IMG/VR virus record: IMGVR_UViG_2897341779_000003
Length of the DNA: 42,539 nt
Direction: 5' to 3' (one strand)
From: a virus
Taxonomy: Duplodnaviria; Heunggongvirae; Uroviricota; Caudoviricetes
Below the pieces are notes generated by a model. That model saw nothing but the letters and a program-made list of their open reading frames with translations. It did no database searches and was not told where the DNA came from. Of this stretch, positions 1-42,539 are shown one piece after another. Numbering within the stretch: the first letter of the stretch is position 1; every line of letters starts with the position of its first letter. The position numbers were made by a program, and so were the translations under genes.

Positions 1-318
1 ATGAAAAAGATAGCTGCTATATCATTAATTAGTGTTTTTCTTATGTCTGGGTGTGCTGTACATAATGATGAGACAAGTATCGGTAAATTTGGTCTTGCAT
101 ATAAAAGTAATATTCAGCGTAAACTCGATAACCAATACTACACCGAAGCCGAAGCTTCTTTAGCCAGGGGTAGAATATCTGGTGCAGAAAATATAGTAAA
201 AAATGATGCAGTTCATTTCTGTGTTACTCAGGGCAAAAAAATGCAGATAGTTGACCTGAAGACAGAAGGTGCAGGATTACATGGCGTCGCTCGTCTGACA
301 TTCAAATGTGGAGAGTGA
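1..318 (+). CDS. small lipoprotein (105 aa), host gene flanking the prophage; position relative to the P2-type att site and yegQ suggests a yegR-like gene
   Basis: N-terminal signal peptide with lipobox LMSGC; lies outside the att core at 647-673. The yegR assignment is synteny inference only, not sequence recognition. Confidence 0.6.
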   Translation: MKKIAAISLISVFLMSGCAVHNDETSIGKFGLAYKSNIQRKLDNQYYTEAEASLARGRISGAENIVKNDAVHFCVTQGKKMQIVDLKTEGAGLHGVARLTFKCGE

Positions 319-646
319 GAATAGATTCAAGACTACCATGCACATATTTATTTTATCTGTGATGGGATATTCTTCAACACCATTATTGAATGTGAGTAAT
401 AATGACAAACAGATAGATGAAACTAAAGCAGAATTTTTATTTTATGCAGCCATCAGAAAATGATGTCAAAAATGTTCCAATGCTTTAGGTTCATTTTTTG
501 GTAAGCGTCAAACATGCGCGTTCTGGCTGTGCGTAACCGGAACCTGTGCGAGCACGATGTCGATAAGTGAAAAGCATCGTGCTATGAAGGAGGATTCTAT
601 CGATGTGGTCAATGGAAGACGGTGACCAGGGATAGGGCTTATGCAT

Positions 647-673
647 AAAAAATAAGCCCGTGTAAGGGAGATT
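647..673. other. prophage attL core (27 bp)
   Basis: AAAAAATAAGCCCGTGTAAGGGAGATT matches the P2 att core as I recall it; a second copy with 2 substitutions is at 36470-36496; int lies immediately inside. Confidence 0.75.
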
Positions 674-752
674 TAGGGTGTCACCAGTAGGGGCTTTCAA
701 CGGTACAATGCGGGTTTGAGCGGCATAAATTACCACTGAAAGCCCTTAAACG

Positions 753-1766
753 TTACTCTACTGTGGACACTGTGTGGACACTCTCGGCCTCAGTACCACC
801 TCTTAGCGGATTAAGAGAAATGGCGTCCTGAAGGTACTCTGGCGCAAAATGAGCGTAAACCATAGTTTGCTCAATCCGCGTGTGACCTAGTATCCGTTGT
901 AGCGTGATAATACTTCCTCCATTAATCATGAAATGAGTGGCAAAGCTGTGCCTTAGTGCATGTGTGGCTTGCCCCATTGGCAAATCCGGTTTTATTGCTT
1001 TCATTGTTCGTCTGAAGCGAGGGTAATCAGCATCAGGGAATAAAAAACCTCGTTTGTTATCCGCGATCATTTTGGCAACAGCCTCTGAAATCGGGACGGT
1101 GCGTGGTTTGTTTGTTTTCGTTTTAACAAACGTGACGCGGTTATGGATGATATTTTCTGCTTTCAAACGAGCTGCTTCTCCCCAACGTGCTCCTGTACTC
1201 AGGCAAAGAATCGCAATCTTTTTATTGTCGCCGTCAAGTGCTGCAAGCAGTAAGGCAATTTCTTCCTGTGTGAGATAGCCTGTTTCTGGTTTTTCCTCCT
1301 TAAGCCTCTTTGTCCCTCTGATAGGGTGCTCACCAAAGAATAACTCCGCTTCAATCAGGGCTGTAAACATGCCGCTAATACATGTTAAATCACGATTGAT
1401 ACTCGAAGGTTTAATACCCTGGCTTCTTCGGGTGGCGCAGTACTGGCTGATAAGGGATTTCGTGATTTGAAATGCGCATGGGTCATTCGTTATTTTTGTG
1501 AAGATTTCAATTTTTCCAAGATTAGATTTCCCATGCTCTTCGTGTTTACCCTTTAAATCCCACCAGATCTGTGTCAGTTCCGACAGACGTCGTTTGTCTG
1601 TTGGTTTTGATAGCCATTCTTTATTGTGGTGGTTGTACAACGTGTATTTTTCGAAAGCGACAGCTTCGCTTTTCTTATCAAACTTCCTACGGATGCGTTT
1701 TCCGTTACGTCCAGTAGGGCGGATGTCCACTTCATATCGACCATCATCGAGTTTTTTGATTGCCAT
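753..1766 (-). CDS. int: tyrosine integrase, P2 Int-like (337 aa)
   Basis: 337 aa as in P2 Int; C-terminal HxxR and catalytic Tyr motifs (ALRHSFATH, LGHTRIEQTMVYAH); adjacent to the att core; RBS GGAGGG before the ATG. Confidence 0.9.
   Translation of the reverse strand: MAIKKLDDGRYEVDIRPTGRNGKRIRRKFDKKSEAVAFEKYTLYNHHNKEWLSKPTDKRRLSELTQIWWDLKGKHEEHGKSNLGKIEIFTKITNDPCAFQITKSLISQYCATRRSQGIKPSSINRDLTCISGMFTALIEAELFFGEHPIRGTKRLKEEKPETGYLTQEEIALLLAALDGDNKKIAILCLSTGARWGEAARLKAENIIHNRVTFVKTKTNKPRTVPISEAVAKMIADNKRGFLFPDADYPRFRRTMKAIKPDLPMGQATHALRHSFATHFMINGGSIITLQRILGHTRIEQTMVYAHFAPEYLQDAISLNPLRGGTEAESVHTVSTVE
762..781. promoter_or_regulatory. tandem TGTGGACAC direct repeats, candidate Int arm-type binding sites (P-prime arm)
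   Basis: Two 9-bp direct repeats 11 bp apart next to the att core, overlapping the 3' end of int; P2-type Int arm sites are of the TGTGGACA type. Confidence 0.5.
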
Positions 1767-1881
1767 CAGAAAACCCTCCGAGTGGTACTTTTTTTTGCTA
1801 CTACTAATCGCTTTTTTCGTGGTGGCTGAAATTTAGCCACCAATAGTAGGCACTTGTGATGAATATATTCACGATAAATTG

Positions 1882-2181
1882 TTAACCAGTCTTTTGACCG
1901 GAGTGGGGCGACGTTGTTTCGTTTTGCCCAAAGTGTGCGAGAGCGGGCGCAATTTGCCCGGACTCAGGAGCGACCTGATTGGTCATGAACCATAAAGTGT
2001 ATTTGGTGAATTGTGGGGTCTGCAGGATGTTCATCATGACATCTGTTGGAGGTGTTGAACGACCACTTTCATAGTAACTCAGCGTGCCATACGGAACCCC
2101 TGTTAAATCAGCAAGTTGTTGTCTGCTCAAATACTCTGATTTTCGCATTAAGACTATCTTCTCGCTTATCGTGTTTGACAT
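1882..2181 (-). CDS. C: immunity repressor C (99 aa)
   Basis: 99 aa, position between int and a divergent cox, helix-turn-helix-like segment (LSRQQLADLTGVPYGTLSYYESG). Confidence 0.85.
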   Translation of the reverse strand: MSNTISEKIVLMRKSEYLSRQQLADLTGVPYGTLSYYESGRSTPPTDVMMNILQTPQFTKYTLWFMTNQVAPESGQIAPALAHFGQNETTSPHSGQKTG

Positions 2182-2184
2182 GGT

Positions 2185-2270
2185 GTTTAGATCTCAATAG
2201 TATTTAGTTTAGATGTAGATTGTTTAGTGCTTGGATGTGGGCACTAAAAGGCATTATAAGGCATTAAACG
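2185..2270. promoter_or_regulatory. C/cox divergent promoter-operator switch (Pe/Pc region)
   Basis: Direct repeats GTTTAGATCT (2185-2194) and GTTTAGATGT (2207-2216) spaced 22 bp centre to centre, further TTTAG copies, and a GGCATTA direct repeat (2250-2266) in the 114-bp gap between divergent C and cox. Confidence 0.5.
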
Positions 2271-2295
2271 CAATTCATGAGGGCTGGGGGACGAC

Positions 2296-2571
2296 ATGAG
2301 CAAGCAAGTAACACTCATGACTGATGCGATTCCTTATCAGGAGTTCGCAAAACTAATAGGAAAATCGACAGGAGCGGTTCGTCGGATGATCGATAAAGGA
2401 AAGCTGCCTGTAATTGATATGACCGATCCACAATCAGCTTCAGGTCGTGCAGGTGAATATTGGGTATACCTTCCGGCATGGAATAACGGACTAAAACTGG
2501 CTTATGAAAGCCGCCCTAAAGAGATTCGTGACGGCTGGTTGATGTGGTTAGGTCTCGGTGAACCACGTTAA
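2296..2571 (+). CDS. cox: Cox excisionase/transcriptional regulator (91 aa)
   Basis: 91 aa, first gene of the early rightward operon divergent from C, as in P2. Confidence 0.85.
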   Translation: MSKQVTLMTDAIPYQEFAKLIGKSTGAVRRMIDKGKLPVIDMTDPQSASGRAGEYWVYLPAWNNGLKLAYESRPKEIRDGWLMWLGLGEPR

Positions 2572-2581
2572 GGAGAACCGT

Positions 2582-2752
2582 ATGAACGAGCCTCGTTGTA
2601 TTGCTCAGTTATTGCGTAACGAAAGCCCCAGGGCGATTGACTTCACCATCACCCACGGTAAGGGGCGTAAGGGAATCATTATCCGCACCAAAAAACAGAG
2701 TCCGTTAAAAAAGGCTCTGACCTTTCTGAAAAGCCGGAGGGTATGGAAATGA
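2582..2752 (+). CDS. small early protein (orf78-position), 56 aa from the internal ATG
   Basis: ATG at 2582 has a strong RBS (AAGGAG 6 nt upstream); the ORF-track start at 2558 is GTG and overlaps cox. Confidence 0.5.
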   Translation: MNEPRCIAQLLRNESPRAIDFTITHGKGRKGIIIRTKKQSPLKKALTFLKSRRVWK

Positions 2753-3249
2753 CAGTGATGACGCTCAATCTCGTTGAAAAACAGCCAGCAGCTATGCGCC
2801 GGATAATTGGTAAGCATCTTGCCGTTCCTCGCTGGCAGGATACATGTGATTATTATAATCAGATGATGGAGCGCGAACGGCTAACGGTTTGCTTTCATGC
2901 GCAGTTAAAACAGCGTCACGCAACGATGCGTTTTGAAGAAATGAACGACGTCGAACGTGAACGACTGGTATGTGCAATTGATGAGTTGCGTGGGGCATTC
3001 TCAAAACGCCGTCAGGTTGGCGCAAGTGAGTATGCATATATTAGTTTTTTAACAGTCAGTCAGCGTCGCACTTTATTTATGCACGCACGACTGACAGAAA
3101 AAGAATTTAACCAGCCATACTGGCGAATTAATGAGGAATCATGTTACTGGCGTGATGCTTTATTCCGTGCATTACGTGAATTATTCAGTCTGTTTGAGTA
3201 TGCACCGACAATTCTGACGTCGGTAAAACCAGAGCAATATCTGCATTAA
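2743..3249 (+). CDS. B: replication protein B (DnaB helicase-loading factor of P2); start could be 2743 or 2749
   Basis: About 166-168 aa at the B position of the P2 early operon; RBS GGAGGG upstream of 2743. Confidence 0.75.
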   Translation: MEMTVMTLNLVEKQPAAMRRIIGKHLAVPRWQDTCDYYNQMMERERLTVCFHAQLKQRHATMRFEEMNDVERERLVCAIDELRGAFSKRRQVGASEYAYISFLTVSQRRTLFMHARLTEKEFNQPYWRINEESCYWRDALFRALRELFSLFEYAPTILTSVKPEQYLH

Positions 3250-3312
3250 GTAATTAACCAGAGTTTTTAACGCGCTTAATCGTGCGGGGCTTCTTTTTGC
3301 CCGGAGAAAGTC

Positions 3313-3537
3313 ATGCATACAGTTTCTGAAAATCAGTGCGGTAAATACGCATTACTGCTGCAACAGGCCAGAACCGAAGCACAGGCCGACGCTGCGACGC
3401 GCTTTTCTTCTCATCTTGACGCCATGATTCGCCATATCACAAAGGCGGAGTTATCCCGCGTGGAGATAGTCGAGCTGCTCAGTCAGGAGTCGGAAAAATT
3501 TCACAATATCGGATTGTCTCGCGGGGAGGTACTTTGA
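3313..3537 (+). CDS. early operon small protein (orf80 position), 74 aa
   Basis: ORF with RBS GGAGAAAG; position in the conserved P2 early operon. Confidence 0.5.
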
Positions 3538-3836
3538 TGTCCTGTTCTCATTCAGTTGTATTACTGAATAACGCCTTAAAAATCGCCGTTATGAAAAATG
3601 GCGATTTGTCTCTTATTCAACTTTGTCTTGATAAAGAAAAACGCGACATCACTGAATCTGTTATCGCGATTTATCAGAATGAATTAAACCTCCTGTCTGA
3701 TGTGGTCAATTTACTTGTTAAACGCGCTGTATTCCACAAGCAAATTTCCTCAGTGGATGAACTGACAAAATTAACGACAGAACTTGCCAGTTATTGCGCT
3801 GATGTATCCAGGAAACTTAACGATAAAAGGAGCTGA
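3537..3836 (+). CDS. early operon small protein (orf81 position), 99 aa from ATG 3537
   Basis: ATG preceded by GGGGAGG; the ORF-track start at 3534 is TTG. Confidence 0.5.
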   Translation: MSCSHSVVLLNNALKIAVMKNGDLSLIQLCLDKEKRDITESVIAIYQNELNLLSDVVNLLVKRAVFHKQISSVDELTKLTTELASYCADVSRKLNDKRS

Positions 3837-3838
3837 TA

Positions 3839-4063
3839 ATGCCGGACAACGTAGATTTTATTCAGGAACAACAGGCTGAATTACTGGAGCGCCAGATTAA
3901 CGCGGCAAGGGTAAAACATTGCGGTGCTTCTGCGCTGGTTTGCGAAGAGTGTGACGCGCCAATACCTGCTGCCCGTCGTGCGGCTTATCCGTCAGCCACG
4001 CGTTGTGTTTCCTGTCAGTCAGTCTTTGAAGCAAAAAACAAACATTACCGGAGAACGGCATGA
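3839..4063 (+). CDS. C4 zinc-finger protein, TraR/DksA-like (orf82 position), 74 aa
   Basis: Cys pattern C-x6-C-x2-C ... C-x2-C (CGASALVCEECD ... CVSCQ); RBS AAAGGAG. Confidence 0.6.
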   Translation: MPDNVDFIQEQQAELLERQINAARVKHCGASALVCEECDAPIPAARRAAYPSATRCVSCQSVFEAKNKHYRRTA

Positions 4064-4335
4064 GTATTCGTATTGAAATTGGCGAACGTTATGTCGTTAC
4101 CAGTGACAGCTTTCAGTTTATTCTCCACGAGAAAAAGAGAGCGGAAAGCGGTAAAAACGCCGGTCAGGAATGGCTGGCGGTGGTTGGTTATTACCCGAAA
4201 TTAAGCCAGCTCGTTTCCGGCCTGATGCATCACGATATTCTGACCGGAAGCGCAAAGTCTTTTGCTGATTTAAACGCGCAGGTTGAGCAACTCAGCAAGC
4301 GTTGTTCAGAGGCTTTTGGCTCATATGGCCGTTAA
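4060..4335 (+). CDS. early operon small protein (orf83 position), 91 aa
   Basis: ORF with RBS; overlaps the start of A. Confidence 0.5.
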   Translation: MSIRIEIGERYVVTSDSFQFILHEKKRAESGKNAGQEWLAVVGYYPKLSQLVSGLMHHDILTGSAKSFADLNAQVEQLSKRCSEAFGSYGR

Positions 4336-6616
4336 AGCCTCCGGGCGTTTTGTCCCTCCGTCAGCATTTACCGCAGGCACCGGTAAGACGTTTACCGGTG
4401 CTTATGCATGGAACGCGCCACGCGAGGCCGTCGGGCGCGAAAGACCCCTTACACGTGACGAGATGCGTCAGGTGCAAGGTGTTTTATCCACGATTAACCG
4501 CCTGCCTTACTTTTTGCGCTCGCTGTTTACTTCACGCTATGACTACATCCGGCGCAATAAAAGCCCGGTGCACGGGTTTTATTTCCTCACATCCACTTTT
4601 CAGCGTCGTTTATGGCCGCGCATTGAGCGTGTGAATCAGCGCCATGAAATGAACACCGACGCGTCGTTGCTGTTTCTGGCAGAGCGTGACCATTATGCGC
4701 GTCTGCCGGGGATGAATGATAAGGAGCTGAAAAAGTTTGCCGCCCGTATCTCATCGCAGCTTTTCATGATGTATGAGGAACTCTGCGATGCCTGGGTGGA
4801 TGCGCATGGCGAAAAAGAATCGCTGTTTACGGATGAGGCGCAGGCTCACCTCTATGGTCATGTTGCTGGCGCTGCACGTGCTTTCAATATTTCCCCGCTC
4901 TACTGGAAAAAATACCGTAAAGGACAGATGACCACGAGGCAGGCATATTCTGCCATTGCCCGCCTGTTTAACGATGAGTGGTGGATTAGTCAGCTTAAAG
5001 GCCAGCGTATGCGCTGGCATGAGGCGTTACTGATTGCTGTCGGGGAGGTCAATAAAGACCGTTCACCTTATGCCAGTAAACATGCCATTCGTGATGTGCG
5101 TGCACGCCGCCAGGCAAATCTGGAATTTCTTAAATCGTGTGACCTTGAAAACAGGGAAACCGGCGAACGCATCGACCTTATCAGTAAGGTGATGGGCAGT
5201 ATTTCTAATCCTGAAATTCGCCGGATGGAGCTGATGAACACCATTGCCGGTATTGAGCGTTACGCCGCCGCAGAGGGTGATGTGGGGATGTTTATCACGC
5301 TTACCGCGCCGTCAAAGTATCACCCGACACGTCAGGTCGGAAAAGGCGAAAGTAAAACCGTCCAGCTAAATCACGGCTGGAACGATGAGGCATTTAATCC
5401 AAAGGATGCGCAGCGTTATCTCTGCCATATCTGGAGCCTGATGCGCACGGCATTCAAGGATAATGATTTACAGGTCTACGGTTTGCGTGTCGTCGAGCCA
5501 CACCACGACGGAACGCCGCACTGGCATATGATGCTTTTTTGTAATCCACGCCAGCGTAACCAGATTATCGAAATCATGCGTCGCTATGCGCTCAAAGAGG
5601 ATGGCGACGAAAGAGGAGCCGCGCGAAACCGTTTTCAGGCAAAACATCTTAACCGGGGCGGTGCTGCGGGGTATATCGCAAAATACATCTCAAAAAACAT
5701 CGATGGCTATGCACTGGATGGTCAGCTCGATAATGATACCGGCAGGCCGCTGAAAGATACTGCTGCGGCTGTTACCGCATGGGCGTCAACGTGGCGAATT
5801 CCGCAATTTAAAACGGTTGGCCTGCCGACAATGGGGGCTTACCGTGAACTACGCAAATTGCCTCGCGGCGTCAGTATTGCTGATGAGTTTGACGAACGCG
5901 TCGAGGCTGCTCGCGCTGCCGCAGACAGTGGTGATTTTGCGTTGTATATCAGCGCGCAGGGTGGGGCAAATGTCCCGCGCGATTGTCAGACTGTCAGGGT
6001 TGCCCGTAGCCCGTCGGATGACGTTAACGAGTACGAGGAAGAAGTCGAGAGAGTGGTCGGCATTTACGCGCCGCATCTCGGCGCGCGTCATATTCATATC
6101 ACCAGAACGACGGACTGGCGCATTGTGCCGAAAGTTCCGGTCGTTGAGCCTTTGACTTTAAAAAGCGGCATCGCCGCGCCTCGGAGTCCTGTCAATAACT
6201 GTGGAAAGCTCACCGGTGGTGATACTTCGTTACCGGCTCCCACACCTTCTGAGCACGCCGCAGCAGTGCTTAATCTGGTTGATGACGGTGTTATTGAATG
6301 GAATGAACCGGAGGTCGTGAGGGCGCTCAGGGGCGCATTAAAATACGACCTGAGAACGCCAAACCGTCAGCAAAGAAACGGAAGCCCGTTAAAACCGCAT
6401 GAAATTGCACCATCTGCCAGACTGACCAGGTCTGAACGATTGCAAATCACCCGTATCCGCGTTGACCTTGCTCAGAACGGTATCATGCCGCAGCGATGGG
6501 AGCTTGAGGCGCTGGCGCGTGGAGCGACCGTAAATTATGACGGGAAAAAATTCACGTATCCGGTCGCTGATGGTTGGGGGGGATTCATAGGGCGCTTTGA
6601 TTTTTTCTGTGTTTGA
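4325..6616 (+). CDS. A: replication initiation protein A (rolling-circle nicking endonuclease), about 763 aa
   Basis: Large ORF at the A position; N-terminus MAVKASGRF from ATG 4325 (the ORF-track start 4283 is TTG); size matches P2 A (about 761 aa). Confidence 0.85.
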   Translation: MAVKASGRFVPPSAFTAGTGKTFTGAYAWNAPREAVGRERPLTRDEMRQVQGVLSTINRLPYFLRSLFTSRYDYIRRNKSPVHGFYFLTSTFQRRLWPRIERVNQRHEMNTDASLLFLAERDHYARLPGMNDKELKKFAARISSQLFMMYEELCDAWVDAHGEKESLFTDEAQAHLYGHVAGAARAFNISPLYWKKYRKGQMTTRQAYSAIARLFNDEWWISQLKGQRMRWHEALLIAVGEVNKDRSPYASKHAIRDVRARRQANLEFLKSCDLENRETGERIDLISKVMGSISNPEIRRMELMNTIAGIERYAAAEGDVGMFITLTAPSKYHPTRQVGKGESKTVQLNHGWNDEAFNPKDAQRYLCHIWSLMRTAFKDNDLQVYGLRVVEPHHDGTPHWHMMLFCNPRQRNQIIEIMRRYALKEDGDERGAARNRFQAKHLNRGGAAGYIAKYISKNIDGYALDGQLDNDTGRPLKDTAAAVTAWASTWRIPQFKTVGLPTMGAYRELRKLPRGVSIADEFDERVEAARAAADSGDFALYISAQGGANVPRDCQTVRVARSPSDDVNEYEEEVERVVGIYAPHLGARHIHITRTTDWRIVPKVPVVEPLTLKSGIAAPRSPVNNCGKLTGGDTSLPAPTPSEHAAAVLNLVDDGVIEWNEPEVVRALRGALKYDLRTPNRQQRNGSPLKPHEIAPSARLTRSERLQITRIRVDLAQNGIMPQRWELEALARGATVNYDGKKFTYPVADGWGGFIGRFDFFCV

Positions 6617-6839
6617 CATAGAATAGCCCCGTTACCGCTTGGGACATCTACTTTGCATTACTCTTGGTATTAGCTTTGTACAAAGGGTATAAAGGCTGCT
6701 ATTGGCAACAATAGTGCTGGCATGGAGATTGCCTCATGTTAAAGCTAGTGAATGTACGCCAGTACAACCGCTACCGCTTTGGGCGTTGGGAGACGGTGCG
6801 TAAGCACCGTCGTTCTTACCCAAAACGATAATATGCGGC

Positions 6840-7169
6840 CTAAGCGGTAACGTTTTCCTCTTCTAGTTCGTCCATCATTTTTAAATAATGCATTTCGTCA
6901 CCAGTAGCTGAAAATATTGTTCTCAATTGTTTTAGGTATTTATCTGGGTCTATGTCGCCCATATCAGTAATATTTACCGCATCAGAGTGAGAACCTCTGT
7001 TAATGTATCTGTAGAATGCTTTGAAATCACTGTTGCTATCGTCGCGTGCCAACTTTGTTAATTCATCTTGTAGAGCATCTGTTCTATGAACAAATGCAAA
7101 ATAATATTCTAGTATGTTTCTCATAATATTCGGTATTATGATTTTGTTTGCTTTGCTGCGTATTTTCAT
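6840..7169 (-). pseudogene. 3' fragment (108-109 codons) of the IS-interrupted RloC/PrrC-like gene; candidate nuclease domain
   Basis: Reading frame is continuous with the 9706-11643 ORF once the IS is removed; contains R-x3-E (RNILE) followed by a downstream His, reminiscent of the anticodon-nuclease Arg-Glu-His triad; AT-rich. Confidence 0.55.
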
Positions 7170-7349
7170 GAAAGGAGATCACTCAATAACTTCCATCGAG
7201 ATCGGGTAATAACATTTGAACAGATCGCTGAATAACATCGATGGAGATCACTTTTGACTCATTTTGTTATTCAGTGATCTCCATCAATGTTATTGGAACT
7301 TCACAGGTGTGTTGATCTGTATCTTTTGCCATTCCGGTAAAGGATACCT

Positions 7350-8891
7350 ATGCCAACAGTTCCAATTTCTATGAGAAAACTTAAAGAAATTCTTAGGCTT
7401 AAATACGGTGTTGGACTCAGCCATCGACAAATTGGTCGTAGTCTTGCAATCTCCCCTTCCGTTGTATCCAGATATGCTAATCGGGCGGCTCAACTTGGCA
7501 TAAAGCAGTGGCCCTTACCTACAGGATGGGATGATACAAAACTAAAACATGCGTTCCTTCAGACCCAGGTTAAGATGAAGAAGCACTCTCTGCCTGACTG
7601 GGCTACAGTACACCGGGAACTGCGTAATAAATGCGTGACGCTGCAGCTACTCTGGGAAGAATACTGTGAGCGTAATCCAGGCGGTTTTTACAGCTATAAC
7701 CATTACTGCCGGATGTACCGTGAATGGCTCAAAACCACTTCACCATCAATGCGTCAGGTACATAAAGCTGGCGAAAAACTTTTCGTTGATTACTGTGGAC
7801 CTACCGTTGGCGTTACCGACCCTGAGACCGGAGAAATAAGAACTGCTCAGGTCATCGTAGCTGTTCTCGGGGCATCAAGTTACACATGGGCAGAGGCCAC
7901 CTGGTCTCAGCAGCTTGAAGACTGGGTGATGAGTCATGTTCGCTGCTTCCAGTGGTTGGGTGGCGTTCCTGAACTTGTTGTTCCGGACAATCTGAAAAGC
8001 GCCACATCCAGGGCATGTAAGTATGATCCTGACGTTAACCCTACCTACCAGCAGATGCTTGAGCATTATAATGTCGCAGTTTTGCCTGCGCGGCCACGTA
8101 AACCGAAAGATAAAGCCAAAGCTGAAGTTGGCGTTCAGGTTGTTGAACGCTGGATCATGGCCCGAATCAGGCATGAGATCTTCTACAGCCTTGCATCGCT
8201 TAATCAGCGCATTCGGGAGTTGCTGGAAAGACTGAATAACAAAATAATGCAGAAGTTGGGTTATTCACGTGCAGAACTCTTCATCCAGCTTGATAAACCC
8301 GCACTGAAGCCTCTTCCTGAAGCCAGTTACAGTTACACCCTGGTGAAGAAAGTCAGAGTTCATGCCGATTACCACGTGGAAATCGACAAACATTACTACT
8401 CGGTTCCATGTTCGCTGTTAGGCCAGCAACTGGAAGCATGGATCTCCGGAGAACTGGTAAGACTCTTCAATCAGGGGCAGGAGGTTGCTGTGCACCCGCG
8501 CAAGCGTACTTATGGCTACAGTACCCGCAACGAGCACATGCCTGAAGCTCATCGACAGCATGCCACCTGGACGCCAGAGCGTCTTCTGGAATGGGCGGGG
8601 CACATAGGCAGTGAAACTCATAGTTATGTGCTTCATATACTGAACTCTCGTCCACATCCGGAACAAAGCTATCGCTTCTGCCTTGGACTCCTGAACCTTC
8701 ATAAAAAATACAGTAAAGCCAGACTTAATGCAGCATGTGCAAGAGCTCTGAAAACAAAGGTATGGCGTCTGTCAGGTATTAAATCGATCCTGGAAAAAGG
8801 TCTGGATAAACAACCTGTTCAGGATCCAAAACCAGATCTGTTATCCACGATGGAACACGAAAACGTACGCGGCAGTGAGTATTACCACTGA
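7350..8891 (+). CDS. istA: IS21-family transposase IstA (513 aa)
   Basis: N-terminal HTH, integrase-core-like middle region; followed by istB with a short gap. Confidence 0.85.
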   Translation: MPTVPISMRKLKEILRLKYGVGLSHRQIGRSLAISPSVVSRYANRAAQLGIKQWPLPTGWDDTKLKHAFLQTQVKMKKHSLPDWATVHRELRNKCVTLQLLWEEYCERNPGGFYSYNHYCRMYREWLKTTSPSMRQVHKAGEKLFVDYCGPTVGVTDPETGEIRTAQVIVAVLGASSYTWAEATWSQQLEDWVMSHVRCFQWLGGVPELVVPDNLKSATSRACKYDPDVNPTYQQMLEHYNVAVLPARPRKPKDKAKAEVGVQVVERWIMARIRHEIFYSLASLNQRIRELLERLNNKIMQKLGYSRAELFIQLDKPALKPLPEASYSYTLVKKVRVHADYHVEIDKHYYSVPCSLLGQQLEAWISGELVRLFNQGQEVAVHPRKRTYGYSTRNEHMPEAHRQHATWTPERLLEWAGHIGSETHSYVLHILNSRPHPEQSYRFCLGLLNLHKKYSKARLNAACARALKTKVWRLSGIKSILEKGLDKQPVQDPKPDLLSTMEHENVRGSEYYH

Positions 8892-8902
8892 TACGGGATC
8901 CA

Positions 8903-9652
8903 ATGATGAATCATCTTTACGAACAACTGACCGCACTTAAACTCACCGGCTTCCGTGATGCGCTTAAAAAGCAACTTGCTCAGCCGGGCACATACCAGGA
9001 GCTGGGCTTCGAAGAACGCCTGTCATTACTGACAGCAGAAGAACTAACCTGCCGTGAAAACAGGAAGGCAGAGCGTCTGATCAAACATGCACGGTTCAGA
9101 CTTAATGCTGAGTTATCAAAGCTGGATTATCGTAACAATAGAGGGCTGGACAGGGCCCTCATCCGTTCACTCAGTCAGGGAAACTGGTTAACCCTGAAAC
9201 AAAATATTTTACTGACCGGGGCCACCGGCAGCGGTAAAACGTTCCTGGCATGTGCACTTGGTCATAATGCCTGCCGACAGGGATACAAGGTCTACTATTA
9301 TCGCCTTAAAGCGCTGATGGAACAGTGCTATCAGGGGCATGCTGATGGAAGATACAGCAAACTTTTGACCAGGCTGAATAATAGCGATCTGCTGCTTCTG
9401 GATGACTGGGGGCTGGAACCTCTCTCATCAGAACAGCGTAGCGACCTGCTGGAAATAGTGGATCTGATGTACCAACGAGGCTCAATCATCGTAGTGAGCC
9501 AGTTGCCGGTGGAAAACTGGTACAAAATGATCGGAGACTCCACACATGCGGATGCCATCCTAGATCGACTGGTTCATGGCAGTATCAAGATCGAACTTAA
9601 AGGAGAATCAATGCGGAAAATACAATCACCGTTGACCGAAGGAGATCAGTGA
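8903..9652 (+). CDS. istB: IS21-family helper ATPase IstB (249 aa)
   Basis: Walker A LLTGATGSGKTF and Walker B LLLLDDWG; DnaC-like architecture typical of IstB. Confidence 0.85.
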   Translation: MMNHLYEQLTALKLTGFRDALKKQLAQPGTYQELGFEERLSLLTAEELTCRENRKAERLIKHARFRLNAELSKLDYRNNRGLDRALIRSLSQGNWLTLKQNILLTGATGSGKTFLACALGHNACRQGYKVYYYRLKALMEQCYQGHADGRYSKLLTRLNNSDLLLLDDWGLEPLSSEQRSDLLEIVDLMYQRGSIIVVSQLPVENWYKMIGDSTHADAILDRLVHGSIKIELKGESMRKIQSPLTEGDQ

Positions 9653-9705
9653 AGGTAATTTAAAAACGGTTCTGTGAAAGTGACACGAACCGATCTCCAT
9701 CGATG

Positions 9706-11643
9706 TTACTCACCGATCTCCTTCACGGTAATACGCACTTTGCCATCTTTTGCATCTTTTAATATTTGCCACAAAGATTGATATTCATTCTGTATGCTGT
9801 TTTTTTGTATTTCAGTAATTATACTAAAATCATTTTTCGTTACTCTACCTAGATAATAGTTTTTCTTAAATAGTTTGTCTTCTCTGCTTTTAGGAGATAG
9901 CTTAATAAGTTCATGAAAGAAATAAAGATTGTGAGTAAGGATTAATACCTTCTTTGTTAATTCATTTTTTATAATGTGGTGATGAATAATTGATGCGATG
10001 TCGTAGACATAGTTTTGCGATAGACTAGATATTGGATCGTCAATAACAATAAAAATATCCCTGCTATCGGTATCATTTTTATCGGTTTTACCTTTACAGC
10101 ACTCTAAAAAATAAAGAAACGTTATTAGTGTTTTTTCACCTTCGCTAAGAGATCTATAAACATTTTGGTTTTTTGTATGCCCTGGTCGAGATATAATGTA
10201 CATATCTTTTCTTTCTGCATGTTTTTCAATACAAAAACCAGAGATCCCTAGATTTTTTAAATGGGTGTTTATTGAGTCTATCGTAGAATCAATGTTAGAT
10301 ATTTTATCTCGCAATGCTTTTATTGTGAGATTATTTTCTTTTCCTTGTTGCTCAATATTATTTAATTCATCATGAACTTTCTTTTTGATATCAAAGAATT
10401 TTTCTTTGTGTTTGGATAAATTCTCTAAATCATCGCTGCAAAAAGCATGGAGAGCCCCCCAAACTTGTTTTCCGATTTTATTCTCATACTCTTTGAGTTT
10501 TTTAACCTTATCATTTATGTCTCTTATTTTCTTGTTAACAGCGCCTATGCTTTCCTGAACATGATTTTCTAGTTCTTTATCAATTTCTAATGTAACGCAT
10601 GTTGATGGATTGTTGATCTTATCAATAATGTTTATTAAATTTTTTTCTGCAATGTTTTGCAATATTTTAATATTGGAAATAATGTTCTCTTTATCTTTCT
10701 CATTGATTAGTGCACATGATGATATATTGTTTTGTATTTCGTTAAAATGATATATGGTATTTTTCTCATAAACTGACTTTATATCTGAGAGCTGTTTTAC
10801 TTTCTTTGAATAACTTTCGTCAAATATTGATTTAAGGGCATTTAAAAATTCGTGACTAATAGTTTTTTCCTGACAAAACGGACATGTAGAACCGTCTAAA
10901 TAATGTTCTTTACCTTTTTTTACCCAGTCAAGATTATGAAGTTTATTAATGGTTTCTGATAAATAGCTATTGCTTGTATCTATTATAGGTGTTGCTAATG
11001 TATTTACATCATCAATTGATGGGGTATATGGATGTAAAGGAGTTATTAATGCGGTTTCATTGTTTCTATTTTCTAATAGTATAGAGTATTCTTTTGCTAT
11101 ATCATTTAAATTAATAAAGGTGATTGGTGAGGATGATTTTATCATCTCAAAAAAAGGTCTTTTATAGCCAACTTTACCTTTCATTAAGGTTTTTAGTACA
11201 GAGTTTCTGATTGGTTCTGTTTTTTTCCAGATCGATTCGATGTATTCATTTTCTTTTTTTTCCATTTCTGCTTCTAATTTCAATAACACTCCTTTTTTTT
11301 GTCTATATTGCTCTGTGAGTTGCTGTTTAATTGCTTCTTTTTCAATTAATTGTTTTTCAATATCTGCATTTTCTTTACTTAATGTAAAAACACCTTTTTG
11401 TTCCTGTGCATTATAGAAGTTATCTTCAATAAATTTAGTGTTGTAAACAAGAGGTTTGTAATTGTCAAGAAGGGTACATTCACACTCGTTATAATCTGTG
11501 TGTGTAGAGTCGTAGAAATAATTTGAAATGGTAGATTTGCCACAACCATTTTGGCCGTATAGTATGTTTACTCTTTTTTCAAGATTCAGTATTGTGAAGG
11601 CGTCTTTCTTATAACTGGTAACATTTTTTAATCTAAGTTCCAT
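9706..11643 (-). pseudogene. 5' portion (about 639 native codons) of a Rad50/ABC-type ATPase with CxxC hook, RloC/PrrC-like candidate defence gene, truncated by the IS
   Basis: Walker A GQNGCGKST, coiled-coil-like stretches, CPFCQ, ABC-signature-like LSEGEK, Walker B IFIVIDDP, H-loop LILTHN; the last 6 codons and the stop derive from the IS end; about 30% GC. Confidence 0.6.
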
Positions 11644-11958
11644 TTTTATGCCTCATACGATAAAGCTTTTATTGTATGTAAAAAAGCAGCTTAATATAGC
11701 CACTTAGTGGTAAAGATCTACCTTAAGACTTTGATATGTTCAAGAGGCATATAACGTAAGTGTTCGTTGAGCCAAATGTGTTTACGCTATGACGAGTTGG
11801 TCGTTTTTTGACAATCCTGTAGGAGCTATAGATAGGCGTATATTAAGTGCGTGTTTTTGCATGTGTCAGATACTATTCTTTTTGTCAGTTTCGGTCAGTG
11901 CTGATGTGATTTCAGTTTCATCATGCAACTGCATTAAAACCGCCCCATGAAGCGGGCG

Positions 11959-11977
11959 GGCGAGGCGGGGAAAGCAC
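11959..11977. other. cos site (19-nt P2-type cohesive end sequence)
   Basis: GGCGAGGCGGGGAAAGCAC, located between the accessory slot and Q as in P2. Confidence 0.7.
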
Positions 11978-12119
11978 TGCGCGCTGGCGGTGGTGCTGAT
12001 TTTATTTTTTCAGCGTCTCAGCGCGTCGTGACGGCGCTTAGTCTGCCCGTTGAGGCGCTGGTGTGTCTGCGGGGTGTTTTGTGCGGTGGTGAGCGTGTGA
12101 GGGCGTGATGACGGGGTGT

Positions 12120-12141
12120 AAAAAAGCCGCCCGCAGGCGGC
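12120..12141 (-). terminator. rho-independent terminator downstream of Q (minus strand)
   Basis: GC-rich hairpin GCCGCC-CGCA-GGCGGC followed on the minus strand by a U-run; 5 bp after the Q stop. Confidence 0.6.
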
Positions 12142-12146
12142 GATGT

Positions 12147-13181
12147 TCAGCCGTTGTCAGTGTCCAGTGAGTAGTTTTTAAAGCGGATGACCTCCTGACC
12201 GAGCCAGCCGTTTATTTCCCGAATCCTGTCCTGTAGCGGGATAAGTTCATTGCGGACAAAGACCTTTGCCACTTTCTCAATATCACCCAGAGACCCGACG
12301 TTTTCCGGCTTGCCGCCCATCAACTGAAAGGGGATGCGGTGCGCATCCAGCAGGTCAACGGCGCTGGCTTTTTTGATATTAAAAAAATCGTCCTTCGTCG
12401 CCACTTCACTGAGCGGGATAATTTTAATGCCGTCGGCTTTCCCCTGTGGGGCATAGAGAAACAGGTTTTTAAAGTTATTGCGGCCTTTCGACTTCACCAT
12501 GTTTTCGCGAAGCATTTCGATATCGTTGCGGTCCTGCACGGCATCGGTGACGTACATGATGTATCCGGCATGCGCGCCGTTTTCGTAATACTTGCGGCGG
12601 AACAGCGTGGCCGACTCATTCAGCCAGGCAGAGTTAAGGGCGCTGAGATATTCCGGCAGGCCGTACAGCTCCTGATTAATATCCGGCTCCAGCAGGTGAA
12701 ACACGGAACCGGGCGCGAAAGGTGTCGGCTCGTTGAAGGACGGCACCCACCAGTAAACATCCTCCTCCACGCCACGGCGGGTATATTTTGCCGGTGAGGT
12801 TTCCAGTCTGATGATCTTACCGGTGGTGCTGTAACGCTTTTCCAGAAACGCATTACCGAACACCAGAAAATCCAGCACAAAGCGGCTGAAATCCTGTTGC
12901 GAAAGCCACGGATGCGGGATAAATGTCGAGGCCAGAATATTGCGTTTAACGTAAATCGGTGAGCTGTGATGCACGGCAGCACGCAGGCTTTTCGCCAGAC
13001 CGGTAAAGCTGACCGGCGGCTCATACCATCTGCCGTTACTGATGCACTCGACGTAATCCAGAATGTCACGGCGGTCGAGTACCGGCACCGGCTCACCAAA
13101 GGTGAATGCCTCCATTTTCGGGGCGCTGGCGGTCATTTTTTTTGCCGCAGGTTGCGGTGTTTTCCCTTTTTTCTTGCTCAT
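12147..13181 (-). CDS. Q: portal protein (344 aa)
   Basis: 344 aa as in P2 gpQ; first gene after cos, co-oriented with P; ATGA overlap with the P stop. Confidence 0.9.
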   Translation of the reverse strand: MSKKKGKTPQPAAKKMTASAPKMEAFTFGEPVPVLDRRDILDYVECISNGRWYEPPVSFTGLAKSLRAAVHHSSPIYVKRNILASTFIPHPWLSQQDFSRFVLDFLVFGNAFLEKRYSTTGKIIRLETSPAKYTRRGVEEDVYWWVPSFNEPTPFAPGSVFHLLEPDINQELYGLPEYLSALNSAWLNESATLFRRKYYENGAHAGYIMYVTDAVQDRNDIEMLRENMVKSKGRNNFKNLFLYAPQGKADGIKIIPLSEVATKDDFFNIKKASAVDLLDAHRIPFQLMGGKPENVGSLGDIEKVAKVFVRNELIPLQDRIREINGWLGQEVIRFKNYSLDTDNG

Positions 13182-14953
13182 CAGTAAAACTCCAGAATGG
13201 TGGATGTCAGCGGGGGGCTGATACCGGCGGTGAGTGGCTCATTTAACAGGGCGTGCATGGTCGCCCAGGCGAGGTCGGCATGGCTGGCTTCCTCGCTGCG
13301 GCTGGCCTCATAAGTGGCGCTGCGTCCGCTGCTGGTCATGGTCTTGCGGATAGCCATAAACGAGCTGGTGATGTCGGTGGCGCTGACGTCATATTCCAGA
13401 CAGCCACGGCGGATGACGTCTTTTGCCTTGAGCACCATTGCGGTTTTCATTTCCGGCGTGTAGCGGATATCGCGCGCGGCGGGATAGAACGAGCGCACGA
13501 GCTGGAACACGCCGACACCGAGGCCGGTGGCATCAATACCGATGTATTCGACGTTGTATTTTTCGGTGAGTTTGCGGATGGATTCCGCCTGAGTGGCAAA
13601 GTCCATGCCTTTCCACTGGTGACGCTCAAGTATTCTGAATTTGCCACCGGCCACCACCGGCGGTGCCAGTACCACGCATCCGGCGCTGTCGCCACGGTGT
13701 GACGGGTCGTAACCAATCCAGACCGGGCGGGAGCCGAACGGATTGGCGGCAAACGGCGCATAGTCTTCCCATTCTTCCAGCGTGTCGACCATGCAGCGTT
13801 GCAGCTCCTCGAACGGGAACACCGACGCCTTGTCGTCAACAAATTCACACATGAACAGGTTTTTAAAATCGTCGGCGCTGTTTTCGCGTTTGAGCTGTTC
13901 AATGTCGAACAGCGTGCAGCCACCTTTCAGGGCGTCCTCAATGGTGACAATCTGCCGCCACTGGCCGTCCGCACAGAGAAGCCCACCGGCAAGGGCGTTA
14001 TGACTGACGTCGATTTCCACGCGTTCGGCGGCGCTGGCGCGTCCCCGGTTGAACAGTTCACCTGACCAGAACGGGTAGGCGTCGTGCGCCAGCGTGGACG
14101 GGGTGGAGAAATAGGTCGAGCGCAGGTGACTCTGTGAGGCCATACCTGATGCCACCTTACGCAGTACCTGAAAATTCGGGATCCAGAAAATCTCGTCGAC
14201 GTACAGGTCGCCGTTATGGCTCTGTGCGGTGTTGGAGTTGGTGCCGAGAAAAATCAGTTTTGCGCCGTTATTGCCCAGGACAATCGGGTCACCGGTCAGG
14301 TCAACGTCAACCAGCCGGGCAAAGGCGATGATGTATTCGCGGAACACATACGCCTGCGTTTTACTGGCCGACAGAAAAATCTGGTTATGGCCGGTTTTCA
14401 GGGCGCGCAGCAGCGCCTCGCGGGAAAAATAAAACGTCGCGCCAATCTGGCGGGATTTCAGGATATCGCGGATGCGGTGCTCAAGCCCGGCGCGATACCA
14501 GTGCAACTGATAGTCGAAAGACTGCTCAAAGAAAATCTGCTCCAGCTTTTCGATGGCCTCGTCACTGAAAAAATTTTTTTTCGGTTTGCGCCGCCCGCCT
14601 TTGTTGCGGTTAGCGACGTTCGGATTAAGGTCTGCCTCGTTGCCGGTCTGGCTGTAACGATTTACCCGTGCCAGTCGTTCAATCTGGCGTCCCAGCAGGT
14701 CAATTTCCTTGAAGTCACCGCCGGTTTTCTGCGGTTTGATGATGAGCTGGGTCAGCCGCGCTTCCAGGCTCATTTCGACACGGCTGATGGGGGCAACGTT
14801 GTCCCAGCCGTCGCGCTGTTTCCAGCTCTGCACTGTCGGGCGTTTCATCTGCAACATGGCGGCAATCTGCGGCACGGAAAATCCCTGCCAGTACAGCAGC
14901 GCCGCCTGACGACGCGGGTCGTGTAAAAGAGTGGTGTCTGTGGTGATGGTCAT
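13181..14953 (-). CDS. P: terminase large subunit (ATPase/nuclease), 590 aa
   Basis: Size and position as in P2 gpP; ATG at 14953 with RBS GGCGAGG (the ORF-track start at 14983 is TTG). Confidence 0.9.
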   Translation of the reverse strand: MTITTDTTLLHDPRRQAALLYWQGFSVPQIAAMLQMKRPTVQSWKQRDGWDNVAPISRVEMSLEARLTQLIIKPQKTGGDFKEIDLLGRQIERLARVNRYSQTGNEADLNPNVANRNKGGRRKPKKNFFSDEAIEKLEQIFFEQSFDYQLHWYRAGLEHRIRDILKSRQIGATFYFSREALLRALKTGHNQIFLSASKTQAYVFREYIIAFARLVDVDLTGDPIVLGNNGAKLIFLGTNSNTAQSHNGDLYVDEIFWIPNFQVLRKVASGMASQSHLRSTYFSTPSTLAHDAYPFWSGELFNRGRASAAERVEIDVSHNALAGGLLCADGQWRQIVTIEDALKGGCTLFDIEQLKRENSADDFKNLFMCEFVDDKASVFPFEELQRCMVDTLEEWEDYAPFAANPFGSRPVWIGYDPSHRGDSAGCVVLAPPVVAGGKFRILERHQWKGMDFATQAESIRKLTEKYNVEYIGIDATGLGVGVFQLVRSFYPAARDIRYTPEMKTAMVLKAKDVIRRGCLEYDVSATDITSSFMAIRKTMTSSGRSATYEASRSEEASHADLAWATMHALLNEPLTAGISPPLTSTILEFY

Positions 14954-15126
14954 GAATACCTCGCCGTGATGAATACACGGCAAGGCTACTGAGTCGCGCC
15001 CTGCGATTCGCTAAGGTGCTGTTGTGTCAGTGATAAGCCATCCGGGACTGATGGCGGAGGATGCGCATCGTCGGGAAACTGATGCCGACATGTGACTCCT
15101 CTAATCACTATTCAGGACTCCTGACA

Positions 15127-15981
15127 ATGGCAAAAAAAGTCTCAAAATTCTTTCGTATCGGCGTTGAGGGTGACACCTGTGACGGGCGTGTCATCAGTGC
15201 GCAGGATATTCAGGAAATGGCTGAAACCTTTGACCCGCGTGTCTACGGTTGCCGCATTAACCTGGAACATCTGCGCGGCATCCTGCCTGACGGTATTTTT
15301 AAACGTTATGGCGATGTGGCCGAACTTAAGGCCGAAAAGATTGACGATGATTCGGCGCTGAAAGGCAAATGGGCGCTGTTTGCGAAAATCACCCCGACCG
15401 ATGACCTTATCGCGATGAACAAGGCCGCGCAGAAGGTCTACACCTCAATGGAAATTCAGCCGAACTTTGCCAACACCGGCAAATGTTATCTGGTGGGTCT
15501 GGCCGTCACCGATGACCCGGCAAGCCTCGGCACGGAATACCTGGAATTCTGCCGCACGGCAAAACACAACCCCCTGAACCGCTTCAAATTAAGCCCTGAA
15601 AACCTGATTTCAGTGGCAACGCCTGTTGAGCTGGAATTTGAAGACCTGCCTGAAACAGTGTTCACCGTCCTGACCGAAAAGGTGAAGTCCATTTTTGGCC
15701 GCAAACAGGCCAGCGATGATGCCCGTCTGAATGACGTGCATGAAGCGGTGACCGCTGTTGCTGAACATGTGCAGGAAAAACTGAGCGCCACTGAGCAGCG
15801 CCTCGCTGAGATGGAAACCGCCTTTTCCGCACTTAAGCAGGAGGTGACTGACAGGGCGGATGAAACCAGCCAGGCATTCACCCGCCTGAAAAACAGTCTC
15901 GACCACACCGAAAGTCTGACCCAGCAGCGCCGCAGCAAGGCCACCGGTGGTGGCGGTGACGCCCTGATGACGAACTGCTGA
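15127..15981 (+). CDS. O: capsid scaffolding protein (284 aa)
   Basis: 284 aa from the internal ATG, matching P2 gpO; divergent from P, followed by the capsid gene. Confidence 0.85.
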   Translation: MAKKVSKFFRIGVEGDTCDGRVISAQDIQEMAETFDPRVYGCRINLEHLRGILPDGIFKRYGDVAELKAEKIDDDSALKGKWALFAKITPTDDLIAMNKAAQKVYTSMEIQPNFANTGKCYLVGLAVTDDPASLGTEYLEFCRTAKHNPLNRFKLSPENLISVATPVELEFEDLPETVFTVLTEKVKSIFGRKQASDDARLNDVHEAVTAVAEHVQEKLSATEQRLAEMETAFSALKQEVTDRADETSQAFTRLKNSLDHTESLTQQRRSKATGGGGDALMTNC

Positions 15982-16039
15982 CCGGCGTCAGTCAGTCCGG
16001 GAAAACCTTCACGATTAACCCTTAATTTCAGGAAAAACT

Positions 16040-17113
16040 ATGCGCCAGGAAACCCGCTTTAAATTTAATGCCTACCTGTCCCGTGTTGCCGAGCTGAACG
16101 GCATCGACGCCGGTGATGTGTCGAAAAAATTCACCGTTGAACCGTCGGTCACCCAGACCCTGATGAACACCATGCAGGAGTCCTCTGACTTTCTGACCCG
16201 CATCAACATTGTGCCGGTCAGCGAAATGAAAGGGGAAAAAATTGGTATCGGTGTCACCGGCTCCATCGCCAGCACCACCGACACCGCCGGTGGCACCGAG
16301 CGTCAGCCGAAGGACTTCTCGAAGCTGGCGTCTAACAAGTACGAATGCGACCAGATTAACTTCGATTTTTATATCCGCTACAAAACGCTGGACCTGTGGG
16401 CGCGTTATCAGGATTTCCAGCTCCGTATCCGTAACGCCATTATCAAACGCCAGTCCCTTGATTTCATCATGGCCGGTTTTAACGGCGTGAAGCGTGCAGA
16501 AACCTCTGACCGCAACAGTAATCCGATGTTGCAGGATGTGGCGGTCGGCTGGCTGCAGAAATACCGCAATGAAGCCCCGGCGCGTGTGATGAGCAAGGTC
16601 ACTGACGAGGAAGGTCACACGACCTCTGAGGTCATCCGCGTGGGTAAGGGCGGTGATTATGCCAGCCTTGATGCACTGGTGATGGATGCGACCAACAACC
16701 TGATTGAACCGTGGTATCAGGAAGACCCTGACCTTGTGGTGATTGTGGGGCGTCAGCTACTGGCGGACAAGTATTTCCCCATCGTTAACAAGGAGCAGGA
16801 CAACAGCGAAATGCTGGCCGCTGACGTCATCATCAGCCAGAAACGCATCGGTAACCTGCCGGCGGTACGCGTCCCGTACTTCCCGGCGGATGCGATGCTC
16901 ATCACGAAGCTGGAAAACCTGTCCATCTACTACATGGATGACAGCCATCGCCGCGTGATTGTGGAAAACCCGAAACTCGACCGCGTGGAGAACTACGAGT
17001 CAATGAACATTGATTACGTGGTGGAAGACTACGCCGCCGGTTGTCTGGTGGAAAAAATTAAGGTCGGTGATTTCTCCACACCGGCTAAGGCGACCGCAGA
17101 GCCGGGAGCGTAA
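16040..17113 (+). CDS. N: major capsid protein (357 aa)
   Basis: 357 aa as in P2 gpN; position between O and M. Confidence 0.9.
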   Translation: MRQETRFKFNAYLSRVAELNGIDAGDVSKKFTVEPSVTQTLMNTMQESSDFLTRINIVPVSEMKGEKIGIGVTGSIASTTDTAGGTERQPKDFSKLASNKYECDQINFDFYIRYKTLDLWARYQDFQLRIRNAIIKRQSLDFIMAGFNGVKRAETSDRNSNPMLQDVAVGWLQKYRNEAPARVMSKVTDEEGHTTSEVIRVGKGGDYASLDALVMDATNNLIEPWYQEDPDLVVIVGRQLLADKYFPIVNKEQDNSEMLAADVIISQKRIGNLPAVRVPYFPADAMLITKLENLSIYYMDDSHRRVIVENPKLDRVENYESMNIDYVVEDYAAGCLVEKIKVGDFSTPAKATAEPGA

Positions 17114-17116
17114 CCG

Positions 17117-17860
17117 ATGACGAGTCCCGCACAGCGCCACATGATGCGGGTCTCGGCAGCGATGACCGCGCAGCGGGAAGCCGCCCCGCTGCGACATGCA
17201 ACTGTCTATGAGCAGATGCTGGTCAAGCTGGCCGCAGACCAGCGCACACTGAAAGCGATTTATTCAAAAGAGCTGAAGGCCGCGAAAAAGCGCGAACTGC
17301 TGCCGTTCTGGTTGCCGTGGGTGAACGGCGTGCTGGAGCAGGGCAAAGGCGCACAGGATGACATTCTGATGACGGTCATGCTGTGGCGTCTGGATACCGG
17401 CGATATTGCCGGTGCGCTGGAGATTGCCCGTTATGCCCTGAAATACGGTCTGACCATGCCGGGTAAACACCGCCGCACCCCGCCGTATATGTTCACCGAG
17501 GAGGTCGCGCTCGCGGCCATGCGCGCCCACGCGGCCGGTGAGTCTGTGGATACCCGCCTGCTGACGGAGACCCTTGAACTGACTGCCGCTGCTGACATGC
17601 CTGATGAAGTGCGCGCAAAGCTGCACAAAATCACCGGTCTGTTTCTGCGTGACGGTGGTGATGCCGCCGGTGCGCTGGCTCACCTGCAACGTGCGACACA
17701 GCTCGACTGTCAGGCAGGCGTCAAAAAAGAGATTGAGCGACTGGAGCGGGAGCTGAAACCTAAGCCGGAGCCGCAACCCAAAGCGGCCACCCGTGCCACG
17801 CGTAAGACCCGGAGCGTGACACCGGCAAAACGTGGACGCCCGAAAAAGAAAGCCAGTTAA
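17117..17860 (+). CDS. M: terminase small subunit (247 aa)
   Basis: 247 aa as in P2 gpM; basic Lys/Arg-rich C-terminus. Confidence 0.85.
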   Translation: MTSPAQRHMMRVSAAMTAQREAAPLRHATVYEQMLVKLAADQRTLKAIYSKELKAAKKRELLPFWLPWVNGVLEQGKGAQDDILMTVMLWRLDTGDIAGALEIARYALKYGLTMPGKHRRTPPYMFTEEVALAAMRAHAAGESVDTRLLTETLELTAAADMPDEVRAKLHKITGLFLRDGGDAAGALAHLQRATQLDCQAGVKKEIERLERELKPKPEPQPKAATRATRKTRSVTPAKRGRPKKKAS

Positions 17861-17959
17861 CAACCGAATGCGCCCCGCGCCAGGGCGGCACGCCGGTCAG
17901 TGAGGGTGAATCACCTGACACTGCACCGGCGTCCACCGCCCGACTTTTCAGAGGTAGTC

Positions 17960-18469
17960 ATGATGACGCTGATTATTCCGCGAAAGGAGGCTCCCGTGTC
18001 CGGTGAGGGTACGGTGGTCATCCCGCAACCGGCAGGCGACGAGCCGGTGATTAAAAACACGTTCTTTTTTCCCGATATCGACCCGAAGCGCGTCCGGGAA
18101 CGTATGCGCCTTGAGCAGACCGTCGCCCCCGCCCGTCTGCGTGAGGCCATCAAGTCAGGCATGGCGGAAACAAATGCGGAGCTGTACGAGTACCGCGAAC
18201 AGAAAATTGCCGCCGGTTTTACGCGTCTGGCGGACGTTCCGGCGGACGATATCGACGGTGAAAGTATCAAAGTTTTTTACTACGAGCGCGCCGTGTGTGC
18301 GATGGCGACCGCGTCGCTTTATGAGCGTTACCGCGGCGTGGATGCCAGTGCGAAAGGAGACAAGAAGGCCGACAGCATTGACAGCACCATTGATGAGCTG
18401 TGGCGGGATATGCGCTGGGCAGTGGCGCGCATCCAGGACAAGCCGCGCTGCATCGTGAGTCAAATCTGA
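17960..18469 (+). CDS. L: head completion protein (169 aa)
   Basis: 169 aa from ATG 17960 with RBS GAGG; size as in P2 gpL. Confidence 0.85.
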   Translation: MMTLIIPRKEAPVSGEGTVVIPQPAGDEPVIKNTFFFPDIDPKRVRERMRLEQTVAPARLREAIKSGMAETNAELYEYREQKIAAGFTRLADVPADDIDGESIKVFYYERAVCAMATASLYERYRGVDASAKGDKKADSIDSTIDELWRDMRWAVARIQDKPRCIVSQI

Positions 18470-18672
18470 TGAAGACCTTTGCGCTACAGGGCGACACGCT
18501 CGACGCCATTTGTGTCCGGTATTACGGGCGCACTGAGGGCGTGGTTGAGACCGTGCTCGCCGCAAATCCGGGACTGGCTGAACTGGGTGCGGTGCTGCCA
18601 CATGGCTCCGCCGTCGAACTGCCCGACGTTCAGACCGCGCCCGTGGCTGAAACTGTCAATCTGTGGGAGTAA
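18469..18672 (+). CDS. X: tail protein X (67 aa)
   Basis: 67 aa from ATG 18469 (ATGA overlap with the L stop); size as in P2 gpX. Confidence 0.8.
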   Translation: MKTFALQGDTLDAICVRYYGRTEGVVETVLAANPGLAELGAVLPHGSAVELPDVQTAPVAETVNLWE

Positions 18673-18675
18673 CGC

Positions 18676-18957
18676 ATGACAGCAGAAGAAAAAAGCGTCC
18701 TGTCGCTTTTCATGATTGGGGTGCTGATTGTTGTCGGCAAGGTGCTTGCCGGTGGTGAACCCATCACCCCGCGTCTGTTTATCGGGCGCATGTTGCTCGG
18801 TGGTTTTGTCTCGATGGTTGCCGGTGTTGTTCTGGTGCAGTTTCCTGACCTGTCACTGCCTGCGGTGTGCGGCATCGGCTCCATGCTGGGTATCGCCGGT
18901 TATCAGGTGATTGAGATTGCCATTCAGCGCCGCTTTAAGGGCAGGGGGAAACCGTAA
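18676..18957 (+). CDS. Y: holin (93 aa)
   Basis: 93 aa with hydrophobic transmembrane segments and a charged C-terminus; precedes the endolysin. Confidence 0.85.
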   Translation: MTAEEKSVLSLFMIGVLIVVGKVLAGGEPITPRLFIGRMLLGGFVSMVAGVVLVQFPDLSLPAVCGIGSMLGIAGYQVIEIAIQRRFKGRGKP

Positions 18958-19454
18958 TGCCGGTAATTAACACGCATCAGAATATCGCCGCCTTTCTCGA
19001 CATGCTGGCAGTGTCCGAAGGGACGGCGAACCATCCGCTGACGAAAAACCGGGGCTATGACGTGATAGTCACCGGACTGGACGGAAAGCCGGAAATTTTC
19101 ACCGACTACAGTGACCACCCGTTCGCGCATGGCCGACCGGCGAAGGTGTTTAACCGTCGCGGTGAAAAATCCACGGCCTCCGGTCGCTATCAGCAGCTTT
19201 ACCTGTTCTGGCCGCATTACCGCAAACAGCTTGCCCTGCCGGATTTCAGTCCGTTGTCACAGGACAGACTTGCCATTCAGTTGATCCGCGAACGCGGTGC
19301 ACTGGATGACGTCCGGGCGGGACGTATTGAGCGCGCCATTTCACGCTGTCGCAATATCTGGGCGTCCCTGCCGGGTGCCGGTTACGGTCAGCGTGAGCAT
19401 TCACTGGAAAAACTGGTCACCGTCTGGCGTACCGCTGGCGGCGTACCGGCTTAA
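18957..19454 (+). CDS. K: endolysin (165 aa)
   Basis: 165 aa at the P2 gpK position. Confidence 0.85.
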   Translation: MPVINTHQNIAAFLDMLAVSEGTANHPLTKNRGYDVIVTGLDGKPEIFTDYSDHPFAHGRPAKVFNRRGEKSTASGRYQQLYLFWPHYRKQLALPDFSPLSQDRLAIQLIRERGALDDVRAGRIERAISRCRNIWASLPGAGYGQREHSLEKLVTVWRTAGGVPA

Positions 19455-19468
19455 ACGGAGTAAACACC

Positions 19469-19894
19469 ATGAAGAAATTATCCCTTTCACTGATGCTGAA
19501 CGTGTCGCTGGCGCTGATGCTGGCACTGTCCCTGATTTACCCGCAGAGCGTGGCCGTCAGTTTTGTCGCCACCTGGGCGATTCTGGCGACGGTTATCTGT
19601 GTGGTTGCCGGTGGTGTCGGCGTGTATGCCACGGAGTATGTGCTGGAACGCTACGGGCGGGAGCTGCCGCCGGAATCGCTGGCCGTGAAGATTGTCACGT
19701 CGCTGTTTTTGCAGCCGGTGCCGTGGCGCAGACGGGCGGCGGCTCTGGTGGTGATGGTGGCGACGTTTATCTCGCTGGTCGCTGCCGGGTGGATTTTTAC
19801 CGCGCTGATTTATCTTGTGGCGTCGCTGTTTTTCCGGCTGATACGTAAAGCCTGTCGTCAGCGTCTTGAGGGGCGGGAACTATGTCAAAGCTGA
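19469..19894 (+). CDS. lysA: lysis accessory membrane protein LysA (141 aa)
   Basis: 141 aa with multiple hydrophobic helices; position after K. Confidence 0.8.
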   Translation: MKKLSLSLMLNVSLALMLALSLIYPQSVAVSFVATWAILATVICVVAGGVGVYATEYVLERYGRELPPESLAVKIVTSLFLQPVPWRRRAAALVVMVATFISLVAAGWIFTALIYLVASLFFRLIRKACRQRLEGRELCQS

Positions 19895-20307
19895 TGATTG
19901 TGCTGGTCGTGTTGTTATCGCTGGCGGTGGCCGGTCTGTTTCTGGTGAAACATAAAAATGCCAGCCTGCGCGCCTCGCTGGACAGGGCGAACAACGTCGC
20001 CAGTGAACAGCAGACGACCATCACCATGCTGAAAAACCAGCTTCATGTTGCCCTTACCAGGGCAGACAAAAACGAGCTGGCGCAGGTGGCACTGCGTCAG
20101 GAACTGGAGAACGCCGCGAAACGTGAAGCACAGCGCGAGAAAACCATCACGAGGTTACTTAATGAAAACGAGGATTTTCGCCGCTGGTATGGCGCTGACC
20201 TGCCTGATGCTGTGCGCCGGTTGCACCAGCGTCCGGCCTGCACTGACGCCAGTGATTGTCGCCAACGCCTGCCCGAAAGTGAGCCTTTGCCCGATGCCGG
20301 GCAGTGA
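19882..20307 (+). CDS. lysB: inner-membrane spanin LysB (Rz-like), 141 aa
   Basis: N-terminal transmembrane anchor followed by a charged coiled-coil region. Confidence 0.8.
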   Translation: MSKLMIVLVVLLSLAVAGLFLVKHKNASLRASLDRANNVASEQQTTITMLKNQLHVALTRADKNELAQVALRQELENAAKREAQREKTITRLLNENEDFRRWYGADLPDAVRRLHQRPACTDASDCRQRLPESEPLPDAGQ

Positions 20308-20452
20308 CCCGCAGACGAACGGCGATTTAAGTGCCGATATCCGGCAGCTTGAGAACGCGCTGGCACGCTGTGCCAGCCAGGTAAAAATGATTAAACACTG
20401 TCAGGACGAAAACGATGCTCAAACCCGACAGCCTGCGCAGGGCGCTGACTGA
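20162..20452 (+). CDS. lysC: outer-membrane lipoprotein spanin LysC (Rz1-like), 96 aa, in the +1 frame overlapping lysB
   Basis: Starts within lysB; lipoprotein signal peptide with lipobox LCAGC. Confidence 0.75.
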   Translation: MKTRIFAAGMALTCLMLCAGCTSVRPALTPVIVANACPKVSLCPMPGSDPQTNGDLSADIRQLENALARCASQVKMIKHCQDENDAQTRQPAQGAD

Positions 20453-20882
20453 TGCCGTCACGGTGCTGAAAACTAACCCCGATATGCTGCGGATATTCGT
20501 GGATAACGGGAGTATTGCCTCCACACTGGCGACGTCGCTGTCATTCGAAAAGCGTTACACGCTCAATGTCATTGTGACCGACTTTACCGGTGATTTTGAC
20601 CTGCTCATCGTGCCGGTGCTGGCGTGGCTGCGGGAAAATCAGCCCGACATCATGACCACCGACGAAGGCCAGAAAAAGGGCTTCACGTTTTATGCGGACA
20701 TCAACAATGACAGCAGCTTTGATATCAGCATCAGCCTGATGCTGACCGAGCGCACGCTGGTCAGTGAGGTTGACGGTGCGCTGCATGTGAAGAATATCCC
20801 GGAACCTCCGCCGCCGGAGCCGGTCACCCGCCCGATGGAGCTTTATATCAATGGCGAACTGGTGAGTAAGTGGGATGAATGA
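20415..20882 (+). CDS. R: tail completion protein R (155 aa)
   Basis: 155 aa at the P2 gpR position. Confidence 0.8.
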   Translation: MLKPDSLRRALTDAVTVLKTNPDMLRIFVDNGSIASTLATSLSFEKRYTLNVIVTDFTGDFDLLIVPVLAWLRENQPDIMTTDEGQKKGFTFYADINNDSSFDISISLMLTERTLVSEVDGALHVKNIPEPPPPEPVTRPMELYINGELVSKWDE

Positions 20883-21327
20883 GTTTAAGCGTTTTGAAGA
20901 CCGGCTGACCGGACTGACTGAATCGCTGTCACCGTCAGGGCGTCGGCGACTGAGCTCCGAACTGGCGAAACGTCTGCGGCAGAGTCAGCAGCGCCGGGTG
21001 ATGGCACAGAAAGCCCCGGACGGCACACCCTACGCACCACGCCAGCAGCAGAGCGCCAGAAAAAAGACCGGTCGCGTTAAGCGAAAAATGTTTGCGAAAC
21101 TTATCACCAGTCGTTTTTTGCATATTCGCGCCAGCCCGGAACAGGCATCAATGGAGTTTTACGGCGGGAAGTCACCGAAAATTGCCAGCGTGCATCAGTT
21201 CGGTCTGTCGGAAGAAAACCGGAAAGACGGTAAGAAAATTGATTATCCGGCGCGTCCTCTGCTCGGCTTTACCGGTGAGGATGTGCAGATGATTGAAGAG
21301 ATTATCCTGGCTCACCTCGACCGTTAG
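20875..21327 (+). CDS. S: tail completion protein S (150 aa)
   Basis: 150 aa at the P2 gpS position. Confidence 0.8.
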   Translation: MNEFKRFEDRLTGLTESLSPSGRRRLSSELAKRLRQSQQRRVMAQKAPDGTPYAPRQQQSARKKTGRVKRKMFAKLITSRFLHIRASPEQASMEFYGGKSPKIASVHQFGLSEENRKDGKKIDYPARPLLGFTGEDVQMIEEIILAHLDR

Positions 21328-21393
21328 TTGTGCCATTCCCGACACCTCATCGTCACATTGCCGCCGGTATGACCCGACGGCATCCTTCCCGTT

Positions 21394-22029
21394 ATGAACA
21401 CTCTCGCAAATATTCAGGAACTCGCGCGCGCACTGCGCAACATGATCCGCACCGGCATTATCGTCGAAACCGACCTTAACGCCGGTCGCTGCCGTGTGCA
21501 GACCGGCGGCATGTGCACCGACTGGCTTCAGTGGCTGACCCATCGCGCCGGACGTTCGCGCACGTGGTGGGCACCTTCCGAGGGGGAACAGGTGCTGATT
21601 CTGGCCGTGGGCGGTGAACTCGACACGGCGTTCGTTCTGCCGGGGATTTATTCCGGTGATAACCCCGCGCCGTCTGCGTCGGCGGATGCCCTGTACATCC
21701 GTTTCCCTGACGGGGCGGTGATTGAGTATGAACCCGAAACCAGTGCGCTCACGGCAAGCGGAATTAAAACGGCCAGCGTGACGGCTTCTGATTCTGTTAC
21801 TGCCACGGTGCCGGTGGTCATGGTGAAAGCATCAACCCGCGTCACCCTGGACACACCGGAGGTGGTCTGCACCAACAGGCTGATTACCGGCACGCTGGAA
21901 GTGCAGAAGGGCGGGACGATGCGCGGCAACATTGAACACACCGGCGGTGAACTCTCATCAAACGGTAAGGTACTGCATACCCATAAACACCCCGGCGACA
22001 GCGGCGGCACAACCGGGGGACCTCTATGA
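21394..22029 (+). CDS. V: baseplate central spike (211 aa)
   Basis: 211 aa at the P2 gpV position. Confidence 0.85.
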   Translation: MNTLANIQELARALRNMIRTGIIVETDLNAGRCRVQTGGMCTDWLQWLTHRAGRSRTWWAPSEGEQVLILAVGGELDTAFVLPGIYSGDNPAPSASADALYIRFPDGAVIEYEPETSALTASGIKTASVTASDSVTATVPVVMVKASTRVTLDTPEVVCTNRLITGTLEVQKGGTMRGNIEHTGGELSSNGKVLHTHKHPGDSGGTTGGPL

Positions 22030-22373
22030 CTGCGCGTTATCTCGGAATGAATCGCAGTGATGGCCTGACTGTCACTGACCTTGAGCATATCAGCCAGAGT
22101 ATCGGCGATATCCTGCGCACACCGGTCGGCTCGCGGGTGATGCGTCGTGATTACGGCTCGTTGCTGGCGTCAATGATTGACCAGCCGCAGACTCCGGCGC
22201 TTGAGTTGCAGATTAAGGTCGCCTGTTACATGGCGGTGCTGAAATGGGAACCCCGCGTCACCCTGTCATCCGTCACCACTGAGCGCAGTTTTGACGGGCG
22301 AATGACGGTCACGTTAACCGGTCAGCACAACGACACCGGCCAGCCACTTTCGTTAACCATCCCTGTGAGTTGA
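22026..22373 (+). CDS. W: baseplate wedge protein W (115 aa)
   Basis: 115 aa as in P2 gpW; overlaps the V stop. Confidence 0.85.
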   Translation: MTARYLGMNRSDGLTVTDLEHISQSIGDILRTPVGSRVMRRDYGSLLASMIDQPQTPALELQIKVACYMAVLKWEPRVTLSSVTTERSFDGRMTVTLTGQHNDTGQPLSLTIPVS

Positions 22374-22377
22374 AACC

Positions 22378-23286
22378 ATGCCGATTATCGACCTGAACCA
22401 GCTACCCGCACCGGATGTGGTCGAGGAGCTGGACTTTGAAACCATTCTTGCCGAACGCAAGGCGACACTGATTTCCCTTTACCCGGAAGACCAGCAGGAG
22501 GCGGTCGCCCGTACCCTGACGCTGGAATCCGAGCCTCTCGTCAAACTGCTGGAGGAAAATGCTTATCGTGAACTTATCTGGCGTCAGCGTGTGAATGAGG
22601 CCGCACGGGCGGTGATGCTGGCCTGTGCTGCCGGTAATGACCTTGATGTGATTGGTGCCAATTACAACACCACGCGCCTGATTATCACCCCGGCAGATGA
22701 TTCGACTATCCCGCCGACACCGGCAGTGATGGAGTCTGACACCGATTACCGGCTGCGTATTCAGCAGGCGTTTGAAGGCTTAAGCGTCGCCGGGTCGGTG
22801 GGTGCCTATCAGTATCATGGCCGCAGTGCCGACGGGCGTGTCGCGGATATCTCTGTCACCAGTCCGTCTCCGGCCTGCGTCACCATCTCTGTGCTGTCAC
22901 GTGAGAATAACGGTGTGGCATCCGAAGACCTGCTGGCGGTGGTACGTAACGCCCTTAATGGCGAGGATGTCAGGCCGGTGGCTGACCGCGTGACCGTGCA
23001 GTCTGCCGCCATCGTTGAATACCAGATAAACGCCACGCTTTACCTTTACCCTGGTCCCGAAAGCGAACCCATCCGCGCGGCCGCAGTAAAAAAACTGGAA
23101 GCGTATATCACGGCACAGCACCGGCTGGGGCGCGACATCCGTCTGTCTGCCATTTATGCCGCTTTGCATGTGGAAGGCGTGCAGCGTGTCGAACTGACTG
23201 CACCGCTGGCCGACATCGTGCTCAACAGTACGCAGGCGTCTTTCTGTACCGAATACCGCGTCGTGACCGGAGGCTCTGATGAGTGA
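22378..23286 (+). CDS. J: baseplate protein J (302 aa)
   Basis: 302 aa as in P2 gpJ. Confidence 0.85.
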   Translation: MPIIDLNQLPAPDVVEELDFETILAERKATLISLYPEDQQEAVARTLTLESEPLVKLLEENAYRELIWRQRVNEAARAVMLACAAGNDLDVIGANYNTTRLIITPADDSTIPPTPAVMESDTDYRLRIQQAFEGLSVAGSVGAYQYHGRSADGRVADISVTSPSPACVTISVLSRENNGVASEDLLAVVRNALNGEDVRPVADRVTVQSAAIVEYQINATLYLYPGPESEPIRAAAVKKLEAYITAQHRLGRDIRLSAIYAALHVEGVQRVELTAPLADIVLNSTQASFCTEYRVVTGGSDE

Positions 23287-23809
23287 TTCGCGCCTGCTGC
23301 CGACCGGCTCATCACCGCTTGAAGTTGCCGCCGCAAAAGCCTGTGCGGAAATTGAAAAAACGCCGGTCAGTATTCGTGAGCTGTGGAACCCGGACACCTG
23401 TCCGGCAAATCTGCTGCCGTGGCTGGCGTGGGCGTTTTCTGTTGACAGGTGGGATGAAAAGTGGCCGGAAGCAACAAAACGCGCCGTTATCCGCGATGCG
23501 TATTTCATTCACTGCCATAAGGGCACTATAGGCGCAATCCGGCGTGTGGTGGAGCCGCTCGGCTATCTCATTAACGTAAAGGAATGGTGGGAGACAAACG
23601 ACCCGCCCGGAACCTTTCGCCTTGATATCGGTGTGCTGGAAAGCGGCATCACGGAGGAGATGTATCTGGAAATGGAACGGCTTATTGCCGATGCCAAACC
23701 CGCAAGTCGCCACCTTATCGGTCTGAACATTATCCAGGACATTCCCGGCTGTCTGTATACAGGCGGTGTGGTCTGTGATGGTGATGTTATTACTGTTTAT
23801 CCCGGATAA
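23279..23809 (+). CDS. I: baseplate protein I (176 aa)
   Basis: 176 aa as in P2 gpI. Confidence 0.85.
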   Translation: MSDSRLLPTGSSPLEVAAAKACAEIEKTPVSIRELWNPDTCPANLLPWLAWAFSVDRWDEKWPEATKRAVIRDAYFIHCHKGTIGAIRRVVEPLGYLINVKEWWETNDPPGTFRLDIGVLESGITEEMYLEMERLIADAKPASRHLIGLNIIQDIPGCLYTGGVVCDGDVITVYPG

Positions 23810-23819
23810 GTGAGAAACA

Positions 23820-26549
23820 ATGAGCACGAAATTTAAAACCGTTATCACTACTGCCGGAGCCGCAAAGCTGGCAGCCGCCACTGTCCCCGGCGGGAAAAAA
23901 GTAACCCTGTCTGCAATGGCCGTGGGTGACGGTAATGGCAAATTGCCGGTGCCGGATGCCGGTCAGACGAAACTGGTGCATGAGGTCTGGCGTCACGCTC
24001 TGAATAAAGTCAGCGTGGATAACAAGAATAAAAACTATATCGTGGCTGAACTGGTTGTACCGCCCGAAGTGGGCGGCTTCTGGATGCGTGAGCTTGGTCT
24101 GTATGACGATGCCGGAACACTGATTGCGGTATCCAACATGGCTGAAAGCTATAAGCCAGAACTGGCTGAAGGCTCCGGGCGTGCGCAGACCTGCCGCATG
24201 GTTATTATTGTCAGTAACGTGGCGTCCGTTGAGCTGAGTATTGATGCCAGCACAGTGATGGCGACGCAGGATTACGTCGATGACAAAATCGCAGAGCATG
24301 AGCAGTCCCGCCGCCATCCTGACGCCACGCTGACAGAAAAAGGTTTTACTCAGTTAAGCAGTGCAACAAACAGCACCAGTGAGTCATTGGCAGCAACGCC
24401 AAAAGCGGTCAAGGCAGCAAATGACAACGCAAATTCACGTCTGGCGAAAAATCAGAATGGTGCAGATATCCAGGATAAATCAGCTTTTCTGGACAATGTT
24501 GGCGTTACCAGCCTGACGTTTATGAAAAACAATGGCGAAATGCCGGTTGATGCTGATCTGAATACGTTTGGTTCTGTTAAGGCTTATTCAGGTATCTGGT
24601 CTAAAGCAACGTCCACCAACGCAACACTGGAGAAAAACTTCCCTGAAGATAATGCTGTCGGTGTGCTTGAGGTTTTTACTGGCGGCAATTTTGCAGGCAC
24701 GCAACGCTATACCACACGTGACGGAAATTTGTATATCCGCAAACTCATTGGAACATGGAATGGTAATGATGGACCATGGGGAGCATGGCGCCATGTTCAG
24801 GCTGTAACGCGAGCTCTAAGTACGACCATTGACCTTAACTCTCTCGGTGGCGCAGAACATTTAGGTCTATGGAGAAACAGCAGTTCAGCAATAGCTTCTT
24901 TTGAACGACATTACCCCGAGCAGGGAGGAGACGCGCAGGGCATTCTGGAAATTTTCGAAGGTGGGCTATATGGACGCACACAGCGTTATACAACCCGTAA
25001 CGGGACTATGTATATTCGCGGCCTGACAGCCAAATGGGATGCAGAAAATCCACAGTGGGAAGACTGGATCCAAATTGGTTATCAGACCAGTAGTACCTTC
25101 TATGAGGATGACCTGGATGATTTGATGTCTCCAGGTATTTACAGTGTGACAGGCAAAGCGACCCACACCCCAATCCAGGGGCAGTCTGGTTTTCTGGAAG
25201 TCATCAGGCGCAAGGATGGTGTCTATGTTTTGCAACGTTACACGACCACAGGAACCAGCGCAGCTACAAAAGACCGTTTATATGAGCGAGTGTTTCTTGG
25301 TGGCTCATTTAACGCGTGGGGGGAGTGGCGACAGATTTATAACTCAAACTCTTTGCCGTTAGAGTTGGGTATCGGTGGCGCAGTGGCAAAACTCACCAGC
25401 CTGGACTGGCAGACATACGATTTTGTGCCGGGCAGTCTGATAACCGTTCGGCTGGATAACATGACCAATATTCCCGACGGTATGGACTGGGGCGTCATTG
25501 ATGGCAACCTGATAAACATCTCAGTCGGTCCGAGTGATGATTCTGGTTCGGGACGCTCAATGCATGTATGGCGCAGCACTGTAAGTAAAGCCAACTACCG
25601 CTTTTTTATGGTGCGTATTTCAGGAAATCCGGGAAGCCGCACGATCACGACAAGACGTGTGCCAATTATCGACGAAGCCCAGACATGGGGCGCGAAACAG
25701 ACATTCAGTGCTGGCCTTTCTGGTGAACTGTCCGGCAATGCGGCGACAGCAACAAAGCTGAAAACAGCCCGTAAAATTAATAACGTTTCGTTTGATGGAA
25801 CATCAGATATTAACCTGACGCCGAAAAATATTGGTGCATTTGCTTCAGGAAAAACAGGAGACACCGTTGCGAATGATAAAGCCGTTGGATGGAACTGGAG
25901 TAGCGGAGCCTATAACGCAACTATTGGTGGGGCATCAACGTTAATTCTTCATTTTAATATCGGGGAAGGAAGTTGTCCCGCCGCCCAGTTTCGCGTTAAT
26001 TATAAGAACGGTGGTATTTTTTATCGTTCTGCTCGTGACGGTTACGGATTCGAGGCTGACTGGTCTGAGTTTTATACCACAACGCGAAAACCTACAGCGG
26101 GAGATGTCGGTGCACTGCCGTTATCTGGTGGTCAATTGAATGGTGCTCTGGGTATAGGAACATCCAGTGCTCTTGGCGGTAATTCGATTGTTTTGGGTGA
26201 TAATGACACGGGCTTTAAACAAAATGGTGATGGTAATCTGGATGTTTATGCTAATAGCGTCCATGTTATGCGCTTTGTCTCCGGAAGCGTTCAAAGTAAT
26301 AAAACCATAAATATTACGGGGCGTGTTAATCCCTCGGATTACGGTAACTTTGATTCCCGCTATGTGAGAGATGTCAGACTTGGCACACGTGTTGTCCAGA
26401 CCATGCAGAAAGGGGTGATGTATGAGAAAGCAGGGCACGTAATTACCGGGCTTGGTATTGTCGGTGAAGTCGATGGTGATGACCCCGCAGTATTCAGACC
26501 AATACAAAAATACATCAATGGCACATGGTATAACGTCGCACAGGTGTAA
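23820..26549 (+). CDS. H: tail fibre protein (909 aa), conserved N-terminus and a variable repeat-containing C-terminus
   Basis: N-terminal region including the QLSSATNSTSESLAATPKAVK motif shared by P2 H and lambda Stf-type fibres; three internal QRYTTR-G-Y-R-W-W repeats; longer than P2 H (about 669 aa). Confidence 0.85.
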   Translation: MSTKFKTVITTAGAAKLAAATVPGGKKVTLSAMAVGDGNGKLPVPDAGQTKLVHEVWRHALNKVSVDNKNKNYIVAELVVPPEVGGFWMRELGLYDDAGTLIAVSNMAESYKPELAEGSGRAQTCRMVIIVSNVASVELSIDASTVMATQDYVDDKIAEHEQSRRHPDATLTEKGFTQLSSATNSTSESLAATPKAVKAANDNANSRLAKNQNGADIQDKSAFLDNVGVTSLTFMKNNGEMPVDADLNTFGSVKAYSGIWSKATSTNATLEKNFPEDNAVGVLEVFTGGNFAGTQRYTTRDGNLYIRKLIGTWNGNDGPWGAWRHVQAVTRALSTTIDLNSLGGAEHLGLWRNSSSAIASFERHYPEQGGDAQGILEIFEGGLYGRTQRYTTRNGTMYIRGLTAKWDAENPQWEDWIQIGYQTSSTFYEDDLDDLMSPGIYSVTGKATHTPIQGQSGFLEVIRRKDGVYVLQRYTTTGTSAATKDRLYERVFLGGSFNAWGEWRQIYNSNSLPLELGIGGAVAKLTSLDWQTYDFVPGSLITVRLDNMTNIPDGMDWGVIDGNLINISVGPSDDSGSGRSMHVWRSTVSKANYRFFMVRISGNPGSRTITTRRVPIIDEAQTWGAKQTFSAGLSGELSGNAATATKLKTARKINNVSFDGTSDINLTPKNIGAFASGKTGDTVANDKAVGWNWSSGAYNATIGGASTLILHFNIGEGSCPAAQFRVNYKNGGIFYRSARDGYGFEADWSEFYTTTRKPTAGDVGALPLSGGQLNGALGIGTSSALGGNSIVLGDNDTGFKQNGDGNLDVYANSVHVMRFVSGSVQSNKTINITGRVNPSDYGNFDSRYVRDVRLGTRVVQTMQKGVMYEKAGHVITGLGIVGEVDGDDPAVFRPIQKYINGTWYNVAQV

Positions 26550-26552
26550 TTT

Positions 26553-27080
26553 ATGCAGCATTTAAAAAATATTACTGCGGGTAATCCAAAAACTGTTGCC
26601 CAATATCAACTGACAAAAAATTTTGATGTTATCTGGTTATGGTCCGAAGAGGGAAAAAACTGGTATGAGGAAGTAAGTAATTTTCAGGAAGACACGATAA
26701 AGATTGTTTACGATGAGAATAATATAATTGTCGGCATCACCAGAGATGCTTCAACGCTCAACCCTGAAGGTTTTAGCGTTGTCGAGGTTCCTGATATTAC
26801 CGCCAACCGACGTGCTGATGACTCAGGTAAATGGATGTTTAAGGATGGTGCCGTGATTAAGCGGATTTATACGGCAGACGAACAGCTGCAACTGGCGGAA
26901 TTACAGAAGTCAGCTTTGCTTTCCGAAGCTGAAACTATCATTCAGCCACTGGAACGCTCTGTCAGACTGAATATGGCAACAGATGAGGAGCGTAGCCGAC
27001 TGGAAGCATGGGAACGCTACAGTGTTCTGGTCAGCCGTGTGGATCCTGCAAATCCTGAATGGCCGGAAATGCCGCAATAA
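26553..27080 (+). CDS. G: tail fibre assembly chaperone (175 aa)
   Basis: 175 aa immediately after H, as in P2. Confidence 0.8.
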
Positions 27081-27135
27081 GTTGTATGATCTCTGGAGTG
27101 AGCTAACGTATCTATAGCACAGAGTAAAGCCTAAT

Positions 27136-27146
27136 CTGACAGTCTG
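27136..27146. repeat. inverted copy (CTGACAGTCTG) of the 11-bp repeat core CAGACTGTCAG, sitting in the loop of a 10-bp inverted repeat (27115-27124 / 27147-27156)
   Basis: Exact reverse complement of the cores at 27259-27269 and 29569-29579. Confidence 0.6.
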
Positions 27147-27258
27147 CTCTGTGCTAGGAGCGGACTGACCTGCTTCCCGATGATTAATACACAGCTATGC
27201 TAGTAATGTCCGTAGATCGCTGTGTGTTGCATCCATCGGTTGAACTCACAGTCCAAAC

Positions 27259-27302
27259 CAGACTGTCAGCTTTGATTAGATTCTACCTACTCAACCTGTC
27301 AG
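27259..27302. repeat. left copy of an about 45-bp imperfect direct repeat bracketing the G-FI cargo
   Basis: Framework CAGACTGTCAG-c/g-TTTGAT...TGTCAG, with the two TGTCAG elements 32 bp apart in both copies. Confidence 0.65.
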
Positions 27303-27501
27303 ATAAGGTCTGAGCTAATACATCTAATATATGGCTTCGTGCAGGGGACGGCTATCGCGAACGTTAGGCCAGGTATCTGAATACGCACAGTTCACTTGGT
27401 TGTACTTCTTGCACTGATCTGCTATCCCGCACAGCTATTTATAGGTAATCTTCAGTGTATAATCTGCCAACTTATGGAAGCTTGTACAACAGGAGAAATA
27501 T

Positions 27502-28344
27502 ATGAAAAAAGAATTGTTTGGACGTTGCCCGTTTGATCTTGACGAAGATGTAAAAAAAATAGCCGCGATAAATAAATATATCCATGCAAAATTTGAGGAG
27601 CATAAAAATAAAATAGACAACCTAAAGGGTGTGGAACAAAAATTGATGGTCTTACAGTACTTTAATGTACTGAATGAACTTAGTAATCAGGCTATCTCTT
27701 CTTTGAATATAGGAGCCTTTTCAGCATCGGAAGTATTAGCTAGGGTTATAATAGAACAGGCTGCCAATCAATTTTATATAGCAATAGATGATGGCGAAAA
27801 TGCACAAGCATTACTCAAGGCTAGTAAGAAATTAGTTCATAGTAATGGAAAACGGTGGCTGGAGTGTTTAAAATCCAAAGGAATGACTAATCCAGCAGCA
27901 AATGAAAGGATTCGCATGGGAAAAGAACTAACTGATCTATTTAATAGATTGTGGCCAAATACACCTGAATATCCAGGAACCAGAAGACTTTTTGAATTAA
28001 TTGGCTGGGAAACACACTATCATGCCCATTACGTTCCCCTTTGTGATTCAATACATACATTCTCTGATGATATGGTAAATATAGTATCTCTATATAATGC
28101 AATCCAAAGTGATGAAAATACTGCTATCGAATTCATTCTTGCAGTTAAACAAGAAAATAAACGGCTGGCAATTTATAATTTTGTAATTGCTACGGCCCTT
28201 CGGTGTGAGGCCTTAGTAAATGTATTTAACTCTTTAGGTTATCAGGATATTATAACAGAAATGACACCAACAATAGATACAGTCAACCAGACTATAATTC
28301 GATATGATGATTTTGATCATTCCAGAATTGATGATTGTCAATAA
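27502..28344 (+). CDS. hypothetical protein (280 aa), AT-rich cargo gene; candidate phage-defence or superinfection-exclusion effector
   Basis: RBS AGGAG 7 nt before the ATG; candidate -10 TATAAT at 27458-27463; no confidently recognised domain; C-terminal R-x5-H (RYDDFDH). Confidence 0.6.
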   Translation: MKKELFGRCPFDLDEDVKKIAAINKYIHAKFEEHKNKIDNLKGVEQKLMVLQYFNVLNELSNQAISSLNIGAFSASEVLARVIIEQAANQFYIAIDDGENAQALLKASKKLVHSNGKRWLECLKSKGMTNPAANERIRMGKELTDLFNRLWPNTPEYPGTRRLFELIGWETHYHAHYVPLCDSIHTFSDDMVNIVSLYNAIQSDENTAIEFILAVKQENKRLAIYNFVIATALRCEALVNVFNSLGYQDIITEMTPTIDTVNQTIIRYDDFDHSRIDDCQ

Positions 28345-28450
28345 TTAATTGACAGAATACGTACATGCGCAACAACTAGTGATAGTTGACTTATTTTCGC
28401 TCTTGAGAGACAACCATACTCAAATCTCCCACATTGCAGGAGATTTGAAT

Positions 28451-29035
28451 ATGAAAACGTCACCGTGGAATAAAGACCGTACCATCGGTCAAAAAAGGCC
28501 ACTTCAGATATTTCATATCTGGGGGATCCGGATTAGACTTGAGTTGGAAGGTAAAACACGCGATCTAGCTCTGTTCAACATGGCTTTGGACACTAAGCTA
28601 CGGGGCTGTGATTTGGTCAAACTCAAAGTATCAGATGCTGCATATGGCAGTTCTGTCTCAAGCAGAGCAACGGTGTTGCAACAGAAAACCGGCAGCCCTG
28701 TCCAATTTGAGATAACCAAAGGGACAAGGGAAGCGGTTACTGCATTGATAAAGCTCGGCAACTGGCATAGTAAAGGCTTCCTGTTCCGCTCTCGGGTCGG
28801 AACTAACCACCATATATCAACCCGGCAATACAACCGAATTTTTCATGGGTGGGTAGAAAAGCTTGGTCTCGAAGATTCGCTGTACAGCACACATTCCATG
28901 AGAAGAACAAAACCTTACTTAATCTACAAGAAAACCAAGAGTCTCCGGGTGATCCAACTTCTGTTGGGCCATAAGAAACTGGAAAGCACAGTCCGTTATT
29001 TGGGCATTGAAGTCGATATAGAAGGTCTCTTTTAA
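28451..29035 (+). CDS. small tyrosine recombinase, catalytic domain only (about 194 aa), FimB/FimE-like
   Basis: Catalytic residues present in order: Arg (LRGCDL), Lys (QQKTG), His-x-x-Arg (HSMRRT), His (LLGHKK), Tyr (VRYLG); RBS AGGAG before ATG 28451; no N-terminal DNA-binding domain. Confidence 0.7.
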   Translation: MKTSPWNKDRTIGQKRPLQIFHIWGIRIRLELEGKTRDLALFNMALDTKLRGCDLVKLKVSDAAYGSSVSSRATVLQQKTGSPVQFEITKGTREAVTALIKLGNWHSKGFLFRSRVGTNHHISTRQYNRIFHGWVEKLGLEDSLYSTHSMRRTKPYLIYKKTKSLRVIQLLLGHKKLESTVRYLGIEVDIEGLF

Positions 29036-29057
29036 GTTATGGGGGCTGATTTTATAT

Positions 29058-29447
29058 TCAATAGCGTATGCTCATCGAAGAAATAAACTCATAAAATGTA
29101 AAGACAGCCAGCAAAAACATACAGATAAAGATAAGGGAAATAGCACACTTAACTAAGGGCTGAACCCCCCGAGGTGTTCCCCATGGTTTAGACATTTGGG
29201 TTATAACCCAAATAAATAAGGCCACAAAACAGCAAACACCAGCCAATCCGAGCAGAGATATTATGACAACTCCAAACAGATTTCCAACATCTAGTTTATC
29301 TGTTTTTGCAACTAGGGTTAACAAACCAGCAATAATAGTTGCAATCGATATTCCCGCAATGGTTGTGAGATCGGCGATAACAGCCAGTTTTTCTTTAGTA
29401 TTTCCTTGAGTAAAGACCTCTAAAATTGATTTCATGGAAATAACCAC
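29058..29447 (-). CDS. small integral membrane protein (129 aa, 3-4 predicted transmembrane helices)
   Basis: Strongly hydrophobic segments throughout; AT-rich; opposite strand to the surrounding late genes. Confidence 0.55.
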   Translation of the reverse strand: MVISMKSILEVFTQGNTKEKLAVIADLTTIAGISIATIIAGLLTLVAKTDKLDVGNLFGVVIISLLGLAGVCCFVALFIWVITQMSKPWGTPRGVQPLVKCAISLIFICMFLLAVFTFYEFISSMSIRY

Positions 29448-29568
29448 CTACTATCGATTATATTCAGGAGCTTTTTATCATAACGATATCAGATAGATAA
29501 GGACATTGTAATATTTTGGATGATTTAAACTTGCTTTTGTAACTCTAATGTCCACTTTTCGCTCAAAG

Positions 29569-29612
29569 CAGACTGTCAGGTTTGATAGCATTTGGGCTAT
29601 GTAAATTGTCAG
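29569..29612. repeat. right copy of the about 45-bp imperfect direct repeat bracketing the G-FI cargo
   Basis: CAGACTGTCAGGTTTGATAG...TTGTCAGG; same internal spacing as the left copy. Confidence 0.65.
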
Positions 29613-29642
29613 GCGGAAAATGAGTGAGTACAAATCAGGACA

Positions 29643-29669
29643 GGCGGGCGAATTGCCCGCCTTTTCTTT
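29643..29669 (+). terminator. rho-independent terminator separating the cargo from the FI late operon
   Basis: Hairpin GGCGGGC-GAATT-GCCCGCC followed by TTTTCTTT. Confidence 0.7.
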
Positions 29670-29765
29670 ATCTGTTGTTTCATCCACTGACCAGCCAGGT
29701 CAAATAGCGTCTTATGCTCTGCACAACAGAAAATAGTTGTACCCATTAACCACGGAGTTAAACGG

Positions 29766-30956
29766 ATGAGTGACTATCATCATGGCGTGCAGGTGCTGGA
29801 GATTAACGACGGCACCCGCGTCATTTCCACCGTATCCACTGCCATTGTCGGCATGGTCTGCACGGCCAGCGATGCGGATGCGGAAACCTTCCCCCTCAAT
29901 AAACCGGTGCTGATTACCAATGTGCAAAGCGCAATTGCAAAGGCCGGTAAAAAAGGCACGCTGGCGGCATCGTTGCAGGCCATCGCTGACCAGTCAAAAC
30001 CGGTCACCGTTGTCGTGCGCGTGGAAGACTGCACCGGTGATGACGAGGAAACGAAACTCGCGCAGACCGTTTCCAATATCATCGGCACCACCGACGAAAA
30101 CGGTCAGTACACCGGACTAAAAGCCCTGCTGGCGGCGGAGTCGGTAACCGGTGTTAAACCGCGTATTCTCGGTGTGCCGGGACTGGATACCAAAGAGGTG
30201 GCTGTTGCACTGGCATCCGTCTGTCAGAAGCTGCGCGCTTTCGGATATATCAGCGCATGGGGCTGTAAGACCATTTCCGAGGTGAAAGCCTACCGCCAGA
30301 ATTTCAGCCAGCGTGAGCTGATGGTCATCTGGCCGGATTTCCTCGCATGGGATACGGTCACCAGTACCACCGCTACCGCGTATGCCACCGCCCGTGCGCT
30401 GGGTCTGCGCGCTAAAATCGACCAGGAGCAGGGCTGGCATAAAACGCTGTCCAACGTCGGGGTAAACGGTGTTACCGGCATCAGCGCATCTGTATTCTGG
30501 GATTTGCAGGAGTCCGGCACCGATGCTGACCTGCTTAACGAGTCAGGCGTCACTACGCTGATTCGCCGCGACGGTTTCCGATTCTGGGGTAACCGTACCT
30601 GCTCTGATGACCCGCTGTTCCTCTTTGAAAACTACACCCGCACCGCGCAGGTACTGGCTGACACGATGGCTGAGGCGCACATGTGGGCGGTGGACAAGCC
30701 CATCACCGCAACGCTGATTCGCGACATCGTTGACGGCATCAATGCCAAATTCCGTGAGCTGAAAACAAACGGCTATATCGTGGATGCGACCTGCTGGTTC
30801 AGCGAAGAATCCAACGATGCGGAAACCCTCAAGGCCGGAAAACTGTATATCGACTACGACTATACACCGGTGCCTCCTCTTGAAAACCTGACCCTGCGCC
30901 AGCGTATTACCGATAAATACCTGGCAAATCTGGTCACCTCGGTTAACAGCAATTAA
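29766..30956 (+). CDS. FI: tail sheath protein (396 aa)
   Basis: 396 aa as in P2 gpFI. Confidence 0.9.
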   Translation: MSDYHHGVQVLEINDGTRVISTVSTAIVGMVCTASDADAETFPLNKPVLITNVQSAIAKAGKKGTLAASLQAIADQSKPVTVVVRVEDCTGDDEETKLAQTVSNIIGTTDENGQYTGLKALLAAESVTGVKPRILGVPGLDTKEVAVALASVCQKLRAFGYISAWGCKTISEVKAYRQNFSQRELMVIWPDFLAWDTVTSTTATAYATARALGLRAKIDQEQGWHKTLSNVGVNGVTGISASVFWDLQESGTDADLLNESGVTTLIRRDGFRFWGNRTCSDDPLFLFENYTRTAQVLADTMAEAHMWAVDKPITATLIRDIVDGINAKFRELKTNGYIVDATCWFSEESNDAETLKAGKLYIDYDYTPVPPLENLTLRQRITDKYLANLVTSVNSN

Positions 30957-30968
30957 GGAGCCTGACCG

Positions 30969-31487
30969 ATGGCAATGCCGCGCAAACTCAAGTTAATGAA
31001 CGTCTTTCTGAACGGCTACAGCTATCAGGGCGTCGCGAAGTCCGTCACGCTACCAAAACTGACCCGTAAGCTCGAAAACTATCGCGGTGCGGGGATGAAC
31101 GGCAGCGCACCGGTAGACCTCGGCCTTGATGACGATGCGCTGTCAATGGAGTGGTCGCTCGGTGGCTTCCCGGATTCGGTTATCTGGGAGCTTTACGCCG
31201 CAACCGGTGTGGATTCCGTACCGATTCGTTTTGCAGGCTCTTACCAGCGCGACGATACCGGCGAAACGGTGGCCGTCGAGGTGGTCATGCGTGGACGTCA
31301 GAAAGAAATCGACACCGGCGAGGGCAAACAGGGAGAAGACACCGAGTCGAAAATCTCCGTGGTCTGCACCTATTTCCGGCTGACGATGGACGGTAAGGAG
31401 CTGGTCGAAATCGACACCATCAACATGATTGAGAAGGTGAACGGCGTCGACCGGCTGGAGCAACACCGCCGCAATATCGGCCTGTGA
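30969..31487 (+). CDS. FII: tail tube protein (172 aa)
   Basis: 172 aa as in P2 gpFII. Confidence 0.9.
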   Translation: MAMPRKLKLMNVFLNGYSYQGVAKSVTLPKLTRKLENYRGAGMNGSAPVDLGLDDDALSMEWSLGGFPDSVIWELYAATGVDSVPIRFAGSYQRDDTGETVAVEVVMRGRQKEIDTGEGKQGEDTESKISVVCTYFRLTMDGKELVEIDTINMIEKVNGVDRLEQHRRNIGL

Positions 31488-31543
31488 TTTTCATCCGGTC
31501 AGCCTGGCTGACCGGTTAACCCCGATTCAGAAGTGAGAAAACC

Positions 31544-31819
31544 ATGAACAAAGAAAATGTGATTACCCTGGACAATCCGGTCAAGCGTGGTGAGCAGGTT
31601 ATCGAACAGGTCACGCTGATGAAACCTAATGCCGGGACGCTGCGCGGTGTCAGTCTGGCTGCGGTCGCGAACTCCGAAGTCGATGCACTGATTAAGGTGC
31701 TGCCGCGCATGACGGCACCGATGCTGACCGAGCAGGAAGTCGCCGCGCTGGAACTGCCTGACCTTGTGGCGCTGGCCGGTAAGGTGGTCGGTTTTTTGTC
31801 GCCGAACTCGGTGCAGTGA
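31544..31819 (+). CDS. E: tail assembly chaperone E (91 aa)
   Basis: 91 aa immediately upstream of the tape measure gene. Confidence 0.85.
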   Translation: MNKENVITLDNPVKRGEQVIEQVTLMKPNAGTLRGVSLAAVANSEVDALIKVLPRMTAPMLTEQEVAALELPDLVALAGKVVGFLSPNSVQ

Positions 31820-31971
31820 CGCTTCCGAAAAATCTGTCGGTCGATGACCTGATGGCGGATGTGGCAGTGATATTTCACTGGCCGCCATCAGAACTGTATC
31901 CCATGAGCCTGACCGAACTCATCACATGGCGCGAAAAGGCGCTCAGGCGAAGCGGAAACACGAATGAGTAA
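31544..31971 (+). CDS. E+E': E+E' fusion product (about 142 aa) made by programmed -1 ribosomal frameshift at T-TTT-TTG (31792-31798)
   Basis: X-XXY-YYZ slippery heptamer near the end of E; the -1 frame stays open to TAA at 31969-31971, overlapping the start of T. Confidence 0.75.
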
Positions 31972-34411
31972 CAATGTAAAATTACAGGTATTGCTCAGGG
32001 CTGTTGACCAGGCGTCCCGCCCGTTTAAATCCATCCGCACAGCGAGTAAGTTGCTGTCGGGGGATATCCGGGAAACACAAAAATCACTGCGCGAGCTGAA
32101 CGGTCACGCATCCCGTATTGAGGGATTCCGCAAGACCAGTGCACAGCTCGCCGTGACTGGTCATGCACTTGAAAAGGCACGGCAGCAGGCCGAAGCCCTT
32201 GCCACACAGTTTAAAAACACCGAACGCCCGACCCGTGCTCAGGCGAAAGTGCTGGAATCCGCAAAGCGTGCGGCGGAGGACTTACAGGCGAAATATAACC
32301 GCCTGACAGATTCCGTTAAACGCCAGCAGCGGGAACTGGCCGCTGTGGGAATTAATACCCGCAATCTTGCACATGATGAGCAGGGACTGAAAAACCGTAT
32401 CAGTGAAACCACCGCCCAGCTTAACCGGCAGCGTGACGCGCTGGCGCGTGTCAGTGCGCAACAGGCAAAACTTAACGCAGTCAAACAGCGTTATCAGGCC
32501 GGAAAGGAACTGGCCGGAAATATGGCCTCAGTGGGCGCTGCCGGTGTGGGGATTGCGGCGGCGGGAACGATGGCCGGTGTTAAGCTGCTGATGCCCGGTT
32601 ATGAGTTTGCGCAGAAAAACTCAGAATTACAGGCCGTGCTCGGTGTGGCAAAAGATTCTGCCGAAATGGCCGCGCTACGCAAACAGGCGCGCCAGCTCGG
32701 CGACAACACAGCCGCCTCGGCGGATGATGCTGCCGGTGCGCAGATTATCATTGCGAAAGCCGGTGGGGATGTTGATGCCATTCAGGCGGCAACGCCGGTC
32801 ACGCTGAATATGGCGCTGGCGAACCGCCGCACGATGGAAGAAAACGCCGCCCTGCTGATGGGGATGAAATCCGCCTTTCAGCTTTCAAACGATAAGGTCG
32901 CTCATATCGGGGATGTTCTCTCCATGACGATGAACAAAACCGCCGCCGATTTTGACGGTATGAGCGATGCGCTGACCTATGCCGCACCTGTGGCAAAAAA
33001 TGCCGGTGTCAGCATTGAAGAAACAGCCGCAATGGTCGGGGCGCTGCATGATGCAAAAATTACCGGTTCAATGGCGGGAACGGGAAGCCGTGCCGTGTTA
33101 AGCCGCCTGCAGGCACCGACGGGAAAAGCATGGGATGCACTCAAAGAGCTTGGTGTGAAAACCTCAGACAGTAAGGGAAACACCCGACCAGTATTTACCA
33201 TTCTGAAAGAAATGCAGGCCAGTTTTGAGAAAAACCGGCTCGGTACTGCCCAGCAGGCTGAATACATGAAAACCATTTTCGGGGAGGAGGCCAGTTCAGC
33301 CGCCGCCGTGCTGATGACTGCCGCCTCAACCGGAAAGCTGGACAAACTGACCGCTGCGTTTAAAGCCTCAGACGGAAAGACCGCAGAACTGGTAAATATC
33401 ATGCAGGACAACCTCGGCGGTGACTTTAAGGAGTTTCAGTCCGCTTATGAGGCGGTGGGGACTGACCTGTTTGACCAGCAGGAAGGCGCACTGCGTAAGC
33501 TCACGCAGACGGCCACAAAGTATGTGTTAAAACTCGACGGCTGGATCCAGAAAAACAAATCACTGGCGTTAACCATTGGCCTAATTGCCGGTGGTGCACT
33601 GGCGCTGACTGGCATCATTGGTGCCATTGGCCTCGTAGCCTGGCCGGTTATCACCGGCATCAATGCTATTATCGCGGCAGCAGGCGCAATGGGGGCAATC
33701 TTCACGACGGTTGGCAGTGCTGTTATGACGGCCATCGGGGCGATTAGCTGGCCGGTTGTGGCCGTGGTGGCTGCCATTGTCGCCGGGGCGTTGCTTATCC
33801 GTAAATACTGGGAGCCTGTCAGCGCATTCTTTGGCGGTGTGGTTGAAGGGCTGAAAGCGGCATTTGCGCCGGTGGGGGAGCTGTTCACGCCACTTAAGCC
33901 GGTGTTTGACTGGCTGGGCGAAAAGTTACAGGCCGCGTGGCAGTGGTTTACAAACCTGATTGCTCCGGTTAAAGCCACCCGGGACACCCTGAACCGTTGC
34001 CGTGACACGGGCGTCATGTTCGGGCAGGCACTGGCTGACGCGCTGATGCTGCCGCTTAATGCGTTCAACAAACTGCGCAGCGGTATTGACTGGGTACTGG
34101 AAAAACTCGGTGTTATCAACAAAGAGTCAGACACACTTGACCAGACCGCCGCCAGAACTCATGCCGCCACGTATGGCACCGGTGGTTATATTCCGGCGAC
34201 CAGCTCTTATGCAGGCTATCAGGCTTATCAGCCGGTCACGGCACCGGCTGGCCGCTCTTATGTGGACCAGAGTAAAAACGAATATCACATCAGCCTGACG
34301 GGTGGTACTGCGCCGGGGACACAGCTTGACCGCCAGTTACAGGATGCGCTCGAAAAATACGAGCGGGATAAACGTGCGCGCGCCCGTGCCAGCATGATGC
34401 ATGACGGTTAA
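31964..34411 (+). CDS. T: tail tape measure protein (815 aa)
   Basis: 815 aa as in P2 gpT; Ala/Gly-rich hydrophobic segment near the C-terminus. Confidence 0.9.
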   Translation: MSNNVKLQVLLRAVDQASRPFKSIRTASKLLSGDIRETQKSLRELNGHASRIEGFRKTSAQLAVTGHALEKARQQAEALATQFKNTERPTRAQAKVLESAKRAAEDLQAKYNRLTDSVKRQQRELAAVGINTRNLAHDEQGLKNRISETTAQLNRQRDALARVSAQQAKLNAVKQRYQAGKELAGNMASVGAAGVGIAAAGTMAGVKLLMPGYEFAQKNSELQAVLGVAKDSAEMAALRKQARQLGDNTAASADDAAGAQIIIAKAGGDVDAIQAATPVTLNMALANRRTMEENAALLMGMKSAFQLSNDKVAHIGDVLSMTMNKTAADFDGMSDALTYAAPVAKNAGVSIEETAAMVGALHDAKITGSMAGTGSRAVLSRLQAPTGKAWDALKELGVKTSDSKGNTRPVFTILKEMQASFEKNRLGTAQQAEYMKTIFGEEASSAAAVLMTAASTGKLDKLTAAFKASDGKTAELVNIMQDNLGGDFKEFQSAYEAVGTDLFDQQEGALRKLTQTATKYVLKLDGWIQKNKSLALTIGLIAGGALALTGIIGAIGLVAWPVITGINAIIAAAGAMGAIFTTVGSAVMTAIGAISWPVVAVVAAIVAGALLIRKYWEPVSAFFGGVVEGLKAAFAPVGELFTPLKPVFDWLGEKLQAAWQWFTNLIAPVKATRDTLNRCRDTGVMFGQALADALMLPLNAFNKLRSGIDWVLEKLGVINKESDTLDQTAARTHAATYGTGGYIPATSSYAGYQAYQPVTAPAGRSYVDQSKNEYHISLTGGTAPGTQLDRQLQDALEKYERDKRARARASMMHDG

Positions 34412-34425
34412 GGAGGTGACGAAAA

Positions 34426-34905
34426 ATGATGCTCGCGTTAGGTATGTTTGTTTTTATGCGCCAGACGCTGCCACACCAGACCATGCAGCGTGAATCAGAT
34501 TATCGCTGGGCGTCAAATTCCCGTATCGGCAAACGGGATGCCTTTCAGTTTCTCGGTGTTGGCGAGGAAAATATCACGCTTGCCGGTGTGCTTTATCCCG
34601 AACTGACCGGCGGCAAGCTGACGATGACCACGCTCAGGCTGATGGCTGAGGAAGGCCGGGCGTGGCCGTTGCTGGATGGCACCGGCATGATTTACGGCAT
34701 GTATGTCATCAGCAGGGTGAGTGAAACAGGGAGTATTTTCTTTGCAGACGGCACACCCCGGAAAATTGATTTTACGCTGTCGCTCACCCGCGTTGATGAA
34801 TCACTGGCCGCGCTTTATGGCGATATCGGTAAACAGGCAGAATCGCTCATCGGTAAGGCTGGCAGTATGGCGACTAAATTCACGGATATGACGGGGGCGG
34901 GATAA
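34426..34905 (+). CDS. U: tail protein U (159 aa)
   Basis: 159 aa as in P2 gpU. Confidence 0.85.
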   Translation: MMLALGMFVFMRQTLPHQTMQRESDYRWASNSRIGKRDAFQFLGVGEENITLAGVLYPELTGGKLTMTTLRLMAEEGRAWPLLDGTGMIYGMYVISRVSETGSIFFADGTPRKIDFTLSLTRVDESLAALYGDIGKQAESLIGKAGSMATKFTDMTGAG

Positions 34906-36068
34906 TGCTGGATGCACTGACATTTGATGCAGGCAGTACGCTGACGCCGGATTACATGCTGATGCTCGACAACAGGGATATTACCGGCAATATCAGCGAC
35001 CGTCTGATGAGCATGACCCTGACGGATAACCGGGGCTTTGAGGCTGACCAGCTTGATATTGAACTGAACGATGCCGACGGGCAGGTCGGGCTGCCGGTTC
35101 GTGGCGCTGTCCTGACGGTGTATATCGGCTGGAAAGGTTTTGCCCTGGTATGCAAAGGGAAATTTACCGTTGATGAGGTTGAACACCGGGGCGCACCGGA
35201 TGTGGTCACCATCCGCGCCCGGAGTGCAGATTTTCGCGGGACGCTCAATTCCCGCCGTGAAGGCTCCTGGCATGACACCACGCTCGGTGCGATTGTTGAA
35301 GCGATAGCCTCCCGTAACAGGCTGGAAGCCAGTGTCGCTCCGTCACTGGCCGGAATTAAAATCCCGCACATCGACCAGTCGCAGGAGTCTGATGCAAAAT
35401 TCCTGACCCGCCTTGCTGAACGCAACGGCGGTGAGGTGTCGGTAAAAATGGGAAAACTGTTGTTTCTCAAGGCGGGGCAGGGGGTGACGGCCAGCGGTAA
35501 AAAAATCCCGCAGATTACCATCACCCGCAGCGACGGCGACCGCCATCATTTTGCGATTGCTGACCGTGGAGCCTATACCGGCGTAACGGCAAAGTGGTTA
35601 CACACCAAAGACCCGAAGCCACAAAAGCAGAAGGTAAAACTGAAACGCAAAAAGAAAGAGAAACACCTGCGCGCACTGGAGCACCCGAAAGCGAAACCAG
35701 TCACGCAGAAGAAAGCGCCAAAAGTACCGGAAGCGCGCGAAGGTGAATACATGGCAGGTGAGGCTGACAATGTTTTTGCCCTGACCGCGGTATATGCCAC
35801 GAAAGCGCAGGCCATGCGCGCCGCTCAGGCGAAGTGGGATAAGCTGCAACGGGGCGTTGCGGAGTTCTCCATCAGCCTGGCTACCGGTCGGGCAGATATT
35901 TACACGGAAACACCGGTTAAAGTGTCAGGCTTTAAGCGCGTCATAGACGAGCAGGACTGGACAATCACTAAGGTGACACATTTTCTGAATAATAGCGGCT
36001 TCACGACGTCCTTGGAGCTTGAGGTCAGGCTTTCTGATGTGGAGTACGAAACAGAAGATGATGAGTGA
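34905..36068 (+). CDS. D: tail protein D (387 aa)
   Basis: 387 aa as in P2 gpD. Confidence 0.85.
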   Translation: MLDALTFDAGSTLTPDYMLMLDNRDITGNISDRLMSMTLTDNRGFEADQLDIELNDADGQVGLPVRGAVLTVYIGWKGFALVCKGKFTVDEVEHRGAPDVVTIRARSADFRGTLNSRREGSWHDTTLGAIVEAIASRNRLEASVAPSLAGIKIPHIDQSQESDAKFLTRLAERNGGEVSVKMGKLLFLKAGQGVTASGKKIPQITITRSDGDRHHFAIADRGAYTGVTAKWLHTKDPKPQKQKVKLKRKKKEKHLRALEHPKAKPVTQKKAPKVPEAREGEYMAGEADNVFALTAVYATKAQAMRAAQAKWDKLQRGVAEFSISLATGRADIYTETPVKVSGFKRVIDEQDWTITKVTHFLNNSGFTTSLELEVRLSDVEYETEDDE

Positions 36069-36149
36069 TGTTTTTATTTTATCTATTTGTTTTATAAGGA
36101 TAAATTAACTAAAATAGCACCATCAACAAAACCGGAAGAGGTGCTCGCG

Positions 36150-36368
36150 ATGTTTCATTGTCCTTTATGCCAGCATGCCGCACATGCGCGTACAAGCCGC
36201 TATATCACTGACACGACAAAAGAGCGTTATCACCAGTGTCAGAACGTGAATTGCAGCGCCACATTCATCACTTATGAGTCGGTACAGCGATACATCGTGA
36301 AGCCGGGAGAAGTCCACGCCGTAAGACCGCACCCGTTGCCGTCAGGGCAGCAAATTATGTGGATGTAA
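36150..36368 (+). CDS. ogr: late transcription activator Ogr (72 aa, C4 zinc finger)
   Basis: 72 aa from the internal ATG; CPLCQ ... CQNVNC zinc finger; last phage gene before attR. Confidence 0.85.
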   Translation: MFHCPLCQHAAHARTSRYITDTTKERYHQCQNVNCSATFITYESVQRYIVKPGEVHAVRPHPLPSGQQIMWM

Positions 36369-36380
36369 TTACAAACAGGA

Positions 36381-36406
36381 AGCCCCTCAGTCGAGGGGCT
36401 TTTTTG
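36381..36406 (+). terminator. rho-independent terminator after ogr
   Basis: Hairpin GCCCCTC-AGTC-GAGGGGC followed by TTTTTT. Confidence 0.75.
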
Positions 36407-36469
36407 TCGATGTGGTCAATGTGTGGACGTGACCAGAAATAAATCCTTTTATTTCATTGTGTTACGCGT

Positions 36470-36496
36470 AAAAAATAAGCCTGCGTAAGGGAGATT
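36470..36496. other. prophage attR core (27 bp; 2 substitutions relative to the attL copy)
   Basis: AAAAAATAAGCCTGCGTAAGGGAGATT; forms the terminator of the adjacent sRNA gene. Confidence 0.7.
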
Positions 36497-36556
36497 ACAC
36501 AGGCTAAGGAGGTGGTTCCTGGTACAGCTAGCATTTTATGGGTTATGTTTTTCAGC
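36470..36556 (-). ncRNA. cyaR: CyaR (RyeE)-like Hfq-dependent sRNA, about 87 nt; its terminator overlaps the att core
   Basis: Minus-strand sequence GCTGAAAAACATAACCCATAAAATGCTAGCTGTACCAGGAACCACCTCCTTAGCCTGTGTAATCTCCCTTACGCAGGCTTATTTTTT agrees with my recollection of E. coli CyaR apart from 2 positions in the terminator stem. Confidence 0.7.
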
Positions 36557-36640
36557 GAAACGGATGATAACCTTAATAAATGCAGCTGTATGTGATCGGT
36601 TTCTAAGAATTTTCCATCCGGGAAAAATAATCGAAATTAA

Positions 36641-38002
36641 TCACTTACCGTGGGGGTTACGCGTGGTTTCCCCGGAGAAATTACGCATCAGCAGCGCGTA
36701 ATTTAGCTCAAGATCCTGCGGCACCGGGAGCCACACAGTATAACCATCGCCTGGTGCGACCGGCATCGCTTCACCTTTGGCGTTTTCCATATGCTCAAGG
36801 GTAAAGTTAATGTTGCCTTGCGGCGTCATCAGCTCAAGGCTGTCGCCAACGGAGAATTTATTTTTCACCGCTACCGCCGCGAGCTCCCCCTTGCGCTCAC
36901 CGGTAAACTCACCAACAAACTGCTGGCGGTCAGAAACCGAATAACCGTATTCGTAGTTCTGATAATCGTCGTGGGTATGACGACGCAGGAAACCTTCGGT
37001 ATAGCCACGATGCGCCAGACCTTCCAGCGTTTCCAGCAGGCTGGTATCGAACGGTTTGCCCGCAGCGGCGTCATCGATAGCTTTACGGTAAACCTGCGCG
37101 GTGCGTGCGCAATAGTAGAAAGATTTGGTACGGCCTTCGATTTTCAGCGAATGCACGCCCATTTTGGTCAGGCGTTCAACATGGGCGATGGCGCGCAGAT
37201 CTTTCGAGTTCATGATGTAAGTGCCGTGCTCATCTTCAAACGCGGTCATATACTCGCCCGGACGCTGGGCTTCTTCGATCATAAACACTTTGTCGGTTGG
37301 CGCGCCGATACCCAGCGTCGGCTCAACATTTTGCACCGGAATCGGCTCGTACTTGTGTACGATGTTGCCGACGTCATCTTCTTTCCCTTCCTGGACATTG
37401 TACTCCCAGCGGCAGGCGTTGGTGCAGGTGCCCTGGTTCGGGTCGCGCTTGTTGATATAGCCAGAGAGCAGGCAGCGACCGGAGTAGGCCATGCACAGCG
37501 CGCCGTGAACGAAGATTTCGATCTCCATATCCGGCACCTGATTGCGGATCTCTTCAATCTCTTCCAGTGACAGTTCGCGAGAGAGGATCACGCGGGTCAG
37601 ACCCATTTGCTGCCAGAATTTCACCGTCGCCCAGTTTACGGCGTTAGCCTGTACCGAGAGGTGGATTGGCATTTCCGGGAAGTGTTCACGCACCAGCATA
37701 ATCAGCCCTGGATCGGACATAATCAGCGCATCCGGCCCCATTTCCACCACCGGTTTCAGGTCACGGATAAAGGTTTTCAGCTTGGCGTTGTGCGGTGCAA
37801 TGTTGACCACGACATAAAACTTTTTCCCCAGCGCGTGGGCTTCATTGATGCCGAGCTGAAGATTTTCGTGGTTGAATTCGTTGTTGCGTACACGCAGGGA
37901 GTAACGCGGCTGGCCCGCATAAACAGCATCTGCGCCATAAGCGAAAGCGTAACGCATATTTTTCAGCGTTCCCGCCGGGGAAAGGAGTTCCGGTTTAAAC
38001 AT
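36641..38002 (-). CDS. yegQ: U32-family peptidase/hydroxylase, YegQ-like (453 aa)
   Basis: 453-aa ORF with RBS GAGAG; host-like GC content; U32 family and yegQ identity recalled from the N-terminus MFKPELLSPAGTLKNMRYAF and its position next to CyaR. Confidence 0.75.
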   Translation of the reverse strand: MFKPELLSPAGTLKNMRYAFAYGADAVYAGQPRYSLRVRNNEFNHENLQLGINEAHALGKKFYVVVNIAPHNAKLKTFIRDLKPVVEMGPDALIMSDPGLIMLVREHFPEMPIHLSVQANAVNWATVKFWQQMGLTRVILSRELSLEEIEEIRNQVPDMEIEIFVHGALCMAYSGRCLLSGYINKRDPNQGTCTNACRWEYNVQEGKEDDVGNIVHKYEPIPVQNVEPTLGIGAPTDKVFMIEEAQRPGEYMTAFEDEHGTYIMNSKDLRAIAHVERLTKMGVHSLKIEGRTKSFYYCARTAQVYRKAIDDAAAGKPFDTSLLETLEGLAHRGYTEGFLRRHTHDDYQNYEYGYSVSDRQQFVGEFTGERKGELAAVAVKNKFSVGDSLELMTPQGNINFTLEHMENAKGEAMPVAPGDGYTVWLPVPQDLELNYALLMRNFSGETTRNPHGK

Positions 38003-38489
38003 AATTCTCTCGTTCTGATGACAGGTCAGAGCCGCTTCACCTGATGAAGCGGTTAGGGGAGTGCCCCCACTTTAAGGGCGGGCATTGTAGCGCAATCGGC
38101 GGGTTTAGCTCCAGTGTAAATGTGAGGGGAGAAGTGGCAGAGATGGGAGTATCTACACGAAATCTTCATGTAGTGATAAAAGAAAAAGTTGACGATACTG
38201 ACTACTTTCCTGAATGTTCATCCCCTGATAATTATGAATGTATTTGCCGTCCTCTTACAGCCTGAATTATTGAGGATGTAAAATAATGTCATTTATCTCA
38301 ATTATTCACTAAAATAAACTGCAAATATAAGACATAATTTCCAAAGTTTGTGACGCTGCCACTATTGAGTTTACGTTATTTTCTTGAGTGGCTTACTTGA
38401 GTATGTACCTGCAACCATGCTGATTTAGATAAAAAATCTATAGTCAACAATTATTGCTTTGAGTGATATAATAAACACGGGCGGATGTT

Positions 38490-39704
38490 ATGACTGGAAA
38501 TATTCACCAGAATTATAATGCAAGGGATGTAATTAATGCCCCGGAAGTAAAAACAGCAATTTTGCAAAGAAGTCTGTTTCGCCAGGATAATGAGACCATC
38601 CAAAAATGGTTACTCAACCATTTTTATCGATGGCTAATTAGTGACTTTCCAATGGTGCAACAAATTAACTCGCTTGCAGAATATTCACTGTTTAATAAAA
38701 ATGATGATGTAATCCCGGAATGGCTGGTATCGAAGTTTAATACTGCCTCAGTATCAACTGCGACACTTTATTATATCGAAACCGATCATCAACAAATATT
38801 AACCAAAGAACGGGAGTTGGTGGAATTTCTTTCCAGGAAATGTGGTACCCGTCTGGAATCAAAACTACAGCGCATAACCTGCTACGTTGCGTTCAGAATG
38901 CGTGAAGAAGAGCATGAAAAGATGCTTCAACGACGCGAGAAAGGGTGGCAGCCGAGTGAACAAAATACTGTAAAGTCAATACTTGATGTGCCAGACGGAA
39001 AAATTGTTGAGTTTGATGCCAGTCATTCGAACCTTCGTCGTGAAATGGCTTATGAATCATGGCATATGCAACATTGCGTAGGCCAGTTTGATGATCGAAA
39101 AAATCTTACCGGTGGTTATGGTGAGTATTATGCAAATCAAATTGAGCAACATAAATTACGGTTATTCAGTTTGCGTGATAATAATAATATTCCTCATGTT
39201 ACTATTGCTCTCAATGTTGTTGGTGATTCACTTGAAATTGATCAAATAAAAGGTAAGCAAAATCGTCATCCAGTTAAAAAATATGCGGACGATGTTTTGT
39301 CTCTTTTGCAACTATTATCACCACAAGCAGTTCGACATAGTGATTGTGAAGGTATGGGTATTGTTTATGAAAATACACCTGAATATCAGGGGTGGAAATA
39401 TGTAACGGAAGTATACGAAACCAGTTTTTTACTAAGCGTACTACATAATAACTTTCATTTATTAGAACATTTTACAAATCCTTCAGTGGAGTTGCAGTGG
39501 TTACTGTTACACAGCGCACCTGATAAGTTACATTATCTTAATGCTATTGACCCTATAGTTGCTACTTCTGCGGAAATGTTATTCCCTGGCGCTGAGTGGC
39601 ATCCGCAATTTGCAGGTCAAAATATCAGCAACATTTCCTTTGAGATAGAGAGTTTGACATTACAGACATCTCATTACTTACCCCTGTCAGAGGTTGAAAA
39701 ATAA
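38490..39704 (+). CDS. hypothetical protein (404 aa), first gene of an AT-rich three-gene operon
   Basis: Long ORF with candidate sigma70 promoter (-35 TCAACA 38444-38449, -10 TATAAT 38467-38472); stop overlaps the next start (TAATG). Confidence 0.6.
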   Translation: MTGNIHQNYNARDVINAPEVKTAILQRSLFRQDNETIQKWLLNHFYRWLISDFPMVQQINSLAEYSLFNKNDDVIPEWLVSKFNTASVSTATLYYIETDHQQILTKERELVEFLSRKCGTRLESKLQRITCYVAFRMREEEHEKMLQRREKGWQPSEQNTVKSILDVPDGKIVEFDASHSNLRREMAYESWHMQHCVGQFDDRKNLTGGYGEYYANQIEQHKLRLFSLRDNNNIPHVTIALNVVGDSLEIDQIKGKQNRHPVKKYADDVLSLLQLLSPQAVRHSDCEGMGIVYENTPEYQGWKYVTEVYETSFLLSVLHNNFHLLEHFTNPSVELQWLLLHSAPDKLHYLNAIDPIVATSAEMLFPGAEWHPQFAGQNISNISFEIESLTLQTSHYLPLSEVEK

Positions 39705-40420
39705 TGAGTCTTATCATTGTTCTCCTGGTCGCAATATTTATTTTTATCTATAGATACAAAAAAAACAAACCACAAATCGATGCTTTTATTGCTAAAGAAA
39801 AAGAAAAGGATCTAATCAAGGACAAAAGACGAGCAACAAAGAGACGTAAGTGGGCATTAGCAATTGGTGATATAGTTGCTCGTCGTAATGGACTGTCAGT
39901 AAATGGCTTCACGTTAGATTTAAAGTTGACTGATGATAAGCGTCAACAACTTGCACTACAGGTTAAACAAGAGCTAGGAACAGAAACTTACCAAAGCAAC
40001 GAAGATTTCCGTCAACAAATTGGCGTTATATTACAGCGCTGGGCTACAGGGCTTGGTAATTCTCCACATGATTTTTACGAACAACTGGCAGCACAAGGCC
40101 AGGTTCTGGATGGGCTGGCGTTTGACTGTATGCGCACTGCTTTTTTAACTCGTTGCATCGCCGGTTTAGGCTGGTGCGATGAAAACCAGGCCTGGATAGT
40201 GTTATTACTGAATGCTCAAAGAGCACAAGATTGTTTCGCTTCATGGGAAGATTATGCCAGTGCTTATGTTCGCGCCCGACAAAAATGGTTAATGATATAC
40301 GATACCCCCGTCGCCACTGCGAACCGTGATTTAAAGGAAGTCACTGCATGGTTGAAAGATCCATCCAGTAACTGGAAAAAATTGCCGTGGAATGAATTTA
40401 AAATTTTTGAACCTAATTAA
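39704..40420 (+). CDS. hypothetical membrane-anchored protein (238 aa)
   Basis: N-terminal transmembrane helix (LIIVLLVAIFIFIY) followed by a basic linker; translationally coupled to the upstream gene; family (possibly DUF1266-like) is uncertain. Confidence 0.6.
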   Translation: MSLIIVLLVAIFIFIYRYKKNKPQIDAFIAKEKEKDLIKDKRRATKRRKWALAIGDIVARRNGLSVNGFTLDLKLTDDKRQQLALQVKQELGTETYQSNEDFRQQIGVILQRWATGLGNSPHDFYEQLAAQGQVLDGLAFDCMRTAFLTRCIAGLGWCDENQAWIVLLLNAQRAQDCFASWEDYASAYVRARQKWLMIYDTPVATANRDLKEVTAWLKDPSSNWKKLPWNEFKIFEPN

Positions 40421-40430
40421 AAGGATATCT

Positions 40431-42539
40431 ATGGAACAGGATGCTCGTTTACTCAGTGCAATGCAAAAGATGTGTGACCAAAAAATGCCACTTAATACTC
40501 TTGAGAGAAAATGGCAAATCGCAAATATTCCTTATATGTTACAAGAAAAACGTTATCAGGAACTAGATGAAATTTATAACCAGGTATTACAGGAGAGTTT
40601 CACTTCTCGTCAGGCTGAAAAGCGCTATTTTTTATCCTGGACCCAAATGTGCAACTATTTTTATGATATGAACACGCTAGTTGATGCCGGAACAGAAGGT
40701 TTAAGACTCATTAAAACCTGGCAGCAAGCAAGACCTCATTCTACACATGCCTGGCTTGCCGAAGCACAATACTGGAATCACCGTGCATGGTTATATCGCA
40801 GTTATGGCTGGGCAAATGATACCACACATGCAATGTGGCTTTGTGCTGGTGCATGTAATGAACAAATGGTCATCGCTACACTTAAAGCAATTGATTGTGA
40901 CCCACGACAATGGATGGCTGCATTACTTACCAGCACCAACTCAAAAGTATTTGGTCAGCCAGCCTGGCTGGCGGCACACCTTAACGGTGATAGTGTCGCA
41001 GGAATACCATTAATGATCGCACTGAAAAATTATCACCGCCGCTCCCCGCAAGAAGTGGAAGCGTTGATGGCGTATTCCGGACTTTCGTTTGAGCATGCAA
41101 TATGCCCCGTTTTGCCTCGCCCCAATATACTTCCTGAGTATGATGATGATGGTGGGCAAAAATATTGGCTTTCTGTTTGCCTGACTATTTTTCCTCACAC
41201 TTTTTATCCTTTTGTTGAATATATACCATTTCGAATGCCACGCTGGGGAGGGTCGCATAAAGAAATTTCCGAATTGCTGGATTCAGTAACCTGTAAGCAC
41301 TTATCTACCGAAGAACATGACTATATGGATCTCTTACTTTGGTGGGATGATTACCGAGATGTCAGCATTGAGGACATTGCGCCCGAGGAGCAACAATATG
41401 CAATCGACTTAGCAGAGAATATTGCTCAGTACGCACAATTTCAGGAATGTCGCCATAATGCCCTAGAGTGGTTACTTGCCTGCTATAACAAGCAGAACGA
41501 TCACGATAAGTTGTGGTGCTGTATACAGCGAGCGGTGATGGAAGACATGAAGCTCAATAATTATTACACTGCGTACGCGATAAAATTTGCATTAAGTTAT
41601 TATCCAGATTCATTCTGGATATATAATTTTATCTGCCAAAATTCACAGAATACAACTTATGCTACACCTGTTATTTATAGGGGGTTTTTCCAGCGAGAGG
41701 GTATTTTGGGTTTTGAAAAAGATGAAGGGCAGGGCGATGCTTGGCTGGAAAAAGCTAGTGACATTAAATACAATCATAATTGGCGGTCGGCAATAAAAGA
41801 TTTGAGTTGGTTTGACCTTTCTGATTATTTCATTCCGCTTGCGACAATTGGTAAGCAAAGAAATATTCCTGCCGCATTAAATTTAGTTGCTCTTGAATAT
41901 TTGGATAAGGAAGACAATACAAAATTACCTTATGAACCATCTACAGCTTTGGAGTATTTTCGACGGGCACTTAAAATACTTCAAGATGACCTAAATTTCC
42001 ATAGCTCGGTATCTTATCCACTGGTAAAAAATTATGGTTATAGCGAACATCAACAAGATCTACAAAATATTTATTTTAGCATTGCTATCTGCTACCAGGC
42101 ACTAAATAAACAAGAAATTTCTAAAGAAACACGGGCTATTTATGAAAAAAATCTCCTTGACAATTTATTTCTGGCTCATGAAGCTGGACATGAAAAAGCA
42201 TGGGGGCTTTTTTTACTTAATATCTTTGAGGTGAAAGAACTCTCACTTGCTCATTTGCACCTCCAACAGGTACAAGAAGAAGCGAATAAAGGTACGCTCG
42301 AAGCAATGATTACTTTGTCGCGCCTGTATGGTAACAAAGAAGATGAAAAACTGTTTAACATGAAACTCAGTGCGCGCTGGACACATTTTGCCGAGTCTTT
42401 ATATCCAGATAACGAAATTATTGCAGATTGCCTTTATCATCTCCATTTCTCCAGCCTGTGGAAACGCTGTCGTTATGCCTGGTATACCTTTCGTATTCCA
42501 GCTAGCGAATTACCCGGCCAGGTTAACAGTATGGTGTAA
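40431..42539 (+). CDS. hypothetical protein (about 702 aa), Trp-rich N-terminal region and a TPR/Sel1-like C-terminal region
   Basis: ATG 40431 preceded by AAGGA; the ORF-track start 40392 is in the same frame and overlaps the previous gene; TAA stop at the window end. Confidence 0.6.
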   Translation: MEQDARLLSAMQKMCDQKMPLNTLERKWQIANIPYMLQEKRYQELDEIYNQVLQESFTSRQAEKRYFLSWTQMCNYFYDMNTLVDAGTEGLRLIKTWQQARPHSTHAWLAEAQYWNHRAWLYRSYGWANDTTHAMWLCAGACNEQMVIATLKAIDCDPRQWMAALLTSTNSKVFGQPAWLAAHLNGDSVAGIPLMIALKNYHRRSPQEVEALMAYSGLSFEHAICPVLPRPNILPEYDDDGGQKYWLSVCLTIFPHTFYPFVEYIPFRMPRWGGSHKEISELLDSVTCKHLSTEEHDYMDLLLWWDDYRDVSIEDIAPEEQQYAIDLAENIAQYAQFQECRHNALEWLLACYNKQNDHDKLWCCIQRAVMEDMKLNNYYTAYAIKFALSYYPDSFWIYNFICQNSQNTTYATPVIYRGFFQREGILGFEKDEGQGDAWLEKASDIKYNHNWRSAIKDLSWFDLSDYFIPLATIGKQRNIPAALNLVALEYLDKEDNTKLPYEPSTALEYFRRALKILQDDLNFHSSVSYPLVKNYGYSEHQQDLQNIYFSIAICYQALNKQEISKETRAIYEKNLLDNLFLAHEAGHEKAWGLFLLNIFEVKELSLAHLHLQQVQEEANKGTLEAMITLSRLYGNKEDEKLFNMKLSARWTHFAESLYPDNEIIADCLYHLHFSSLWKRCRYAWYTFRIPASELPGQVNSMV

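Follow-up and report, generated by a model that had tools for sequence, protein, structure and literature searches.

Integration of P2 at cyaR, and the re-supply by an element of the 3' end of the RNA gene that it enters, are both already established. The primary P2 site at cyaR is presumably the one named locI. Elements in structured RNA genes cross over at the loop and supply the 3' part of the gene (Reiter 1989; Williams 2002). Integrases that use tRNA or tmRNA genes (186 in tRNA-Ile, HP1 in tRNA-Leu, Fels-2 and SopE-phi in ssrA) likewise carry the 3' part of the RNA gene and recombine at a stem-loop, and 186-type P2-like phages rebuild their target RNA gene with element-derived 3' sequence (PMC3448106). 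'cyaR RNA' is listed as a P2-type insertion site in E. coli W, K-12 and B (PMC3032704). At cyaR, in contrast to these tRNA-like folds, integration is into the intrinsic terminator hairpin of an sRNA that depends on Hfq, and the identity block is only 27 bp. A P2 remnant in K-12, ogrK-yegZ ('cryptic prophage PR-X', RefSeq 2167183-2167811), overlaps the last 18 nt of cyaR (2167114-2167200).

The window, by which the whole analysed stretch of 42,539 nt is meant, was found to be 100% identical to E. coli JCM 20135 over positions 1-42466 and to match closely the ST95-type strains UTI89, APEC O1 and S88. The P2 gene order (int-C-cox, portal/terminase, then tail genes-D-ogr) could be followed in the ORF map up to attR, and collinear annotated prophages were present in EC69, SF-468 and JCM 20135. 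P2 itself (AF063097) resembles the window in Int (100%), in the attL core and in the placement of ogr at the attR side and int at the attL side; the window prophage differs from P2 in carrying ISEc12 and different cargo genes. The segment from ogr to the core is 95.9% identical to P2. No tRNA or tmRNA genes were found within the window. The host flanks and the main prophage features are as follows.

1-318, plus strand: yegR, left host flank (annotation in matching genomes)
674-36469: P2-type (Peduovirus) prophage body with the ISEc12 insertion (ORF map; collinear annotated prophages)
753-1766, minus strand: int, tyrosine integrase beside attL, 337/337 amino acids identical to P2 Int (AAD03297)
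36150-36368, plus strand: ogr, late-gene activator and last prophage gene, collinear with the P2 ogr CDS
36380-36401: ogr terminator stem-loop (terminator scan)
36641-38002, minus strand: yegQ/trhP, right host flank (annotation in matching genomes)

The 27-bp core (AAAAAATAAGCCYGYGTAAGGGAGATT) is present in exactly two copies in the window, at 647-673 and 36470-36496, and was matched 0 times in 100 shuffles. Compared with the attP core annotated in P2 (AF063097, 24356-24382), the attL copy is identical at 27/27 positions and the attR copy at 25/27. P2 and K-12 both read CCCGTG in the core, from which the window attR differs by two substitutions (CCTGCG). An earlier note on this DNA, made from the sequence alone, had read CCCGTG at attL and CCTGCG at attR with both differences to the right of position 12, and this was borne out, with core positions 13 and 15 alone affected. 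The right junction lies within cyaR.

647-673, plus strand: attL core copy, AAAAAATAAGCCCGTGTAAGGGAGATT, reading CCCGTG, the same sequence as in the P2 attP core and the unoccupied ST95 site
36402-36469, plus strand: phage P arm between the ogr terminator and the core, aligned to the annotated P2 record
36470-36496, plus strand: attR core copy, AAAAAATAAGCCTGCGTAAGGGAGATT, reading CCTGCG, 25/27 bases of the P2 attP core
36482 (T) and 36484 (C), plus strand: variable core positions 13 and 15 at attR; the attL copy has C at 659 and T at 661
36473-36558, minus strand: cyaR (ryeE) sRNA gene, full-length match to the Rfam model RF00112
36478-36505, minus strand: CyaR intrinsic terminator hairpin with an 11-bp stem and a 6-nt loop (minus-strand terminator scan)
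36470-36477, minus strand: CyaR U-tract directly after the hairpin, tail UAUUUUUU

An arm-type Int site (GTGTGGAC) lies in the P arm at 36421-36428 and further ones (CTGTGGACACTGTGTGGACAC) in the P' arm at 761-781, the consensus for P2-like phages being tgTGGaCa (PMC3448106). An A/T-rich region of the P arm aligns with the annotated IHF site of P2. By cmscan, CyaR_RyeE (RF00112) was matched over model positions 1-85 of 85 at 36558-36473 on the minus strand, scoring 100.2 bits where the gathering score is 47 (E = 5.5e-19). CyaR therefore maps here, and the placement of a P2-type prophage inside its terminator, as claimed from the letters alone, was upheld. So was the claim that the attR core doubles as terminator stem and U-tract, since the terminator scan returned the hairpin at 36505-36478 followed by UAUUUUUU; when the attR core is read on the minus strand, the U-tract comes from positions 1-9, the 3' stem strand from 9-19 and the loop from 20-25. 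The synteny of cyaR is kept, with yegQ/trhP adjoining on the same strand (36641-38002) as in K-12. A sigma-70 consensus scan of 36300-36700 returned no promoter-like site, such a scan being uninformative for activator-dependent promoters. The region 36470-36556 is confirmed to be the ordinary attR of a P2 prophage, situated in the 3' end of cyaR.

Both alleles were folded to compare their pairing. The pairs formed with the E. coli 5' stem strand (GCCUGUGU) are U-A and U.G for the attR allele and U.G and U-A for the attL/host allele, and the same 11-bp hairpin was predicted for the two, at -18.7 kcal/mol (z = -5.5) for attR and -18.4 kcal/mol for attL. The swap of a wobble and a Watson-Crick pair within a fully paired stem, as originally proposed, was thus recovered. 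All four alleles at positions 13/15 fell within 1.1 kcal/mol of each other (-18.0 to -19.1). Since each of the two positions faces a U on the 5' strand, a change between A and G on the 3' strand always leaves the pair intact, and the retained pairing is therefore no evidence for compensatory selection. The two-base difference is real but, by these predicted folds, of no consequence for the hairpin, and CyaR termination is expected to be unchanged by the allele.

From the position of the differences, the earlier note had concluded that the strands were exchanged in the left part of the core and that the host site carried the CTGCG variant before integration. Under that reading, exchange would have occurred within core positions 1-12, the CCCGTG of attL would stem from the phage and the CCTGCG of attR from the ST95 host. 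The comparison with empty sites, set beforehand as the refuting test, found ST95 relatives to carry CCCGTG like the phage. The unoccupied yegR-cyaR site of UTI89 reads CCCGTG, and its left (674 nt) and right (649 nt) flanks match the window with 0 differences, which shows a host without CTGCG; the unoccupied sites of further ST95 strains likewise read CCCGTG. S88, an ST95 strain with a different P2-type prophage, has a 1.6-kb right flank identical to that of the window and also CCCGTG. An unoccupied site of the ST95 haplotype with CCTGCG gave no exact match in 5,426 genomes.

In E. coli at large, CCTGCG accounts for roughly 0.1% of unoccupied sites, with none seen in the ST95 background. Four genomes (510016, LH13-b, 2018-11-1BCC and AJ1) have it at an unoccupied site, which rules out its absence from all E. 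coli unoccupied sites, shows that a host of this species may carry it and to that extent favours exchange in positions 1-12. Against this, the left flank of these four sites differs by 2 SNPs (98.7% identity) and belongs to another haplotype than ST95, and the E. coli carriers of CCTGCG diverge from the window right flank from 36582/36653 onward. Import of CCTGCG on the host side by homologous recombination was considered and rejected, as the 1.6-kb right flank equals that of S88 and no foreign footprint is seen to the right of the core.

The segment in which strands are exchanged could be mapped with two complete E. coli genomes, EC11 and UTAK-6, which carry a related P2-like prophage at cyaR. 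Prophages of this type (attP ...GGGCGTTT) share with the window the cyaR target, homologous arms, an Int that is 85% identical to the window Int and the CCTGCG of the window attR. They differ in the P and P' arms, and at positions 23 and 25 their core has other bases than the host sequence, which makes the exchange segment mappable. At attL, the E. coli left flank is followed by AAAAAATAAGCCCGTGTAAGGG, CGTTT and the P' arm (junction ...CCCGTGTAAGGG to CGTTT), and at attR the P arm is followed by AAAAAATAAGCCTGCGTAAGGG, AGATT and cyaR (junction ...CCTGCGTAAGGG to AGATT). Host CCCGTG (positions 13-15) is therefore joined to phage CGTTT (23-27) at attL, and CCTGCG to host AGATT at attR, so that the exchange must fall after position 15 and before position 23.

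36485-36491 (attL 662-668), plus strand: putative strand-exchange (overlap) segment GTAAGGG, core positions 16-22, placed from the EC11 and UTAK-6 junctions

Seven base pairs is the usual overlap size of tyrosine recombinases, and for the integrase of the window too the exchange most likely falls in GTAAGGG, judging from these relatives. For this family of phages, the variation present in public genomes thus narrows the exchange at cyaR to a 7-bp segment.

The same phage type in IMG/VR was found with CCCGTG in 7/7 attL junctions beside the E. coli left flank and with CCTGCG in 17/17 beside other enterobacterial left flanks (hypergeometric p = 1/346,104 for these 24 junctions). In E. albertii, where the reference (L350) has CCTGCG at the site, a lysogen with a P2-type P' arm and the same flanks (L028/L115) reads CCTGCG at attL and CCCGTG at attR. 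From the junctions of related lysogens, positions 13-15 were shown to be linked with the left flank. The placement of the exchange in the left core part AAAAAATAAGCC (positions 1-12) was consequently contradicted on two counts: EC11 and UTAK-6 put it to the right of both differences, with a host CCCGTG joined to phage CGTTT at attL that is impossible under exchange in 1-12, and the E. albertii lysogen too keeps the species' CTGCG at attL, with CCCGTG at attR. Hosts with the left flank ...gaacaggatgaaagtcgtggtaca (L066, L070, L082, L391 and L199) were set aside as evidence, their native allele not being known.

E. coli of the ST131 type provided a further comparison. Its unoccupied site (JJ1887, L461) reads CCTGTG, giving a perfect stem, and in its lysogens L086/L150 and L097/L187, attL reads CCTGTG and attR CCCGTG; L217 of the same lineage likewise has CCTGTG at attL. 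NZ_OZ039653.1 (L467), the flanks of which are identical to JJ1887, has the reverse, with CCCGTG at attL and the host-type CCTGTG at attR; CCTGTG is also found at attR in L194. The pattern in OZ039653 is what exchange in positions 1-12 would give, yet with the host-side and junction evidence set out above that reading is very improbable for the window. Two candidate explanations may be given for OZ039653, namely a recurrent C-to-T change at position 13 templated by the quasi-palindrome, or a position 13 that lies inside the overlap. The former is favoured because all heteroallelic position-15 cases keep the host allele at attL.

The latter would have a consequence for the window, as positions 13 and 15 might both lie inside a 6-8-bp overlap (e.g. 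13-19) whose heteroduplex segregates both ways, with CCTGCG carried by the phage. One daughter would then have the host allele at attL and the phage allele at attR, the other the reverse, and the window would be one such daughter. The reciprocal position-13 patterns within one host lineage (L086/L150, L097/L187 and L217 against OZ039653) agree with this. The reversed cases, however, are all C-to-T at position 13 in sites that hold both stem arms, a change expected from quasi-palindrome templating because the inverted repeat becomes perfect, and the lysogens heteroallelic at position 15 (E. albertii, EC11, UTAK-6/L133 and L275/L289) all have the host allele at attL and the phage allele at attR. 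Moreover, two mismatches within a 7-bp overlap usually block tyrosine recombinases, as in lambda Int. Segregation from such an overlap is regarded as unlikely.

The history that we consider probable is integration at cyaR with exchange at the loop end, a host allele of CCCGTG, and CCTGCG on the phage side of attR. The P2-type prophage sits at the primary E. coli site of P2, the 3' end of cyaR, and the phage attP carries a copy of the last ~27 nt of the gene (loop, 3' stem strand and U-tract). Strand exchange by Int would take place at the loop end of the copied block, most likely within GTAAGGG, so that attL would retain the host copy of positions 1-15 and the phage copy would complete cyaR at attR. 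The ST95 host site read CCCGTG before integration, as attL does now, and the CCTGCG of attR would either have been brought in by the integrating attP or have arisen later on the phage-side segment. Given exchange at the loop, the 3' stem strand and U-tract of CyaR in the lysogen would be phage-side DNA.

The origin of CCTGCG itself bears on this history through close relatives of the prophage. In EC69, where prophage and host background are the same, both ends read CCCGTG, and the two core bases are the only differences from the window over 4,010 nt around attR; the two bases are therefore no obligatory crossover signature. In a different host, 2021CK-01784, the same prophage lineage also has CCCGTG at attR. 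The usual attP allele of the lineage therefore looks like CCCGTG, which counts against the history favoured here and, together with the free P2-type phages, is a point in favour of exchange in positions 1-12. No free phage with CCTGCG in its attP was found in 50,697 phage records, the best match to the reconstructed attP being 98.0%. The only IMG/VR match to a phage with P arm, CCTGCG and P' arm, L028, proved to be an E. albertii attL beside a fossil P arm. An SNP in the P arm (cattgtGttacgcgt) was also tried as a marker linked to the core allele and rejected, the same P arm occurring 5 times with CCCGTG and 3 times with CCTGCG.

These comparisons could also be accounted for by a CCCGTG phage that entered a CCCGTG site, with CCTGCG arising later in one ST95 sublineage by double substitution or by short-patch conversion from another P2-like element. 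Besides EC69, with its CCCGTG ends and otherwise identical 4,010 nt, this would fit the presence of other short recombination patches relative to EC69 (18229-18724 and 23.6-25.8 kb) and the finding that the examined CCTGCG carriers of this prophage all have the same ST95-type right flank. There is, however, no CCTGCG donor in cis, attL being CCCGTG; the known P arms with CCTGCG differ within <=15 nt of the core, which would limit a conversion tract to <=35 bp; and it is improbable that two independent substitutions would fall 2 bp from each other while the rest of the 4 kb had none. Templated mutation at the quasi-palindrome was rejected as a source, as it would yield CCTGTG rather than CCTGCG, and it is still a candidate for the CCTGTG alleles. 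EC69 also differs from S88 and from the CCTGCG clade at host position 37397, and independent acquisitions of the prophage are therefore allowed, which again argues against a change after integration. On balance such a change is rather improbable. Three possibilities are thus seen for the origin of CCTGCG: a phage population polymorphic in its core, an EC69 homogenised from its attL, or the change after integration.

The 27-mer was identified in scans of metagenomes, IMG/VR and GTDB species representatives as the conserved 3' end of cyaR across the Enterobacteriaceae. For sites without a P arm, the alleles at positions 13-15 were tabulated against the plus-strand DNA to the right of the core, which encodes the 5' stem strand.

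CGC with ACGCAGGC, n = 38: Klebsiella, Enterobacter and Raoultella
TGC with ACGCAGGC, n = 37: Citrobacter, Salmonella and Kosakonia; stem perfect
CGT with ACACAGGC, n = 9: E. coli and others
TGC with ACACAGGC, n = 5: including Escherichia sp. E1V33; the combination of the window attR

The cyaR allele native to Citrobacter, Salmonella and some Escherichia species is accordingly CCTGCG, and that of Klebsiella and Enterobacter is CCCGCG; E. albertii has TGC beside a remnant resembling a P arm. At attR, 87 CGT and 4 TGC alleles were found beside the E. coli-type 5' strand, and 23 TGC, 8 CGC and 2 CGT beside the other type. The alleles of P2-like phages at positions 13/15 thus track the 5' strand of the host genus, with CCCGTG in E. 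coli and CCTGCG or CCCGCG with GCCUGCGU. A homology requirement within the overlap would produce such tracking, and this counts in favour of an overlap that includes positions 13 and 15. In favour of a phage-side allele, CCTGCG also follows the P arm across hosts, with L230 and EC11 (E. coli) sharing their P arm with L285, L274 and L233, whose cyaR 5' strand is of the non-E. coli type ACGCAGGC.

CCCGTG together with the GCCUGCGU 5' strand was found in 0/75 GTDB representatives at sites without a P arm. Two P2-type prophages in IMG/VR, L275 and L289, nevertheless have CCCGTG at attR although the host 5' strand is GCCUGCGU, which likewise supports exchange to the right of position 15. A C x A mismatch is predicted in their CyaR terminator (-14.5 against -20.6 kcal/mol), and lysogeny may here weaken an sRNA terminator.

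The history of the site itself extends further back than the present prophage. On the host side, the left flank of the core aligned with the phage P arm.

595-646, plus strand: host-side left flank, a decayed P arm with a 16-bp deletion, 75-89% identity to 36402-36469

K-12 retains a full P arm, ogrK and yegZ at the equivalent of 595-646. As the left flank of the 'unoccupied' site is a decayed P arm, the E. coli site is a fossil attR, as are most cyaR loci of the species, and by this alignment the 3' stem strand and terminator half of E. coli CyaR may be largely phage-derived. A wider reading, offered tentatively and held at somewhat less than even confidence, is that selection for a functional CyaR terminator in the host shapes the phage core, in line with the tracking of the host 5' strand by phage alleles, and that a mismatched core such as that of the window is the fingerprint of a recent host jump; this includes a CyaR 3' end that is phage-derived in almost all E. 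coli. A terminator half of phage origin could matter for studies of 3'-end variation, Hfq binding and read-through. With regard to junction analysis, a difference between attL and attR cores is no mark of the crossover without the unoccupied site and attP, and its naive reading here led to the wrong side of the core.

Several further features of the prophage and its surroundings were noted. Relative to EC69, substitutions are gathered in patches at 18229-18724 (5 in 500 bp) and 23600-25800 (~40, in the tail-fibre gene), which from their sequence look like recombination with other P2-like phages. APEC O1 carries a more heavily rearranged mosaic with the right end and the CCTGCG attR of the window. 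A cargo island at 27254-29612, between the tail-fibre assembly and tail sheath genes, encodes a DUF5677 protein (27502-28344), a short Phage_integrase-family protein (28349-29035) and an unassigned ORF of 129 aa. An imperfect direct repeat of 49 nt with 71% identity (27254-27302 and 29564-29612) flanks the island, on which PADLOC returned no matches. To the right of yegQ, 38490-42539 is an island of three genes (PcfJ-like, DUF1266 and DUF4034) common to the ST95-type genomes examined; K-12 and 510016 have yegP directly, and EC11 and UTAK-6 carry a RelE/ParD toxin-antitoxin pair instead. ISEc12 (IS21 family; istA 7350-8891, istB 8903-9652) at 7157-9737 splits a single cargo gene into pieces at 6840-7169 (the C-terminal ORF) and 9706-11643. 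The split gene encodes an AAA_13 ATPase that matches the candidate defence family PDC-S06 (E = 4.7e-208); it is intact, at 2,217 nt, in EC69, SF-468 and Z0117EC0054, and JCM 20135 has the insertion of the window.

Follow-up and report, generated by a model that had tools for sequence, protein, structure and literature searches.

The closest described relatives of the locus analysed here are the Salmonella genes STM2133-STM2134-STM2135 (STY2346-STY2348 in S. Typhi), along with their Klebsiella and Citrobacter counterparts; published phenotypes exist for no other relatives. Passage of S. Typhi through macrophages depleted transposon mutants in STY2346 and STY2347, the orthologues of the genes called g1 and g2 below, and deletion of STY2346 lowered uptake, with a competitive index of 0.57 (PMC3344905); the published deletion primers map inside g1 of a Salmonella locus. 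In S. Typhimurium, the STM2133 deletion was among hypermotile mutants, with swarming at 1.55x (PMC4219756). These effects are modest and could be indirect, and the orthologues concerned share only 60-65% identity with the proteins studied here; the uptake phenotype of S. Typhi suggests relevance to host interaction. Another parallel is offered by E. coli K-12, where ybeQ-ybeR-djlB and ybeT-ybeU-djlC, both beside hscC, each combine a Sel1 gene (ybeQ, ybeT) with a DUF1266 gene (ybeR, ybeU) and a translationally coupled third gene. We found no defined function for PcfJ proteins or for the Pfam families DUF1266 and DUF4034, all of which are represented at our locus, and no solved structure among the relatives of its proteins.

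In the window (the whole stretch of 42,539 nucleotides that was analysed), three co-oriented reading frames of 404, 238 and about 702 residues run up to the very end, as the preliminary description had it, with the stop codon of g3 as the last codon and 42539 as its final base (Table 1). Their AT bias, also noted there, is plain: GC is 0.38-0.41 against 0.54 in the neighbouring host gene, or, as GC/GC3, 0.378/0.301 for g1, 0.407/0.339 for g2 and 0.405/0.354 for g3 against 0.543/0.645 for yegQ. The genes are translationally coupled, judging by their junctions here and in other loci. That g1 and g2 overlap by 1 nt (TAATG) was readily reproduced (GAAAAATAATGAGT), while for g3, which had been said either to overlap g2 or to follow it after 10 nt, the gap holds: the ATG at 40431 (702 aa) lies 10 nt past the g2 stop, has an AAGGA ribosome-binding site about 7 nt upstream, is the RefSeq start and agrees with enterobacterial homologues of 702-705 aa. 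The overlapping ATG at 40392 (715 aa, within g2) is an unlikely start.

Table 1. Features of the locus, in window coordinates.
Feature	Position	Strand	Description
yegQ (trhP)	36641-38002	-	conserved host gene; left flank, divergent from the cassette
left junction of variable segment	38094-38123	.	about 30 bp, 3' end of parE; absent in K-12
AT-rich 5' leader of cassette	38124-38489	+	promoter-like site at 38444-38472
g1	38490-39704	+	404 aa; cytoplasmic PcfJ-domain protein; candidate catalytic subunit
g2	39704-40420	+	238 aa; N-terminal membrane helix, then cytoplasmic all-helical DUF1266 domain
g3	40431-42539	+	702-aa helical-repeat protein; N-terminal DUF4034, Sel1-like C-terminal half; candidate scaffold

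The variable segment begins well before g1. In alignment, K-12 and the window part ways after 38093, and strains bearing parDE match the window up to 38123, beneath a RelE/ParE gene, which places the left edge of the islet at 38094/38124 rather than at 38490. The segment from there to g1 has a GC of 0.356 (leader including left junction; about 0.39 for the cassette overall), and its promoter-like site reads TCAACA-17-TATAAT with a TG in front, a match to consensus only that scores 10/12, in a region where such sites are no more numerous than expected from shuffled sequence. Beyond the window, complete genomes carry a fourth co-oriented gene 58 nt past g3 (g4, 201 aa, with a signal peptide), giving an E. 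coli cassette of four genes and 5.1 kb between yegQ and yegP. The suggestion that the islet had taken the place of a conserved host gene near yegQ thus falls, since yegP is retained just beyond it, outside the window.

The E. coli copy is horizontally acquired and replaces parDE at the yegP-yegQ site, as four observations show. The cassette occurs in 297 of 5,426 complete E. coli genomes (about 5%); its GC3 is 0.30-0.35; its proteins share 60-65% identity with their counterparts in other enterobacteria, compared with 93-97% for the flanking BaeR and YegQ; and the site is, depending on the strain, empty or occupied by the parDE pair or by the cassette, with about 30 bp of parE all that is left of the pair here. 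The acquisition proposed in the preliminary description is thereby upheld. Conservation of the operon across the species would have spoken against it, and the operon is not conserved across E. coli, although an orthologous trio does sit in the baeR-yegQ interval of Klebsiella, Salmonella, Citrobacter and Buttiauxella. The site illustrates cleanly how cassettes are exchanged at a small hotspot of the chromosome, and the minority of strains with the cassette includes the well-known extraintestinal or adherent-invasive isolates UTI89, S88, IHE3034 and LF82. Matching strains such as UTI89, S88 and LF82 we take to belong to phylogroup B2, and the copy hence to be of B2 type.

Seen across species, the PcfJ protein, the DUF1266 protein and a large helical-repeat protein constitute one self-contained three-gene module. 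Among 80 species-level loci, g2 lies directly downstream of g1 or is fused to it in 79, and 78 have a large repeat protein next to them, in 36 cases of the DUF4034 type and downstream, in 42 of an unrelated TPR type and upstream; the loci that deviate lie on contigs of 2.6-2.9 kb. Across the 80 loci, no further gene family is kept near the module. Natural fusions join g1 to DUF1266, g1 to DUF1266 and TPR (in one 774-aa protein) and g1 to TPR. The module is found in at least 191 proteobacterial species, among the Beta- and Gammaproteobacteria, including Salmonella, Klebsiella, the Burkholderia cepacia complex and Pseudomonas. PcfJ, DUF1266 and DUF4034, families that are catalogued and functionally blank, here form one strictly linked unit. 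Clear domain hits to a characterised pathway had been expected to remove the novelty of the operon: all three proteins do match named Pfam families, but none leads to such a pathway, and the functional novelty stays.

The match of g1 to the PcfJ-like family (PF14284; residues 141-268, 26.2 bits against a cut-off of 25) is marginal for g1 alone; the profile is, however, matched by all 44 aligned homologues, with a best E of 5.4e-8. An alpha/beta core at about residues 160-305 bears the signature MxHCVG...SLRD...PHxT...QxKGKxN..P..KY, preceded by a conserved N-terminal helical region (residues 9-150) of the subfamily's own. Fifty residues are invariant across the 44 aligned sequences of the g1 family, and among 94 distant PcfJ domains M193, H195, C196, G198, Y214, S227, R229, D230, P235, H236, T238, Q252, K254, G255, K256, N258 and Y265, all present in g1, are at least 88% conserved. 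Conserved polar residues of this kind (His, Cys, Arg, Asp, Thr, Gln, Lys, Asn and Tyr) resemble an active site or a site of ligand binding more than they do a passive interface, and the conserved g1 residues would cluster in one pocket, as deduced from strand order only. The g1 model resembles, weakly but consistently, GNAT acyltransferases, from which it would be very divergent: nearly all of the top 50 Foldseek matches are GNAT enzymes (probability up to 0.96, scores not significant), and the secondary-structure order b-a-a-b-b-b-[loop]-a-b is that of GNAT. The GNAT pyrophosphate motif Q/R-x-x-G-x-G/A of strand 4/helix 3 is absent; at its position, assigned by secondary-structure order only, g1 has Q252-I-K-G255-K-Q257, an invariant Gln standing in for the final G/A. 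No acetyltransferase family profile was listed against the 44 homologues at E <= 10, a search in which the HMMER filters drop most matches above about 0.1. g1 looks like an enzyme and is the candidate catalytic subunit.

The comparison with Sel1 plus DUF1266 clusters in the preliminary description proved apt. g2 is a DUF1266 protein (PF06889, 68.7 bits against a cut-off of 27), related to E. coli YbeU by hhalign (probability 88.8%, E 2.5e-6), with LLNAQRAQD..SWED among its conserved residues. The N-terminal membrane anchor proposed for it is backed by hydropathy, homologues and structure prediction: residues 1-19 are its most hydrophobic 19-residue stretch (Kyte-Doolittle mean 2.09) and are followed by RYKKNK, homologues retain the helix, and the AlphaFold2 model (pLDDT 86) has a helix at residues 2-53. 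g3 matches DUF4034 (PF13226) at 339.7 bits against a cut-off of 21.3, over profile positions 2-274 of 274, spanning residues 43-319 in the 715-aa reading or about 30-306 of the 702-aa protein. Its N-terminal half is Trp-rich, as claimed, with 14 Trp up to residue 320 and 10 in the other 382 residues. The C-terminal half has no Pfam match, nor Sel1 (PF08238) at E <= 1, and its Sel1-like character comes from relatives: a homologue (P0143) matches Sel1 with 42 bits (cut-off 30.7) at residues 411-446, a position equivalent to the C-terminal half of g3, the Lysobacter and Chania homologues have Sel1 matches below cut-off, and SEL1L appears at E 0.12 in a PDB profile search with g3. The Burkholderia partner is 27% identical to g3 over its full length.

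Taken together, we tentatively favour a model in which g1, g2 and g3 form a membrane-tethered enzyme-scaffold complex that alters the cell surface, its mechanism being inferred. The three proteins would make up one complex at the cytoplasmic face of the inner membrane, a same-side topology suggested by three features: g1 and g3 have neither signal peptide nor membrane helix, g2 has its helix at residues 1-19 before RYKKNK, and in g1-DUF1266 fusions the intervening membrane segment is absent or, in the clearest cases, reads as a two-helix hairpin. g2 would be the anchor, the g3 solenoid a scaffold or a recruiter of partner or substrate, and g1 the active subunit, whose core would place a conserved Cys/His pocket next to a basic Q-x-K-G-K-x-N loop where GNAT enzymes hold the acyl-CoA pyrophosphate. 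Because of this GNAT-like core, the pocket and the position of the loop, our best guess is that g1 may transfer an acyl group, or one like it, to a protein or an envelope precursor. The output would be altered cell-envelope or surface properties rather than phage defence, given the macrophage depletion and uptake defects in S. Typhi and the swarming of S. Typhimurium. Since the anchor is missing from many fused homologues, tethering would not be universal. Linkage, fusions and candidate active-site residues turn a hypothetical trio into a testable complex with named residues. It is conceivable, if somewhat doubtful, that the PcfJ domain is a highly divergent, hitherto unrecognised Cys/His acyltransferase-like enzyme and the trio a new and widespread type of modification complex, tethered to the membrane, that tunes surface and host interaction; if true, this would provide the first clue to the function of DUF1266, DUF4034 and PcfJ, and also to that of the DUF1266/Sel1 pairs by hscC.

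The preliminary description had also raised a toxin or defence module, and one could imagine an undescribed anti-phage or abortive-infection system in which the repeat protein senses a phage product and the PcfJ protein is the membrane effector. Defence systems often combine several genes in a sensor-plus-effector arrangement that includes TPR-type proteins. The E. coli cassette is patchily distributed, AT-rich and placed in a variable site that in other strains holds parDE; about 1.7 kb away, across yegQ, there is a P2-like prophage; and PcfJ domains are also found in giant proteins with many domains, of a type characteristic of mobile elements. However, PADLOC-DB 2.0 (systems to 2023) gave no match for g1 or g2 and, for g3, only the PDC-S32 candidate family (16.8 bits, E 0.0013), and PHROGs and NCBIfam gave no significant match. 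Nor did the module match any type II toxin-antitoxin family in Pfam or NCBIfam (its proteins have 238-702 aa), or contain a recognisable nuclease, NTPase, TIR, sirtuin or pore-forming effector. No phage genome was found to carry it and no transmissible plasmid, the only plasmid records being eight non-mobilizable replicons of at least 300 kb. Outside E. coli its neighbours are unrelated genes, neither conserved nor of mobility type, and its GC is host-like save in Klebsiella (about 5-12 points lower); a gene of the Salmonella locus has, moreover, been described as conserved (PMC7400221). We consider a defence role unlikely.

Similarly low is the probability we assign to a non-catalytic adaptor or proteostasis module akin to the K-12 ybe-djl-hscC cluster, in which DUF1266 and Sel1/TPR proteins would bind clients and g1 would be structural or regulatory. 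The two K-12 clusters, the homology of g2 to YbeU and the weakness of the GNAT likeness speak for it. Against it, a J-domain or Hsp70 gene is neither present in the cassette nor conserved next to the module (0 of 80 loci), g1 is unrelated to DjlC, and the polar positions that are strictly conserved in the PcfJ core have the active-site-like or ligand-site-like appearance noted above.

The E. coli copy, AT-rich as it is, could be silenced or could differ in role from its Salmonella orthologues. That this strain carries it as a silenced passenger which currently has no function strikes us as quite improbable: its GC of 0.39 and AT-rich leader would fit, and we found no published expression data or phenotype for its genes in E. 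coli, but the three frames are intact and 99.8-100% identical among the complete genomes listed, of 297 full-length carriers, every invariant family residue scored is present, and coupling signals and ribosome-binding sites are preserved. Least probable of all is an immunity or toxin-immunity set tied to type VI secretion or contact-dependent inhibition, for which a putative islet of orphan type VI immunity genes adjoining the g3 orthologue in S. Typhi (PMC7400221), a TsiV-family gene just upstream of the module in Niveibacterium and g4 (secreted, unrelated, of the type expected of an orphan periplasmic immunity protein) could be cited, but such neighbours are not conserved across the 80 loci, g4 has no homologue at other module loci, and the module proteins are cytoplasmic, with no associated toxin domain, Rhs, PAAR or VgrG.

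The known systems closest to the module differ from it in several respects. The Salmonella, Klebsiella and Citrobacter trios share genes, order and coupling with E. coli, but they are inverted relative to their flanks, lack yegP and the fourth gene, and have a GC that is host-like (Salmonella) or moderately low (Klebsiella) rather than 0.39. One enterobacterial contig (L096) has the module in the E. coli orientation. The ybe clusters, like the module, combine a DUF1266 gene and a coupled third gene with a repeat protein, of Sel1 type there and Sel1-like in the module; their third partner, however, is a J-domain protein with an Hsp70 (hscC), whereas the module has a PcfJ protein in its place and lacks a chaperone in the vicinity. 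In the module the DUF1266 gene comes after the third gene instead of before it, and the repeat protein has an additional DUF4034. GNAT-fold enzymes differ from g1 in their canonical loop motif, and the conserved His-Cys pair of g1 is atypical of them. Finally, PcfJ-like proteins of conjugative plasmids and the giant multidomain proteins of mobile elements have the same domain and signature residues as g1, but the g1 subfamily is chromosomal and always linked to DUF1266 and a repeat protein.

The three genes that close the window, g1 (encoding a PcfJ-domain protein), g2 (a DUF1266 protein) and g3 (a DUF4034 protein with a Sel1-like C-terminal half), form one strictly linked module that recurs across Proteobacteria. 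A word-indexed search returned 224 close homologues of g1, an exhaustive profile search returned 2,127 cluster representatives, and a survey in which each species was represented by a single genome placed a g1 relative in 191 species. Among the best 80 loci, g2 follows g1 or is fused to it in 79, and a repeat protein completes the set, being either of the DUF4034 type downstream (36 of the 80) or of the TPR type upstream (42 of the 80); those without a repeat partner are contigs of 2.6-2.9 kb. The two types of partner are mutually exclusive and hhalign finds no similarity between g3 and the TPR-type protein; the two kinds are therefore not detectably homologous. The same three genes occur in Klebsiella, in Salmonella and, overlapping, in Burkholderia; g1 and g2 are fused and followed by a DUF4034 gene in Lysobacter and Rhizobium; and in Pseudomonas and Niveibacterium a TPR-type protein of ~780-800 aa is encoded directly upstream of g1-g2. 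The linkage is confirmed by natural fusions, comprising several g1+DUF1266 proteins, a g1+TPR protein (P0232) and a single 774-aa chain in which g1, DUF1266 and TPR parts are all combined (P0221). When all neighbouring reading frames were clustered, no other gene family was common to more than a few genera. The main value of this result is that three blank protein families become one testable unit. Within the genus Burkholderia, some loci carry the DUF4034-type partner (L073, L079, L084, L092) and others the TPR-type partner (L024-L043), and the two versions of the module may coexist there as paralogous systems.

None of 50,697 phage genomes contains a member of the g1 subfamily, and of 72,556 plasmid records only 8 do, all of them non-mobilizable replicons of at least 300 kb. 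A deep profile search also recovered P0246, whose 3,332 aa combine three PcfJ domains with the catalytic core of a eukaryotic-type topoisomerase I. Multidomain proteins of this sort are typical of phages or conjugative elements, and P0246 shows the domain to occur in mobile elements as well, outside the module.

Features of the window and of the adjoining UTI89 sequence
Feature	Position	Strand	Remarks
g1	38490-39704	+	404 aa; open reading frame
g2	39704-40420	+	238 aa; open reading frame
g3	40431-42539 (likely start ATG 40431)	+	702 aa; stop is the last codon of the window
Fourth gene	L001 (UTI89) 13598-14203, 58 nt past window end	co-oriented with g1-g3	201-aa protein
P2-like (Peduovirus) prophage	12000-36400		gpD 34905-36068; ogr 36087-36368
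CyaR (RyeE) small RNA	36473-36558	-	intact; 100 bits in Rfam; between prophage end and yegQ

The preliminary description of three co-oriented, AT-rich and coupled genes, the second with an N-terminal hydrophobic stretch, was reproduced from reading frames, junctions, GC content and hydropathy, which establish these features. At the g1/g2 junction (TAATG) the A is common to both genes. The g3 frame most likely opens at ATG 40431 to give a protein of 702 aa, as this is the RefSeq start, lies 10 nt past the g2 stop with AAGGA ~7 nt before it, and fits the length of enterobacterial homologues (702-705 aa); another ATG at 40392, which falls within g2, is an unlikely start. GC content across the three genes is 0.38-0.41, and 0.30-0.35 at third positions, as against 0.54 and 0.645 in yegQ. 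No stretch in the three proteins is more hydrophobic than residues 1-19 of g2, after which comes RYKKNK.

The three-gene layout was confirmed with two corrections: the inserted segment begins upstream of 38490, and a fourth gene, seen in complete genomes, belongs to it past the window end. Positions 38003-42539 are 100% identical to the extraintestinal and adherent-invasive E. coli strains UTI89, S88, IHE3034, NU14 and LF82, and the gene order in UTI89 is yegQ(-), g1, g2, g3 and a 201-aa gene (all +), yegP(-), baeR(-). In K-12, the yegP-yegQ gap is only 146 bp; K-12 and the window part ways after 38093, and homology returns ~35 bp ahead of the yegP stop, establishing the boundaries of a 5.1-kb cassette with a GC content of 0.399. 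It is carried by 297 of 5,426 complete genomes, and the remainder match the query over no more than its first 91 or 121 bases. Genomes of the 121-base class have a parDE toxin-antitoxin pair at the site (strain EC93, L095 2603-3197), and remnants of it flank the cassette: on the left, ~30 bp from the 3' end of parE (38094-38123), and on the right, ~70 bp from the region upstream of parD. The cassette therefore occupies the exact place of the parDE coding sequences found elsewhere, and the E. coli site exists in three alternative states, namely empty, with parDE, or with the four-gene cassette. Within the window, neither an integrase nor an insertion sequence was seen around it, and no direct or inverted repeats flank it.

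The E. coli copy of the module is foreign. In Klebsiella, Citrobacter, Buttiauxella and Salmonella the three genes lie between baeR and yegQ, the same interval as in E. coli, without yegP, in the same direction as baeR, and with a GC content that is host-like or only moderately low; one further enterobacterial contig (L096) is arranged as in E. coli, with the three genes divergent from yegQ. The E. coli proteins share only 60-65% identity with those enterobacterial copies, whereas BaeR and YegQ share 93-97%, and g3 of Klebsiella and that of Salmonella are 78% identical. The E. coli copy is therefore a foreign version, which came from a low-GC donor and landed in the very interval that houses the resident copy of related genera.

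As for control from the neighbourhood, a search of the module leaders of E. coli, Klebsiella and Salmonella with the BaeR-binding consensus gave a single site with four mismatches, in E. coli only (TTTATCTCAATTATTCAC, 38292-38309). With no counterpart in Klebsiella or Salmonella, this is probably a chance likeness in AT-rich DNA, and Bae control of the module is unsupported. An Rfam scan of the cassette leader found no RNA family, the sole match being CyaR on the far side of yegQ. The prophage is integrated beside cyaR on the downstream side of yegQ, where just an ogrK/yegZ remnant is present in K-12; over 90% of its length it is ~97% identical to Escherichia phage 899, which comes from a uropathogenic strain.

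The fourth gene encodes a protein whose N-terminus, MLMLKKGMMLVGLIFFSLPANA/GC (…SLPANA/GC…), is a signal peptide, and its GC content (0.45) is above that of the other three. The product has no family match, no homologue was present beside the module in any other genome examined, and the gene that follows g3 in Salmonella was ruled out as its equivalent since the proteins are unrelated. We treat it as a separate passenger rather than a part of the module, perhaps an orphan gene of the periplasmic immunity type.

Pfam assigns g1 to the PcfJ-like family (26.2 bits against a cut-off of 25), g2 to DUF1266 (68.7 bits) and the N-terminal ~300 residues of g3 to DUF4034 (339.7 bits). Pfam gives no direct match for the C-terminal half of g3, and in homologues the corresponding region has Sel1 repeats (P0143, 42 bits); hhalign found no similarity between DUF1266 and g3. 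Nothing significant emerged from PADLOC with g1-g3 or from PHROGs and NCBIfam with all cassette proteins, and PDB sequence and profile searches with g1, g2 and g3 gave no significant relative. A literature search on DUF4034, DUF1266, the PcfJ domain, these proteins and the UTI89 genes found no functional study; the DUF1266 gene of the H-NS2 paper appears, from its locus tag, to lie at a different locus from g2.

The AlphaFold2 model of g1 (pLDDT 87) has helical N- and C-terminal regions around a core (residues 161-304) ordered strand-strand-helix-helix-strand-strand-strand-helix-(helix)-strand-strand. Conserved in both the g1 subfamily and 94 distant PcfJ domains are M193-x-H195-C196-V-G198, Y214, S227-L-R229-D230, P235-H236-x-T238, Q252-x-K254-G255-K256-x-N258, P261 and Y265. 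Judging from the order of the strands, one edge of the sheet would hold the ends of strands 2, 3 and 4 together with the loop that follows, and this edge would correspond to the GNAT site for the acyl-CoA pyrophosphate. However, the canonical loop of GNAT enzymes is Q/RxxGxG/A while that of g1 is QxxGxQ, and an acetyltransferase profile matched none of 44 g1 homologues. The relation to GNAT is thus a lead and not family membership, and g1 probably acts as an enzyme or binds a ligand, with a site that contains Cys and His. The g2 model (pLDDT 86) consists of a long N-terminal helix and then a helical bundle, with no meaningful neighbour in the PDB. In the g1+DUF1266 fusions, the linker either lacks a hydrophobic stretch or, where the pattern is clearest, has two side by side, read as a hairpin; both arrangements place the two parts on the same, cytoplasmic side.

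Data on Salmonella orthologues are already available. STM2135 (t0737), described as a conserved gene adjoining yegQ and encoding a ~700-aa protein (PMC7400221), is Salmonella g3. When S. Typhi transposon mutants were screened in human macrophages, those in STY2346 (STM2133; log2 -4.47) and STY2347 (STM2134; log2 -2.40) were depleted; a strain with a defined STY2346 deletion was taken up less well, both in competition (index 0.57) and when assayed individually. The phenotype was reproduced when the complemented strain competed with the mutant and was the better taken up of the two (index 0.67), while peroxide sensitivity rose slightly but not significantly (PMC3344905). The published deletion primers fall inside Salmonella g1 and remove positions 8076-8723 of the Salmonella enterica locus L011, which confirms STY2346 as the g1 orthologue. 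In S. Typhimurium, the STM2133 deletion is among hypermotile mutants, with swarming at 1.55x (PMC4219756). These phenotypes are modest and would fit an effect on properties of the surface or envelope. The widely annotated 294-aa form of Salmonella g1 ('cytoplasmic protein') is not a truncation or pseudogene, since the frame (L011 7656-8885) is open upstream to a Met, giving ~400 aa with the conserved N-terminal region, and it looks like a start-site mis-annotation. Two unrelated genomes have type VI immunity-type genes directly beside the module, Niveibacterium with a TsiV-family gene (L014 2872-4440) and S. Typhi with a putative orphan-immunity islet (PMC7400221). Such neighbours are not a conserved feature of the 80 loci, and their presence may be a coincidence.

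We propose that g1, g2 and g3 would form a membrane-tethered complex in which g1 would be catalytic and acyltransferase-like, and that its output would concern the cell surface. A role in phage defence, one of the functions entertained in the preliminary description, is possible but is not the reading we favour. In the tests made, the module qualified neither as a catalogued defence system nor as a toxin-antitoxin pair nor as a member of the GNAT family.

The nearest analogy to the module is the K-12 cluster beside hscC, ybeQ(Sel1)-ybeR(DUF1266)-djlB and ybeT(Sel1)-ybeU(DUF1266)-djlC, with g2 being homologous to YbeU. The third partner differs: the K-12 cluster has a J-domain protein together with an Hsp70, whereas the module has a PcfJ protein and no chaperone, and kinship of g1 with DjlC was rejected after hhalign found no similarity. 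By analogy, the module looks like a variant of a recurring theme in which a DUF1266 protein and a Sel1/TPR protein are joined by a third partner.
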